From Nitrospirota bacterium (GTDB lineage: Bacteria; Nitrospirota; UBA9217): a stretch of DNA of 64,000 nt. The stretch lies in the NCBI GenBank assembly GCA_035623825.1, contig DASPSR010000024.1:18555-82554 (forward strand), written 5' to 3'. How positions within the stretch are numbered: position 1 is the stretch's first letter; each line of letters starts with the position of its first letter. Of this stretch, positions 1-64,000 are shown in pieces. Below the pieces are notes generated by a model. The model was not told the origin of the DNA and searched no databases. It saw only the letters and a list, made by a program, of their open reading frames with translations. The translations under genes were made by a program, and so were the position numbers.

Positions 1-547
1 ATTGTGTAGTGCTCTCGGGACAGACCTGCTTGGATCCGCTCGGCTCAACATTCCCTACTCCTGGCTCGATTGAGCCCTTGGACGCATTCGTTGAGGACCA
101 GGTCAGGGTTGCACACGTTCCTTGCTTTACAGAGGTCGGGTCGGCTGAAAAAGAGACCGTTGGGGCAGGTGGGGCGGGTTTCGGAGACGCTACTGCTACG
201 GCTGCTACTGCTGCTTTCGGACAAAGCGCGTTTATCTTGTCTATCCCATCCTGCGCCATAGCGATTGCTTCATTTGTATGGCATGCAATGTAGGTTGCAT
301 AGGCTTTGTCTACCGTATCCGCTGCGGATTTGAACTCTGCGGGGCACTCTTTGTCCTTCCCTGTCGCGCGGGCTTCGTCTACTTTTCGTGATGCTTCAGG
401 TAATGGCTTGTGAATAAACGTATATGGCATCTTTCTATCCCGCGGAGCTGTCTCCATATGAGCACAGCCAGCTATGAAACTGATTGTGAATATGACAATG
501 ACCGTCACTGCCACGTACACTAAAGAACGAAACAATCTGATACTCAT
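1..547 (-). CDS. Lipoprotein, 3' end runs off the window; probably OmpA-family with an Ig-like domain
   Basis: Manual translation from ATG at 547 (RBS AAGGAG): MSIRLFRSLVYVAVTVIVIFTISFIAGC (lipobox), Ala/Pro linker, then PTVSFSADPTSVKQGTCATLTWSSTNA..EPGVGNV. Frame is open to the window edge; the OmpA domain itself is not visible. Confidence 0.6.
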   Translation of the reverse strand, partial: MSIRLFRSLVYVAVTVIVIFTISFIAGCAHMETAPRDRKMPYTFIHKPLPEASRKVDEARATGKDKECPAEFKSAADTVDKAYATYIACHTNEAIAMAQDGIDKINALCPKAAVAAVAVASPKPAPPAPTVSFSADPTSVKQGTCATLTWSSTNASKGSIEPGVGNVEPSGSKQVCPESTTQ

Positions 548-1197
548 GGCGATACTCCTTTCTATGTTGCTTCTTTAGTTTCAGTTCATCCCGCTGCTCT
601 TACGAGCACATCTCTCTTCCTGTCCTGGTTCTGGCAGTGCCGGCGCCCTTCACCGCCGTAATGGGTATCTTGCAAGCATAGAATGACACTTCGGCAATCT
701 TAGCCTTATAAAATCCACAGCTTTCCTCCGCCCATCTCGTGAAGGGTTTGACTTTATCGCGATCGACTAATTGATGGATATTGCTAAAGTGAGTAATTTT
801 AGTATAACAGAGATCATGAGGAGCATCGATGATATAACGAGAGTATTTTAAGGCTATTGCACGTAATGGCAATAAGTTGCAACAAAATAAACAAGATTAT
901 CAAATGAAACATTGATTGTTGCCAAAGATAGGAACTTCAATGTTACAGCTTGCAATGCATGTTGAATGTGACTACTAAAAAGTGTGAATTTCCAACCCAT
1001 GAATTTTTATCGACACCACCTTGTTGTTAGGACGGCCCGTAAAAGTGACCGCGTATTGCCGGTTAAAATCAATCTTGTGATGATCTCGGGACTGCTACTG
1101 CCACCGCCTACTAAACACTTTCGTAGACTTGAAACCGTCTTAATTTATCGCTGTCGCACGAAACCATCCGGACTGCCAGTCCGGATCACGAACAATA

Positions 1198-1523
1198 TCA
1201 TGTGCATCCCGCTGGCTGAGAAACGCCTGAATATCGGCAGGCCCGTCTCATTGGAGAATTGGGGAATAAAGCATAGAGATACTTGATAGTGTACAGTTCG
1301 GCCCCTTCTGTTTTATTCAGTCCTTTAATGATGACCTTTGGCATAGGCACGGACTTATACCGCAGATATACTCTCTGATGAAACCGATCACCCGCCAATG
1401 CGTTTCCGAGAGCTCAAGACCGTCGAGCTCAGCGAGATGATCGGCAAGGTCCTCGGACCAGTCATTCTCATTCACCAGATGGCCATCCTCGTCCAGCGGA
1501 ATATGCTTCCCCCGAAAAAACAT
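1198..1523 (-). pseudogene. dsrC: TusE/DsrC-family sulfur carrier, frameshifted (pseudogene or sequencing error)
   Basis: N-half LDEDGHLVNENDWSEDLADHLAELDGLELSETHWRVIGFIREY and C-half YLYALFPNSPMRRACRYSGVSQPAGCT lie in different frames. Adding one base near 1366-1370 (GAGTATATCTG to GAG TAT TAT CTG) joins them. Confidence 0.8.
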
Positions 1524-1618
1524 CGTTCTCTTGTCAGGACCTCCCAAGGAATCGCAAATTCAACATAGAGCGCCGGTGAACCCAAAAACGATCAAACTGC
1601 TCTGCGGTTAAAGTGAGT

Positions 1619-1906
1619 TTACGTCTGTATGTTGTAGACTTCAAAGCTCTTCTCTTCTGCTGGCTTAGTGAAGCCGCCTTTTATGCCACGTTGCAGTCGA
1701 GGCATCAGGACGCCGTCACGGAACCGCTCCCAACTCTCCTTGGAGTCATGAATCGCAATCACTACCCAGCCACGTGCTGACGCGCCAGCCGCATGGAAGA
1801 TTTGGCCCTCCGGCAATTTGTCCCTGCTTGGATGAACTACCGCTAATGACGCCTCATACTGCTCCTTAGTACCGTCCGGAAAATAATGCACAATTCCGTA
1901 TGCCAT
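1619..1906 (-). CDS. Conserved small hypothetical protein (ABM/ferredoxin-like fold possible)
   Basis: 95-aa ORF with GAGGAG RBS; MAYGIVHYFPDGTKEQYEASL...HAAG...HDSKESWERF. Confidence 0.7.
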   Translation of the reverse strand: MAYGIVHYFPDGTKEQYEASLAVVHPSRDKLPEGQIFHAAGASARGWVVIAIHDSKESWERFRDGVLMPRLQRGIKGGFTKPAEEKSFEVYNIQT

Positions 1907-2257
1907 TTTCGTTCTCCTCTCATATTGGTGGGACCGTCTATTGCGACCCTCTTAGCACATTATATATTTAAAATAAGCTGATGCCAAGAGTGAGTACGCC
2001 GATATTACATGATGAATGATTGGATCAATATGTCAACCAGGTGTGCGACAACCCACCTGGGAGGAGGAAGTGATTTCCCACATAAGATTTGACGACTTCA
2101 GAAGGGAATATTACGTTATTGGCACTATATTGCATAATGACAACTATTGTGGATTACAGGAAGTATGTCTCGGCGATAGTTACAACCGAAAAATAATAAT
2201 TCAAATCAAAACGTGCATGCCTGGCATTTCGGGCACGTTGAGCGAACGAGGTCATGC

Positions 2258-4096
2258 TCAGATTTTCAGAATCTGCGTCTCCATTGGTAACAAGGTGACG
2301 CGAACCGTATTGACCGGCCCCGCTCCCGTGGTCCCGTTCACTTCGGCCACCTTGATTTGGTTCAGAGACCGTACAGGATCCGGAGGCGCTGGAGTCGGCT
2401 TGTTGCTGTAAAGCACCCGGAGATTGTCGCCGGGCGAGCTCAATGTTCTTTCCAGAATCACATCCACGGACAGGCTCTGCACAGTGTTCGTGTTGGCCGC
2501 AATCAGAACCTCCTGATCATTCAGAATGCGCGACCATGCCAACATCCCGCCGGGATACGGTGAGATCCCGAAGTTGACGCTGTCGCCGGAAATCGGGCGG
2601 AAATAGAATCGCCCGTAGCGAAGGGCAGGTTCAGAGTTCCGCACGGCGACAATTTTTTGAATTTCCGAATAAAAGAAGCTGTCTTGAGGAAACTTCGGCG
2701 CGATGCCCCACAGCGCTTCACGCACGGCCGGATCAGTGCCGCTGCCGTGCAAACCCTGCTCCGTACCGTAATAAAGGCAGGGAACGCCGGGTAATGAACA
2801 GAGGCACGCGAAGCCCATCGATACCTGATCGTTGTACAGATTCTCTTCACCCGGTTGAATATACCGGATTCGTGCCTTCATGTCATGGTTGTCAAGAAAC
2901 GTAACAAAAAAACGCGAGGCATCCCCGTGAGAACTGAGAATATATTGCTCGACCTGTTTACGAAGGTTATATACGCCGACCACCGCCGCAGGAGCGCATA
3001 ATCCCTTCACTGTCGGCGTGAGGACATTAAACAGCGGATAATCCAAAGCCGCGTCCACGCCCACCAGGCTACTGGAGTCGCTGCCGGTGGTCGTGTTTCT
3101 TCCGATGAAGCGCGCGATGTCGGCCTCTTCGGTGCTGTCCAACACCTCGCCGAATGTAAAAAAGTTTTTCTTACCGATGCTCAGGGCGAACTCGCGCATG
3201 GAATTACCGAAGAGTTGGGGCAAATTGCCGCCAAGATATCGGAGGGTGTCTATTCTAAATCCGTCGATGTCATAACGGGCGATGACATATTGATAGGCTC
3301 GGATCAAAAAACCCTGCAAATCGGGGTCTGCTGTCACCATTTGTTTCAATGAAGCAAAGTCGCCCACCGTGTCCACTCCTTCCGGATCGGGCATCCCCTG
3401 GCGGCGGAAATATTGATTCTGCTGAAGTTCCGCCGGCCAGACTACGCCGTCCGCCGGCGGAGTCGGAATGGCGGCAACATCAGCCCACTGTGACTGGGCA
3501 TTTCCGTTGGCATCGCGCCATTGCACAGCAATCGGCACACTCGAAAACGGCGCTGTGGAATTGCCCGCGTAGGCAAAGGCGTCGCCCGTGTGGTTGAGCA
3601 CAATGTCGAGAATCACGTAGAGCCCGGCTTGGTGGGCGGCGTCCACCAAGGCGCGCAATTCGTCGTCGGCATTGGCTGGATCAGCCGCAAAGAGCGGCTC
3701 TGCACGAAGAAAATCATGGATGCCGTACCCGTGATAGCTGCCTGCGTCAAAGGGGAGATTTTTTAATACTGGGCTGAGCCAAATGGCGCCGGCTCCCATG
3801 CTCTTGATGTAGGAGAGTTGCTGCTGAACGCCGGCGAATTTGCCGCCCTGATACTGGCCATAATTCGGGTCGTCATAGGGCTGGTGCACTGGCGGCGCGG
3901 CTGGATTATTGAACCGGTCTACCATGAGAAAGTAGATCACTTGATCCCGCCAATCCGCGGGCGATGGAAACGGCCCGTTCGCCCGTCCAACAGCCGACTC
4001 TGCGTTGTCCAGAACCGCTTGGACTTCTGGAGCAAAAAGCGATGTGAACATGATGCCTCCTGATTTAATCGCCGGCTGAGAGGGCACTGTTTTCAC
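2258..4096 (-). CDS. Alpha-amylase family glycoside hydrolase (GH13)
   Basis: GH13 motifs IYFLMVDRF, YHGY, DIVLNH, GFRIDT, GEV, FLDNHD, YYGTEQG; true start may be MFTSLF at ~4052. Confidence 0.92.
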   Translation of the reverse strand: MKTVPSQPAIKSGGIMFTSLFAPEVQAVLDNAESAVGRANGPFPSPADWRDQVIYFLMVDRFNNPAAPPVHQPYDDPNYGQYQGGKFAGVQQQLSYIKSMGAGAIWLSPVLKNLPFDAGSYHGYGIHDFLRAEPLFAADPANADDELRALVDAAHQAGLYVILDIVLNHTGDAFAYAGNSTAPFSSVPIAVQWRDANGNAQSQWADVAAIPTPPADGVVWPAELQQNQYFRRQGMPDPEGVDTVGDFASLKQMVTADPDLQGFLIRAYQYVIARYDIDGFRIDTLRYLGGNLPQLFGNSMREFALSIGKKNFFTFGEVLDSTEEADIARFIGRNTTTGSDSSSLVGVDAALDYPLFNVLTPTVKGLCAPAAVVGVYNLRKQVEQYILSSHGDASRFFVTFLDNHDMKARIRYIQPGEENLYNDQVSMGFACLCSLPGVPCLYYGTEQGLHGSGTDPAVREALWGIAPKFPQDSFFYSEIQKIVAVRNSEPALRYGRFYFRPISGDSVNFGISPYPGGMLAWSRILNDQEVLIAANTNTVQSLSVDVILERTLSSPGDNLRVLYSNKPTPAPPDPVRSLNQIKVAEVNGTTGAGPVNTVRVTLLPMETQILKI

Positions 4097-4194
4097 GACT
4101 CTCTCGAGCCGAATGGGTAGAATTAGTGGATTACAGCGTTCTGTTCGTCCGCGTCATCGTGAAGGAGAATAGATCTGGCAATTTAAGCATTCTA

Positions 4195-5517
4195 TTACAG
4201 CTGCGGCTTGGCATTGATTTTTTTCAATCTGCGGTAGAGAGTGGCGCGGGATATGCGCAAATGACGGGCGGCCTCGTTCACATCCTGACCGAACCGCTGG
4301 AGCGTGGCCAAGATGTGAGCATCTTCGACCTGACTCAGCGTAGTCGAACAGATTTCATCAGTATCAGCCCGAAGGCTCAGACCTGCGAAATGCATGGGCG
4401 TTAATGGCCCTCCGCGAGAGAGCATCAGTGCTCGCTCCAAAACATTTCTAAGTTCCCTGATATTGCCCGGCCAAGGGTATGTCGCAAGCAATTGCAGTAC
4501 GTCATCTCCGACGTCCACCTGCATGGCCCTCAAGCTTTTGAGCAGATGATGGATTAGTCCTGGCAGGTCATCGAGCCGGTCACGAATAGGCGGGATGTGT
4601 ATCGTGAGCAGGTTCACGCGGAAATAGAGATCCTTGCGAAAAGCGCCCTGCTGAATCGCCGCGCCAAGGTCTCGGTTTGTCGCGCAGATGAGGCGGAAAT
4701 CGCTTTTGCGCTGCTTCACGTCACCGAGCCTTCGAAATCGCTTATCCTCGAGGACCTTGAGAAAGGCAGCCTGGACACCAACGTCCATGTCCCCAATTTC
4801 ATCGAGGAACAGGGTCCCGTTGTTCGCGATGTCGAGCAGGCCCTGCCGGTCCAGGTCCGCTGACGTAAAAGCTCCGCGCACATTACCGAACAATTCCCGG
4901 GCAAGCAGTTCACCTCGCAGAGCAGAGCAGTTCACATCCACAAACTCGTCTTTCGCTCGGTCGCCCCGGTCGTGGATCCATTTCGCCAGCAAACCCTTTC
5001 CGGTGCCCGTCTCCCCCGTTATCAATACAGGCTTGTCGGTCTCAGCTGCAATCTGTGCAAGCTCGGCGACCTTTCGTATGATCAGGTTTTCCCCGAAATG
5101 GATAACCTCCCTCTTTTCGAGCCGCTGACGCGACGACGAAACCTTCTTAAGTGAACCGAGTTCCAATGTTTTCTTAAGAAATACGTCTAGGCTGGCCATA
5201 TCCACTGGCTTGGTCAGAAAATTGTCCGCACCTCTGCGCATGGCATCCACAGCAATGGGAATCTCGCTCGATCCGGTAATAACGATAATCGGTGTTTCCG
5301 GCGACGTCTGCCTGATATAATCGATAAAATCAAGGCCATTCCCGTCAGGCAGGTTCAGGTCCAGGAGGATGGCGTCGAACGTCTGCGATGCCGAAGCACT
5401 CCTTCCCCCGGCAAGATCGCCGGTTTCCGTGATTTCATAGCCGACGTTCGACAGATACTTGGCGAATCCGAAGCGCGTGCCGGCCTCATCATCTATCAAT
5501 AGTATCTGCGGTTTCAT
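4195..5517 (-). CDS. Sigma54-dependent response regulator (NtrC family: receiver, AAA+, HTH)
   Basis: ILLIDDE receiver, GETGTGK, GAFTSA (variant of GAFTGA), LFLDEIG, WPGNIREL, C-terminal ISRATLYRRL. Confidence 0.95.
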   Translation of the reverse strand: MKPQILLIDDEAGTRFGFAKYLSNVGYEITETGDLAGGRSASASQTFDAILLDLNLPDGNGLDFIDYIRQTSPETPIIVITGSSEIPIAVDAMRRGADNFLTKPVDMASLDVFLKKTLELGSLKKVSSSRQRLEKREVIHFGENLIIRKVAELAQIAAETDKPVLITGETGTGKGLLAKWIHDRGDRAKDEFVDVNCSALRGELLARELFGNVRGAFTSADLDRQGLLDIANNGTLFLDEIGDMDVGVQAAFLKVLEDKRFRRLGDVKQRKSDFRLICATNRDLGAAIQQGAFRKDLYFRVNLLTIHIPPIRDRLDDLPGLIHHLLKSLRAMQVDVGDDVLQLLATYPWPGNIRELRNVLERALMLSRGGPLTPMHFAGLSLRADTDEICSTTLSQVEDAHILATLQRFGQDVNEAARHLRISRATLYRRLKKINAKPQL

Positions 5518-7646
5518 ACCGGTGCACCTTTGTCAATATTGAGCTTAATTTCAGCAGTACAGCCAGGCTGCTCGTCATTGTTCAGGACCCTAACGACACC
5601 TCCCATGTTTTCCACGATGTGCCTGACAATACTGAGGCCGAGTCCGATGCCCCCCTTCCTGGTTGTAAAGAACGGATCGAAGATCCGGTTGATCTTCTCC
5701 GTCGGGATTCCCATCCCTTTGTCCGTGATTTGAATCATCGCCTGGTTATCCGGGGTCTCTACGATTCTGACATCGATCGCGCTTTCAAGAGGGCTGTGCT
5801 GGGCCGCATTGTCCAGCAAATTGATCAGAACCTGCTGAAAACGCACGATGTCGACAAGCACGATCGGCCCTTCACAACTGCAGTCGAAAAGGACCCGAAC
5901 AGGATGGCCTACGGCGGTATCCGTTGACGCCCAGATATTCAGTATCTCCTGACACGTTTGGTGCAGGGGGACGGCGTTCATGTTAGAAGACACAATCGGC
6001 TTTCCCAGCTCCAGCAAATCCTTCATCAGATTGGACAGACGATTAACCTGTATCCGTATGTGCCTGATATAGGGTTCATAACTGCTGTTATCCTTTATCT
6101 CCGGTTCATTGAACAGTGCTTCACTGATCGAGAGGATTGCGTTGAGAGGGTTTCGCACCTCGTGGGCAACACCTCCCGCAAGACGACCGATTGCCTCAAG
6201 CGTCTGCGCCTCTCTGAGCTTCTTCTCAAGGACCGACAGCTCCGTAATGTCGCTGATCGTATGGACAATATGATGGATGCGGCCGTCCTCATTCAGGATT
6301 GGATCTGCAGTAACCAGATTGGTCCGACCCGCCATGGCAAGAACCATGGACTCCCGTTTCCCCGTTTTCAGCATACGCTGTGTAGGGCATCCCTCGATGG
6401 GGCAATTCGTCCCGTGGACGAGTTCCCAACAGTGTCTGCCGATGATATGCTGGTAAGGCATCCCCATTAGGTCCCGCACAGCCTTGTTGCAGCGGATGAC
6501 CCGTTGGTCACGATCCAGAATCATGATGCAGTCCTTTATGGCGTCAAAGGTGCTTTTCCATTCCGTTGCCGCGGCCTCGATCTTCTGCGCCATTTCCTTT
6601 CGGTCGGTGATGTCATGGGCCACATAGACCATCCCGATGGGAGATCCGTTTGAATGATCCGTCAGTTGTGAAGTGGACACATTTACATGGACCTGCCGCC
6701 CGTCCCATCTGCACCAGCACAACTCGGAGCAGTTGATGCTCATGCCTTCGTCGATACCCCGATCGAGCCCTGCGTGGGCCGTCAAAAGCTCTGATAAACC
6801 CCTACCAAGCAGAGTGTTCTGAGGATACCCCAGCATGTCCTGGGCTGCACGGTTCAAGACCCGGATTTTACCGTCGAGATCTACGACGATAACCGCACTC
6901 TGCATGGTCTCAAGAATCTGGTTCGTGGCGAGTTCGGGAGTGATGTCCACCAGACGATACCGCATAATCACGAACGCTATGCCGGCCGTATAGCATGCTA
7001 TGGGCACATATCCGAATGGGTACACTCTAGCACCCAAACCGGGGAGAAAATCAACTATTCCCAGAAGGCCGATACAGAAGGACAGGAATATCCACCTCAT
7101 CCTGTTTTTGTTCCTCTCGTCGCGGCTCCCTGTATACGCACGCCAGTAAAGCTGAAGAATCGCAAAAGCAACAACAAGGAAATAAAAGATGAATATCAAG
7201 GCTAGCGGCCCGAACCAAGAGCTATCGCCTCTCGGGAAAATGCGGGGTGTGGTTACCAGGAAGGCGTCCGAATATATGACGCTAACGGAGAACAGGATCG
7301 CCAGAATGAACGTTGCGGTAATGGCAATCTGGTATCGCTTGATCCGGTTCAGGATGGCTGTGGCCAGCAGAAACTCGGTCGAAGGCATAAACACAGTGCT
7401 TATTAATGCTCCCCGCATCCACCAGACCATGGTGTCCTGGTCAGAGCTCAAGTATACCAGGCCCATGAATAGCATATATAAGCCCATGCTCAGGCTTGTG
7501 AGCGGATAAATGAATCTGATGCGTATATACCGCTCCCGGACCATGACGAAGGCGCCCAGTCCGATGATAAAGACTGCAACAACAAATTGGGGGATTGCGA
7601 GAAAGCTGAAGTGGTATTGATCGTGGTTGAAGACATGCTGAACCAT
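5514..7646 (-). CDS. Membrane sensor histidine kinase (7TM-type N-terminus, two PAS domains)
   Basis: Multiple TM helices, PAS segments, AHEVRNPL H-box, NLLDNA N-box, DKGMG and GIGLGL G-boxes; overlaps the start of the bEBP gene. Confidence 0.95.
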   Translation of the reverse strand: MVQHVFNHDQYHFSFLAIPQFVVAVFIIGLGAFVMVRERYIRIRFIYPLTSLSMGLYMLFMGLVYLSSDQDTMVWWMRGALISTVFMPSTEFLLATAILNRIKRYQIAITATFILAILFSVSVIYSDAFLVTTPRIFPRGDSSWFGPLALIFIFYFLVVAFAILQLYWRAYTGSRDERNKNRMRWIFLSFCIGLLGIVDFLPGLGARVYPFGYVPIACYTAGIAFVIMRYRLVDITPELATNQILETMQSAVIVVDLDGKIRVLNRAAQDMLGYPQNTLLGRGLSELLTAHAGLDRGIDEGMSINCSELCWCRWDGRQVHVNVSTSQLTDHSNGSPIGMVYVAHDITDRKEMAQKIEAAATEWKSTFDAIKDCIMILDRDQRVIRCNKAVRDLMGMPYQHIIGRHCWELVHGTNCPIEGCPTQRMLKTGKRESMVLAMAGRTNLVTADPILNEDGRIHHIVHTISDITELSVLEKKLREAQTLEAIGRLAGGVAHEVRNPLNAILSISEALFNEPEIKDNSSYEPYIRHIRIQVNRLSNLMKDLLELGKPIVSSNMNAVPLHQTCQEILNIWASTDTAVGHPVRVLFDCSCEGPIVLVDIVRFQQVLINLLDNAAQHSPLESAIDVRIVETPDNQAMIQITDKGMGIPTEKINRIFDPFFTTRKGGIGLGLSIVRHIVENMGGVVRVLNNDEQPGCTAEIKLNIDKGAPV

Positions 7647-7856
7647 AAAATGCGCTCCTGCTTCTGCAGACTGCCGTTCTCAGGACGTCTATTCGTCGTC
7701 GGTGTATGCAATTATTATATGCATATGTCCCCTTGCCCGCAAGGACAAACATCTCTTCAGCACTGAAACGTAATCTGCAACTATCTGCGCTTGCTCTTTA
7801 TCTAAATGCCACCTGAGATGGTCCCATACATGAGCCTCCGCCTGATTTTGAAATGA

Positions 7857-8714
7857 TCAGAATTTGAACTCCCATTCCGGGGTCACGCCGGCCTTCTTCA
7901 GTATAGCAAGGGTATACTTAAAGTCGTCCTCAGTTGTCCTGATGAACTCGCTGATTTTAAGCGACTCCTGAGCAGCGACTGCCTCATGGGAGCTGTCATC
8001 CTTGATGGCAAGCAACACACCGCTGACCCTCTGTACCATCGCAGGGTTCATCTTCTTGGAAACAATCAGCGTTCCGTCAGGGTTCTGCCCCTTGTCCTCG
8101 TGAATCATTTCAAGCTGAGGGTATTTTCCCTTTTCCTTGTTCCAAACATGATTCTTAACAATTGCTACGTCCGCATCGCCTCGTGCTAACGACTCCAGGG
8201 CTGCGCCGTGATTTGCGGCCATTATTATAAGGCTGGGCTTGGACAGCCCCAACGACCGGAAATAAATCTCGCCAGCCGACGCCAACGGGGCGAAAATCAC
8301 TTTTTTCCCGTTGAAGTAGTCCGCTTTTCCTGAATACTTTGGACTGTTTTTGGGCGCCACTATCACGGCTGCGTACGTGCTCGTGCCGTCCAGATTTACG
8401 GGCCTCACCACCGGGTACGCCAGGCCCTTGATAATCATGGTGCCTGCCACACCGGAACCGCTGAACATGGCGTCAACCTTCCCGGTGGCGAACATCGTTG
8501 CCGCCGCCCCGTAATCCGGAACGGTTTGAAATGTGGCCGAGATCCCCTTTTTACCCAGATACTCCAGCAGCGGCAGATACTTTTTGCCTTCGCCTGCCTG
8601 TGCCAGTTGAAGAGCGATAGTAAGATCCGCGGCTCGGCTCGTACCCGCCATAATACAAACCATTAAAACAACCGAAGATAATGCTGAAACCAATTTTTCG
8701 ATATTCATCTCCAT
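7857..8714 (-). CDS. PhnD/phosphate-phosphonate-type periplasmic substrate-binding protein
   Basis: Signal peptide; Y.AVIVAPK, SAGEIY, ANHGAALESLARGDADVAIV patterns typical of PhnD-like proteins; no permease nearby. Confidence 0.75.
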   Translation of the reverse strand: MEMNIEKLVSALSSVVLMVCIMAGTSRAADLTIALQLAQAGEGKKYLPLLEYLGKKGISATFQTVPDYGAAATMFATGKVDAMFSGSGVAGTMIIKGLAYPVVRPVNLDGTSTYAAVIVAPKNSPKYSGKADYFNGKKVIFAPLASAGEIYFRSLGLSKPSLIIMAANHGAALESLARGDADVAIVKNHVWNKEKGKYPQLEMIHEDKGQNPDGTLIVSKKMNPAMVQRVSGVLLAIKDDSSHEAVAAQESLKISEFIRTTEDDFKYTLAILKKAGVTPEWEFKF

Positions 8715-8744
8715 ACCTCCTCTATTGCATTGTGTCGTCTTTCA

Positions 8745-9152
8745 TCACATTTTCATCTTGAGATACATACCAAGGGCTCTGTCGGAATATTTTATATGAT
8801 TGACCAGCCAGTCCACCACGACCTGTCTGGCGTCCTCTGCAAGAGACGCATTGATGCCTTCTATCATGATCCTGTCCTTCATCCTCAGAAAGGTCCTAAC
8901 GAACTGCTCGTGCTGCGCCTTGTGGTTGCTCATGCTGGGATAGTTATAGACTGCCATATAGTTTTCTTCTGTCCCGAAATGGAATACTACATAATCGGCC
9001 AAGTACTGGATGATCGAGCTCACTTCCTGTCGCGCGACAGCGCCCTGCTGAAAGGCATCAAGCAGCCTGTTCACCCGCCCGATGAGTTCCTGATGTTGCG
9101 TATCGATTATCTGAGCACCTGAGGATAAATTATCATTCCACTGCATCAACAT
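8745..9152 (-). CDS. Bacteriohemerythrin
   Basis: W..LSSG..IIDTQHQEL, HFGTEE.YM, YP...HKAQH, WL.NHI..SD iron-ligand motifs. Confidence 0.95.
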   Translation of the reverse strand: MLMQWNDNLSSGAQIIDTQHQELIGRVNRLLDAFQQGAVARQEVSSIIQYLADYVVFHFGTEENYMAVYNYPSMSNHKAQHEQFVRTFLRMKDRIMIEGINASLAEDARQVVVDWLVNHIKYSDRALGMYLKMKM

Positions 9153-9173
9153 ATTTCGTGCCTCCCCTATGGA

Positions 9174-9593
9174 TCATGTCTGATCTATAATTAGCAATTT
9201 CCGCAGGGCGTCGAACATGTCCGTTGGATGAACTGGCTTTTCAAAATAGAAAGATGCCCCCAGGTCAAAAGCTTTTGCCTTCACCTGTTCGCTACCGTAA
9301 CCTGTGATAAGGATAACCTTTGTACTTGGCTGCAGACGACGAATGCATCTCATGATCTCCATCCCCTCTTCACTTCCCTCGCCAGTCAGCCTGAGGTCGG
9401 TGATCACGAGGTCAAAAAATCTTGCAGCTATCCGTTCCAGAGCATGATCGAGCGTTTCGCATGCATGGATCATGATGGATGCGTGCTGTTTAAACAGCAT
9501 CTTGTAGGCGAACAGAGTTGCTGCATCATCGTCGATTACCAAAACATGCTTTGTCTTCAGCGCTTGCATTTTAATGCTGATTCCCACGTTCAA
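9174..9593 (-). CDS. Single-domain response regulator
   Basis: VLVIDDD, DLVITD, ITGY, EKPV receiver motifs. Confidence 0.9.
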   Translation of the reverse strand: MNVGISIKMQALKTKHVLVIDDDAATLFAYKMLFKQHASIMIHACETLDHALERIAARFFDLVITDLRLTGEGSEEGMEIMRCIRRLQPSTKVILITGYGSEQVKAKAFDLGASFYFEKPVHPTDMFDALRKLLIIDQT

Positions 9594-9622
9594 GCTCCTT
9601 CGTTTTGCTCTGGTTTAAATAA

Positions 9623-9638
9623 TTCAAGTACTGTGCCA
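9623..9638 (-). promoter_or_regulatory. Putative sigma54 -24/-12 promoter
   Basis: Minus strand TGGCAC-AGTAC-TTGAA, correct spacing, ~30 bp upstream of the operon that encodes its own bEBP. Confidence 0.65.
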
Positions 9639-9699
9639 GAGATGCTTGAAAACATACAATTGAAATCTATGGGGAATTTAATTGATCCTCGGCGGGATA

Positions 9700-9732
9700 G
9701 TCTCATAATGAGACAAGTTGTCTCATATTTGC
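9700..9732. promoter_or_regulatory. Putative bEBP enhancer (UAS): inverted repeat plus a second half-copy
   Basis: GTCTCATAATGAGAC (9700-9714) followed by GTCTCATATTTGC, ~60-95 bp upstream of the sigma54 site. Confidence 0.55.
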
Positions 9733-9963
9733 TTAGGAGCAATCTCCGTTGATATGTTGAGGGGAAAGACTTGCTGCTCTAGATGGGTCAATTTTATTTG
9801 GAGTTAAATAACATGAATACCATGATCGAAAAACAGCCTATATAGGGGCAAGCACAGGGCGGTGCTCTTGGCACTCTTTGGGCTCATGCGATTGAAATTT
9901 ACCGGGTAGCCACCATAGCGTGGGTTAAGACATTGATCAGCAATAGACGATAGTCTCACCGGT

Positions 9964-10830
9964 TCACTTGCCTTTGGAGATCTTCTGAAAGCAATCCGCT
10001 GACCGGACGTTTTCCAGGTCTGAATCCTGCTTCATCTGCTGCCAGTCGTTGTAGCCATGATCAATGGCCTTCTGGAGCCAGGAACAGGATTCCATGACGT
10101 TCTTCTTCAGAGAATAGAGGCAGGCCATGTTGTAGTATCCCCGGCTGTCTGCTGGATTGAGCTCAATCGCCTTGCTCAGATCGGCCTTGGCGTCTTCGAA
10201 CCGGCCGGCCTTCATATGGGCGGCACTGCGATTCCTGTATGGCTCATCGTTCTTCGGATTGAGCTTAATGGTCTCGCTGAAATCGGCGATGGCGAGGTCT
10301 GTCTTGCCCTGTTCCAGGTAGGTTGCACCGCGGTCATTATAGGTCTCGTCATCTTTGGGATTGAGTGCAAGAGCCTTGCTAAAATCGACAATGGCCCGGT
10401 CAAGCTTCCCTTTGCTCATATAGCAGACGCCGCGGTTCTTGAACGCTATATCGTCGCGAGGATTCAGCTCGATTGCTTTATCGAGATCGGCAATGGCCAG
10501 GTAGAACTTCCTCTGCGACATATAAGCCGCGCCCCGGTTGGCGTATGCAGAGGCATCGTTTTTGTCCTGTTCGATGGCTCGGTCCAGGTCTGCGATGGCA
10601 AGATCTGTCTTGCCTGTCGCGAGATAGGCTATACCCCGCTGCCGATAGGAAGCGGCGATGCTCTTATCGTTGAAAAAACCGCTCTCGATCTGCTTTGTGC
10701 AAATGCTAATCGCGTCCTGGTATTTCCCCTGCCTCACCGCCTCAGAGCATCGGTCCGTGTCCGCACGGCCGGAGGCCCAAGGAATGATGATAACCAGCAA
10801 TGCTACGAAAGCACAGTATCCCTTTTTCAT
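9964..10830 (-). CDS. Secreted tetratricopeptide repeat protein
   Basis: Signal peptide and about six AY.NRG..Y...G..D.AIAD..KAI.LNP repeats; C-terminal YYNMACLYS. Confidence 0.92.
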   Translation of the reverse strand: MKKGYCAFVALLVIIIPWASGRADTDRCSEAVRQGKYQDAISICTKQIESGFFNDKSIAASYRQRGIAYLATGKTDLAIADLDRAIEQDKNDASAYANRGAAYMSQRKFYLAIADLDKAIELNPRDDIAFKNRGVCYMSKGKLDRAIVDFSKALALNPKDDETYNDRGATYLEQGKTDLAIADFSETIKLNPKNDEPYRNRSAAHMKAGRFEDAKADLSKAIELNPADSRGYYNMACLYSLKKNVMESCSWLQKAIDHGYNDWQQMKQDSDLENVRSADCFQKISKGK

Positions 10831-10889
10831 ATGATCTCCTTAGCATCAGGGAATGATGTCAATGGCTGTAAATTGGACGCGCCCGCGGT

Positions 10890-11729
10890 TCATGAAGAGC
10901 GTCTCTCCAGGGCTGTCGGAACGACGAGAACAATGTCAGCCGCATCTTTGCAATCATCGTCAAACACGGGTGTGTCCTTGCTAAACGAGGATATGGTCCG
11001 GACCGTGATGTCCGGATCTTGCCGTTTTAGATACCAGCAGATGCCGCCGCAGTCCTTTGAATGATAATCACCGTTATAATGGATGAACAGGTCCTTCGGC
11101 CTGCGGTTCTTCAGGATAAAGTAGGCCATCGTGGCGTCCTTGACCGCCTGTGCGGCGACGAAGTTCTGAGCGTCCATATGCGACCCATGGGCCATGCCGA
11201 TTTCCATGGCCTGGCCATATCCCGGCGTTGAAAGGTCCACCACGATGGGAAGTGGAGCAATATATCTCTTTGCCTCATCGGCCAGGTGTTCCAGCGCCTT
11301 CATTCCATTCCGGGCGACGAGGCTGGCATATCGCCTCGGGATATTGGTCGCGATGAACCGAAGTCCGTGCTCCTTGGCGACATCGACGAGCGGGCGGTAG
11401 TCGGTATCGTAGTTCTCCCAGACCTTTGCCTCCTTTACCAGGTGCTCGTGCTCGACGAGACCGGCCAGATATTCATCCACGATCAACTGGTTGTCGGCCT
11501 CCAGCATTTCCGCGCCGAGCATCAGATCGTCCTTCTTGATCTCATAGAGGTCCCTCGTCAATTCCAGCTGCAACCAATGAACAAGGGGGTGTTCGTGAAG
11601 CTCGCCGAACAGCAGGATATCGGATTTGGCGCAGCGGTCAAGAACATCTTGGTACGCCATCTCCGTTCCTCCCCCGTCATAGAGACGATACGCCGGCTTG
11701 TCACGGAGCTTTGGCCCCTGCTGTCGCAT
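10890..11729 (-). CDS. ChaN-family (heme uptake / Tiki superfamily) protein
   Basis: FGELH, L.LGAEM.E.DNQ, DYRPLV, IATNIPR, AQAVKDATMA, NGDYHS motifs. Confidence 0.85.
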   Translation of the reverse strand: MRQQGPKLRDKPAYRLYDGGGTEMAYQDVLDRCAKSDILLFGELHEHPLVHWLQLELTRDLYEIKKDDLMLGAEMLEADNQLIVDEYLAGLVEHEHLVKEAKVWENYDTDYRPLVDVAKEHGLRFIATNIPRRYASLVARNGMKALEHLADEAKRYIAPLPIVVDLSTPGYGQAMEIGMAHGSHMDAQNFVAAQAVKDATMAYFILKNRRPKDLFIHYNGDYHSKDCGGICWYLKRQDPDITVRTISSFSKDTPVFDDDCKDAADIVLVVPTALERRSS

Positions 11730-12006
11730 TATGGCTCCTTTCGGTCACTCAGCTCTAACTTCCATCTAACCTTGCCCCAGAAACCTTTACCACCACGAGA
11801 GCCGGACCTATGGTAGCATAAAACCAAAGGGAGGGCAATCAGAGGTGCAAAAAGGGGTCAGTACCGGGCAAAATCATCGGAAAGCTCAGAGAGGCGGAGT
11901 TCTCCTGAGAAAAGGATCATCGGTAGCATATGTTTTAGAGATAAATAATAACTTTTCAAAAGGCATTCAGTGCATCTACTCACTAGACGACCTTGGTTCG
12001 ATGGTG

Positions 12007-12369
12007 TCAGAATTTTATCCCCAGCACTGCTGCCGCCTTGTTCAGTCTCTTGTCAAAGGTCCAAATATGGACGTTTGTCAACACGGCCGACGCCAGTAGA
12101 TGGATATCAATATATCCCAATCCTTTACCCATCAGCCGATGAGTCTCGATAAACAGCATCACTTCTTCGTGATCGGCAAGTTGAGCAGAGGGAAGTGAAT
12201 CAAGCAGTGACATAATTTGTGACCGGTTTTTGAGATTTCCACAAGCCAGTTCGCCGAGGATGAACGGATGGCAGACGACCTGTCCGTCATTCAACGATGA
12301 TTCAAGCCCGGTTGTCCCGCTTCTGAGGTGCTCGACCCATACCGATGTATCGACCAGCACCATTTTCAC
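12007..12369 (-). CDS. vapC: VapC PIN-domain toxin
   Basis: VLVDTSVWVEHLR, GELACG, GLGYIDIHLLAS, WTFDKRL. Confidence 0.92.
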   Translation of the reverse strand: MKMVLVDTSVWVEHLRSGTTGLESSLNDGQVVCHPFILGELACGNLKNRSQIMSLLDSLPSAQLADHEEVMLFIETHRLMGKGLGYIDIHLLASAVLTNVHIWTFDKRLNKAAAVLGIKF

Positions 12370-12563
12370 CTGACCGCCGTTCGTCGCCGAGGTATCGCCT
12401 TTAATCCTTTTTCTGACCCGCCCAGACGTGCGAGCCGCTTGGCGCTCTCAATTGCTATCAGCGACTCGAGCCCGCGTTTGACAAGCGATGTTTTTTCCTT
12501 AATCCCGGTTAACTTCGCCGCCTTATCGAGCAGTTTGTCCTCAATATTCAATGTCGTCCGCAT
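12366..12563 (-). CDS. vapB: VapB antitoxin
   Basis: MRTTLNIEDKLL...EKTSLVKRGLE; GGAGG RBS; overlaps vapC; tandem ATGTATTAAT repeat at 12600-12619 upstream. Confidence 0.9.
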   Translation of the reverse strand: MRTTLNIEDKLLDKAAKLTGIKEKTSLVKRGLESLIAIESAKRLARLGGSEKGLKAIPRRRTAVR

Positions 12564-13072
12564 GTCAGTGCCTCCCAGCCAATAGATATGCGTAATCATA
12601 TGTATTAATATGTATTAATTTGCATCAATCTTATGCCGATGTCAAGGGGTTTTAAGCGGCATGGTGCGGCCAGTCTGAGTTTGGCATATTTTTCTACATA
12701 CCGCTTAACCAATGTGTTGGCATCAATATAGAGATCATGTCACATTCATCATAATCGTCCCAATAGATTGTTCTTCAGTACCTTGTCATTATATTGACAA
12801 TTTCTTTGCCTCCCCTACCCTAAAATAATCATAAAACATCGTAATTTCAATGCGTTATTCATAGCACTAAAATTGCTAGTCATATTGAATGGCTGTTGGT
12901 CGGATATACGTGTCCCACGACCCCGAATATAGCGTTCGTTGACGATGTACCGGTTGCACTTTGTAACATGCCGGCAAAGTTGGAATTTAGCGTTGAAACT
13001 AAGGCCCGGGTGATCGTACCACGATCGATCATCCACCTTGCCGTTGTTCTTTAGTGACGAAGAGAATCGTGT

Positions 13073-16000
13073 ATGAGATTTGGAACACATCATAGCATCT
13101 TGAGACTTGCTGGAAACGCCATCATTTGCGTGGTTTTCGGGTTGATCATGGCCGAGTCGGTCTCGGCCTCGATCCTGAACGAGCCCATGACCCACTCCAC
13201 TGCGCCTGGCTGGGTGATAGGCGGGTCGGCATTCCTCACAGCAAGTAGCGGGCTCGATCCGGACGGAAACGGGTGGCTCCGGCTGACCGACCTGGGGGGC
13301 AACGAGGCTGGCTACGCCTATCTGAACACAGGGTTCGACATCACCCAGGGCGCGGTCATTCAATACGACTACGTCACCTGGGGCGGCGCGGGCGACGGTG
13401 GCTTCGGCTGCGGGACGACCGGAGCAGACGGCTACAGCGTCTTTCTCTTCGACGGCTCGCAGCCTTTCTCGGTCGGGGCATCGGGCGGATCGCTGGGCTA
13501 TGCCCAGAAGACGGTTGCTCCAGTGAATCCGGGCCTGAATTACGGCTACATCGGCGTTGGTATCGACGAGTGGGGCAACTTTTCAAACCCCACCGAGGGG
13601 CGAATCGGCGGTCCGGGAGGCCGCTGCGATGCCGTGGCTCTCCGCGGTCCTTATAATCATCCCTCCGGCGCATACTTCTACCTCGGCGGGACCGCTTCCA
13701 GCATTGCGCAGTTGTCTTTCCCTGGCCAGGCCTACCGGCCCAGCCAGACCGGGATGGAATACCGCAAGGTCGTCGTTTACCTTACGCCCCAGTCAGCCCC
13801 GAACTATCTCAGGGTCGATGTATATCTCCAAGTCGGTTACAATCAGCCCCTCACACAGGTCCTGAACGGCCTCATGGTCGGCCGACCGGTGCCCGCAACG
13901 GTCATGATCGGCTACGCGGCGAGCACCGGCGGATCGAACAACTACCACGAAATCAGAAACCTCATCGTCGACCCGCTTCCGTCGTCAGACATCGACCTAT
14001 CGATCTCAAAGATCGCATCATCGCCCACTGTCACCCAGAGCGGCCCGATCACTTATACAGTGACCGCACGCAACAACGGCCCGAGCAACATCACGGCGAA
14101 CAATGTGCCTATCACCGACACCGTCCCCTCTTTGATTACCGGTGTCACCTGGACATGCGCCGCCGCAGGGGGGGCAACATGCGGAGCCGGATCGGGAAGC
14201 GGCAACGCCATCAATACCACCGCCACGCTGCCCCTGAACGGCTCTGCGGTCTATACCATCACCGGGACCGTCAGCGCCTCCGCCCCGCTCGGCACCCAAA
14301 TTACCAACACGGCGGCGCTCACGGTCCCCGGGGGCATCAACGACTACAACTCCTCCAACAACAGCTCGTCCGTGACCGTTTCGGTTACCGCAGCGCCGAT
14401 CAGCATCTCCGGTATTGTCTTCAATGACAACGGCGCGGGCGGCGGGACCGCCCACAACGGCGTGCAGGACGGGACCGAGGGAACAACGAATCAGACGGGG
14501 ATGTATGCAAAGCTGTTCCGGTCAAGCGATCTGTCAACGGCACTTCAGACGTACGCGATCGCAGCGGCGGGTACATACACCTTCACGAACGTGCCGTCCT
14601 ACGACAACTACACGGTCATCATCAGCAACGTGAACGATACGAATTTCAATCCCGGCCCCCCGAACGCCAACTGGGTCTATACCGCTCCCGCCAACTACAC
14701 GCTGACCATGTCCGCCGGCGGCAGCAACCTGACCAACCAGAACTTCGGTCTCTGGAACGGCTCGCGAGTTTCCGGCAAGGTCATCAATGACAACGGCCTG
14801 AACGGCCCGATCTCCAACGCAAACGACGGCGTGCTGAACGCCGCGGAAACCGGGATCGCAGGCGTGACCGTGCGGCTGACGAACAACACCGGAGGCACAA
14901 CCTACGACACGACGACTACTGACAGCGGAGGGAATTTCGCGCTCTATACGAATACAGCGAGCGCTACGCTCAGGATCTACGAAACCAACCTGGCGGGATA
15001 CATTTCCGTGAACTACAACGCCGGCACTACAGGCGGAACCTATACCATCGGCAGCGACTACATCCAGTTTGCGTACACTCTCTACACCGATTACACCGGT
15101 GTCATCTTCAGCGACGTCCTGGACAACACCTTTTTGCTTGCTACGGGAGCCAAAAACGGGTCGGCCACGGCCCCGGTCTATTATGCCCACACTCTCACAC
15201 CCAACACCGGCGGCAGCGTCTCCTTTTCGGTCAGCAGCAGGACCCAGGGCTCCTGGCCCGCGGTGGCATTCTACCAGGACACGAACTGCAACGGCGTTTA
15301 CGATTCCGGCATCGACACACTGATCTCAGGGGCGATCACCGTTTACGCCGGAACGCCGCTCTGCATCCTGGTCCAAGAGAACATACCATCGAGCGCGACG
15401 AACGGGACTGTGGACGCGATCGCGACGCAGGCGACCTTCACCTATACCAACTCCGTGGGGCCTGTTGTCAGGACCTACAATGTGACGGACACGACCACAG
15501 TTGTGGCCTCCAATCTCTCGACGTCCACCAAGACCTGGACCGATCCCAACGGCGGCGACCAGAATCCCGGCGACCTGATCCCGTACACAATTACGCTCAT
15601 CGAAACGGCAGGGGTCGCTGCCTCGGGCGTTACAGTGACGGACACCTTCCCGGCGGCGTTGACGAGTTTATCGGTCACGAGCTGCCCCGCGGGGGCGACC
15701 TGCAGCTTCGCAGGACAGACGCTCACCGCTACCAATGTCTCGGTCCCTGCGAGCGGGTCTGCCTCTATCGTCGTGTCCACCACAATAGCGGGCGGGACCA
15801 CGGCCGGCACGACGATCAACAACACGGCCACGATCACGAACCCGGCGGGCCCGGGCGCGACGCCCGTAGCCCCGACGATCACGGTGTCCCAGTCGCAGGT
15901 TCCCGCCAGCGGCAACAAGCCGCTTTATCTGTACGACAACACGTCCACCCCTCCTTACAAGCTTTCCCGGACAGCGCCGACAGCCGGTGCGGAGGTCACG

Positions 16001-17173
16001 ATCAACGCCACATCATCGCAAACCTGGTCCCAAAACCCGGCTGCCGCGGGAGCCATCACGATCAACCCATCGGTAAGTGCCACGGTGCCGGTCTATCTAT
16101 ACGTAAGAGCGGGCACCACGAACGGCAACAGAAGCGTCACGGTCAGCCTCCAGTGTTCGTCGGGAGGCACGACGCTCACCCAGACGCAAACGCTTGCATT
16201 GAACAACACCATAACGCTTTACACCTACGGCCTGCCGCTCGGAGCTGCTTTGACCTGCGGAGCGGCCAACCGTTGGAACCTTACGGTCACGAACAACAGC
16301 GCGGCGGACTCGATCCGCGTCTCCCCGTACACCGGCGGCAACGTTTCCCGGGCCGTCCTTCCCTCAACCACGGTCATTAGCGTCAGCAGCGTCACCGCCT
16401 ACAGCACAGCCTATCCCGGCACGACGCAACCCCTTGCGTTTACCTCAGGCAACATATACCTGCGTGCCGTGGTTAGCGACCCCTTCGGAAGCTACGATAT
16501 CAACGCCAGCAACAATGCCACGACCCAGCCCAAGGTCACGATCAAGAACCCGAGCGGCACAGCCGTCGTGAGCGCCCAGCCCATGCCCCAGGCCGCGGAC
16601 TCCGGCGCGGCGACCAAGACCTTCGAGTACGTCTATACGCCTGCGTCGTCGGTGCCCTCGGGGTACTGGACGGTGTCCGTCACGGCTCCCGAAGGGACGG
16701 AAGGAACTATTTCGGACACGGGGGTCGGCACGTTCTACATCGCACCGAGCCTGACGGCCGTCAAGACGGTACAGGCCGTTTCCGATCCTGTGAACGGCGG
16801 GACCACCCCCAAACCAATCCCTGGTGCTGCCATGCAATACACCCTTGTGGTCACGAACAGCAGCTTCGGGTTGGCGGACAACAATTCGATGGTGGTGACG
16901 GACGCAATCCCGACCAACACGAGCATGTGCGTTTCGAACACCTGCTCCAACCCGCCCGTTGCCTTTTCCTGCGCATCCTGCGGACTGAGCTACGTCTACG
17001 GAAGCAACGTCACCTATTCCAACCAAGCGGGCGGCGGGGCGCCGTACAACTACACGCCGACGCCGGATGCTAACGGCTTTGACGCGAACGTCACGGGCGT
17101 CCGCGTGAACCCCACAGGAGCGATGGCGGGCAACACGTCATTCAACATGATTTTCCAGGTGAAGGTGCAATGA
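13073..17173 (+). CDS. Large secreted adhesin: L-type lectin-like N-domain, DUF11 and SdrD-B-like Ig domains, C-terminal incomplete DUF11
   Basis: Signal peptide; GWLRLTD..GADG..GIDEWGNFS..GYAASTGG..N.HEI lectin pattern; DLSISK..ITYTVT..N.GP..ITDTVP..GTQITNTA DUF11 repeat; ends FQVKVQ. Confidence 0.85.
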   Translation: MRFGTHHSILRLAGNAIICVVFGLIMAESVSASILNEPMTHSTAPGWVIGGSAFLTASSGLDPDGNGWLRLTDLGGNEAGYAYLNTGFDITQGAVIQYDYVTWGGAGDGGFGCGTTGADGYSVFLFDGSQPFSVGASGGSLGYAQKTVAPVNPGLNYGYIGVGIDEWGNFSNPTEGRIGGPGGRCDAVALRGPYNHPSGAYFYLGGTASSIAQLSFPGQAYRPSQTGMEYRKVVVYLTPQSAPNYLRVDVYLQVGYNQPLTQVLNGLMVGRPVPATVMIGYAASTGGSNNYHEIRNLIVDPLPSSDIDLSISKIASSPTVTQSGPITYTVTARNNGPSNITANNVPITDTVPSLITGVTWTCAAAGGATCGAGSGSGNAINTTATLPLNGSAVYTITGTVSASAPLGTQITNTAALTVPGGINDYNSSNNSSSVTVSVTAAPISISGIVFNDNGAGGGTAHNGVQDGTEGTTNQTGMYAKLFRSSDLSTALQTYAIAAAGTYTFTNVPSYDNYTVIISNVNDTNFNPGPPNANWVYTAPANYTLTMSAGGSNLTNQNFGLWNGSRVSGKVINDNGLNGPISNANDGVLNAAETGIAGVTVRLTNNTGGTTYDTTTTDSGGNFALYTNTASATLRIYETNLAGYISVNYNAGTTGGTYTIGSDYIQFAYTLYTDYTGVIFSDVLDNTFLLATGAKNGSATAPVYYAHTLTPNTGGSVSFSVSSRTQGSWPAVAFYQDTNCNGVYDSGIDTLISGAITVYAGTPLCILVQENIPSSATNGTVDAIATQATFTYTNSVGPVVRTYNVTDTTTVVASNLSTSTKTWTDPNGGDQNPGDLIPYTITLIETAGVAASGVTVTDTFPAALTSLSVTSCPAGATCSFAGQTLTATNVSVPASGSASIVVSTTIAGGTTAGTTINNTATITNPAGPGATPVAPTITVSQSQVPASGNKPLYLYDNTSTPPYKLSRTAPTAGAEVTINATSSQTWSQNPAAAGAITINPSVSATVPVYLYVRAGTTNGNRSVTVSLQCSSGGTTLTQTQTLALNNTITLYTYGLPLGAALTCGAANRWNLTVTNNSAADSIRVSPYTGGNVSRAVLPSTTVISVSSVTAYSTAYPGTTQPLAFTSGNIYLRAVVSDPFGSYDINASNNATTQPKVTIKNPSGTAVVSAQPMPQAADSGAATKTFEYVYTPASSVPSGYWTVSVTAPEGTEGTISDTGVGTFYIAPSLTAVKTVQAVSDPVNGGTTPKPIPGAAMQYTLVVTNSSFGLADNNSMVVTDAIPTNTSMCVSNTCSNPPVAFSCASCGLSYVYGSNVTYSNQAGGGAPYNYTPTPDANGFDANVTGVRVNPTGAMAGNTSFNMIFQVKVQ

Positions 17174-18294
17174 AAGAGTCGACATTCATACACAAACGTC
17201 ATGGACGAAGGTCCGGCCGCGTTCGGGGCAAGATGCTGCTCCTTGCAGCGCTGTATATGATCTCCTGTTTCGTCGCGGGGCATGCCTTTGCCCTTGGCAC
17301 TCCTGCCGGCACCGTGATCGGCAATACGGCCACTGTCATCTATACCATGAGCGGGAACAATTACACCACTTCCAGCAATACGAACGCCATCAGGGTGGAC
17401 GACAAGGTCAACTTCACCCTGACCGCCTCGAACGTCTCCGACGTGGCGATTGCACCCGGAGGCAGGGCGTCCATGGCGTACATCCTGACCAACACTGGCA
17501 ACGGGCCACACGACTTCACGCTCAAACCGGCGGTAACGGGAGTACCGACGCTCGTGCCGGCGGCGGGCCCAGCATTCTATGCTGACACTGCCGGCACGGC
17601 GGCCCTGCCGACCGACCCGAACGCCAACGGACTCCCCTACATAAGCGCCCTGGCACCCGATGCATCCCGGACCGTGTACCTCTATATCACAGCGCCTGCC
17701 CAGCCCGTGGACGGACAGGCCATCGACTACCTCGTGACCGCGGAGGCGTACCAGCCCGCCAATCTGGGCGTGGTGAACCCGCCGGTGAAATCATCCACGG
17801 CGGCAGCCGCCGGAGCGTCCGCGAACAAGAACGCGAACCTCATGACCCAGTACGTTGTGCTGGGAGACGGGCACGGCAATGGCGGAGACGCGGACCGGGA
17901 CGGTCTCTATGCCGTGCTGGCGAAGGACGGAAGCGGCAACACGGTCGGGTTCAAGGCTCAGGCCGCGACGGTAACCGTGGCCAAGACGGCCGTGGTGACG
18001 GACCAGTATGGCGGCTCCCAACCTATGACCGGCGCAACGATCCGCTACACCCTCTCGGTGACAGCCTCGGGCTCGGGAACCGCGATGAATGTCGTGGTCA
18101 CGGACGCCGTGCCGGCGAACACAACCTATGTTCCGGGCACGCTCAAGCTGAACGGCACGGCCCTTTCCGACGCGCTCGACAGTGACGCCGGCGACGTTGG
18201 AGGGACCACCCCGGGGTCCGTAACGGTAACGCTCGGGAATCTGACGAGTACGTCGCCGGTCCAGACCATAACGTTTGCCGTCAGGATAAATTGA
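17170..18294 (+). CDS. Secreted DUF11 protein (putative minor fibre subunit)
   Basis: Signal AFA|LGTPAGTVIGNTATVIY; C-terminal VAKTA..IRYTLSV..VVTDAVP..ITFAVRIN; ATGA overlap with the upstream gene. Confidence 0.85.
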   Translation: MKESTFIHKRHGRRSGRVRGKMLLLAALYMISCFVAGHAFALGTPAGTVIGNTATVIYTMSGNNYTTSSNTNAIRVDDKVNFTLTASNVSDVAIAPGGRASMAYILTNTGNGPHDFTLKPAVTGVPTLVPAAGPAFYADTAGTAALPTDPNANGLPYISALAPDASRTVYLYITAPAQPVDGQAIDYLVTAEAYQPANLGVVNPPVKSSTAAAAGASANKNANLMTQYVVLGDGHGNGGDADRDGLYAVLAKDGSGNTVGFKAQAATVTVAKTAVVTDQYGGSQPMTGATIRYTLSVTASGSGTAMNVVVTDAVPANTTYVPGTLKLNGTALSDALDSDAGDVGGTTPGSVTVTLGNLTSTSPVQTITFAVRIN

Positions 18295-18384
18295 TCAGAA
18301 TCCAAGGAAAGGAGGCCATGTGTTACCGGAAGATGATGCAAGGTTTTCGAAACAAACAATCAATCTACTAATTCAAAAGGAGGA

Positions 18385-18882
18385 ATGGTTATGACAAACA
18401 GAATGTTCGGCATCATGCTCGCTCTCCTGCTGCTGACGACGGCGGCCTGGGCGCAGCAAAAGGGAGCCATCGAGCTCGTAACAAAAGCGGAAGTTGATGT
18501 GACGGAAACGAACGAGCAGGGAAAACAGGTGACGAAAAGAGTTGATGCTTCAAAGGCAAACGTCGTGCCCGGCGACACGGTCATCTACACGATCTATTAC
18601 ACGAATAACGGCGACAAGCCGGCGACCAATGTCGTCATCCAGGACAAGGTGCCCGAGCACATGGTCTACGTAGAGGGAAGCGCAACGGGGAAAGACGCGC
18701 AGGTCGAATTCTCCACGGACCACGGAAAGAACTACGGGGCATCGGACGCGCTCACGATCACCGATCTCCAGGGAAACAGACGAAAGGCAGCGGCCGCTGA
18801 TTACACTGACATCCGGTGGATCGTGGCCAAGCTGGCTGCCGGGGCCAAAGGGAGCGTTACGTTCAATGCACGGGTGAAATGA
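18385..18882 (+). CDS. Small secreted single-DUF11 protein
   Basis: Signal AWA|QQK; VPGDTVIYTIYYTNNGDKPATNVVIQDKVP; ends VTFNARVK; AGGAGG RBS. Confidence 0.85.
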   Translation: MVMTNRMFGIMLALLLLTTAAWAQQKGAIELVTKAEVDVTETNEQGKQVTKRVDASKANVVPGDTVIYTIYYTNNGDKPATNVVIQDKVPEHMVYVEGSATGKDAQVEFSTDHGKNYGASDALTITDLQGNRRKAAAADYTDIRWIVAKLAAGAKGSVTFNARVK

Positions 18883-19030
18883 GGAATTATGAAAAACAAA
18901 GAAAAATTCAAATCTACCAGAAAGGGGCGGTTTTGTGAAAAACACATGCGCGATGAAGGAAAAGAGAAAGGAAGCAACGAGTCTTCAACATGCTGCAACC
19001 AACGGTTCAATATCTTTGCAAGGAGGAACT

Positions 19031-20203
19031 ATGAATATGTGTAAGGTTTACACACTCATTTCGGTGCTCCTGATCGGGGCGCTCGCAGCGGCTCTGCCGC
19101 AAGGGGCCCTGGCGGCCGGGACACTCGCCTGTACCCAGATCAACAACAGGGCGTTCGTTAATTACCAGGTGGGAGGCATCCCGCAGACCCAGGTCGGATC
19201 CACCGACGGCTCGGGCAACAATAACACCTCGTTCTATGTGGGCGTCAAGGTGAACGTTACTGTGGCAACGACGGACGCGGCCAACGTGACCGTGAATCCA
19301 GGCGCGACCGGCACACAGACCCACTTCACGGTCACGAACAACGGCAATGCGCCCCAGAAGTACGTCCTTACCTATGTGGCTGAGCCGAACGGAACGAGCA
19401 GCCCCTTCTCAGGAACGGACAACACCGATCTCAACAACATAGTCATTTCGAGCGCCACGATCACCAGCCTGGCCCCGAACGCAAGCCAGCCGATAACCAT
19501 CGCGGCGGATACTCCGCTTACCGCCACGAACGGACAGATCGCCGTGTACGCCCTGAAGGCCCAGACCCAGTGGGTCGGATCAAGCACCAGTGTGACCACC
19601 AAGGACAGCCAGGTCACCGCAGCAACGGTCAATGACAGCGGCCTCTGCACGGCGCTGGGCGCCGGCGTGAACATCGACGTCGTCGCCGGAGACGTGGCGG
19701 GCACCGACGATAACGCGAACGACGGAGCGCATTCGGCACGGAGTGCGTACGCGGTCTCCGCTTCGACCCTCACCGTCACGAAGACCTCGGCCGTGTATTG
19801 GGACCCGGTAAACCTTACTGTCACCCCTAAGGCCATCCCGGGCGCGGTCGTGACCTATACGATGACCATCGCGAATGCTGCAGGTTCCGCCAATGCTACC
19901 AGCGTGGTATTGAGCGACGACCTGACTGCGCAAATAGCGAATCTGACCTTTGGAAACGGCCAGAGCGGCGCGCCGAACACATCATTCAATGACGGTGTGA
20001 CCAACTGCACCGGAAGCGGCGCGGGATACGGCATTGTGGTCGCAGGCGCCTGCAAGACGAACGTGTACAACGCCAATGATGACGGGGCTTCCTGGAGCGA
20101 TGCCGCTGATCCGAATGGAGGTGCAAACAAGATCGCCGTCAGCGGCCTGACGGTGAACGGAGGTGCAAACGTCGTTATCAAATATCAGGTGACCATCAAG
20201 TAG
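19031..20203 (+). CDS. Secreted DUF11 protein (putative major fibre subunit)
   Basis: AGGAGG RBS before ATG 19031; signal ALA|AGTLACTQINNRAFVNY; C-terminal LTVTKTS..PKAIPGAVVTYTMTIAN..VLSDDL..IKYQVTIK. Confidence 0.85.
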   Translation: MNMCKVYTLISVLLIGALAAALPQGALAAGTLACTQINNRAFVNYQVGGIPQTQVGSTDGSGNNNTSFYVGVKVNVTVATTDAANVTVNPGATGTQTHFTVTNNGNAPQKYVLTYVAEPNGTSSPFSGTDNTDLNNIVISSATITSLAPNASQPITIAADTPLTATNGQIAVYALKAQTQWVGSSTSVTTKDSQVTAATVNDSGLCTALGAGVNIDVVAGDVAGTDDNANDGAHSARSAYAVSASTLTVTKTSAVYWDPVNLTVTPKAIPGAVVTYTMTIANAAGSANATSVVLSDDLTAQIANLTFGNGQSGAPNTSFNDGVTNCTGSGAGYGIVVAGACKTNVYNANDDGASWSDAADPNGGANKIAVSGLTVNGGANVVIKYQVTIK

Positions 20204-20225
20204 CGGTAGCGAAAGAAGGATTGCG

Positions 20226-23200
20226 GTGAGGAAAGGCATCCGCATATCGGCTTCGCTGCGGCGCATGGTCTCCGGCATTCATGCCGGGGCGTGCGCCGCA
20301 GTGCGCCCTTTTTCAGGAACTTCGGCAGTCTCCCTGCGCACGCATTATCCAATTTGCGCTTTCATTGCATCGTTTTTATTCATTTTCCTTTGTTCTTCGG
20401 ACCTCCCTGCGGCCACGCCGGCCGGGACGGTCATCTCGAACACAGCCGCGGCAGCCTATACGAACGGTCCTTCATCAGGGGCCATCATCAAAAATTCGAA
20501 CACCGTGACGGTCACGGCCGTGGCCTTCCGCACGCCCTCGACGATCGAATTGCTGCAGTACGCCCCCGGTGCCGCCGGCGCCCAGATGGTGACGCTCTCG
20601 CCGCCCGCATACAGCGCGAGCGGAACGGCAGCCGGGCCGTTCGTCACCCTGCCCTCCACCGTTCCCTCGGTCGGCGGCGCCACCATCAATCTCGCGAACC
20701 CCGTCCCGCTCGTCGCTGCGAGCCAATACCACGCGGGAGAGCCGGTCTTCATCAGGGTCACGGACCCTGACCAGAACCTGGACCCGAACACGGCCGAGAC
20801 CGTGCTCGTCACCGTGACGGACAATCTGACGGGCGACAGCGAGCTGCTTCGCCTCACCGAGACAGGGCCGAACACCGGCGTGTTCGCCGGTTACCTCCCG
20901 ACCACATCCGCGCCAAGTGTTCCCCACAATGGCCAGTTGAGCGTCGTGAGCAATTCGCGCGTCTCGGCAACATATACCGATGTTACAGACAACACGGACG
21001 CCTCCGCCGCCGCTGCCCTTGTCGATCCGCTCGGCAAGGTCTTCAGCAGTTCCAGCGGCCAGCCCGTGAACGGCGTCTCCATAACGATCGTCGACGCGAA
21101 CACCGGTCAGCCCGCGGCAGTCTTCGGGGATAACGGAGTTGCAACCTTCCCGTCCACTGTCGTGTCGGGCGGAACGATCATGGACAGCGGCGGAACTGCC
21201 TATTCTTTCCCTGCCGGGACATTCCGCTTCCCCGCCGTCCCGCCGGGAACCTACAGGTACGTGGTGACCACCCCAGCCGGCTACCGGTTCCCGTCCACGG
21301 TGCCGTTCGTGGGATTGCAGGGCCTTCCCGGAGGGCCGTTCGCCCTCACTCCCGCCTCCCAGGGGAGTGCGTTCACTTTGACCGCGGGCTTTACGGTCCA
21401 TATCGACATCCCCGTGGACACCTCGGGCAACAGGCTCTTTCTGCTCAAATCGGCGGCGAATTCGACCGCCGCGATCGGAGATTTCCTCCAGTATCAGCTG
21501 AGCGTGCAGAACACCGATACGACCGCGATTGTCCCGGCCGTCGTCGTGAGCGACGCTTTGCCCCTCGGGTTCCGCTACCGAAAGGGTTCCACCAAGCTCA
21601 ATGGTCTCGTCGCCCCGGACCCCTCGATATCAAGTGACGGCCGCACGCTGACCTTCACCGCCGGCGACCTCGCGGCCGGATCAACGGCTGCGATCTCTTA
21701 CGTGACGGAAATCGCGGCGGGAGCGCAGACGGGCACTGCTGTCAACACCGCCGTCGCAAGCGGCACGGGTGCGACCTCCAACACGGCAGCGGCACAGGTC
21801 CTGGTCACGGACGACCTCTTCAGCGGAAAGGCCTTCATTGCGGGCCGGCTGCGGGTGGACGGCTGCGGAAAACCCGATGCCGCCGAGGAAAATGGACTGG
21901 AGGGTGTACGACTGTTCCTTGAGGACGGCACCTATGTGGTGACCGACAAGAACGGCATGTATCACTTCGAGGGCGTGACTCCCGGCACCCACGTGGTGCA
22001 GGTCGACCTTGAAACGATCCCCGAGAAGTATGAGATCCTATCCTGCGAGGAGAACGACCGGTTCGCGGAGACCGCTTATTCACAGTTCGTGGACATCCAG
22101 GGCGGGACCCTCTGGCGGGCGGACTTCCACCTGGGCCTCAAGCCTCCACGGACCGGAGAGGCAGGGATCGATCTCCAAAGCGCGCTGACGAACGGTCCCG
22201 CGGCTGGCGCGAACGTGATCGAATACAGCATTCCACTCCATGTGGGGCCCGTGCCGCTCAGAAACCTGCGGCTCACCGTGATGCTGCCTGATGGAGCTTC
22301 CTACCAGCCCGGGAGCACTGGTTTGAACGCGGTCCCGCAGCCCGACCCCGGCATCACGGAGAACGCGCTCACCTTCCGCGTCGGTGACATGCCCGCGGAC
22401 TGGGACGGTACGTTGCGCTTCCGCGCTTCCATTCCCGTCGCGGGCAACGCCACTGACCTGGCGACGAAAGCGCTCCTGACCTTCGACACGCCGCAAAAGA
22501 AAGACGAAAGGACCCCCGTCGTCGACAACCTGCTGGTGCGGCGGGTCATGACGGAGCGCCGGACCACGCCGGACATCGTCCTCCATCCGCGGTTCGCAGT
22601 GCTGAACTCCGCATTAAACAAGAAGGACCAGGAGGCCATTGACCGCCTGATAGAAAGCCTTAAACAGGTGAAGGTGCGTCATATCACTGTGACGGGCCAT
22701 ACGGACTCGAAAAAGATAGCTGGCCACGGCCTGAGGCAGTTCAAGGACAACTATGAGCTGTCGCGGGCACGGGCCGAAACCGTCGGCCGCTATATCGCCG
22801 CTGGTTTGAACCTTTCCCCAGAGCAGGTAACGTTTATCGGCAAGGGGCCCGATGAGCCAGTGGCAACGAACGAGACAGCAGCAGGCCGTGCGTTGAACCG
22901 CCGCGTGGAGATCCAGGTCGAGACCGAAAGTGCCATTACCTCAGCCGAGCTGAAAAATGAAAAAGACCGGAGCGGAATGAAGACGGTCCCCACAACGGGC
23001 CTGCGGCCGGGCGAAAAGTGGGCAGAGGAGCCGAAGCACGGCGAGCAGGAGAAAAAGGAGATGCCCGAGTATACAAAGGCCTGGCTCGAGAGCGCCGAGC
23101 CCGGCCTAGCCTGGGTCTGGCCGGGTGACGGCTACCACCCGTCCCTCCCCGCATCCAGCATCGCGGTCAAACACGACCCCGAGCTGAAATTGAAGCTCTT

Positions 23201-26192
23201 CCTCAACGGTGCGGAGGTGGATTCGTTCTTCCTCGATACCACGCTCAAACGGCAGGACGACAAAGTGGCCCTCGCCATATGGAGAAACGTTCACCTGGAG
23301 GAGGGAGACAACATTCTCGAGGCGTCCCAGTATGACGAGAACGGCGCGCCGACCGCGCAGGTGAAACGGGTCATCCACTATTCACGGCCTCCGGTGAAGG
23401 CGGAGCTTGCGCCCGCGGCGTCGAAACTTGTCGCCGACGGCAAGACCCCTCCGATCATCGCCGTCCTGCTCACGGACAAGGACGGACATCCGGCGCGGGA
23501 GGGAGTGATCGGCGAGTATGCCGTCGATCCGCCCCATATCCCGCTCGCGAGGTCCGAGGACCTTCAGAAGAACCCCTTGACTGCCTCGACGAGCGACAAG
23601 CTGAAGTTTCAGGTCGGAGAAAACGGTATCGCGCTGATTCAACTGCAGCCGACGACGCAGACCGGCCAGGCCGTGATCAGATTCAAGCTGATGAATGGTG
23701 TCCAGGAGGTACGGGCGTGGCTCGAGCCAGAAAAGCGCGACTGGATTTTGGTGGGGCTTGCCGAGGGCACCGTAGGCTACAACGTGGTAAAGGGCAATAT
23801 GGAGAGCCTGGCGGCCTCGGGCGTGGACGACCAGTATTATAAGGACGGCAGGGTCGCATTCTACGCGAAAGGCGCGATCAAAGGCGAATGGCTCCTGACC
23901 ATCGCCTATGACAGCAACAAAAGTCCCAACGGCTACCCGGGCAGCCTCTATCAGACGATCGATCCGAATACGTACTATACGCTCTACGGAGATGCCACGA
24001 ATCAGCACTATGACGCGGCCAGTTCGCGCGCACTGTACCTCAAGCTCGAACGGAAACAGTTCTACGCCCTCTTCGGCGACTATGATACGGGCCTAACGAT
24101 GACCGAACTGTCGCGGTACACCCGTCAGTTCACCGGTCTGAAATCGGAAATGAAATCGAACAGCTTCGATTACACGATCTACGTAAGCCAGAACGACCAG
24201 ACGTTCATAAAGGATGAGATCCAGGGCAATGGCACATCCGGCCTCTACCAGTTGTCACAGAAGAACATCATGATCAATTCGGAAACGGTTGTGATCGAGA
24301 CGAGAGATCGCTTCAGGAGCGAATTGATCGTCTCCTCGCAGCCGCTGACTCGCTCCCTGGATTACACGATCGATTACAATGCGGGGACCATCTGGTTCAA
24401 AGCGCCTGTGTTCAGCAGGGATGCAAACTTCAACCCCAATTTCATCGTCGTGCGGTACGAAGTGCTCGGTTCCGACGGAAACTCCTACAATTACGGAGGC
24501 CGGGGCGCGGTGCGGGTGTATGACAACAAGGTCGAGGTCGGCGCCACGTACATCCACGAGGAGCAAAACGGCGGGACCGGGAACCTCGCAGGCGCCGATG
24601 CCACGGTCAAGCTCGATGACCATACGAAGCTAAAGGCCGAGGTGGCAACCACGAAGAACGACGAGAGCGGCTCGCCGACCGAGGGCACGGCCTACCTCGC
24701 GGAGCTGTCGAGCCGTACGGACAAGTTCGAGGGAAAGGCCTATGTGCGGGACCAGCCGCCGGGATTCGGCCTCGGTCAGCAGAACGTCAGCGAAACAGGC
24801 ACCCGCAAGACGGGATTCGACCTCGCCTACCGTTTGGGCCAGTCGTTCAGTCTGCAGAGCGAGGTTTACCACGAGATAAACCTCGCGACCGAGGCCGTCA
24901 GAGACGTAGCCGAACTGGAGTCGAGGTATTCCGAAAAGCGCTATGAGGTCTTCGGCGGCGTGCGCTACGCTGAAGACACGTTCGTCAACAGCCCGACGCA
25001 GTTGTCGGACCAGATTTTCGTCGGCAGCCGGTACCAGATGACGGACCGTCTTTCCTTCACCGTCCGCCGCGACCAGTCTATCGGGGGTGAAAACGGGAAT
25101 GCCGATTTTCCAACACGCACGATCCTGGGGGCCGATTACAAGCTAAACAGCTCCGCTACGCTCTTTGCGAACCAGGAGCTGACGCACGGGGCAAGTCAAG
25201 ATACGGCCACCTCGCGCGTCGGTCTGCGCTCCTCGCCGTGGGCCGGCGGACAGATCAACTCCACGATAGAGGATCAGTCCTCGGAAAACGGCGAGCGGCT
25301 CTTCTCCACCCTGGGCCTTAAGCAGACTTGGCAGGTGAACAAGCAATGGTCCGTGGACGTCGGGCTCGACCGCTCGGCGACGATCTCAGGTGCGACGGGA
25401 ACGACTCCGCCGCCCCCCCAGTTCAACAGCAACGTGCCTCCGGCATCGGGAGGACCGAACTTCACCGCCGTTTCTCTCGGCGCGGGATACCGGGCTGAAA
25501 AGTGGTCATGGACGGGCCGCGTGGAAGAACGTTTCGCTTCAGGCGACAAGAATTTGGTGGTCCTCTCCGGCGTGAACGGAGAGGTGCGGGAAGGGCTAGG
25601 GCTCGCCGCGGGGGTCCGGGTGTTCCAGATGCCGAACACGAACGGCGCCAGGACCTCTAACGACGATCTGCGGTTGAGCCTTGCGTACCGTCCGAAGAAT
25701 AGCGACTGGATCGTGCTCGACCGCCTGGACTTTATCATCGATGAGCGCAGGGACAGCTCGTTCGACTACAACACCTGGCGCACCGTCAACAACCTGAACG
25801 TGAACTACAAGCCGGCTCATGACATGCAAATCGCCCTCCAGTATGCGTGTAAGTACGTCCAGGAGACCATCGACCAGCTGGACTACCGGGGTTATACGGA
25901 CCTCATCGGACTGGAAGGCAGGTATGACGTGACCAAAACGTGGGACATCGGACTTCGAGTCAAAGTGCTTCATAGCTGGAGCGCGGACCAGTATAAATAC
26001 GGCACAGGTCCTTTCGTTGGATTTAATTTCGCCAAGAACCTCCTCCTCCAGGTGGGTTACAATATCACAGGATTCTCGGACAGGGATTTTTCGAAGGCCG
26101 ATTTCACCGCCTGCGGTCCTTTCCTCAAGCTGAGCCTCAAGTTCGACCAGATGAGCATTCGCGAAGCGGTGAAATTGTTCTCCGGCCAGTGA
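20226..26192 (+). CDS. Giant outer-membrane protein: DUF11/Ig domains, OmpA peptidoglycan-binding domain, long C-terminal beta-barrel-like region
   Basis: Mature N-terminus ATPAGTVISNTA; OmpA motifs VTGHTDS, NYELSRARA, G.GPDEPVATN..GRALNRRVEI; about 800 aa of amphipathic, aromatic-rich beta-strands at the C-terminus. Confidence 0.88.
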   Translation: MRKGIRISASLRRMVSGIHAGACAAVRPFSGTSAVSLRTHYPICAFIASFLFIFLCSSDLPAATPAGTVISNTAAAAYTNGPSSGAIIKNSNTVTVTAVAFRTPSTIELLQYAPGAAGAQMVTLSPPAYSASGTAAGPFVTLPSTVPSVGGATINLANPVPLVAASQYHAGEPVFIRVTDPDQNLDPNTAETVLVTVTDNLTGDSELLRLTETGPNTGVFAGYLPTTSAPSVPHNGQLSVVSNSRVSATYTDVTDNTDASAAAALVDPLGKVFSSSSGQPVNGVSITIVDANTGQPAAVFGDNGVATFPSTVVSGGTIMDSGGTAYSFPAGTFRFPAVPPGTYRYVVTTPAGYRFPSTVPFVGLQGLPGGPFALTPASQGSAFTLTAGFTVHIDIPVDTSGNRLFLLKSAANSTAAIGDFLQYQLSVQNTDTTAIVPAVVVSDALPLGFRYRKGSTKLNGLVAPDPSISSDGRTLTFTAGDLAAGSTAAISYVTEIAAGAQTGTAVNTAVASGTGATSNTAAAQVLVTDDLFSGKAFIAGRLRVDGCGKPDAAEENGLEGVRLFLEDGTYVVTDKNGMYHFEGVTPGTHVVQVDLETIPEKYEILSCEENDRFAETAYSQFVDIQGGTLWRADFHLGLKPPRTGEAGIDLQSALTNGPAAGANVIEYSIPLHVGPVPLRNLRLTVMLPDGASYQPGSTGLNAVPQPDPGITENALTFRVGDMPADWDGTLRFRASIPVAGNATDLATKALLTFDTPQKKDERTPVVDNLLVRRVMTERRTTPDIVLHPRFAVLNSALNKKDQEAIDRLIESLKQVKVRHITVTGHTDSKKIAGHGLRQFKDNYELSRARAETVGRYIAAGLNLSPEQVTFIGKGPDEPVATNETAAGRALNRRVEIQVETESAITSAELKNEKDRSGMKTVPTTGLRPGEKWAEEPKHGEQEKKEMPEYTKAWLESAEPGLAWVWPGDGYHPSLPASSIAVKHDPELKLKLFLNGAEVDSFFLDTTLKRQDDKVALAIWRNVHLEEGDNILEASQYDENGAPTAQVKRVIHYSRPPVKAELAPAASKLVADGKTPPIIAVLLTDKDGHPAREGVIGEYAVDPPHIPLARSEDLQKNPLTASTSDKLKFQVGENGIALIQLQPTTQTGQAVIRFKLMNGVQEVRAWLEPEKRDWILVGLAEGTVGYNVVKGNMESLAASGVDDQYYKDGRVAFYAKGAIKGEWLLTIAYDSNKSPNGYPGSLYQTIDPNTYYTLYGDATNQHYDAASSRALYLKLERKQFYALFGDYDTGLTMTELSRYTRQFTGLKSEMKSNSFDYTIYVSQNDQTFIKDEIQGNGTSGLYQLSQKNIMINSETVVIETRDRFRSELIVSSQPLTRSLDYTIDYNAGTIWFKAPVFSRDANFNPNFIVVRYEVLGSDGNSYNYGGRGAVRVYDNKVEVGATYIHEEQNGGTGNLAGADATVKLDDHTKLKAEVATTKNDESGSPTEGTAYLAELSSRTDKFEGKAYVRDQPPGFGLGQQNVSETGTRKTGFDLAYRLGQSFSLQSEVYHEINLATEAVRDVAELESRYSEKRYEVFGGVRYAEDTFVNSPTQLSDQIFVGSRYQMTDRLSFTVRRDQSIGGENGNADFPTRTILGADYKLNSSATLFANQELTHGASQDTATSRVGLRSSPWAGGQINSTIEDQSSENGERLFSTLGLKQTWQVNKQWSVDVGLDRSATISGATGTTPPPPQFNSNVPPASGGPNFTAVSLGAGYRAEKWSWTGRVEERFASGDKNLVVLSGVNGEVREGLGLAAGVRVFQMPNTNGARTSNDDLRLSLAYRPKNSDWIVLDRLDFIIDERRDSSFDYNTWRTVNNLNVNYKPAHDMQIALQYACKYVQETIDQLDYRGYTDLIGLEGRYDVTKTWDIGLRVKVLHSWSADQYKYGTGPFVGFNFAKNLLLQVGYNITGFSDRDFSKADFTACGPFLKLSLKFDQMSIREAVKLFSGQ

Positions 26193-26492
26193 GCACAAGG
26201 TTCAGAGGCATGGACGATGGATTTATTCAACCATCTTTTTTTCTATTCTTGATATATTCTGAAACTAGATTAATAGATTCGAGTCCAAGGAAATCGAACT
26301 CTTCAAAATGCGGGGCAGTCGCTGCAAGCAGGCTATAGACAATTATATAGGAGCAGGTCTAAATCTCTTCGGGTTTCATATCTGAAGGCCTGTCGCACTC
26401 AGAAAATACGACAGACAGGCTGTGACAATATTGCCTTTAGCCTGCCTGATCGGAAACACGCTATTTTATCATCACAGCAGCCGGGTCGGTTT

Positions 26493-26846
26493 TTATTTCC
26501 CTTGCAGCTCTGCCGCCCTCATCTTATGCCATTTTTCGGTTTCAAGGTAATCGGATTTTAATTTCTCAGTATCATGAATTATGGCATCGCAATGCTTTTC
26601 CATTTCCTTTAGCCGACTGACAGGCGTTACCTTTTCATTAATAAAGTACTGTTGTTTGTACTCGCTTTTCATCTGCTGATGCTCTGCGATAATCGCGTCC
26701 TGCTCAACTGCCTTGCCTGCGTAATATTTCTCCATCTTGAGATGGTCGGCGGCCACCTGTGACGGCTCGGTAGCGTACACGTTTTGGGAAAACGCAAAAC
26801 CAATAAGAAGCGCTAAACTTAAAATTGTAATCCTATGCTTTTTCAT
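26493..26846 (-). CDS. Periplasmic helical hypothetical protein (His/Met-rich, possibly metal-binding)
   Basis: Signal MKKHRITILSLALLIGFAFSQNVYA; HQQMK, HCDAIIHD, WHKMRAAEL. Confidence 0.65.
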   Translation of the reverse strand: MKKHRITILSLALLIGFAFSQNVYATEPSQVAADHLKMEKYYAGKAVEQDAIIAEHQQMKSEYKQQYFINEKVTPVSRLKEMEKHCDAIIHDTEKLKSDYLETEKWHKMRAAELQGK

Positions 26847-26944
26847 TTTATCCCCCGTTTTAATAATTTTAAATAGGTCAACTAGGTTGAACCTCATTTT
26901 TCCCTTGCATCCATTGTTTCACCTCCAATCCCCGAACGTAACTA

Positions 26945-27343
26945 CTACCGTGCATCAACATTAAACGTGGCCGATGCCGGTGCTTTCCCGGGTTGAGTGA
27001 TAGTGGCATCTATTTTCCATCCGCCTTCCATGGCAACGTTAACCGTAAAGGGATACTCGTTCCCCTTGAGCTGGGGCTGAACGCTGCTTTCCATAGGTGC
27101 CATCCCGGGCATCGGCGGCATATAGAAACGGATATCGACTTTGGCATCCGTCACCGCTTTTCCCGAAGATTCCACTACTTTCACCGATAAATTATTGTCT
27201 CCCTTTATCAGCGGGTAACGGTCGGCTCTGAGAGTAATGTTCAGGCCGGCAGCATTCTTCTGCGATTCGTATCCCTTGGAACATCCTCCTAAAACAGCGA
27301 CTGATAGCACGAGCACCAAAACCACCAAAACCTGCCTCTTCAT
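26945..27343 (-). CDS. FixH/YtkA-like lipoprotein
   Basis: Lipobox LGGC; G.AVTDAKV...YMPPMPGM.PM..., MEGGW motif. Confidence 0.8.
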   Translation of the reverse strand: MKRQVLVVLVLVLSVAVLGGCSKGYESQKNAAGLNITLRADRYPLIKGDNNLSVKVVESSGKAVTDAKVDIRFYMPPMPGMAPMESSVQPQLKGNEYPFTVNVAMEGGWKIDATITQPGKAPASATFNVDAR

Positions 27344-27582
27344 GATTGAAATTCCTCCTAAGAATTATTTATTTATATTTTTTTATAGATTGCATCTTTT
27401 ATACCATTTTGTTGCATTAATTATTCCGGCTAGTTACGTGCTGTTGACTGACCATACTGAAGCGTCTGATTGATAAGCTGAAGGAAATGCTACAGTGCGG
27501 AGGATTTTTGAACCGACGGACTTCAGAAAAAAATGTAAATCGACAAATCAGGTCCTACTGGTTTTGCGCTGAAACGTCGTTT

Positions 27583-28515
27583 TTATTTAGGCTTGTTATT
27601 GGGCTCCCTGCTCAGATAACGGTCGCCGCTATCGGGGAACATTACAACAATGGTCCCCTGTTCAAGCGTTTTTGCCACCTTCATTGCAGCTGTCAAGGCT
27701 GCGCCCGATGATGTGCCTACGAACAGCCCTTCCTCCCTCGCCAGCCGCTTCGTCATCTCGAATGCCTCCTCGGTCCCGACGGTAAGCCGCTCGTCTGGAA
27801 AGTTCATGTCAAAAATGCCGGGAATGATGGCCTCTTCCCCGAGATATTTAGTTCCCTCGATGCCGTGCAGTGCGTCGTCGGGGTGGACCGAGAGCACCTG
27901 AATGTCCTTGCGGTACGCTTTAAGCGCTCGGCCGGTGCCCATAACAGTGCCGCCGGTGCCGACGCAGGCGATGAAATGGGTGACCGTACCGCCTGTCGCC
28001 GAGATGACTTCGGGGCCGGTGGTCAGCTCGTGGGCCTTTGGATTTGATGGATTGTTGTACTGATCAGGCTGGAAGTACCGCTCCGGCTCTTTCTGGACGA
28101 TTTCCTGTGCCAGGCGGATGGCGCCATCAGCGCCCTCAAAAGGGCTGGAGAAGACAAGCTCCGCGCCGAAGCCTGCAATGATTTTTTTTCGCTCGATACT
28201 CGCGTTCTCCGGGATCACGATCGTGACGCGGTAACCTTTCACCGCGCCGATCAGTGCATAGGCGATCCCCGTGTTCCCTGACGAGGAATCGAGGATGATC
28301 CTGTCCCTGGTGAGCGTACCCGCCTGCTCGGCGTCGCTGATCATGCGAAATGCGGCTCGGTCCTTCACGGACCCGCCGGGATTGCAGCGTTCGAGTTTGG
28401 CAAAAAGCCGGACCTTGGGCTTCAGCACAGCGGTGATCTTGGTAATCCGGACGAGCGGTGTGCCGCCGATCAGGCCGAGGGGCGAGTCTGCAATTCTATC
28501 GAGCGTCAAATTCAT
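27583..28515 (-). CDS. cysM: Cysteine synthase (CysM-like PLP enzyme)
   Basis: GGTPLV, AKLE..NPGGSVKDR, SSGNTG, GTGGT, PDSGDRYLS. Confidence 0.85.
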   Translation of the reverse strand: MNLTLDRIADSPLGLIGGTPLVRITKITAVLKPKVRLFAKLERCNPGGSVKDRAAFRMISDAEQAGTLTRDRIILDSSSGNTGIAYALIGAVKGYRVTIVIPENASIERKKIIAGFGAELVFSSPFEGADGAIRLAQEIVQKEPERYFQPDQYNNPSNPKAHELTTGPEVISATGGTVTHFIACVGTGGTVMGTGRALKAYRKDIQVLSVHPDDALHGIEGTKYLGEEAIIPGIFDMNFPDERLTVGTEEAFEMTKRLAREEGLFVGTSSGAALTAAMKVAKTLEQGTIVVMFPDSGDRYLSREPNNKPK

Positions 28516-28560
28516 AGGGAATGCAATTCATTATAGCATGACCGGCTCAAAGATGCATAC

Positions 28561-29217
28561 TCATTGCTGCGGATTGCCGGGAACCGGCAGACGGTTCCGG
28601 GCCAGTAGCTGATCCCGCGGGGCGACCGTCCTGGCCAGCAGAAAGATGCCAGTCTCCGCCCGGAGGTTCGGCAGCGCGTACACCGTGCGCGCCTTGGACA
28701 GGCACACCCGGCGGAGTACAGCCACGGAGCGCTCGCGGCAGAAGGACTCGAAGTCCGCGATGCTCAGAAAGTGGAGGTTTGGCGTATGGTACCAGGCATA
28801 GGGCAGGGCCTGCGTGACCGGCGTCCTGCCTCGCAGGCAGATCTGGAGCCGCGAAGGCCAATAGGCGAAGTTCGGGAATGCCACGATCACTTCCCGGCCC
28901 ACGCGCATCGCCTCGGACAGCGCGTGGTCGGGCTGCCGCACCTGCTGGAGGCTCTGGTCGAAGATCACATAGTCGAAGGACCGATCGCCGTACTCGGACA
29001 GGCCGGTGTCGATGTCGCCGTGGACCACGCTCAGGCCTTTCGCCACGCACTGGTAAATGGCCTGCTCATCACGCTCGAGACCTTGGGCGCGAACGCCCTT
29101 TTCCCTGACCAGGAGGTCCAGGAGCGTGCCGTCGCCGCAGCCGAGGTCCAGCACCGACGCGCCGGGGCGCACGAGGCCGGCAATCGTCCGGTGCTCCAGT
29201 TTCGCCTCAACTGCCAT
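28561..29217 (-). CDS. metW: Methionine biosynthesis protein MetW
   Basis: VLDLGCGDG SAM motif, AFPNFAYW, LPYAWYHTPNLH; directly downstream of metX. Confidence 0.93.
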   Translation of the reverse strand: MAVEAKLEHRTIAGLVRPGASVLDLGCGDGTLLDLLVREKGVRAQGLERDEQAIYQCVAKGLSVVHGDIDTGLSEYGDRSFDYVIFDQSLQQVRQPDHALSEAMRVGREVIVAFPNFAYWPSRLQICLRGRTPVTQALPYAWYHTPNLHFLSIADFESFCRERSVAVLRRVCLSKARTVYALPNLRAETGIFLLARTVAPRDQLLARNRLPVPGNPQQ

Positions 29218-30376
29218 GGATGTTGTCCGTCCGCCCCCGCGTTACGTTCTCCAGAAAGTGCGTGATGAGATGGGTCTCCTCGTCCGTTTCGAGCAGGAAC
29301 GCGTCATGGCCGTACGTGGAGTCGATCTCACAGTACGTCGCGTCCAATCCGGCAAGCTTGCAGGCCTTCACGATCTCACGCGACTGGTGGGCCGGGTAGA
29401 GCCAGTCCGATCGGAAGGCGATGACCAGCGCCCTCGCCTGGGAGCCGGCAAGAGCCTTGTGCATCATTCCTCCGCGGGCTGCATCGTAGCGGTCCATAGC
29501 CTTGGTGATGTAGAGGTATGAATTGGCGTCGAAGCGCTCGACGAAGCTGGTGCCGCGGTGATGCAGGTAGCCTTCGACCTCGAAATCGGCGGTGAACTTG
29601 AACGGCCGTCGATTCTCCCGGAACCGCCTGCCGAACTTCCGTTCCATGGAGAGGTCGCTCATGTAAGTGATATGACCGACCATCCGAGCCACGGCAAGGC
29701 CGCGGGCGGGAAGCGGCCCGCCGTAGTAGCTTCCATCCTTCCAGTTCGGGTCCGCCATGATCGCCTGCCTGCCGACCTCGTGGAAGGCGATCTGCTGCGG
29801 CGAGTGGCACAACGCGGTGGCGATGGGGATGGCGCTCCGGACCCGTCCAGGACGGGAGACCAGCCACTCGAGCACCTGCATGCCGCCCATCGAACCGCCG
29901 GCCACGGCGAGGAGCCGGTCGATACCCAGGTGGTCCAGCAGCCGTGATTGAGCGGTCACCATGTCGCCGATCGTCACGACCGAAAAGTCGAGGCCGTAAG
30001 GCTTTCCGGTGGCTGGGTCTATCGAGGCTGGCCCGGACGATCCCCTGCACCCGCCGATCACGTTGGAGCAGATGATGAAGTATCTCTCCGTGTCAAAGGC
30101 CCTACCAGGACCGATCATGCTGTCCCACCAGCCAATCCTGCCCGTGGCCCGGTCCGAGCCCGCGGCGTGTGCGTCGCCGGAAAGTGCGTGACAAAGCAGG
30201 ATTGCGTTGTCCCGCCGTGCACTGAGACTTCCGTAGGTCTCGTAGGCTACGGTGACCGGGGACAGGACCTCCCCACTCTCCAGCACCAGAGAGCCAAAAG
30301 TGAAGGATTGTGTTTCTGTTTCGCCGACGGAGCCCAAGCCCGCGTCGGATCTTCTGTGTGTTAAATGCAGACTCAT
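29207..30376 (-). CDS. metX: Homoserine O-acyltransferase MetX
   Basis: CHALSGDAH, SNVIGGC.GS, GGSMGGM nucleophile, DWLYP, GHDAFL. Confidence 0.95.
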   Translation of the reverse strand: MSLHLTHRRSDAGLGSVGETETQSFTFGSLVLESGEVLSPVTVAYETYGSLSARRDNAILLCHALSGDAHAAGSDRATGRIGWWDSMIGPGRAFDTERYFIICSNVIGGCRGSSGPASIDPATGKPYGLDFSVVTIGDMVTAQSRLLDHLGIDRLLAVAGGSMGGMQVLEWLVSRPGRVRSAIPIATALCHSPQQIAFHEVGRQAIMADPNWKDGSYYGGPLPARGLAVARMVGHITYMSDLSMERKFGRRFRENRRPFKFTADFEVEGYLHHRGTSFVERFDANSYLYITKAMDRYDAARGGMMHKALAGSQARALVIAFRSDWLYPAHQSREIVKACKLAGLDATYCEIDSTYGHDAFLLETDEETHLITHFLENVTRGRTDNIHGS

Positions 30377-30430
30377 GGCTATCTCTTTTCCGGCAATCCG
30401 GTTTCCTCCGTGATATGCGCTGAAGGCGCC

Positions 30431-31768
<1,338 letters not shown>

Positions 31769-31811
31769 TTATGGCGCCCCTGCTCGCGTGTTGTTCCTGC
31801 CGCGTCGGCCG

Positions 31812-32747
31812 CTACTTCAACTCTTCCTGGAACAGCCAGGTCGAGAGATATCGCTCGCCCGAGTCGGGAAGGACCGCGACAATGAGCTTGCCGTCGCTCT
31901 CCGGCCGCTTCGCAACCTCCAGGGCCGCCCACATCGCGCCGCCAGAGGAGATGCCACAGAGTATTCCCTCCTCGCGGCAGAGTCGCCGCGCCGTCTCGCC
32001 CGAATCTTCTGCGCTCACGAGGATGACCTCGTCGAACAGTTCCTTCCTGAGGACTTTCGGCACGAATCCCGGGCCCCATCCCTGGATCTTGTGCGGGCCG
32101 GGTTTGCCGCCGCTGATCACCGGCGAATCCTTCGGTTCAGCTGCGATCACCTTGAGTTCAGGGCGCCGCGGCTTCAGGATCTCGGCGCATCCCGTCACAG
32201 TCCCGCCGGTCCCGGTGCCGCAGACCAGTACATCGATCCTCCCGTCTGTGTCCCTCCAGATCTCCTCGGCCGTCGTTTCTCGGTGGATCGCCGGGTTCGC
32301 GGGATTCTCGAACTGCTGCAGCAGGAGATAGCGGCCGTCTGCGGCAGCCATCTCGCAGGCGCGAGCGATGGCGCCTTTCATCCCTTCGGCTCCCGGCGTG
32401 AGCACCAGTTCCGCGCCGAACGCCCGGAGGACCTGGCGCCGCTCCATGCTCATCGTCTCCGGCATCGTGAGCGTAAGCCTGTATCCCTTCGCCGCGGCCG
32501 CGAAGGCAAGGGCGATACCAGTGTTCCCGCTCGTCGGCTCCAGCAGGACCGTGTCCGGGCAGATCCGGTGCTCCCACTCGGCCGCCTCGATCATGGAGAC
32601 GCCGATACGGTCCTTCACTGACGAGCAGGGATTGAAGCTCTCGAGCTTCGCAACGACTTCCGCCTTAAGTCCCCTCGTCAGTCGGTTGATCCTCACTAGC
32701 GGTGTGTTCCCTATTGTCTTCGTGATATCGTCGCGAATCTTCTCCAT
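31812..32747 (-). CDS. cysK: Cysteine synthase A
   Basis: [44 protein letters not shown]. Confidence 0.93.
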
Positions 32748-32759
32748 GTTTAACCATCC

Positions 32760-33146
32760 TTATTGAACAATCGTTTGCATTTCGTCTGCCGATACGATGT
32801 CGACGAGGCAACAGGCGGAGCAGATCAGTTCGTCGAAAACAGGAGGGGCCACGATCAGGTCGATCTGCGCGTTGGTTGCATATGTCAGGATGTCACGGTG
32901 ATCGGTGATGGACATGAACACCGCGCTGGCCGGGATGCCGCAGCCGTGGTCATGCACCGAAGCGCGGACCAGATCAAAACATCGCAGCGAGTCCTGCAGC
33001 GCCTTTTCAGACCTGACCTCCTGTCGTTTATGCACGTGCGCGATGGTCAGCTTTCCATGTGTATCAAGGGCCCTTCCTATCCCATAGGTGAGCGCCGACT
33101 GCGAATCTTGCGAACCATCACTGACGACCAAGATATTCATATCCAA
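32760..33146 (-). CDS. Universal stress protein-like
   Basis: NILVVSDGS..S..AL.YG, LTIAHV, IDLIV. Confidence 0.7.
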   Translation of the reverse strand: MDMNILVVSDGSQDSQSALTYGIGRALDTHGKLTIAHVHKRQEVRSEKALQDSLRCFDLVRASVHDHGCGIPASAVFMSITDHRDILTYATNAQIDLIVAPPVFDELICSACCLVDIVSADEMQTIVQ

Positions 33147-33180
33147 CTCCTTACCGTCGATTCTCGCTGCCAGTGGACCG

Positions 33181-34326
33181 TCATCGCTTTTCCACCAGTA
33201 CCCGGAAATGGCCGTTCTCCGGGTCGACTTTCAAGACCTTGTGCCCTTCGTCTTTCAGGCTCCTGGTGACGTTTACGATCGGCTCGCCGTCGTCGAGCAG
33301 GATATCAAGCCGTTCACCTGTCTTGATCTTCTCTATGGCAAGCTTTGCCCGCACAAAATTCATAGGGCAGCAGATGCCGAGGAGGTCAAGGAGTATGCCG
33401 CTCCCTTCGATGGATGGCTGCGGTGCAGGTTCCGCAGCAGCCGTATCTTTCGCTTCCCCGAAAATTTCGGCAAATGCCTTTTCCACGCCGATGCGGTCTA
33501 AGGTGTGGCCAAAACGCTCCTTCTTGTTGCCGTGGTTAAGGTAGAAGCAAAACACGCTCTCGACATCGCGGAGCAGTTCTTCCTTCGTCTCGATCAGCGC
33601 CTTTGCACGGGTGCCAAGACGCGGACGCTTGCCCAGTGTTCCTCCGAGGAAAAGCGTATAGCCGGTTTTACGGGCGGTCCAAGCCGCGGTCGGGCAGTTC
33701 CTGATGCAGAGACCACAGTAAATGCATTTCTCCGCATCGAGGACGCACGCGTCATCCCGTTCATCGATGGCCTTGACCGGGCAGATGCTGACGCAGAGCC
33801 TGCAGGAAATGCATGTTTCCTTGTCCCATCCGGGCAGAACGCCGCCCATCACGCCCACATCGTTCTCTATGGGCTTTGAGCAGCTGTTCGGGCAGCCAGA
33901 GACGCCGATCTTGAACTTGTGCGGCGCCTGTTGACGGAAGTAGCGGCTGTCCAGCTCCGCGGCCAGCGCCTTGGTCTCGATGATTGCCGATGTGCAGACC
34001 GCCGTACCCGGACACGCAACGATTCCTCGGCCCCGGGGGCCGCACACGCCGAGTATGATGCCTCCCTGTTCGAGCTCATCCCGCGCCGCTTCGAGATTCT
34101 CAACGCGCACATGGGGGATCTCCACGGCCTGGCGTGTGGTGAGATGCACTTCGCCGTGGCCGTATTTACGGGCAACCTGCGCGATAACGTTCAAGTCGTC
34201 GGTGGTCAGGTCGCCACCCACAGTCCTCAGTCGGATGAGGAAAGTGTCCTTCTGGTTCTGCGCGATGATGCCGATGCGCTTAAGCCCATCGATATCAACT
34301 TTTTGATCGGTTGCCAGTTCGCCCAT
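33181..34326 (-). CDS. Siroheme sulfite/nitrite reductase-like 4Fe-4S protein fused to ferredoxin and a C-terminal TusA/SirA domain
   Basis: HLTTRQ, ACPGTAVC, KFKIGVSGCPNSC, two CxxCxxCxxxCP motifs, ERFG, then LDLLGICCPMNFVRAKL; start at 34326 with GAGGTG RBS. Confidence 0.88.
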   Translation of the reverse strand: MGELATDQKVDIDGLKRIGIIAQNQKDTFLIRLRTVGGDLTTDDLNVIAQVARKYGHGEVHLTTRQAVEIPHVRVENLEAARDELEQGGIILGVCGPRGRGIVACPGTAVCTSAIIETKALAAELDSRYFRQQAPHKFKIGVSGCPNSCSKPIENDVGVMGGVLPGWDKETCISCRLCVSICPVKAIDERDDACVLDAEKCIYCGLCIRNCPTAAWTARKTGYTLFLGGTLGKRPRLGTRAKALIETKEELLRDVESVFCFYLNHGNKKERFGHTLDRIGVEKAFAEIFGEAKDTAAAEPAPQPSIEGSGILLDLLGICCPMNFVRAKLAIEKIKTGERLDILLDDGEPIVNVTRSLKDEGHKVLKVDPENGHFRVLVEKR

Positions 34327-34435
34327 TTTGTTCACCTCGCTGGTTGCAGCAAAGATAGTAGCGGATGCTAGCTTTGCAGTTTTAAAAAGAAACCCTGTTC
34401 TGCACTGCAGCATCTCTGTACCGTCACTCATATAG

Positions 34436-34451
34436 GCAACCAGCATGCCAA
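34436..34451 (-). promoter_or_regulatory. Sigma54 -24/-12 promoter of the Cys/Met operon
   Basis: Minus strand TTGGCATGCTGGTTGC, canonical GG-N10-GC, opposite a divergent bEBP gene. Confidence 0.8.
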
Positions 34452-34548
34452 ATGAGTATTCGTTAATAAACAATCAGTTATTTATTGACATCTATCCGCA
34501 ATTGGTTTATTAATATACAACGAGTTAAATAATTATACAGAGGTCATT

Positions 34549-35910
34549 ATGCAGAACATCCTCCTGTTGACGCGCGACGATTCGCTTGAAAAAGGACTCC
34601 AGCCGATGCTTCCCAAAGGTCACCGGCTTGTTTCCAGAGGTAAGGTGGCGGCTCCTGCCGGCGGCTTGCCCATCGTGATCATCGACATCGACAGCATTGA
34701 CGTGGGCCGCATACGCGATTATGCGGGAAAAAGTATCGTTCTTGCCGTAACGAAGCAGGAGCGGAGCGGCCCCGTAATGGAAGCCGCGACCTACGGTGCC
34801 TACGAAATTATGAGGTTGCCGCTCAGCAAGGAGCGAATCGAGCGGTTCCTTGCCAAGCTCGCGGCTCTTCGCCGTGAACTGATGGATATCGTTGCCATCG
34901 ACAAGGATATCCTGGCTCCCGCCGCCACGTGCGTCATTGTGGGACGATCAACACTGGTTATGAGCCTCTGTGAGAAGGTGGCCCGCATAGCCCAGGTCGA
35001 GGTGCCCGTGCTGATTACAGGCGAGACGGGGACCGGGAAGGAACTTGTGGCCGAGGCCATAGCTCAGCTCTCCTCGCGTTTCGGCAAGCCGTTCGTCGTA
35101 ATCAACTCCGCGGCAATGCCCGAAGCACTGCTCGAATCAGAGCTCTTTGGGTACGAACGAGGCGCTTTTACCGGTGCAGTCGCAGCAAAGGAAGGCATGC
35201 TCAAGACGGCGGATGGCGGGTGCGTGTTCTTCGACGAGGTGGGCGAGCTGCCGATTGCGCTCCAGGGAAAGCTACTGAGATTCCTTCAGACCCAGACGTT
35301 CTATCCGGTGGGGAGCACGAAAGAGATACAGGTGAATGTGCGCATCATCTCGGCCACGAATAGGGACCTGGCGGCCATGGTGCGGGAGGGCCGATTTCGT
35401 GAAGACCTGTACCACCGGTTGCGCGTCGCCACAGTCCACGCTCCGCCGCTCCGAGAGCGAAAGAAAGACATAATGCCGCTGGTTCAATGCCTGTTCTACC
35501 GCCATTCTCACACCGCGCAAAAGCTGATCAAGGGCGTGACCAAAGCGTTCATGGACCGGCTGCTTGCCTATGACTGGCCGGGAAACATCCGGGAACTCGA
35601 GAACACACTACGTTCGGCGATCGCACTATGCAAAACCGATTACCTGACGATCCATGATCTGAGCGATCTCGGGTCGCAAGCCCTGACCGCGACGCGGGAA
35701 AACCCGGCCCAAACCGTTGCTTCCGGGGTAACACCCTTTGTGAAAGGCTTACTTGATAGGAAAGAGCGGGGCATTTACGAAAAAGTTCACACCGCGGTGG
35801 ATCGACACCTGCTGGAATATGTCTTGTCCGTTGCGGGGGAGAATCAGTCCGAGGCCGCGCGACTGCTCGGTATCAGCAGGCTGACGCTACGGAAAAAACT
35901 GGCGATATAA
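34549..35910 (+). CDS. Sigma54-dependent transcriptional activator with degenerate receiver-like N-domain
   Basis: GETGTGKE, ESELFGYERGAFTGA, FFDEVGE, WPGNIRELEN, NQSEAARLLGISRLTL. Confidence 0.93.
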   Translation: MQNILLLTRDDSLEKGLQPMLPKGHRLVSRGKVAAPAGGLPIVIIDIDSIDVGRIRDYAGKSIVLAVTKQERSGPVMEAATYGAYEIMRLPLSKERIERFLAKLAALRRELMDIVAIDKDILAPAATCVIVGRSTLVMSLCEKVARIAQVEVPVLITGETGTGKELVAEAIAQLSSRFGKPFVVINSAAMPEALLESELFGYERGAFTGAVAAKEGMLKTADGGCVFFDEVGELPIALQGKLLRFLQTQTFYPVGSTKEIQVNVRIISATNRDLAAMVREGRFREDLYHRLRVATVHAPPLRERKKDIMPLVQCLFYRHSHTAQKLIKGVTKAFMDRLLAYDWPGNIRELENTLRSAIALCKTDYLTIHDLSDLGSQALTATRENPAQTVASGVTPFVKGLLDRKERGIYEKVHTAVDRHLLEYVLSVAGENQSEAARLLGISRLTLRKKLAI

Positions 35911-35937
35911 AGCAGGCAGGATAGAAAGGAGTTACCT

Positions 35938-36261
35938 ATGTCAGACAGTGATGTAAAGAAGGCTACAGATGCTCTAAAAACATTGGCGCCGGATTATGTG
36001 CAACTTACCCAAGACGTTCTTTTCGGTGATGTCTGGAAGCGTCCGCCGCTCTCGCAGCGCGACAAGAGCTTGATCACGGTAACCTGCCTGGTCGCGCTGA
36101 ATCGTATCGAACAGGTCGAGTTCCATCTCAAAAAGGCCTTCGAGAATGGACTGACGAAGGAAGAACTGGTGGCTGCGATCACGCATATTGCGTTCTACGC
36201 AGGGTGGCCGACTGCAGCGTCCGGCTTAAATCATTTGAAGAACGTACTTGAGAAAAAATGA
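35938..36261 (+). CDS. Carboxymuconolactone decarboxylase family protein
   Basis: LFGDVWKRP.LS.RDKSLITV, FYAGWP. Confidence 0.9.
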   Translation: MSDSDVKKATDALKTLAPDYVQLTQDVLFGDVWKRPPLSQRDKSLITVTCLVALNRIEQVEFHLKKAFENGLTKEELVAAITHIAFYAGWPTAASGLNHLKNVLEKK

Positions 36262-36280
36262 TTTTGATGAGGATCCTATC

Positions 36281-36793
36281 ATGAATTTAACGAAGGGGAA
36301 ATGCCTGATAGCTTATTTCACCCGGAAGGGTCAAAACTATGTCAGCGGGCGGATTGTCGATCTTAAAGTCGGCAATACCGAAGTTGTCTCGGGCGGCGAC
36401 ATGTTTCACATTGAGACTGTTGCTGCCTGCCCCAAGGATTATACGGAAACTACGGAAGTTGCCAAGAATGAGCTGCGTGCCAAAGCCAGGCCGAAGCTGA
36501 CCGGACGAGTCGAAAACATGGGGGCATATGATGTGATCTTCTTAGGATATCCGAATTGGTGGGGAACGCCGCCCATGGCCGTGTTCACCTTCCTGGAGAG
36601 CTATGATTTTTCCGGAAAGGCAATTGTTCCCTTCTGTACCCATGAAGGCAGTGGCATGGGCCATAGCGAAAAGGATATTGCCGAAGCATGCCCCAAAGCT
36701 ACCATTTTGCATGGACTTGCCATATATGGAAGCCACGCAAGTTCCGCGGAATCAGAAGTGTCAAGTTGGATCGATAAAATAGATATTCGCTAA
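36281..36793 (+). CDS. Flavodoxin
   Basis: IAYFTR.G.NY, GNTE, IFLGYPNWWGT, PFCTHEGSG. Confidence 0.85.
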   Translation: MNLTKGKCLIAYFTRKGQNYVSGRIVDLKVGNTEVVSGGDMFHIETVAACPKDYTETTEVAKNELRAKARPKLTGRVENMGAYDVIFLGYPNWWGTPPMAVFTFLESYDFSGKAIVPFCTHEGSGMGHSEKDIAEACPKATILHGLAIYGSHASSAESEVSSWIDKIDIR

Positions 36794-36815
36794 TCAGGGA
36801 GAAGGGAGATAAATC

Positions 36816-37832
36816 ATGAAAGGCACTGTTCTCTACGGTCCGCGCGATGTGCGTTTTGAGGAGCGCGCCGACCCGAAAATCCTCAAACCGACGGATGCTA
36901 TCATCAGTATCTCGGCCACCTGTGTGTGCGGGTCCGACCTGTGGCCCTACCGTGGTATCCAGTCGACCACCGGGCCTACCGCAATGGGGCACGAGTATTG
37001 CGGAATTGTCGAGGAGGTAGGGAGCGCAGTCACATCCGTCAAGCGAGGCCAGTTCGTCATCGGATCATTCTTCAGCTCCGACAATACCTGTCCCACATGC
37101 CAGATCGGCTACCAGTCATCCTGCCAAGACCGGGAACTCGTTCTCGGAGCCCAAGCGCCTTTTCTGCGCGTCCCAAACGCGAACGGTACCCTTGTGCCTA
37201 CCCGTGCGATTCCTTCAGCTGACATGATCCCGAGCCTTTTGGCGCTCTCGGATGTCATGGGCACCGGCTGGTTCGCCGCCATCGCGGCCGACGTGAAGCC
37301 CGGCAAGACAGTCGCGATCGTCGGTGACGGCGCGGTCGGGCTCCTCGGCGTGCTCTCCGCAAAGCAGATGGGCGCCGGCAGGATCATCGCGATGAGCCGT
37401 CACGAGGCTCGGCAGAGGCTCGCCCGCGCATTCGGCGCGACCGATATCGTGACCGAGCGCGGCGACGAAGGCGTGGCCCGCATCAAGGAAATGACCAAGG
37501 GGATCGGCGCCGACTCAGTGCTGGAATGCGTCGGCACCCAGGAGTCGATGATGCAGGCGATCCGTTCCACGCGTCCTGGCGGATACATCGGCTACGTCGG
37601 AGTCCCGCACGGGGTAGAGCTCAACGGCCAGCAGCTGTTCTTCGCTCATGTCCATCTCCACGGCGGCCCCGCTCCGGTTCGCCGTTTTCTGCCCGAGCTA
37701 ATCGACTTGGTATGGAACGGGAAAATCAATCCCGGCAAGGTCTTCGACCTGGCTCTGCCCTTGAACCAGGTGGCGGAGGGCTACCGCGCCATGGATGAGC
37801 GCCGAGCCATTAAGACGCTGCTGCGGCCGTGA
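36816..37832 (+). CDS. Zinc-dependent alcohol dehydrogenase family
   Basis: CVCGSDLW, GHEYCG, CxxC, GDGAVG Rossmann motif. Confidence 0.93.
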   Translation: MKGTVLYGPRDVRFEERADPKILKPTDAIISISATCVCGSDLWPYRGIQSTTGPTAMGHEYCGIVEEVGSAVTSVKRGQFVIGSFFSSDNTCPTCQIGYQSSCQDRELVLGAQAPFLRVPNANGTLVPTRAIPSADMIPSLLALSDVMGTGWFAAIAADVKPGKTVAIVGDGAVGLLGVLSAKQMGAGRIIAMSRHEARQRLARAFGATDIVTERGDEGVARIKEMTKGIGADSVLECVGTQESMMQAIRSTRPGGYIGYVGVPHGVELNGQQLFFAHVHLHGGPAPVRRFLPELIDLVWNGKINPGKVFDLALPLNQVAEGYRAMDERRAIKTLLRP

Positions 37833-38189
37833 ATAATGCGGCTCTTGGTATCGTCGTTGTTCATCTGATGTCTTCGCGGAACTGAGGAGATTTGGTTCGC
37901 GTGAGTCCGTGAGAAAAAGATCGCGCAGCGACCACAGAGATAATGTCGTATTTTGACATGAAAGATGCACTTCTCAGAAGAGACAAGATTTGCGGTTTAC
38001 GGGATGTAATGCACGCTGAAGGATGCAACTATAAAATAAGCGATTGGCAACGGCTTTGAGCTTACTTATAACAACAAATGAAATAATCTTCTTTTTTAAT
38101 TCTGTCTATAGTGCAGGTACCTACATTTTTGTACAGGGGCAGAATGCTACGACAGTCTACGGCAGCCAGCGCCCAGAAAAAATAACCGG

Positions 38190-38228
38190 ATGCCAGCTCT
38201 CTTTCGAAAGCTGGCATATATAATTTTT
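38190..38228. terminator. Hairpin between convergent genes (probable intrinsic terminator)
   Basis: ATGCCAGCT...AGCTGGCAT stem flanked by A-run and T-run. Confidence 0.55.
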
Positions 38229-38234
38229 TTCTTC

Positions 38235-39322
38235 TCAGAGTGTTATCCCGGCAACAATCGCGTCATTTATCTCGCTATCTGTTTCTGTGTATTCATAGCC
38301 ATCTACTTCTGTCCAACCGCCATTAGTATTCTGAGTACTGATTAAATATCCAATTGCTTTTTCAGCGGCAATTTGGTTGCCAGCTTTTACCAGAGCCGTG
38401 ACAGCATACGCCGTAGTCTGATCATTGTCTGCATTTCCTGTAAAATAACCATCTTGTTGTTGATCTGTCAGCAGATTGGTGATTAAGGAAGTACTCTCAG
38501 TTGTATACGTTGCTGTCGTCACGAATGCCTCAAGTGCTCCACTGACAGCCAGCCAATAGTCATTCGTTGGTGTTCCTGTGGGTTTGCTGCTGATATCGAA
38601 CACAAGGGTTACGGCGGGAGGTACTGAAACATAAAGCGCTGTGTATATTACTCCTGCCATTGCCGCGGCATCTGCATCAAATCCCTGTCCCGGAAAATAT
38701 CTGTTGAGCGCCAGGGCACCTTGAACATACAGATTAATATCCCACGCAACAATATCGGGAAGACCTTGACCTACTCTCACACCTTGAACATATGTGGCAA
38801 GAAACCTTTTGCGTTGCCTCCACCGAACTCCGCCAAAGCTGACTCATATCTGGTCTTGGCAAAGTTTGCGTATGCCGCAATTCCTGTCACTTCTGAAAGT
38901 TCGACGAGGAATGTTATGTCAGTTCCTCTTATTCTGTGGATGCTTGGATTTGCGTTTGTTGAATTTATTACCATTAGCCCATACGCATTTACACACGTAT
39001 TAAGATATTGGGCCTGCGGACTAATTTTGTACGCATCCAAAACTCCTTGTGCCGTTACACCGAGCGTATTATACGGACTTGGAAGAGCAGGGGTTACCGG
39101 ACTGTCAGGCGTAATCTGCCAATTCCATCCCCCGTCGCTATTTTGTGTATTGACTAAATGATTTGCAGCTTTGAGTATTTCGCTCGCATACACAGGTGGA
39201 TTTGATCCATTTGTACCATTGGTGCCGTTCGTTCCGGCTGCTCCGTTTGTACCATCGTTCCCTGTACATCCTGTTAGAGCAATAAGCATCAGCAAGCCTG
39301 CTACGAGAATAAACCTCTTCAT
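38235..39322 (-). pseudogene. Lipoprotein with collagen-like linker and prenyltransferase/squalene-cyclase-like repeats, frameshifted near 38800
   Basis: LTGC lipobox, GNDGTNGAAGTNGTNGTNG, LVNTQNSDGGW and YLISTQNTNGGW repeats; the two ORFs join across GGTTTCTTGCC (...GF-ATYVQGVRVGQGLPD). Confidence 0.7.
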
Positions 39323-39511
39323 TTAACTTCCTCCACACTTAACAAGATAAGGGTTCTTCGTACAAAAGTTTAAAAAGGCGAGATCCAAGATCGGACTGGA
39401 CTCCCACTTGAGTCGTAATGACGAAAAAACAAGCAGCAATTTGTTTTCATGACACTGGTCTGTATAAGAACTGATAAATCAGAAATACTCTGCCCGGGAT
39501 TAAAGTACGGC

Positions 39512-42220
39512 CTACCGGTGATGCTCACCCTTGAAGAAAATGCGAGCATCAACGACGGAGCTTCCCTTTCCCGCATCGAAGACCATAACCGGATTTATCT
39601 CCAACTCCGCGATTTCGGCGAAATCGTCAACGAGCGCCGAGAAACGGAGAAGTACTTCCTTGAGCGAATCCATGTCCTTCGGCGTGCTTCCCCGCCATCC
39701 CGTCAGCAGCGGCAGGCCTTTGAGCTGGGATAGCAGGTAATCGGGGTCTCTGTCAAGGAGAGGGTGGAGCGAGAATGCCACGTCCTTGATCAGCTCGACC
39801 TGCACTCCGCCGATGCCGACCATGAGAAGCGGTCCGAAGACCGGGTCCTGAGACATCCCGACGATGACCTCCTGGCCGCCCTTCATCATCGGCTGGATGA
39901 TGACTCCCTCCATGGCGTCCGCGCACCCGGCGAGATTCAGCCGCTCCCGCATCCCGATAAACGCATTCATCACATCCGCATCGTTCTGGAGGCCCAGTGC
40001 GATGCCGCCAACGTCCGTCTTGTGCGTGATTGACATCGAGCGCAGCTTCATTGCGACTGGGTAGCCGGTCTCCCGGGCAGCCTGTACGGCTTCATCGGGA
40101 GTGAATGCCGCCCTTGTCGCTGCGACAGGGATCCCGTATCTTTGGAGCAGCCCCATGGCGACCTCGGGTGCAAGCCAGCCACCTTTCTCGGAGTACGCCC
40201 CATGAGACCTGAGGAAACGTCTAGCCTCCTCTTCATCGATATCAGCAAACTCTCTGAGATGCCCCTCTTCGCGCTGCCTGTAGCAGGCATAGGGCCAGGA
40301 AAGCGCCAAAGACTTTATAGCGGCCTCCGGGAACATGTAGACCGGGAGGACCCGGCCGGAACCGTAATGCAGGTCGACTTCTGAAGCGCCGGACATCATA
40401 AAACAGGCTAGTACAGGTTTCTTACCCGTGTAGCCGGCCATGGCCTTCCTGATAGCAGACGCTACCTCCTCCGGTTCTCGGAGCGGAATATTGATAACGA
40501 GTACGGCGTCCAGGGCCGGGTCACCCAGCATCACGCCGAGCGCCTCTTCGAACTGCGAGCCGGTGGCCGAGGCTATGATGTCGACGGGATTCGCGAGGGC
40601 GGCCTCCTTCGGCAGGAACGAGGCAAGCTTCTTCTGCGTCTCCTCGGAGAGAGTTGGAACGGACAGTCCCCAATTGACGGCAGCATCGACAGCAAGAACC
40701 CCCGGACCTCCCGCGTTCGTCAGGATCCCGATGTTCCGTCCCGAAAGCAGTGGCTGCCCCGCCAGCAGCTTCGAGACGTCGAACATCTCTTCGATGGTAT
40801 CCACCCTGATCACGCCCGCCTGCCTGAAAAGCGCGTCCACGGCATCGTCCGAGGCAGCGAGCGCGCCGGTATGGGAACTGGCAGCCCTGCCACCCACATC
40901 GCTCCTGCCCGCCTTAACGGCGACGATCGGCTTCTTGCGAGAAATACGGCGGGTGATTCGGCTGAAGCGCCGAGTATTGCCGAAGGTCTCGAGATACAGC
41001 AGGATGACCGAGGTATTCTCATCATCCTCCCAGAACTCGAGCAGATCATTGGAAGAGACATCCATCCGGTTGCCGATGCTCGCGAAGTGCGCGATACCAA
41101 GATTGTTGCTCTTGACGTAATCGAGCAGGGCAAGGCCGAGCGCTCCGCTATGAGAGCCGATGCTCAGATTGCCCCGTGGGGGCCAGGTGTTCGCGAAGGT
41201 CGCGTTCAGGTTCACCCTCGGGTCCGTGTTCATGATGCCCAGGCAGTTGGGTCCGACGCACCGCATGCCGTAGGAGAGGACCTTTTCTCGGAGAAGCCGC
41301 TGACGCTCCCTCCCCTCGGAACCGCTCTCGCCGAACCCCGCCGAGATGACCACGATGCTCCAGACCCCTTTTCGGCCGCAGGCATCGACGATATCCAGGA
41401 CCATCGGCGCGGGTACGACAATGACTGCAAGGTCAACATCTCCGGGGATATCGGACACCGAGGCGTAGCAGAGGACGCCGTTTACCGCGGACGCCTTCGG
41501 GTTTACTGGGAAGACAGCGCCCCCGAAATCGTTATACAGCAGGTTCCGGAACACTTTTCCACCAACGCTACTGGGATTGCGTGATGCGCCTACGACGGCG
41601 ATGGTCTTAGGATACAGCATCCTCTGCATACCGAGCGAGCGGGAGATGTGCTCGCGCAGGGCCTGCCGCTTGGAAAATTCCTCCTGGTGCTCGAGGTCGA
41701 AGGTTATCTCGACATAGCCCTCGTGCATCCGCTTGGTGATATTGAACCCGCTCTCCTCAAAGACGCGCAGCATTCGCGTATTATCGGGAAGGACGTTGGC
41801 GATCAATTTCTTGATCCGGTATGTAAGCGCCTTCTCGGCGAGCTTCTCGAGAAGTGCTGTGCCGATGCCCCTCGCCTGGACGTTGTCTTCGACGACAAAA
41901 GCAATCTCAGCCATGCTTTGGTCCGGCGACAGGAACCACCGTGCCACGGCCCTGATCAGCTCCTCATCGCCTTCTCCTGTAAGCCCTAGATAGGCATAGC
42001 TTTCGGGCGGATGCACATCGGTAAAGTAATCAAGTTCCTTGTCGCTGATCTTCTCCTTCATGTGCCCGAACCGGAAATATCGGGTCTGCGGGCTCAGCCG
42101 ATAAAAGAAATCCTGGAGCTTATCCTTGTCGTCCCGGCCAATGGGACGGACCTTGAAGGTATGTCCGTCTCTCAGGATGATCCGTATAGCTTCAGCCATT
42201 TCCAGCGATTGAACAGCCAT
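39512..42220 (-). CDS. GNAT plus acyl-CoA synthetase-like fusion (Pat/PatZ-type protein lysine acetyltransferase, GNAT N-terminal)
   Basis: LRDG..F.VRPI, AEIAFVV..QARGIG GNAT; VVGAS, GPNCLG, ASSHTGALA, NPVD, ATP-grasp HKTDVGG, ELEINP. Confidence 0.92.
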   Translation of the reverse strand: MAVQSLEMAEAIRIILRDGHTFKVRPIGRDDKDKLQDFFYRLSPQTRYFRFGHMKEKISDKELDYFTDVHPPESYAYLGLTGEGDEELIRAVARWFLSPDQSMAEIAFVVEDNVQARGIGTALLEKLAEKALTYRIKKLIANVLPDNTRMLRVFEESGFNITKRMHEGYVEITFDLEHQEEFSKRQALREHISRSLGMQRMLYPKTIAVVGASRNPSSVGGKVFRNLLYNDFGGAVFPVNPKASAVNGVLCYASVSDIPGDVDLAVIVVPAPMVLDIVDACGRKGVWSIVVISAGFGESGSEGRERQRLLREKVLSYGMRCVGPNCLGIMNTDPRVNLNATFANTWPPRGNLSIGSHSGALGLALLDYVKSNNLGIAHFASIGNRMDVSSNDLLEFWEDDENTSVILLYLETFGNTRRFSRITRRISRKKPIVAVKAGRSDVGGRAASSHTGALAASDDAVDALFRQAGVIRVDTIEEMFDVSKLLAGQPLLSGRNIGILTNAGGPGVLAVDAAVNWGLSVPTLSEETQKKLASFLPKEAALANPVDIIASATGSQFEEALGVMLGDPALDAVLVINIPLREPEEVASAIRKAMAGYTGKKPVLACFMMSGASEVDLHYGSGRVLPVYMFPEAAIKSLALSWPYACYRQREEGHLREFADIDEEEARRFLRSHGAYSEKGGWLAPEVAMGLLQRYGIPVAATRAAFTPDEAVQAARETGYPVAMKLRSMSITHKTDVGGIALGLQNDADVMNAFIGMRERLNLAGCADAMEGVIIQPMMKGGQEVIVGMSQDPVFGPLLMVGIGGVQVELIKDVAFSLHPLLDRDPDYLLSQLKGLPLLTGWRGSTPKDMDSLKEVLLRFSALVDDFAEIAELEINPVMVFDAGKGSSVVDARIFFKGEHHR

Positions 42221-42675
42221 TTCATCACCTCATGGGACCTTCTTCCCGAGGGCCCGGTTCGTAAATTTGCAGTTCTTATCCTTCGTATGCGGATTCTTCA
42301 ACAGCAAATTGCTTTTGCATTAGGCGCTTCTCTCCGCGATCCCTGCACCGCAATTACTGTAGGAGGAAGTTATTCTTATGCCAATCAATAAATTTCTGAA
42401 AACTTGTTAATATTCTTATCGGAGTCTTATAATCTAACTTTAAGGAAATAATCGAGGTTTTAAGAAGTTATATATGGGTAGACAACTCTGACAGTTACGG
42501 GATTAAATATTAAATTGCCAATACCGGCAACTGTTGCGCAGTTCAGGATGAAAAGTGCGCCGCAAATTATGCCCAAAAATCATTAATTTTCAATCTCAAG
42601 ATTATTAGATCAATGTCAATTCGACTAAAGTATACACGTCACAATTCAGCACGATTTGCGCTACTAACGTCTCAT

Positions 42676-43863
42676 TCATGGAAGAGCCGAGCTTGACCAT
42701 TTAGGAATAGAAGCATATCCCCGTGCGTCGTGCGAGGGCACGGTCTTAATCTGCGGAAAGCGTGTCACGATTGCACTTAACCGAAGCAAGGACTGTTGAA
42801 ACGCGACAGGGTCCTCACGGATCGTTTTTGCCTCGAACCACGGTCGCCCTTCTCGCTCGAGAAGACCCTCGAGCTGCCAGACTAGGTCGCCAACGAACGC
42901 GTAGCGGGCGCCGCCTGGCAGGGTGACAAACACCACGACAGAACCCGGCGTGTGTCCAGGCGCGGGAACGATCACGATAGAGCCATCACCGTACAGATCG
43001 TCATATTGGTCAAAACCAAGGTAAGGCCCACGACCAAACGTATATTCCTGGTACAGTGCTGTTGTCTTCATGCTCCGGGCAGTTTCGGTCGCCCAGCCGC
43101 CATCGTCGATGAACCGATGCTCTGCCGCTGTCACAAGCACGGGGACACCGGGAAAGTCGGGGACACCACCTACGTGATCCCAGTGTGCGTGGGTAAGAAG
43201 AATGTAACGTAGGTGTTTGCGATCGTACCCTGCGGCATCTAGCTGGTCGGCGGCCGCCTGCAATTGCACCAGATCGGTTCCGAGTCGAAACAAGAACGGC
43301 ATCTTTCTAAGCCGCGACGCGCTAGTTCTGCCAAGACCCGTGTCGATCAGTACGTCGCCCTCAGGATGCCGTATGACAACCGCTGTCATCACGGAGTCGC
43401 GCTTTTCCCAAGGCGAGCCACCACGGTAGGCGAAAGCGGCAGTGCGGTAAATCACCCCGGTCGGGAGCGCGTAGATCGTCATGGCGGCGGGTGGCGATGC
43501 TGGCGGCAACGAGTCGGTCAGAGGCGGGGGCGCTGGGAGCGGCGAGGCCGCGTATCCGCCAACGAAGATCAAGAATGCAATCTGGGTCATCAGAGCAAGG
43601 CCCCCGCTGATCCAATCGCCACGCACGATGATCCAGCCATCGCATACGAGGAGGGCCACCGCGAGCGCTATGCCACTTGCCAAAAAGAGCTTGGACGGCC
43701 GGCCAATATATAACGCAGTCAGCAGGCCGAGCAGGGCCGGTCCCAGAACAAGAAAGAGACGCAGGAATGCTACACTCGTAATTGGGGCGAATCCTTCCTG
43801 GCCGGTGCTGCATGCAGTCATCACCCCACTGAGGAGACAGACCGCAAAGGATTTCAACGTCAT
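42676..43863 (-). CDS. Metallo-beta-lactamase-fold hydrolase (N-acyl homoserine lactonase-like) with N-terminal membrane segments
   Basis: LIDTG, THAHWDH, DLYGDGS, PGHTPG, GD, PSHD; start uncertain (ORF extends to 43959). Confidence 0.85.
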   Translation of the reverse strand: MTLKSFAVCLLSGVMTACSTGQEGFAPITSVAFLRLFLVLGPALLGLLTALYIGRPSKLFLASGIALAVALLVCDGWIIVRGDWISGGLALMTQIAFLIFVGGYAASPLPAPPPLTDSLPPASPPAAMTIYALPTGVIYRTAAFAYRGGSPWEKRDSVMTAVVIRHPEGDVLIDTGLGRTSASRLRKMPFLFRLGTDLVQLQAAADQLDAAGYDRKHLRYILLTHAHWDHVGGVPDFPGVPVLVTAAEHRFIDDGGWATETARSMKTTALYQEYTFGRGPYLGFDQYDDLYGDGSIVIVPAPGHTPGSVVVFVTLPGGARYAFVGDLVWQLEGLLEREGRPWFEAKTIREDPVAFQQSLLRLSAIVTRFPQIKTVPSHDARGYASIPKWSSSALP

Positions 43864-44068
43864 CTTTGGCAAAGTCGGTAACTTAATGGCGGAGGCAATT
43901 AATATCCGGAAATTCTCATTCGCAAAATTTATCCTTCTCATTTCCGACCACCTTGTCACGAATCGTCGTCATTTTTAGTTCGCCGGCACAAGTCTCATTG
44001 CACGCGGTTAAAAATATAAATGAACAAACCATACGATTCGCTTTACTCTCTCACGGGTCCGCAATCAA

Positions 44069-44176
44069 TAAAAAAGCCGAGCACGCCAGATGGTCATCCT
44101 TCGGCGGCTCGGCTGTCGTAAAATTTGACCCGTGGCTTTCCGTCTCATTCTTGTGAACGAGTTGGCTTTATCGGGA
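44069..44176 (-). ncRNA. c-di-GMP-I (GEMM) riboswitch with overlapping terminator
   Basis: Minus strand CCGATAAAGCCAA-CTCGTTC ACAA GAATGAG-ACGGAAAGCCACGGGTC...GACAGCCGAGCCGCCGAAG, followed by GCCGAGC...GCTCGGC-TTTTT. Confidence 0.8.
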
Positions 44177-44459
44177 CATTTTAGGATACTTTAGATCCTG
44201 TTTCTAATTTATTGATAGCACCACTATGAATGCAAGTCAATAGTGGGCTGAATAATTTTTGAAGATAGCCAGGTTCGCATTGCATGCTTTTAGGGCATTC
44301 TTTCAAATGGATTGGGAAGTATAAGGGTATTTTAAGGATATTTGTAAATCGTTTATGAAGGATTACTTGTCGATAACTATTAGATGAACTATTGATTGTT
44401 GCAGGTAATGAGAACTCAAATCTTTCTGGATGAAGAGCATCCCCGCTATCCCATGGAAG

Positions 44460-44903
44460 CTATTCTTCCATATACGGTTTCACAAGCGTATCCCATCCCG
44501 CTTCGGAACTACAAATCTTGTCCAGCACATAACAGCTGAACATTGTATTGTTATACTTATCTCTTTTGAACGTGCCAAGCAAATAGCTATCAGTAAAATT
44601 AAAAATTTCTTTTACTGATAAATATCCATATTCGGTATTATTTTCAATATTAAGAATAACTAAACATTTATTTAATCCTACATTATAATGACTTTTTAAA
44701 GATACCCCCGTTGTCTCCTTTATGTCATTATATATAATTTTAAAAAAGTGCTCTGCGTTGCTATGACACCATCCTTGCAATTCATAAATTGGATTACTAT
44801 CAAGTCCGTTATCACCTGCAGTGACATAGTTATCACTGGCTGGAGATACAAAAAAAACCAGAAAAATGGTCAGCCCGATTCGTTTAACAAAAATCTTCTT
44901 CAT
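44460..44903 (-). CDS. AT-rich secreted hypothetical protein
   Basis: Signal-like N-terminus; SHYNVGLNKCLV, four Cys; low GC. Confidence 0.6.
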   Translation of the reverse strand: MKKIFVKRIGLTIFLVFFVSPASDNYVTAGDNGLDSNPIYELQGWCHSNAEHFFKIIYNDIKETTGVSLKSHYNVGLNKCLVILNIENNTEYGYLSVKEIFNFTDSYLLGTFKRDKYNNTMFSCYVLDKICSSEAGWDTLVKPYMEE

Positions 44904-45117
44904 GCTCTGCCCCTGAAAAACGAAAAGCAAGCAGTACGACCGATTATATGATGAGTTTAGAAAGATTTACAAGGGAATTGATGGGGTATTATTGGGGGAT
45001 ATTAACCAATTTTATAACTATAATTTCAGGGCCTATATGATCGATCCTGTCGCTGATGGAATACGGGGTGTAACGTTCATGGTTGCAAATATCTAGAACT
45101 CCAATCTTTCGGGAATT

Positions 45118-46359
45118 TCATTGACGCGACTCTCCCTCGAGCGAATCTGCATGCAAAAGCGCCGGGAACAGCCGCATCCAGACTAGAACGACAAGTAGGG
45201 TCCCGAGACCGCCGATCAAAACCGCAGGCATGGCCCCGAACCACGCCGCGGTCACACCTGATTCGAACTCTCCCAGCTGGTTCGAGGTCCCGATGAACAT
45301 CGAATTCACAGCGCTCACCCGACCCCGCATCTCGTTCGGGGTACCTATCTGAACCAGGGACTGGCGGATGACTACACTGATCATGTCCGAAGCTCCGAGA
45401 ACGACGAGCGAGACGAGCGAGAGAACAAACGAAGTGGAGACGGCGAATATGATCGTCCCCAGACCGAACACCGAAACCGCACCGAACATGAGCCGTCCAA
45501 CCCTTCTCCGGAGCGGACGCCGAGCAAAATAGAACGTCATTGCTAGTGCCCCGGTCGAGGGTGCCGAACGGAGCAGTCCCAAGCCCCAGGGACCGGTCAT
45601 CAGTATGTCGCGCGCGTATATCGGAAGAAGCGCTGTGGCCCCCCCGAGGAGAACAGCGAAGAGATCGAGCGAAATCGCCCCAAGGATTTGTGGACGGCTC
45701 CAGATGAAAGAGATGCCCGCGAAAACAGAGCGCAGCGTGGCAGGCTCGCGTTTCCTGGGAGCTTCCTCGGTCCCTGCCGTGCCGATAACGGCGCCGCCCA
45801 ACAGGAAAAGGACAGCCGCCGAAGTGTAGACGGTCCCCGGCCCGGCCGCGTAGAGAAATCCGCCGAGAGCCGGCCCCAGGATCGAAGCTGACTGGAACGC
45901 CGAAGCCGACCACGTTACAGCGGACGAAATGAGACGAGCAGGTACGAGACCGGGCACGAGTGCCTGCATCGTCGGCCCCTCGAAAGCTCGCATCGCGCCG
46001 ACCGCGAATACGATACAGAGCAGCGATTCCTTACCGAGCCATCCGCCGTAGCTTCCAGCGGCAAGGGCGGCAGCGGCAATACCCTCGGCAATCTGGCAGA
46101 CTCGTGCGATTGTGCGGCGATTGTGACGGTCTGCCACGTGACCGGCAGGGATCGTCAGCAGAAACATGGGCAGAAACTGAGCGAGGCCGACGAGGCCGAG
46201 GTACCATGCGCTTCCCGTCAGAGCGTAAATCTGCCAGCCGACCGCAACCCCCACCATCTGAAATGCGAGTGAACTGCACAGCCGGGAAACCAAAAAAAGA
46301 GCGAGCGGCTTGTGCCTGAGGAGCGAACGGTCGCCTGGAATATTAGTCGGAGTGGACAT
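45118..46359 (-). CDS. MFS transporter (MFS_3/EntS-like)
   Basis: About 12 TM helices; AGHVADRHNRR, SLDLFAVLLGGA, MRGRVSAVNSMFIGTSNQLGEFESG. Confidence 0.92.
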   Translation of the reverse strand: MSTPTNIPGDRSLLRHKPLALFLVSRLCSSLAFQMVGVAVGWQIYALTGSAWYLGLVGLAQFLPMFLLTIPAGHVADRHNRRTIARVCQIAEGIAAAALAAGSYGGWLGKESLLCIVFAVGAMRAFEGPTMQALVPGLVPARLISSAVTWSASAFQSASILGPALGGFLYAAGPGTVYTSAAVLFLLGGAVIGTAGTEEAPRKREPATLRSVFAGISFIWSRPQILGAISLDLFAVLLGGATALLPIYARDILMTGPWGLGLLRSAPSTGALAMTFYFARRPLRRRVGRLMFGAVSVFGLGTIIFAVSTSFVLSLVSLVVLGASDMISVVIRQSLVQIGTPNEMRGRVSAVNSMFIGTSNQLGEFESGVTAAWFGAMPAVLIGGLGTLLVVLVWMRLFPALLHADSLEGESRQ

Positions 46360-46518
46360 AAAAGATTTGGGTTTTCACTTCGATGGTCATGCGGTCATAT
46401 ATAAATTGCATGTTAGAAGTTTACGATGATTTTATCCTTTTCGCTTTTTTAGCACATCTTTAGCGCACCAAATTTTTACACGATATTATCAACGTATTAT
46501 GTGTCCCTGACCATAGGG

Positions 46519-47547
46519 TTATGACTCTATTCCCAACCATTCATTGAAAGATTTAAACGCGCTCTCGTTCATAACAATGCTGTTTGCTTTAAGTGGAATC
46601 AACCCGGAGTCAATTCGAATCTTTATGTCACCGCCCATCAGATGCTCAACGCTATTATGAAATTGGGGGACAGCAATAATCCGTCGATTATACTCATAAT
46701 AGTCAATTAAGTTATCATGCAGACAGCATGCTTTATCGGGCAAAAGCCAAACGGTGTAAGCCCCTCCGTGCCTCATACCCGGCAATATCGATCGCAATAA
46801 GGAGTTTGGAATGGATATTTTAAACCTTCCAGCATTTGGTTGTTCCGGACTTCGAGTCATTTCCTGCAGTTTTGCCAAGGCGCTGGTTTTTATTTCTTTA
46901 TCAATTTGTCCTGGTTGAAGACCCAATTTCCAAAAACCACAAATTTTCAATAGACCCCAGATGCACTGGATAAGCCCGAGTATTTTCCAAATGTTGATAC
47001 CCTTTTCAGTGAGTTCATAGCCAGCCAGCCGAATAATGTTGGCCACTGCCATATTGCATTCTATGTTCCAGAGACCCGCTGCGACAAGCATGATTCCATT
47101 CAGGTAGCCGGCCAAAACGCTTTTCGTAACATATCCCAACGCGCCAAACGTAAGCATGCCTAAAGCGATTGCGCAACCGACATAAAGAAAAAAGATTGAG
47201 GCTTCAGACAGGGCATCAATTCTTCTAAGTAGTTCGATTACTTTTGCGTATGTGATAAACCACACTATGAAATTGATCAATCCCCATATAATTAACGATT
47301 CGCTTGCAGCGGGAATAGATTTATCCCTCAATATGGCTGTTATGACGCTTTTTTCCGGAAGTTCTTTTGCGTTTTGAATATAATCTGGGTTAATTAAACG
47401 GTCGTGATCAAGACCGACGACCGCACTACGCCTCTTTCCCCTGGCATTTACAGCCATAATAAGGGTGGCACAGAGAGCTATGATGACGAGAACAAGGCAG
47501 AATACCAGCAAAATGCTGTCTCCTATCATAATCAGGAATAATACCAA
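46519..47547 (-). CDS. Hypothetical membrane protein
   Basis: 342-aa ORF, several TM segments, low GC; start uncertain. Confidence 0.55.
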   Translation of the reverse strand: MVLFLIMIGDSILLVFCLVLVIIALCATLIMAVNARGKRRSAVVGLDHDRLINPDYIQNAKELPEKSVITAILRDKSIPAASESLIIWGLINFIVWFITYAKVIELLRRIDALSEASIFFLYVGCAIALGMLTFGALGYVTKSVLAGYLNGIMLVAAGLWNIECNMAVANIIRLAGYELTEKGINIWKILGLIQCIWGLLKICGFWKLGLQPGQIDKEIKTSALAKLQEMTRSPEQPNAGRFKISIPNSLLRSILPGMRHGGAYTVWLLPDKACCLHDNLIDYYEYNRRIIAVPQFHNSVEHLMGGDIKIRIDSGLIPLKANSIVMNESAFKSFNEWLGIES

Positions 47548-47917
47548 ATAATAAATAAGATAAAGAAATGTTTCATTATATTCTCATAACCTGACTCATT
47601 AGCATTATGATAGCACGGTTGTATGTTGCCAGACCTTTTTAGACACATTTTTTGAAAAACTTTGCACTCTAGAGCTGACCTGATCTCTTGTTGATGTCCT
47701 AGCTAGCACGATAAACGTCTCCAAATTATTCAGGGCAAGCTGGCGGAGTCCCAACTGTTCGAGATTAAAGCGATTCTCTGAAGCATTATATCCTATTCGG
47801 CTTGAGCAGCAAGGCTATTCCTACCATTGTAAATTCTATTTACATCAATACTTTAATTCTGATAGACTGCAAATGACCTCATAATCTAATACCATCTCCC
47901 CAAGGAGAAATACGCCC

Positions 47918-50900
47918 ATGCAACAGAGAGGCCTTCGTCTGTTCTTTATCGTATTTACCGCATCGGGCTTTGCTGGCCTCATCTATGAATCCATTTGGAC
48001 CCACTATCTAAAGCTGTTCCTGGGCCATGCCGCCTATGCTCAAGCTCTTGTCCTTGCTGTGTTCATGGGAGGCATGGCAATAGGTTCCCTACTCTGCTCA
48101 AGATATTCAGCTCGTCTGGGCAATTTGTTGATCGGCTATGCCGTCGTCGAAGTGATCATCGGCATCTGTGCGATTGTCTTCCATCCTCTTTATGCCCAAT
48201 TCATCGATTTTGCGTATACGACGCTCATACCGGAACTGGGCTCCCCTCTCGCGGTAGCAATTTTCAAATGGACCGCGGCAAGCCTTTTAATTCTACCCCA
48301 GTCCATTTTGCTCGGCATGACGTTCCCCCTCATGACCGCCGGCCTCATACGGAGAATGCCGCAGCTTCCTGGTTCCATCGTGTCGATGCTCTATTTTACT
48401 AACAGCATAGGCGCAGCAATTGGAGTCTTGGCAGCAGGGTTTCTCTTCATCGGATGGGTCGGTCTGCCGGGAACGCTGGTCATTGCAGGATTAATCAACA
48501 TCGGTGTGGCCGTGGTCGTTTGGCTTGAGGATAAGAAAGGCCGAGCCTATCAACCGGAAATCCGTCCTGCCATAGGCATCTCTCCATTAAACACCACGTC
48601 CCGGTTAATTTATACTATTTTTCTTCTCATCGCCCTGCTGACGGGACTCTCCTCGTTCATTTATGAGATCGGATGGATCAGGATGCTCAGCCTCGTACTG
48701 GGCTCTTCTACCCATGCCTTCGAGCTTATGCTGAGCGCATTCATCACGGGCATCGCCTTCGGCGGTTTATGGATCAAACGGCGTATCGATTCCCTCGATG
48801 ACCCACGGCACTTTCTCGCGCTGGTGCAGGTTGCGATGGGGATGCTGGCCCTCGCAACCCTTCCCGTTTACGGCGGCACCTTCAACGTCATGGCATGGCT
48901 GATAAGAAACCTTCCAAGATCGGACACGGGCTATGTGCTCTTCAATGTCTCGAGCCATGCCATAGCAATGGTCATCATGCTGCCGGCCGCTTTCTGTGCA
49001 GGCATGACTCTTCCCCTCATTACCACGACACTCCTTCGCAGCGGGACGGATGAACGAAGCATTGGCGCAGTCTATGGATTCAACACGATCGGATCCATTC
49101 TTGGCGTCTTTATCGCCATCCACTTGGCAATGCCTCTGCTTGGCCTCAAAGGCATGATCATCCTTGGAGCCGGTGTCGACATTGCGCTTGGGCTTGGGCT
49201 GGCATGGTGGGTGATCCCCTCCTGGCGTATCCCCATGGCGTATACGACCATGGGAGTCATTGCTCTGCTGCTCCCGATGTTCCTGGTGAAGCTCGATCCC
49301 GGCAAAATGGCCTCAGGTGTTTACCGATTTGGGTTGTTGCCCGAAAAGACCACGAGAGAGGAGATCGTCTTTCAACGAGACGGGAAAACAGCCACGGTAG
49401 TGACCACAAGGATAGAGCAATACATGTCGATCAAAACCAACGGAAAATCTGATGCAATGATCCAGTTAACCGGGAGCGGCCACTTGGGGGATGAGGAGAC
49501 CATGGTACTGTTAGGTGCTATTGGTATTGTTCTTCGGCCTGAAGCCAGGACAGCGGCAATTATTGGATGGGGCTCAGGGCTAACCACCCACACCCTGTTG
49601 ACAGACCCGCGCATCGACAGCGTTGATACCATTGAGATCGAACCGGAGATGATTAAGGGAGCAACCTTCTTTGGTTCGCGTGTACGGCTGGCATATGAGG
49701 ACCCCCGCAGCCACGCAAGGATTGAAGATGCGAAGGCCTATTTCTCATTCTATAACAAAAAATATGATCTTATCATCTCCGAGCCTTCCAATCCCTGGGT
49801 CAGCGGTGTGGCAAGCCTTTTTACAAAAGAGTTTTACTCTCGCGTACGGGGATACTTAAATGAAAACGGCCTGTTCATTCAATGGCTCCAACTCTATTCC
49901 ATTGACATGCCTCTTGTTGCTTCAATCATGAAAGCACTTTCGCCTTATTTTTCCGATTATATCATCTACGCTACAAATTCTACCGACATGCTCGTTGTTG
50001 CGTGTCCCGCAGGGAACATACAAGGGCCGGATGCTTCCTTCTTAACCATGAAGAACCTTATGAATGAACTGAATAAAATTGATATCATGGGCCTCCCGGA
50101 TATTAATGTTCGGGTGATAGGGAATAAAGCGACGCTCTCTCCGCTTTTTGAAAGTTACCGTATAGCGGCCAATTCGGATTACGAGCCTATTGTGGATCTT
50201 TATGCTGTAAAAAGCCGTTTTTTCGTATCGAAGGCTAATGATGCGTTTAATAGTACCAAGTTTGATCGACTCCCTTTTTTAGAAATGCTCGGGAAGTACC
50301 ATGTAAATCTCAATACAGCTAACGTGACATATTCAGCCTATCCGAAATCATTCAGGATTCATTTTGCAAACATGCTTTATCAGTACCTTTTAAAGGGCCA
50401 GATGCAATGGAACCATCCAGAAGCGCCGCTGCGCGACGAGAGCCGGACGACCATTATCCATGCCAAACAGGTCCTCATGCAAGCGTGTACGGAAGAAATC
50501 ATGGAATCAGAATGGTGGCAAGCAATGCTTCATATCATCGCAAATTTCGCCCCCTACTGGTCACCCGAACAGCTAGCCAGCCTTTTGCGTAACATCGAAA
50601 CCTCACCCTGCGCAAAGCGCTTTTCTGTCTCCCAACATGATTTTATTGCTCTGATCAAAGCAGTGGTGGAAAAAGACCCCGCACGCATGGTCACGTACTC
50701 AAAAAAACTGTTGGAGCAGATGGGGAATAATGTACTCGATGCAGACCTTTTAGAATACATATTATCCGCAGGCATACTGGGAGATTTGGCGGCAGGCAAC
50801 GTAGAGGAAGCAGATCTTTTGTGGAAAACATACGGCCCTCTTTTGCCAGAAAAAAATGCACAATCACTAACAGTGCGAATCTTGGTGGCATGCCTCTCTT

Positions 50901-50941
50901 CGGGTGGGCAAGCATCGCCAGCCATGGGTCATCAACCGTAA
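47918..50941 (+). CDS. Fused MFS-like membrane domain / spermidine synthase-like methyltransferase
   Basis: SGFAGLIYESIW, LGMTFP, IGWGSGLT, IEIEPEM, YDLIISEPSNPWVSGVASLFT.EFY. Confidence 0.9.
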   Translation: MQQRGLRLFFIVFTASGFAGLIYESIWTHYLKLFLGHAAYAQALVLAVFMGGMAIGSLLCSRYSARLGNLLIGYAVVEVIIGICAIVFHPLYAQFIDFAYTTLIPELGSPLAVAIFKWTAASLLILPQSILLGMTFPLMTAGLIRRMPQLPGSIVSMLYFTNSIGAAIGVLAAGFLFIGWVGLPGTLVIAGLINIGVAVVVWLEDKKGRAYQPEIRPAIGISPLNTTSRLIYTIFLLIALLTGLSSFIYEIGWIRMLSLVLGSSTHAFELMLSAFITGIAFGGLWIKRRIDSLDDPRHFLALVQVAMGMLALATLPVYGGTFNVMAWLIRNLPRSDTGYVLFNVSSHAIAMVIMLPAAFCAGMTLPLITTTLLRSGTDERSIGAVYGFNTIGSILGVFIAIHLAMPLLGLKGMIILGAGVDIALGLGLAWWVIPSWRIPMAYTTMGVIALLLPMFLVKLDPGKMASGVYRFGLLPEKTTREEIVFQRDGKTATVVTTRIEQYMSIKTNGKSDAMIQLTGSGHLGDEETMVLLGAIGIVLRPEARTAAIIGWGSGLTTHTLLTDPRIDSVDTIEIEPEMIKGATFFGSRVRLAYEDPRSHARIEDAKAYFSFYNKKYDLIISEPSNPWVSGVASLFTKEFYSRVRGYLNENGLFIQWLQLYSIDMPLVASIMKALSPYFSDYIIYATNSTDMLVVACPAGNIQGPDASFLTMKNLMNELNKIDIMGLPDINVRVIGNKATLSPLFESYRIAANSDYEPIVDLYAVKSRFFVSKANDAFNSTKFDRLPFLEMLGKYHVNLNTANVTYSAYPKSFRIHFANMLYQYLLKGQMQWNHPEAPLRDESRTTIIHAKQVLMQACTEEIMESEWWQAMLHIIANFAPYWSPEQLASLLRNIETSPCAKRFSVSQHDFIALIKAVVEKDPARMVTYSKKLLEQMGNNVLDADLLEYILSAGILGDLAAGNVEEADLLWKTYGPLLPEKNAQSLTVRILVACLSSGGQASPAMGHQP

Positions 50942-50954
50942 TTGCTTGATAAGC

Positions 50955-50996
50955 TTGGCAACAGCGAGAGGATTCGGACCCATGACCTTCGGGTTG
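50955..50996 (-). repeat. Degenerate 3' fragment of tRNA-fMet (att-like relic)
   Basis: TTGGCAACAGCGAGAGGATTCGGACCCATGACCTTCGGGTT aligns with the copy at 51166. Confidence 0.6.
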
Positions 50997-51120
50997 TTAG
51001 ATGACTTTGGGGCCTTCTACCACAGCCCGAAGCCTTTCCGCCACTCTTTCATCTATCAGATTTCTTGTAATAAAAAGAAATCGGTATCTCCTGCTCACCT
51101 TCCAACAGTTTAACAGGGGG

Positions 51121-51157
51121 ATAAAAAAAGGGCTACAGCAGACTGCTGTAACCCTTA
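51121..51157 (-). terminator. Intrinsic terminator following the tRNA 3' fragment
   Basis: Minus strand AAGGGTTACAGCAG TCTGCTGTAGCCCT TTTTTT, just after ...CCCGCTACCA. Confidence 0.8.
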
Positions 51158-51165
51158 GAATTGTT

Positions 51166-51215
51166 TGGTAGCGGGGAGAGGATTTGAACCTCTGACCTTC
51201 GGGTTATAGATCCGA
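51166..51215 (-). repeat. 3' half of initiator tRNA-Met (anticodon stem to CCA); attR-like displaced fragment, not a full tRNA
   Basis: Minus strand TCGGATCTATAACCCGAAGGTCAGAGGTTCAAATCCTCTCCCCGCTACCA: T-loop GGTTCAAATCC and CCA end present; D-arm and 5' acceptor absent. Confidence 0.85.
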
Positions 51216-51254
51216 ATATCTTTTTTAGTTATTGAGCGATTTCAGTTTGTCCGG

Positions 51255-51285
51255 ATGACCTTCGGACCTTTTACCCGAAGGTCAT
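51255..51285. repeat. Palindromic recombination-site-like element
   Basis: A-TGACCTTCGGA-CCTTTTA-CCCGAAGGTCA-T. Confidence 0.8.
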
Positions 51286-51381
51286 AGCAGACGAAAGGCG
51301 TAATTTCTTCTTCAGAAAATGAACCCACCTGACATTTGCGCTTCCAGAGGCCTTTGTTGCTGAGAACGCGGTGCCGTTTAA

Positions 51382-51672
51382 CTATTTGTCAGTGAGCACT
51401 TCAAACCCTTTGAGATAATCCTCATACTCAATGGGTGACTCTATTCCCAACTCGGCCAGCAAATCGATTGTCTCGCCGACTGATAGATCCAGGGTCTTTG
51501 CCAGGCCTTCCAAGGATAGTTTCCCATCCCGATACTGTTTGAGCATTCGAAACTGCCAGCCCTGCTGAATAAGCTCCCGAGCAACCGCAGATCGTCCCTT
51601 ATTCTCTTGGATTGAAAGGTCATCAATGCGCTTCAGTTCCGAATTCTCAAGCCGCAAGCTAATAACTCCCAT
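51382..51672 (-). CDS. UPF0175-like antitoxin (RHH/HTH)
   Basis: ISLRL..SAVARELI, YRDGKLSLEGLAKTL; paired with a PIN gene. Confidence 0.75.
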   Translation of the reverse strand: MGVISLRLENSELKRIDDLSIQENKGRSAVARELIQQGWQFRMLKQYRDGKLSLEGLAKTLDLSVGETIDLLAELGIESPIEYEDYLKGFEVLTDK

Positions 51673-51674
51673 GT

Positions 51675-52172
51675 TTATTTCCTCCCCTCCTCCAAACGCT
51701 TCATCGCGTCCTCTATGATCCGCTTGTTGTATCTGCCGTACTGAACCAGCTTCGTTAGTTTTTCCTGCGCCAATGCCGATGATAGCTTATTCCGAGATGC
51801 CATATAAAACAAAAAGTGTATTGCCGTCAGAAACCGAAGCCCCAGCACCTTGCTTGCTCTTATGCTCGGACCGTCGTCGATGGCTATCGTATAATGATAT
51901 TTCCTAGATAACCACAAGGCCTCTGCTTCTCCCTTTTGAATGCGAAAATCCACTTGGAGTTTCTTGACCGCTTTTACCTCATCTGCCTTTTGGACGCTAA
52001 TCTTACGCTCTTTAATAAGAATAGAAATCAGTTCGGCGTCTGCCGTCTTCTTAACAAGTGCCTCTCTCTTCACCTCTTCTGGGACAATTATTTCGAACTC
52101 ATCCGATGCTTCACGAAGTAAGTTTACTTTTGCAAGCAATATAAGCGTTGAAGAGCCAAAGACGACTTTCAT
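51675..52172 (-). CDS. PIN-domain (DUF3368-like) toxin
   Basis: MKVVFGSSTLILLAK, IIVPEEVKRE, GEAEAL, IAIDD. Confidence 0.8.
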   Translation of the reverse strand: MKVVFGSSTLILLAKVNLLREASDEFEIIVPEEVKREALVKKTADAELISILIKERKISVQKADEVKAVKKLQVDFRIQKGEAEALWLSRKYHYTIAIDDGPSIRASKVLGLRFLTAIHFLFYMASRNKLSSALAQEKLTKLVQYGRYNKRIIEDAMKRLEEGRK

Positions 52173-52235
52173 GTTTACAAAATACTACATTTGTAAACAA
52201 ATGTCAAGGTTAGCAGAATGGCCGATGGGTAAATT

Positions 52236-52315
52236 TGGTAGCGGGAAGAGGATTTGAACCTCTGATCTTCATTATGACAACCAATTGCTAATGCCTTCGG
52301 TCTTCCTACCCGATC
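52236..52315 (-). repeat. Another tRNA-fMet 3' fragment plus degenerate palindrome
   Basis: TGGTAGCGGGAAGAGGATTTGAACCTCTGATCTTC (52236-52270), then ATGCCTTCGGTCTTCCTACCCGA. Confidence 0.75.
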
Positions 52316-52677
52316 CTTCAGGCGTTTTAGACTTTCTTGAAACTCCGGTAGATCTGCCCAAATTGTTAGCTTGGTTGGATGAGTGCGAAAAGCAGGTGGA
52401 TCTGTCGCAGCCTTTAGCAACCAGAAGAAAGGAAAAGCGGCATGTAACTCATTATGATGTGCGATGTCTGTTTGTCAGTACTAGTGAAACCGTGAATGCC
52501 ATAACAGTTGACATCAGCAATTACGGATTCTGCCTCAAGCTTGTAGTTCCGCCGAGGGCAAATGAAACAATACATATCAGTACGACGCATGCTATTATAG
52601 CGTGCCATAACGCATTGGTTCGGTGGGTGAGCAAAAACCCGGATGGCTCTTACCTGGCAGGATTATCCTGTCAGTAA
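52285..52677 (+). pseudogene. PilZ-domain protein, apparently N-truncated (receiver remnant)
   Basis: RRKEKR and DISNYG PilZ motifs; preceded by GVLDFLETPVDLPKL, resembling a receiver-domain C-terminus; the ORF starts inside a repeat site. Confidence 0.6.
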
Positions 52678-52712
52678 AAATGGCGCGCTATCTCTGTTGT
52701 ATTAGAAGTAAA

Positions 52713-53315
52713 TCAATCTATCGCGTTCAGACGACCCTTAAGATATGCTATTTTCGTCTCAAGGCCATGTCTAACCTGAGGCTCATCCACATCTACACCG
52801 TCAAGATAGATAGTATAAACGATACGGGAAGATCTGATAACCATATGGAATTGAGTATTGTCTCTGTAGAGATAAATCTCATCTGCCCGGTAAAGACCTG
52901 GAGCCACTGTTTCTTCACTTCCAAAAACTGATGGTGATGGTTCAAAGTTCATCCGCTTAAAAAGTTCACTGGCCTGTTCTGTTGATGACAGGATGTTCAC
53001 TAAACACAGATACTTTACTTCGCCTCCGTCTGGGCTCATTAGTATCGTGCCGTACAATCCTCTGAATCCAACCTTTTCTGAAGACATTTTAAAAAAGATA
53101 TAGGGCACATGATTTGGGGTCATCTTGTGTTGATATTTTTCTGTATGAAATTGCTTGATCTCTTCGGGTAGGAAAAGGTACTCACGATCTGCAGAGGTCA
53201 CCTCATCCATTTTTGAACAGGCTGTAAGAATGATCAGCGACAACAGTAAGATGACAGGAGCGCTAAATTTCTTCCCTTTCCTGCTGACAAAGACATTTTG
53301 TGTTACTTTCCTCAT
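52713..53315 (-). CDS. Hypothetical lipoprotein
   Basis: LLLSLIILTAC lipobox; 200-aa ORF. Confidence 0.65.
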   Translation of the reverse strand: MRKVTQNVFVSRKGKKFSAPVILLLSLIILTACSKMDEVTSADREYLFLPEEIKQFHTEKYQHKMTPNHVPYIFFKMSSEKVGFRGLYGTILMSPDGGEVKYLCLVNILSSTEQASELFKRMNFEPSPSVFGSEETVAPGLYRADEIYLYRDNTQFHMVIRSSRIVYTIYLDGVDVDEPQVRHGLETKIAYLKGRLNAID

Positions 53316-53486
53316 GATACGACAACTTCCGTCTAGCGTAACATATTCACCATGTGAAATTCAGCAATTGAACATTCTATATTAAGGATACCACAAATCC
53401 CAGGCTTCAGTCATGAAGGACCCCTGTAAGGACAAAAAGTGCTCCAAACAATGGAACTATTCGAGAAAATGTGGCTTTCATTTTTC

Positions 53487-53519
53487 AATGACATTCGGGT
53501 TATGTAACCGAAGGTCATT
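53487..53519. repeat. Palindromic recombination-site-like element
   Basis: AA-TGACATTCGGG-TTATGTA-ACCGAAGGTCA-TT. Confidence 0.8.
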
Positions 53520-53731
53520 TGAAGACAATGCGCGAGTTAAACACAGCGATGTACGACTGTGAAGTTATTTTCCGGTTGTAATATTTGTTATTTTATTAGC
53601 TAACAAATACCCATTTCACCTGAAACATTGATTTTTACGACCTTTCAGAATCTCAATATTTCATCTCAAAATGTACCATTGGTGGGGAAAATCCGCTGTA
53701 ACGGCCATCATGGCTGGCGTTGCAGCCCTTG

Positions 53732-55039
53732 TCATCGGCTTCTAAAAAGATAACGTAGCGATTCAACCGCCGTGCGACCAGAGTATTCGTGAACTGGTTT
53801 CACGATCTTTTTTAGAAGCATCGCACCCAGTCCTGATACGATGGCCGCTGCTCCGATGACAGAACAACCGACGGTCCACCCTACTTCAAAGCCGTACGAC
53901 TTGGCATAGGATATTGCAAGCGCAGTGATGACGGTCGGTCCTATCAGACCGCCGATACCTTTTGCAGTATACATAACACCGTAGTTGGACGATAAAAATC
54001 TGTCACCATAACGGTCCGCAGTAAGTGGCGGGAAAAAAGCAAACATCGGCCCGGTACAGAAAAAAGCCAACGTTGCAACGGTCATAAACGCATACGCGTT
54101 ATTCGAGACAAACGGCAGGAGGATGTACAGCAAACCACAAGCCACAAAATCAAAGAGCATTGCATTTTCTCTTCCAATCTTGTCGGAAATCACACCCCAG
54201 ACAATTCTCCCAAGTCCGTTTGCTGCCGTGAGCAACGTAAAGGTAATGATAAACATTGCTGAAGGTATTTTGTAGTCACTGGCCATGAGCTTGAGATTAG
54301 GTGTAAGGAACATATAACCAATGGCCATGAGTACAAACATACCATAAATTAGATAGAACTGGCCGGTCCCGCACATCTCCGCGGGATTATAGCATATGTC
54401 TTCACCTTCTTTTGGAACGGTTGGTCCCGTAGCCTCTTCGCATGCTGCAATGTCAGGTGGTCTGAGCACCTGAGCTACCAGAAGCAAGACTGCACCAAAC
54501 CCAATGCCGGTATAAAGGAAAGCGGTTTTGTAGCCATAATTCGAAATACATAAGGCTATTAACCATCCCAATAGAGCTGCGCCTGAACCGAATCCGCAAG
54601 CCATTATCCCCGAAGCGGTGCCTCTCTTCTTTGGAAACCATTTCAGTGCTGTGGCAATGCCGCCCGTATAAATAAAACTTGCGCCGATACCAGCAACTCC
54701 GTAAAAAACGCACATGAAAATAATCTTATCCTGTGTGCCAATACCTCCCCATCCGGCTGCGACCAGTACTGCGGCAAGTGTGAAAAAAATCTTTACGCCG
54801 AACTTGTCAATCAAATAACCGCTCAGGGGACCCGCAAAGGTCATACATGCTATGAAAGTCGCAAATGCAACCTGAACCGCAGACTTGTTAAATGTCGGAT
54901 TGGTCTTCAGGATATCAGGAACAAAAAGAGCCCATGCATACTGAAGACTGGATATCATTGTCATTCCGAGTACGCCGGCTGCCAACATTACCCATGGAGT
55001 GTTCATTAACCTGGTTTTTACTGCGTCCCCATTTCCCAT
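53732..55039 (-). CDS. oxlT: Oxalate/formate antiporter family MFS transporter
   Basis: SSLQYAW.LF, KWFP.KRG.ASG, NG.GRI.WG.ISD.IGRE, NYGVMYTAKG; next to oxalate oxidoreductase genes. Confidence 0.85.
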   Translation of the reverse strand: MGNGDAVKTRLMNTPWVMLAAGVLGMTMISSLQYAWALFVPDILKTNPTFNKSAVQVAFATFIACMTFAGPLSGYLIDKFGVKIFFTLAAVLVAAGWGGIGTQDKIIFMCVFYGVAGIGASFIYTGGIATALKWFPKKRGTASGIMACGFGSGAALLGWLIALCISNYGYKTAFLYTGIGFGAVLLLVAQVLRPPDIAACEEATGPTVPKEGEDICYNPAEMCGTGQFYLIYGMFVLMAIGYMFLTPNLKLMASDYKIPSAMFIITFTLLTAANGLGRIVWGVISDKIGRENAMLFDFVACGLLYILLPFVSNNAYAFMTVATLAFFCTGPMFAFFPPLTADRYGDRFLSSNYGVMYTAKGIGGLIGPTVITALAISYAKSYGFEVGWTVGCSVIGAAAIVSGLGAMLLKKIVKPVHEYSGRTAVESLRYLFRSR

Positions 55040-55190
55040 TTTCCCCTCCAATATCTCCCTTTTACTTTATTTTGAGGACCAATTCCGAGATGTACTCCGC
55101 TTTACTGGGTGGTAATTTCCCCAACGCATCGAGGCGAGGGGGAATCCCTCTCGCGAACACTTGCTCGACAGGGAGGACAGAGAACACGCC

Positions 55191-57405
<2,215 letters not shown>

Positions 57406-57419
57406 GATAAGTTCCTCCC

Positions 57420-57749
57420 CTAAAAAGGTTTCTCCAAACGAACCACCCCATCCTCAAAGTCAAGCTCTGGAACTGCGCTGAGGGCTTCGGACGGGCACTC
57501 ATGAATGCAGATCTGACAACCCTTGCAAAACTTCCAGTTCCATTCCATCACGTCATTCTTCTCATTGTATGCCCAGCAGGAATCGGGACAGGCAATATAA
57601 CAGGTGAGGCACCGGGTGCATTTCTCGTTATCGATAACCGGCCTCACAATGCGCCAATTCGATGTAATAAAGAGCTCTTGCTGCTTTACCGGAGCGGGTG
57701 TTATTGCCCCGAATGGCACTTCTCTTTCTTTGGGAACTTTAATCTCCAT
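57420..57749 (-). CDS. 2-oxoacid:ferredoxin oxidoreductase delta (2x4Fe-4S) subunit
   Basis: WR..RP, CTRCLTCYIACP, CKGCQICIHECP. Confidence 0.9.
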   Translation of the reverse strand: MEIKVPKEREVPFGAITPAPVKQQELFITSNWRIVRPVIDNEKCTRCLTCYIACPDSCWAYNEKNDVMEWNWKFCKGCQICIHECPSEALSAVPELDFEDGVVRLEKPF

Positions 57750-57802
57750 AATCTTATCTCCTTCCGATATTTATTCGGTTTTTATCCGATTTTCTTTTTT
57801 CC

Positions 57803-58441
57803 TTAACCACCCCAGGAGTACACTGAGCGGGATTTCCGGAACTTCTGGATCTTCACCTCATTGTAACCGCGGTCCATCCCGGCCACGTCACTTACAACCT
57901 TTGCGAGGGCCTCCTTTTTAACCATGCCAGACGCCTTTGCCATTGCTCCGAGAATAGGAGCGGCAATACCGCCCCCGATGCCGGCAGAGTCTACACCGCC
58001 TTCCGACCCGGAAAAATCAACGGTTTTAAGACCGGAGATGCCATCGGCATCTACCGTGGCAACGGCTCCGAGCACATCGGCGTTCGGAATGAACTGGAGC
58101 ATATAATCGATGGGACGGGCGGTATTAATGATCAAGAGGCCGCCTTCGGGCATGCCCCTCAACACATTGATCCCTTTTACAATGGTTGGTTCTGCGACGA
58201 CAACAACATCAGGATGGTCATTGGTGTAAGTATATTTCATTTCGATGTCTTCTTCGCTGATCCTGACGTATTTGCGCGTAGTGACCAAAACACGATCAGG
58301 CAGGTCCTCGTAATTGTCAAAGGCCTGCACAAATTTTCCCTCCGCCTCCGCAGCCTTGCCGAAGGCATTGGCGATATCACGACCTTCTTTGTCCATCACC
58401 ACCCCGCGGGTCCAAACGGTAATTTCGTAAACTTTTGCCAT
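57803..58441 (-). CDS. 2-oxoacid:ferredoxin oxidoreductase gamma subunit (corresponds to the N-part of OOR delta)
   Basis: EITVWTRGV, VQAFDNYEDLPDRV, YVRIS, LIINT; GGAGG RBS. Confidence 0.85.
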   Translation of the reverse strand: MAKVYEITVWTRGVVMDKEGRDIANAFGKAAEAEGKFVQAFDNYEDLPDRVLVTTRKYVRISEEDIEMKYTYTNDHPDVVVVAEPTIVKGINVLRGMPEGGLLIINTARPIDYMLQFIPNADVLGAVATVDADGISGLKTVDFSGSEGGVDSAGIGGGIAAPILGAMAKASGMVKKEALAKVVSDVAGMDRGYNEVKIQKFRKSRSVYSWGG

Positions 58442-58512
58442 ACCCACACCTCCAAAAAGTTTGTTCACAACAGGGACGGAATGACGTACCTACGTGCCCC
58501 ATGCACCGCATA

Positions 58513-59238
58513 TTATCGGCATTTCCCACCCCCTTTTCTCTTCTTGCCCACGCTTATCTCCTCTACCTGTTCTAAATGTCGAAGCATTGCCCGCCTCGCG
58601 GCAGCGCAGTCGCCTTTTTTGATGGCGGCGAAGACTGCCTCATGGCCTTTCAGCGATTTTTTTGCCCACTCTTCATTTTGCAGATACTGTTCACGGGTCT
58701 GCTCCAGAAGATCAAACAGCGCTAGGAGAAGACGCGCTAAGACACGGTTTTTCGCCATCCGTGCCAGCAGCGTATGAAAGTCGATATTAGTCACGGTGCT
58801 GTTTCCGCCGCCGGTAATTTGGTCTGCCTGCTGTTTAAGGACCGCCTCCATCTCGTTGATTTCCTCCAAAGTCGTATTTTCGGCAGCAAGCGATGCAACA
58901 TATGGTTCTATGATTTTGCGGATGAAAGAAATATCAAGGATATCGTCCTTTTCATGAAACAGGGCTGCTGCCAGCGGTTGCACGAGAGCCTCTTCACTGG
59001 AGGAGAGCACATAAGTGCCATTGCCCTGACGGCTTTGAACGAGCTTCATGGATTCGAGCGTACGGATGGCCTCGCGCACCGTGGCGCGGGACACCTTTAA
59101 TGTCTCGCCCAATTCCCGCTCGGTGGGGAGCTGATCGCCACGCTTAAGCCTTCCCTCTTCAATAAGTGTACGGATCTGCTCCACAATGTCTTCATAAGCT
59201 CGCTTTTTTTCAACTGCCTTTAACATGCCTGCACTCAT
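58513..59238 (-). CDS. FadR/GntR family transcriptional regulator
   Basis: GDQLPTERELG..LKVSRATVREA, G.GTYV, FCD domain DFH...HEAVF.AI...AM..HL. Confidence 0.93.
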   Translation of the reverse strand: MSAGMLKAVEKKRAYEDIVEQIRTLIEEGRLKRGDQLPTERELGETLKVSRATVREAIRTLESMKLVQSRQGNGTYVLSSSEEALVQPLAAALFHEKDDILDISFIRKIIEPYVASLAAENTTLEEINEMEAVLKQQADQITGGGNSTVTNIDFHTLLARMAKNRVLARLLLALFDLLEQTREQYLQNEEWAKKSLKGHEAVFAAIKKGDCAAARRAMLRHLEQVEEISVGKKRKGGGKCR

Positions 59239-61342
59239 CACACTCCCGCACCTTCTTGATGGCGGACGTAAAATGGTCACGTGTTACTGCCAGTTTTTTT
59301 GTGTCCTTGTCTTGTGATTCATGAATCAGTTCGGATATAGCCGTCATGGTTGCTGTCTTGCAGATGAACGCGATATGAGAGCCAACAAGTCCGTCGGTGA
59401 CCGCGGCCAACTGAGCCAAGTCTGCATCGGCACTGAGAGGTTTATCCTTGGTGTGCGCCTTAAATATTTCCAATCGCTCATGCTGGTCTGGAAGCGGGAA
59501 CTCAAGGATAAAATCAAGACGTCCTGCACGTAATAAAGCGGGATCAAGTAGGTCTTTCCGATTTGTGGCCCCGAGGACGACGACTTGGGAGAGATCGCTC
59601 AAATTGTCGAGTTCATTAAATAGCTGGCTTGCCATCCGTTCCACAACCCCTGCCTCGCTCACACCGCCCCGCTTCGGCACCAAGGCATCTATTTCATCAA
59701 AAAACAGGATGCAGGGAGCCGACTGCTTCGCTTTTTTAAAAATCTCATGGAGCGCTTTTTCCGATTCTCCCAGCCATTTTGAGAAAAGGATAGGACCGCT
59801 TATGGAAATGAGGTTTAGTCCGGTTTCGCCGGCCAGCGCCTTTGCCATGAGCGTTTTCCCGGTTCCGGAAGGACCGCTGAAAAGAATTCCTCTCGGCGGT
59901 GAAACGTTGCCGGCGCTGAAAAGGTCAGGATGCTTGTGAGGCCAATCGACAATCGACAAGAGCGTCTCTTTGATCGCATGCAGTCCGCCGATATGTTCCC
60001 ATGTTAGGGTTGACCGCTCGGTAAAAAATTCACGGGTTGCCGTGGGTTCAATTTCGCGGAGCGCATTTAAAAAGTCTTCCATGGTGACCTGCAGATGATC
60101 AGGGGGCGCGAGGAAAGAGTCGAGATTGCCTTTTCCGCAGAGAGCGAGGTATCTCCGCAACGAGACCATGCCTGCTTCTTTACAGAGGGCCTCTAAATCT
60201 GCTCCAACGAAGCCGTGGGTAATCTCAGAAATACGGTCGAGATCGACATTATCGGCAAGAGGCATTCGGTGGCTGTGAATTTTGAGAATGGCAAGGCGAC
60301 CGTCGGCATGAGGAACGGGGATTGAGATTTCTCGGTCAAAACGTCCGGGTCGCCGCAGGGCGGGATCGATCATTTCCGGAATGTTGGTTGCGCCGATAAC
60401 AATTACGTGGCCTCGTGGAACCATTCCGTCCATCAAGGCAAGGAGTTGGGCCACCACCCGTTTTTCAACATCTCCCAAGACCGCTGCCCTCTTCGGGGCA
60501 ATGGCATCGATCTCGTCGATAAAGATCACACTGGGTGCCTTGCGGGTCGCTTCTTCAAAGATTTCCCTGAGCCGCGCCTCGCTTTCGCCGTAGAATTTAT
60601 GGATTATTTCCGGTCCGTTGACCCTGATAAAATGAAGCTTGGTCTCGCCGGCAATGGCCTTTGCGATGAGGGTTTTCCCTGTCCCAGGCGGGCCGTAGAG
60701 AAGTATTCCTTTGGGGGCATCGATTCCCAGCTTCTTAAAGAGTTCTGCATTATGTAAAGGAAGCTCCACCATCTCCCGCACAAGTTGTAATTCATTTTTT
60801 AGCCCGCCGATATCTTCGTAGGAAACATGAGTAGCCGGCTCGTGCAAGTAATCGGGTTTTTTTAAAATGAAGCTCGTTTGCTGGTTAATGATGAGGGGGC
60901 CTGAAGGGGAAGTCGCTTCTACTTGGAAGAACCACTCTTTTCCTCCAAAGAGGGGAATATCGATTTTATCCTCCAAGAGGATTGGCCGTCCTTGGAGGAT
61001 TTTCCCGAAGAGTTCCATCTCATGCTCTTGGGGCAATGTTCCTTCACCATTCAATGGGTAAAGTACGACGCTAGTTGCCGTTGTGCGGGAGACCTTTTTA
61101 ATCTGTACCGTCATTCCGACATTGGTCTCGGCGTTTTCGCGAGTAAGGCTATCAATCTGAATGATGTGCTTGCCGCTCTCCTCGGGCAGGGTCCCAGTAA
61201 TCCGTGCCACAGTTTTTTTCTTTCCCGTGATTTCAATAAGATCGCCGAGTAAGGCATTTAGTGCTCTGATATCCTGGGGGTCAAGGCGGGCCAATCCCTT
61301 GCCGACGTCGTCGATTGGCAATTCGCTCACTTTTAGTTCCAT
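59210..61342 (-). CDS. CDC48/VCP-family double AAA+ ATPase
   Basis: N-domain DVGKG.ARLD; YEDIGGL, GPPGTGKT, DPALRRPGRFDRE; second AAA GPSGTGKT, FFDEID, GRLD; start 61342 or slightly upstream. Confidence 0.93.
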   Translation of the reverse strand: MELKVSELPIDDVGKGLARLDPQDIRALNALLGDLIEITGKKKTVARITGTLPEESGKHIIQIDSLTRENAETNVGMTVQIKKVSRTTATSVVLYPLNGEGTLPQEHEMELFGKILQGRPILLEDKIDIPLFGGKEWFFQVEATSPSGPLIINQQTSFILKKPDYLHEPATHVSYEDIGGLKNELQLVREMVELPLHNAELFKKLGIDAPKGILLYGPPGTGKTLIAKAIAGETKLHFIRVNGPEIIHKFYGESEARLREIFEEATRKAPSVIFIDEIDAIAPKRAAVLGDVEKRVVAQLLALMDGMVPRGHVIVIGATNIPEMIDPALRRPGRFDREISIPVPHADGRLAILKIHSHRMPLADNVDLDRISEITHGFVGADLEALCKEAGMVSLRRYLALCGKGNLDSFLAPPDHLQVTMEDFLNALREIEPTATREFFTERSTLTWEHIGGLHAIKETLLSIVDWPHKHPDLFSAGNVSPPRGILFSGPSGTGKTLMAKALAGETGLNLISISGPILFSKWLGESEKALHEIFKKAKQSAPCILFFDEIDALVPKRGGVSEAGVVERMASQLFNELDNLSDLSQVVVLGATNRKDLLDPALLRAGRLDFILEFPLPDQHERLEIFKAHTKDKPLSADADLAQLAAVTDGLVGSHIAFICKTATMTAISELIHESQDKDTKKLAVTRDHFTSAIKKVRECDECRHVKGS

Positions 61343-61398
61343 AATCAAGTAAGTGGTCCGGGAAATGGGCTTGTTGTTTGTACCACGCAATTTTTTAA

Positions 61399-61411
61399 AT
61401 GGTCAGACCAT
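61399..61411. promoter_or_regulatory. Putative FadR-family operator
   Basis: Inverted repeat ATGGTCAGACCAT (TGGT-N3-ACCA, FadR-subfamily pattern) upstream of the cdc48-fadR-oor operon. Confidence 0.7.
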
Positions 61412-61698
61412 ATGATGACTATATCACTTCTTCCTTTTTTGTCAAGGAAATATCCTTATTGACGTTGAAGCAGATGATGCCCGTCTGCTTGAATTTGTTG
61501 AAGTTTATATTCTTTGAAACCAGTAAACTTCTAATCTGTATTTGACACCATTACACCTGCTTTTAACCAATCGACAATGATAGGAGTCATTGACATGATT
61601 CCGCATCAGGCATATATTAATAAGCATGGAATACTGGATCCCAACCGATAATATCTTACGTTAAGCGATATCCGCTTAGCAGAATGAAGAGGAATAAT

Positions 61699-61809
61699 AT
61701 GGCGTCAGAAGGATATGTAGTTCTCGGAGGGGTACTTGTAATGGCTCTCTATGTCGCTCTCACTATCTATAGGGATAAACGCTCGAAGCATCCTCACAAT
61801 AAAAAATAG
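61699..61809 (+). CDS. Small single-TM protein (36 aa)
   Basis: GAGG RBS; MASEGYVVLGGVLVMALYVALTIYRDKRSKHPHNKK. Confidence 0.5.
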   Translation: MASEGYVVLGGVLVMALYVALTIYRDKRSKHPHNKK

Positions 61810-62240
61810 TTTGAAGAAAGTGAAAATCGTCGAATAAAACCCTATAATCTTCTTCGTCACAAAAAGAGATATTACTGATCAAATCAGAGTGCGGTAACAA
61901 GTTCATTTTATTTCATTGCATTTTGTGATATGTTTTTTATCGATAGACACTTCCCGTTTCTTTTGTTGTTGTCATTTGTTGTAACTTATAAACTTTCAAT
62001 TCGCATTCAACGGCGCTATTTGGACATAATTAGAAGGCGGGAATTTTGTGCTGGTAGCACTGCACGTTTCCAACCAGTAATCCTCACTGTTGCATAGCTT
62101 GATGACTATTTAGTTGTATATACTATGAATAAGCAGTAAGACAAACCCCATGGATAGTGCTACCCTGTGATTATTCGCAGAATATGTTACTACGGATCCA
62201 TAATCCGAAGCATAGGAATCCTATCCTCTCTCCTTCCCAA

Positions 62241-62280
62241 ATTTGAACCTCTGACCTTCGGGCTATGGACCCGAAGGTCA
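62241..62280. repeat. Perfect-armed palindromic site with tRNA T-arm remnant
   Basis: ATTTGAACCTC-TGACCTTCGGG-CTATGGA-CCCGAAGGTCA. Confidence 0.85.
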
Positions 62281-62599
62281 CTGATCCAAACGTTTATTGC
62301 ACTTTGATACGAAAGACACGTCAGGCGTTTTCTTGTTTTTTCGGAACCTCTCAGTCTCATGCCTATCAGGATTATCAAGTCCTTCGTCAAATTCGGAAAG
62401 ACTTCGCAGCCCAACTCCACCGGAAGAAGAGGGAAGTAAAGAGTCAAGAGGTTGAAAAAATTGAAAGTCAGGCATTTTCCTTGATGTGTTAGGACAAAAT
62501 ACACTCAAAAATAGGAAATTCTTACAATTACATTTCTGGCAGGCTCTTGTTATAGTGTAATCAAGAAAAGAGAAAATAAATGAAAAGGAGGAAAACAAA

Positions 62600-62845
62600 A
62601 TGCTTACGTACAATGGGGATCATAAGGTAGCTACAGTCGCCATGATGCTGGCGGGCCCGATCATCGGGTTGCTCTATGTGGTTTTCCTGCCAGTCATCGG
62701 CATCGCGACCCTGGCAGTAGTTGCAGGGCGGAAGGCACTGACAAGCGCAGTCAGCGTGGCCGGAAAGACGATTGCATTTGGGTGGAGGCCTGTGGAAGCG
62801 TATTTAGCAGGCAGAAAGAAAGAAAAGAAAAGGAACGAGAAGTAG
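62600..62845 (+). CDS. Small membrane protein
   Basis: AAGGAGG RBS; GPIIGLLYVVFLP...FGWRPVEAYLAGRKK. Confidence 0.75.
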   Translation: MLTYNGDHKVATVAMMLAGPIIGLLYVVFLPVIGIATLAVVAGRKALTSAVSVAGKTIAFGWRPVEAYLAGRKKEKKRNEK

Positions 62846-62950
62846 CTCTATCCGACCGCGGGCAAGGTGTGTAGCGTGCGCCTGGTGCAGTGAACCAACG
62901 AATGAAAGGGTGTGGATGGCACCCAAGATCTCAAGAAGGGGGAAAATACT

Positions 62951-63370
62951 ATGTATACCATGGTAGATTTTATTACACATGTAAAGGGAATCGAGTATAT
63001 CCTGTCGCTCCTCGCGATTGCCGGGTTTCTCGTTTTCTGGGAAATCCTGAAGCCGAGGCCGTTCAGGACGGTGGCCAACACCAGTGCGGATGACTTGGCG
63101 TATATCGAGCAGACGGGTGGATTGAAGAGCGTTGCGAAGAGCGTAGGCAGAATAGCTGCCGCGCCGTTCATCGGCCTCGCATATATTGCGATGCTGCCGG
63201 TGGGGTTCTTCGTTGCCCTGGCCGCAGCCATCGTCAACCTTGCCATGAAAGGCTTAGCGAGCATCGCAGGAAAGAGTGTGACCTTTGAGTGGAGGCCCGT
63301 GGAGGCATATTTAGCAGGCAGGAAGAATAAAACGGAGAAGGCCGGGACTAAGAAAGGCAGCGTGAAATAA
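62951..63370 (+). CDS. Small membrane protein with HmcD-like N-terminus and a paralogous C-domain
   Basis: MYTMVDFITHVKGIEYIL..GF..FW; APFIGLAYIAMLP...FEWRPVEAYLAGRK. Confidence 0.7.
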   Translation: MYTMVDFITHVKGIEYILSLLAIAGFLVFWEILKPRPFRTVANTSADDLAYIEQTGGLKSVAKSVGRIAAAPFIGLAYIAMLPVGFFVALAAAIVNLAMKGLASIAGKSVTFEWRPVEAYLAGRKNKTEKAGTKKGSVK

Positions 63371-63414
63371 GTCCCTAAACCAGGGAAGATTCCGCTAATT
63401 TTAAGTTACAAAAA

Positions 63415-63457
63415 TAAAAAGAGCCTCACTTGCAATTACAAGTGAGGCTCTTTTTTG
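63415..63457. terminator. Bidirectional intrinsic terminator
   Basis: AAAAAGAGCCTCACTTG CAATTA CAAGTGAGGCTCTTTTTTT. Confidence 0.85.
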
Positions 63458-63569
63458 GGAAATAGTTCGAACGATTTAACCCTCAGATTGCCTAAAGAAA
63501 CGTGCTAATAATCGAAAAAACAGGAGCAGGCACTAGCGCTATTATTGGCTCCTACCGTTTTGATACAAA

Positions 63570-63598
63570 TCCCATTCGGGTTTATTCCCGAAGGTCAT
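63570..63598. repeat. Palindromic site, left arm degenerate
   Basis: TCCCATTCGGG-TTTATT-CCCGAAGGTCAT. Confidence 0.7.
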
Positions 63599-63917
63599 CC
63601 ATTCAGCCTCAGCATATTTCTGTGATGGACAGCACTTTTGATAACAGACATTGTTAACAAACTCTCAACTTTATTTCAAATGGAAATATGGTATGAAGAC
63701 CCAGCCTGAATTCCACAACCTTCACCTACGAACTTTTTAAAAATTTAAATCTAATAGAATAACGACTATTTCCTGTAACTCACGAGTTGCCATTCTTGGA
63801 AACAGTCAACAGTTCTACAGAAAATTGTTATTTTTAAGCAGCCGTGTCGTTATCAACATCACCTACTAACTTTGATTTTGGTCAAGCGCAACTGTTAATA
63901 ATTTCAAGTTGAAACAT

Positions 63918-63976
63918 GCAGAACGCCGCCATGAGTGGCGCGTCTCTTACCAACCCTCTCGACGGTGTTGTTGGCC
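63918..63976 (+). other. Possible degenerate integron attC site
   Basis: GCAGAAC-GCCGCCATGAGTGG...CCTCTCGACGGTGTT-GTTGGCC; imperfect inverted repeat with AAC/GTT cores, ~59 bp. Confidence 0.4.
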
Positions 63977-64000
63977 ACGATGTTTCTTGACAGCAATGGA

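Follow-up and report, generated by a model that had tools for sequence, protein, structure and literature searches.

The window analysed here, 64,000 nucleotides of one contig of a peat bacterium, carries several near-palindromic sites that resemble a piece of tRNA-fMet and stand between small groups of genes. What are these sites, and how did the gene modules between them come to lie side by side? The source genome (G000) is a metagenome bin of 67 contigs. It was compared with the 63 other genomes of its order, among them the sister species G001, also a bin, assembled into 10 contigs; the genus comprises four genomes. Contigs assembled from further sequencing runs (X3, X6 and X8, of which X3 and X6 are not marked as source) were also compared. 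Both G000 and G001 being bins, their repeats are open to misjoining.

Palindromic cores and displaced tRNA-fMet halves

The window holds four palindromes built as TGACCTTCGGG-N7-CCCGAAGGTCA (Table 1). The first-pass annotation had located all of them, but its wording implied perfect arms in each, which is true of core C only. With at most one mismatch the arm TGACCTTCGGG is found 11 times in the window, whereas 100 shuffles gave 1.32 on average and never more than 5. Of the 11 matches, nine are arms named in that annotation; the remaining two are at 34612 and at 56703, the latter within an oxalate oxidoreductase gene. Window cores and displaced tRNA halves are all intergenic, as had been proposed.

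Table 1. Features of the array segment, in window positions
Feature	Position	Strand	Remarks
tRNA-fMet 3'-half fragment, diverged	50955-50993	-	ends in arm TGACCTTCGGG at 50983-50993
Terminator-like flank	51121-51165	-	adjoins tRNA half 51166-51207
tRNA-fMet 3' half	51166-51207	-	identity to tRNA stops inside anticodon loop, TTAT/AGA
Core A	51256-51284	.	TGACCTTCGGA CCTTTTA CCCGAAGGTCA; 1 mismatch
Two-gene module	51382-52172	-	96-aa and 165-aa proteins
tRNA-fMet 3'-half fragment	52236-52270	-	limited to acceptor and T arm; 65 bp from PIN-like gene start
PilZ-domain ORF	52285-52677	+	PilZ E = 4.8e-6
200-aa ORF	52713-53315	-	no known family; same module (52285-53315) as PilZ ORF
Core B	53489-53517	.	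TGACATTCGGG TTATGTA ACCGAAGGTCA; 2 mismatches
Flank family F2	53518-53700	+	non-coding arm of ~180 bp, right of core B
Oxalate module	53732-61390	-	profile matches
Core C	62252-62280	.	perfect palindrome (0 mismatches), spacer CTATGGA; joined to partial tRNA T arm 62238-62251
Two small membrane-protein genes	62600-62845, 62912-63370	+	module 62600-63457
Hairpin with T-run	~63417-63457	+	end of membrane-pair module
Core D	63570-63597	.	TCCCATTCGGG TTTATT CCCGAAGGTCA; 3 mismatches, left arm; 6-bp spacer
Flank family F5	63598-63727	.	right of core D

The number of palindromes in the source genome is far above chance: 11 were counted with an N7 spacer and up to three arm mismatches, versus none in the reversed genome and none in any of three block-shuffled genomes. 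All but one of the 11 are outside ORFs of at least 100 aa, by which rule 80% of the same contigs is ORF. The spacer has 7 bp in 11 of 12 sites, the exception being core D, which given its 6-bp spacer is probably dead. Spacers vary from site to site, and in many of them TTAT(G), the tRNA-side part of the loop, is retained. The sites are spread over six contigs (C10 has an additional site with four mismatches) and are thus not limited to a stack at one tRNA locus, as had been supposed. Compared with 11 here, each of the 63 remaining genomes of the order has 0-2 sites, which speaks against a conserved regulon; these relatives show no conservation of the sites at orthologous positions. Elsewhere in public genomes, 55 of 64 exact 10+10 palindromes have no adjoining tRNA arm, so a palindrome by itself is no proof of an att site. 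Some exact copies in Bacillota are followed by a T-run and lie 92-93 nt from a tRNA-Met.

Derivation of the sites from the tRNA-fMet anticodon stem-loop, suggested from the outset, is borne out. Intact tRNA-fMet of relatives reads CGACCTTCGGG TTATGAG CCCGACGAGCT, and the left arm of the palindromes is the tRNA-half sequence of 9-10 displaced fragments. Half-sites reported at 50983, 51193 and ~52263 proved to belong to three such 3' halves in the window. The half at 51166-51207 is followed by a weak symmetric arm, TCCGAATATCT, and the fragment at 52236-52270 stops short of the anticodon stem (TGATCTTCATT). Immediately left of core C lies a partial T arm, AAATTTGAACCTC; the three other window palindromes have no T arm beside them, unlike textbook attL/attR. 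ARAGORN made no tRNA call in the window, and because the contig ends at window position 64000, no intact tRNA-fMet or integrase is assembled to the right.

The array extends well beyond the window. In total the source genome has 9-10 tRNA-fMet 3' halves on three contigs, and the fragment matches keep to one strand (6/6 on C14, 3/3 on C12). In G001 at least 10 matches to the 3' part of the tRNA only, all on the plus strand of C5, lie between 1177 and 219769, with another at 133; this array reaches over more than 220 kb from the contig end, with all fragments on one strand.

Reassortment of flanks at the cores

Two left-flank families (F5 and F3) and two right-flank families (the tRNA half and IntC, an integrase C-terminal fragment) occur in G001 in all four combinations: F5/tRNA half at 1161, F5/IntC at 73137, F3/tRNA half at 158533 and F3/IntC at 78398. 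Flank identities in the reassorted pairs are 74-98%, and the spacers of those sites differ. Flank families are swapped exactly at the cores, in agreement with the earlier claim that the sites are recombination cores bounding integrase-free modules. Core D with F5 has a homologue at G001:C5:73164-73010, in which the core has a 7-bp spacer and adjoins the integrase fragment, and the block 51121-51207 is 85% identical to G001:C5:71222-71397. Homologues of the block right of 63570 and of the block ending at the tRNA half (51205) are 1.6 kb apart in G001; the 12.4 kb between these blocks here therefore looks inserted at a core. On its left side the array does not begin at a core: homology of the upstream gene to orthologues in relatives ends at ~50910. 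A related strain's contig (X8) departs from the reference at 62009, ~240 bp left of core C. No circular junction or excision product was seen in the assembled contigs of the runs.

Gene modules and integrases

The modules are short (0.2-9 kb), carry their own regulators and terminators, and have genes on both strands. One of them had been described as a PIN toxin-antitoxin (TA) pair. The 165-aa protein is DUF3368/PIN-like by Atlas feature search only, with high confidence there, but Pfam search of it gave no match, and the UPF0175 and RHH matches of its 96-aa partner are below cut-offs. A homologous module adjoins intact tRNA-fMet in G009 and has other locations in G019 and G007. An ORF pair matching it in size (100 and 165 aa) is flanked by a tRNA half and a palindrome at G000:C59:1173-1976. 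F2 is repeated beside palindromes at C12:76343, C2:16487 and C11:12063 of the source genome, and no reading frame is open in all F2 copies. The oxalate module comprises an MFS oxalate/formate antiporter-like gene (291 bits, below the cut-off of 335), oxalate oxidoreductase beta (555 bits, below the cut-off of 590), alpha (580.6 bits, cut-off 500), ferredoxin and gamma-like subunits, a GntR/FCD regulator and a CDC48-like AAA ATPase. The membrane-protein pair belongs to a multi-copy family with copies also away from any site.

No integrase lies inside the modules, as anticipated, and no tyrosine recombinase was found on the source contig. The source genome has six PF00589 matches, two of which are XerC/XerD-like (C9:137251 and C27:98873); C14, C12, C2 and C59 have none. 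Neither a dedicated, matching integrase nor an intact tRNA-fMet was found in its assembly. Full-length integrases of ~400 aa in four genomes of the order, with the architecture Arm-DNA-bind_2, SAM_3 and catalytic domain, share 69-81% identity at their C-termini with the IntC fragment (61 aa); IntC matches occur in 7 of the 64 genomes, including G001, and are shorter fragments in two more beyond the four full-length ones. In G076 the full-length integrase is 9 kb from tRNA-fMet, and no displaced tRNA fragment was found near it; in G057 and G046 no tRNA lies near the integrase within the stretches examined. A second family, of 422 aa, is ~100 bp from intact tRNA-fMet in G069 and G061, and its remnant stands beside the TA module and tRNA-fMet in G009.

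The viral contig L064 reads TGACCTTCGGG CTCATAA CCCGAAGGTCG; the T arm and acceptor end come next, and there is a PF00589 integrase (67.6 bits) ~100 bp from the core and the tRNA-fMet 3' half. It had been noted that the symmetric arm is not tRNA sequence. Such an arm is what the element-side core of an anticodon-loop-targeting integrase looks like, as seen near the L064 integrase, and the suggested pdif/integron analogy is not needed.

Explanations and known systems

Our results make it fairly probable that the palindromes serve as core-type binding and crossover sites for tyrosine integrases directed at the anticodon stem-loop of the initiator tRNA gene, and that the modules, most of them without an integrase, form an accretion array. 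If this is true, one arm would be the tRNA's own and comprise the 3' side of the anticodon stem, the variable loop and the beginning of the T stem. The 7-bp spacer would be the anticodon loop, where strands are exchanged, and the other arm would be the mirror-image site brought by the inserting element. The window would be the tRNA-proximal part of a large array, built by serial insertion at the tRNA or at cores from earlier insertions, every insertion displacing a tRNA 3' half or core outward. Integrase genes may have been lost or never carried, which would mean integrase action in trans, and subsequent core-to-core recombination would reshuffle the flanks. The identity of the acting integrase and the entry of modules as circles are inferred, as is any present activity of the sites. 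Against this reading count the differing spacers, by which recombination of most present-day pairs would be blocked, the missing intact tRNA-fMet and matching integrase in the G000 assembly, the three window palindromes without T arm, the left boundary and the X8 departure point away from cores, the lack of circular junctions in the run contigs, the full-length IntC-family integrases of G076, G057 and G046 with no displaced fragment or tRNA close by, the public palindromes without tRNA arm, and the bin origin of G000 and G001.

An integron-like gene-capture platform would instead have one core per small module (cf. attC) and a trans-acting integrase beside the intact tRNA-fMet that could insert, remove and shuffle them, and the array would be a working cassette store, not an island graveyard. 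Such a platform fits the integrase-free modules and their size, the small modules at the tRNA-proximal end of G001 (fragments at 133, 1179, 2570 and 6094), the perfect palindrome at 62252, kept although the adjoining T arm has decayed, the flank reassortment and the TA module in the stack with its same-sized counterpart on C59. It also fits the scrambled patches of 0.3-2.9 kb shared with the G001 array, for which site-bearing contigs only were compared. We nevertheless hold it to be unlikely: a platform integrase was found in none of the four genomes of the genus, the spacers are unlike, the modules have regulators, terminators and both gene orientations, the G001 array also has intervals of 38-82 kb, and the run contigs contain no excision product. 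Improbable, in our judgement, are dif-like sites of the host XerC/XerD, by which the modules would move in the manner of pdif modules, the tRNA likeness being secondary. The 11-N-11 architecture, the 6-bp spacer of core D and the two Xer-like recombinases agree with this; the prevailing 7-bp spacer does not, nor do arms that are one sequence mirrored, in place of separate XerC and XerD arms, and that match tRNA-fMet and run on physically into tRNA halves. Moreover, all four genomes of the genus have Xer genes and only G000 has many sites.

Structural hairpins (terminators, REP-like) or a regulator operator, with tRNA fragments nearby by coincidence, could account for the intergenic position of 10 of the 11 sites and for exact copies elsewhere that lack a tRNA arm or, in Bacillota, precede a T-run. 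This seems very improbable, given that no T-run was found after the window palindromes, Rfam search gave no family, the sites show no conservation at orthologous positions in 63 relatives, the arms repeat the tRNA-half sequence exactly, and flanks reassort at the cores. Chimeric joining of bin contigs at repeated tRNA halves might be suspected in a bin of 67 contigs, particularly as run contigs end at tRNA halves, where depth is ~ten-fold higher. However, X6 contigs bridge core A (51178-52263) and core B (53198-53832), and an X3 contig core C (62145-63306), without difference, and the same architecture is present in a second species; we give an artefact hardly any credence.

Among known systems, pdif/XerCD-dif sites have 11-bp arms and a 6-bp spacer and bound small modules including TA genes. 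The arms round a short spacer and the TA-containing small modules are alike here, whereas the 7-bp spacer, mirror-identical arms equal to tRNA sequence and chromosomal position in a tRNA array are not. Integrons combine attI/attC with IntI and hold integrase-less units between imperfect palindromes, with TA modules within the arrays. Our array shares these units, palindromes and TA modules, but no IntI or attI-Pc platform was found here, the units are multi-gene with own regulators and on both strands, and its palindromes are 11-7-11 cores of the double-strand type, whereas attC sites are hairpins.

The anticodon-centred class (Islander class A) of tRNA-integrating islands and prophages of tyrosine integrases was reportedly described by Williams in 2002. 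Accretion of CIMEs with ICEs or IMEs in streptococci is reportedly treated in Pavlovic 2004 and Bellanger 2011. Class A resembles our array in its crossover in the 7-nt anticodon loop between symmetric flanks, in displaced 3' tDNA fragments in the gene's orientation, and in an element-side arm mirroring the tRNA arm, as in L064. Different here are the 9-10 (G000) and at least 10 (G001) fragments without cognate integrase and several cores wholly without tRNA arm. The Islander report gives anticodon-centred att sites as the commonest class (2083 of 3919 islands), counts an island only with its own integrase, and lists only 4 arrays of three or more (PMC4383910). In a preprint the anticodon loop is a sublocation flanked by symmetry, and the 19 bp surrounding it were enough for ICEAfe1 integration (bioRxiv 10.1101/2020.11.02.365908).

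As described in PMC5704250, elements may decay to integrase-less forms flanked by att sites and then accrete, newcomers entering the resident's att to give tandem stacks and gene capture, which is similar to what we see; the streptococcal stacks given there are of two or three elements at 3' ends of genes, unlike the many modules here, some below 1.5 kb, at an anticodon-loop core in another phylum. Tycheposon islands of Prochlorococcus, according to bioRxiv 10.1101/2020.12.28.424599, likewise start from tRNA genes, one of them a tRNA-Met(CAT), with serial integrations pushing older elements inward, scattered partial tRNAs and integrase fragments, and metabolic cargo modules. Their defining hallmark genes, including a deep-branching tyrosine recombinase, were not found here, and their att sites are ~40-nt tRNA segments, not 11-7-11 palindromes. 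The array is best read as tRNA-island accretion in a variant that resembles CIMEs or tycheposons, and not as a pdif or integron system; genomic islands of this kind are known, and the form seen here is unusually cassette-like.

Palindromic cores and displaced tRNA-fMet halves

The arm TGACCTTCGGG was matched 11 times in the window with at most one mismatch, whereas 100 shuffles gave a mean of 1.32 and a maximum of 5 matches; nine of the 11 are arms named in the first-pass annotation. In the source Nitrospirota genome (3.24 Mb, 67 contigs) there are 11 palindromes with an N7 spacer and at most three mismatches, in addition to the site with a 6-bp spacer. The 11-bp arms are mirror images of each other, the same arm sequence being mirrored on both sides of a spacer that is 7 bp long in 11 of the 12 sites. 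The reversed genome contained no N7 palindrome and three block-shuffled genomes contained 0, 0 and 0. Ten of the 11 sites lie outside ORFs of at least 100 aa, which by the same rule make up 80% of those contigs; the exception (C12:76343) falls within a 100-aa ORF overlapping a non-coding repeat. The first-pass annotation had named scatter of the sites over the genome as a possible refutation. They are not limited to this locus and are spread over six contigs (C14, C2, C12, C27, C11 and C59), with a 4-mismatch site on C10. In a set of 64 genomes of the order, 56 are without any site and seven have 1 or 2, against 11 in the source genome; the three other genomes of the same genus have 1, 0 and 0. 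Such a distribution is not that of a conserved regulon. Where sites are present, their outermost arm base tends to track the local tRNA, being TGACC...GGTCA in the source genome and CGA(C/T)C...GGTCG in another genome of the order (G057). Rfam searches of 50500-64000 at E up to 1 found no RNA family over the sites or the F2 arm; the sole match (sau-5971), which reaches 24.8 bits where the gathering score is 90, was taken as chance.

Coordinates of cores, tRNA halves, modules, flank families and PF00589 matches
Feature	Sequence	Position	Remarks
Fusion gene	window	47918-50941	1007 aa, MFS-spermidine synthase; block 47903-50910
tRNA half	window	50955-50993	minus sense
tRNA half	window	51166-51207	minus sense
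Core A	window	51256-51284	one arm mismatch; spacer CCTTTTA
TA-like pair	window	51382-52172	
tRNA half	window	52236-52270	minus sense
Core B	window	53489-53517	two arm mismatches; spacer TTATGTA
Core C	window	62252-62280	no arm mismatch; spacer CTATGGA
Membrane pair	window	62642-63358	
Core D	window	63570-63597	three arm mismatches, all in left arm; spacer TTTATT, 6 bp
tRNA halves	source genome, C14	3121, 11582, 69509, 69719, 70789	partial at 80795
tRNA halves	source genome, C12	33627, 66957	partial at 51789
tRNA half	source genome, C59	1075	
Flank family F1			tRNA 3' half; 13 ends
Flank family F2	source genome	includes window 53518-53700	non-coding arm, ~180 bp; beside four palindromes
Flank family F3	sister species		four occurrences
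Flank family F5	sister species		flank right of core D in the source genome; two further occurrences, both in the sister species
Flank family F8	sister species		integrase C-terminal fragment; two occurrences
PF00589 match	source genome, C9	137251	full-length, Xer-like
PF00589 match	source genome, C27	98873	full-length, Xer-like
PF00589 match	source genome, C20	start of contig	sister-species counterpart adjoins tRNA-Lys
PF00589 fragments	source genome		three

ARAGORN predicts no tRNA in the window. Displaced 3' halves of tRNA-fMet are found there (see table), together with a partial T arm directly left of core C (62252), and the halves of the source genome carry about 20 bp of conserved downstream flank. 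The six matches of C14 share one strand, as do the three of C12, and they have the orientation of the target gene, as in anticodon-centred tDNA islands (Islander class A). Identity to the tRNA stops within TTAT/N3 in fragments and cores, which places the crossover in the anticodon loop. The intact homologues in relatives are tRNA-Met(CAT) with the start CGCGGGG, the anticodon stem-loop GGGCTCATAACCC and mismatched positions 1/72, which we take to be marks of a bacterial initiator tRNA. In window orientation the intact gene reads CGACCTTCGGG TTATGAG CCCGACGAGCT, and therefore the left arm is tRNA sequence and the spacer is the anticodon loop. The right arm had been described as not being tRNA sequence, and comparison with the intact tRNA-fMet of relatives bears this out. 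No initiator tRNA is assembled in the source genome: the CAT tRNAs on C41 and C66 are unlike the fragments, and the contig ends at window position 64000. The intact tRNA-fMet is likewise not assembled in the sister species. In the metagenome run X6 loose ends extend the tRNA half as GAGCCCGACGAGCTA, so the intact gene is present in the community.

Regarding the contig end, about 50 bp (63922-63974) recur with 80-87% identity at 1-3 places per genome in many genomes of the family, with a short ORF only and no Rfam match; a repeat may begin or finish here and have interrupted the assembly. The motif CATCCTGAAACA, seen near several ends of shared patches, was dropped, its genome enrichment not being clear (11-mer 5 copies against about 1.5 expected, 10-mer 18 against 6) and its copies being spread over many contigs.

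Modules, flank reassortment and shared blocks

Each module between the cores has 2-7 genes; both strands are used, and the contents include a GntR regulator and a terminator. The oxalate module was confirmed by profile searches. In the TA-like pair, the Atlas feature search likens the 165-aa protein to DUF3368/PIN (0.95, 193 shared features), and Pfam, NCBIfam and PDB sequences give no match to it. The 96-aa protein resembles UPF0175 (E = 0.0014) and RHH_1 (E = 0.0034), both under the cut-offs. The PilZ module consists of an ORF with a PilZ domain and another of 200 aa that belongs to no known family. The membrane pair belongs to a multi-copy family present also away from any site: there are extra copies at C6:35500 and C65:165 of the source genome and at least five in the sister species, none adjoining a core site. 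The N-terminus of its second protein resembles HmcD (E = 1e-6, under the cut-off). The stack holds working metabolism (an oxalate oxidoreductase operon, a transporter and a regulator) beside a toxin-antitoxin-like pair.

The outward flanks at 44 places (in the source genome 20 sites plus 8 tRNA-half junctions, in the sister species 16 sites) were grouped into families, likeness within a family having to start at most 25 nt from the core. The sister species, which belongs to the same genus and whose assembly is a metagenome bin of 10 contigs, holds all four pairs of two left with two right families: F5/F1 (1161), F5/F8 (73137), F3/F1 (158533) and F3/F8 (78398). The flanks in these pairs are 74-98% identical and the spacers are unlike. 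Exchange exactly at a 29-bp core between flanks so diverged is probably the product of site-specific and not of homologous recombination, and this reassortment gives the strongest support to the central idea of the first-pass annotation. As to the F2 arm, coding was considered and rejected: no frame is open across all six copies, and peptide likeness across the palindrome is a consequence of the DNA repeat itself.

Several observations count against a site-specific picture. The spacers are unlike between sites, and core D has one spacer base fewer than its homologue in the sister species. The left edge of the array has no core, the homology of the upstream gene to its orthologues ending at about 50910, and the contig of a related strain departs from the reference at 62009. 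In a separate comparison, the 25 patches of at least 300 bp common to C10, C11, C12, C14, C2 and C20 of the source genome and the first 240 kb of sister contig C5 end mostly at gene ends and not at cores; the comparison covered those six contigs, and we claim no specificity to site-bearing ones.

A full tRNA-fMet query matches the sister genome at ten places, by its 3' part only and always on the plus strand (C5, 1177-219769), with a further tRNA-half match at the very start of that contig (C5:133). The element-side arms there mirror the tRNA arm imperfectly, with 7-9 of 11 positions matching at seven of ten junctions, and the two genomes differ mainly in the better mirror arms of the source genome. 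The window block ending in the tRNA half at 51205 corresponds to C5:71397-71222 (85%) and the block starting with core D at 63571 to C5:73164-73010 (72%). In the sister species these homologues are 1.6 kb apart with the core-D block first, a layout that reads as a small integrated unit of core, flank, about 1.5 kb, terminator and tRNA half. In the source genome the ends of the two blocks face each other across 12.4 kb holding four modules, the outcome that would be expected of serial insertion at one core.

Two other apparent rearrangements were noted. The fusion gene adjoining the first tRNA fragment has an orthologue in the sister species (83% identical) between S4/pdxA genes and gltX; at the corresponding place in the source genome (C28:8235/8245) only a 137-bp 5' remnant is found. 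It looks like a relocated single gene, and neither end of the moved block has a core site. At C27:52409-69555 (L044) two segments of about 8 kb, specific to the source genome, separate three short blocks whose homologues lie within 2.8 kb of each other in the sister species and G002. A palindrome (C27:60393) stands at the right edge of the first segment and the 10-nt direct repeat GACATTCGTG at both of its edges, which is suggestive only, its chance being about 0.09 by a rough estimate.

The window stretch also occurs in peat metagenome runs, of which X3, X6, X8 and X9 were compared at the level of contigs. Contigs of X3 and X6 span cores A, B and C with zero differences. They break at the tRNA halves, which have roughly ten times the depth; loose ends there have many other partners, including the intact tRNA continuation and more palindromic arms. 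These contigs show no circle or empty site. A joint from 52209 to 51164 in X8 (depth 3.3, one contig) was rejected as a circle because the tRNA half after the TA module aligns better to the 51166 copy. In X8 and X9 the stretch 52304-53656 is uncovered, which we do not take as absence.

Candidate integrases and the palindrome elsewhere

Recombinases were searched with the PF00589 profile only. It matches six times in the source genome (see table), with no match on C14, C12, C2 or C59. The first 240 kb of sister contig C5 contain one match, beside tRNA-Lys, and two 61-aa C-terminal fragments. Two integrase families are linked to tRNA-fMet in relatives. The first, of 422 aa with SAM_3 and catalytic domains, lies about 100 bp from an intact tRNA-fMet in G069 and G061; all four genomes of the genus lack an orthologue. 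A truncated C-terminus of this family, from box II to the catalytic Tyr, sits in G009 (C45, locus L011, 10148-10459) between an intact tRNA-fMet and a homologue of the window TA module, where the remainder of the integrase gene seems to have given way to this module. Beyond the integrase no displaced tRNA fragment was found within 10 kb in G069 or 20 kb in G061. Just past the G061 gene there is an inverted 13-nt copy of the tRNA-fMet anticodon arm (C86:48929-48941, L042/L043) and the gene abuts the intact tRNA; inverted arms therefore bracket it.

The second family is F8, whose 61-aa fragment begins at the core in both sister-species copies. The fragment shares 69-81% identity with the C-terminal ends of integrases some 400 aa long (G057, G046, G076 and G061) and matches shorter fragments in G060 and G049; 7 of 64 genomes have a match, including the sister species, and no piece is found in the source genome. 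The G076 enzyme (396 aa) has Arm-DNA-bind_2, SAM_3 and catalytic domains. Between its gene and tRNA-fMet there are 9 kb, and neither a displaced fragment nor a tRNA repeat of at least 11 nt was found nearby; the stretches fetched around the G057 and G046 genes contain no tRNA. The link of this family to tRNA-fMet is otherwise weak. A fragment starting at the core could mean that attP lies within the integrase gene, as in SSV-type archaeal elements, where integration splits the gene and leaves the N-terminal part across the core. We rejected this because the partner flank F3 has stops in every frame and because full-length homologues read TCTGGGGAAAACCCGGAATGGGT at that point, without a tRNA-like left arm.

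In public sequences the exact 10+7+10 palindrome was found in 61 stretches (185,579 species genomes searched) and 2 viral contigs; the chance number is below 1 by a rough uniform-composition estimate. Nine of 64 copies run into a tRNA T arm on one side, and eight have the true loop CTCATAA or TTATGAG. On a viral contig (L064) a PF00589 integrase (67.6 bits) is encoded about 100 bp away from the arm, the loop and a 3' half of tRNA-fMet. The symmetric arm is ordinary for the class of integrases that use the anticodon loop. The other 55 copies have no tRNA arm and some resemble terminators, and the palindrome alone is for this reason not diagnostic. At L064:7077-7118 the element-side arm is tandemly duplicated (TGACCTTCGGGCTCC TGACCTTCGGG), followed by the CTCATAA loop and the tRNA-fMet 3' half. 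Several Bacillota gut genomes (L092, L095, L099, L122 and others) have the exact palindrome with the loop GAGCTAC or GAGCTGC, 92-93 nt from tRNA-Met and followed by T-rich sequence; these copies may represent a conserved terminator and not an att site.

Comparison with known systems

The first-pass annotation was right in what it observed and, as to kind, in seeing recombination cores from the tRNA-fMet anticodon arm that bound integrase-free modules; it went too far in its analogy. Integrons have an IntI-type integrase by attI and a promoter, and promoterless, mostly single-ORF cassettes in one orientation. The array differs, since the contig has no integrase and the modules have 2-7 genes on both strands, a regulator and a terminator. 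Modules of pdif/XerCD have 6-bp spacers, distinct XerC and XerD arms and alternating site orientation, from which the present sites depart by their usual 7-bp spacer and by arms that are one sequence mirrored. Tycheposons, with a deep-branching tyrosine recombinase and a replication module as hallmarks, were addressed here by PF00589 alone. In an incomplete literature search, which is no proof of absence, we found no description of integrase-less cassette arrays at tRNA-fMet.

It is rather unlikely, in our judgement, that the locus is a tRNA-anchored gene-cassette system. Its modules would be small, free of integrase genes and equipped with a single palindromic mimic of the tRNA-fMet anticodon stem-loop apiece, and a heterobivalent tyrosine integrase acting in trans would capture, stack and reshuffle them over at least 200 kb of flexible region. 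Such a system would do the work of integrons while deriving from tRNA-targeting integrases. A dedicated capture platform seems to us doubtful to about the same degree. 

The locus illustrates how an uncultured peat bacterium may build its flexible genome, through recombination at one tRNA-derived core without resident integrases. Arrays like this stack would be missed by island finders that demand an integrase per island. If the cores are active, integron-independent cassette-like capture becomes testable with the defined sites and natural recombinant junctions of this locus and the sister species and with the two families of candidate integrases.

The closest known relatives are tRNA-seeded islands. 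In the Islander survey, anticodon-centred att sites are the commonest class (2083 of 3919 islands), and arrays of three or more islands number only four, each island having its own integrase (PMC4383910), an arrangement not seen on C14, C12, C2 or C59. Another study describes the anticodon loop as a sublocation flanked by symmetry and reports that 19 bp centred there were enough for ICEAfe1 integration (bioRxiv 10.1101/2020.11.02.365908). The CIME accretion model has elements decay to att-flanked, integrase-less forms whose att sites newcomers enter (PMC5704250). In Prochlorococcus, tRNA-seeded islands are reported to contain elements that integrated one after another, together with partial tRNAs and pieces of integrase genes scattered through them (bioRxiv 10.1101/2020.12.28.424599). 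In our array, segments without an integrase are bounded by att-like cores, where flanks reassort and which incoming elements may use. We lean, with some reserve, towards an array formed by accretion and reshuffling through tyrosine integrases that target the anticodon loop and act in trans. On this reading the locus belongs to a known kind of island, of which it is a cassette-like variant.
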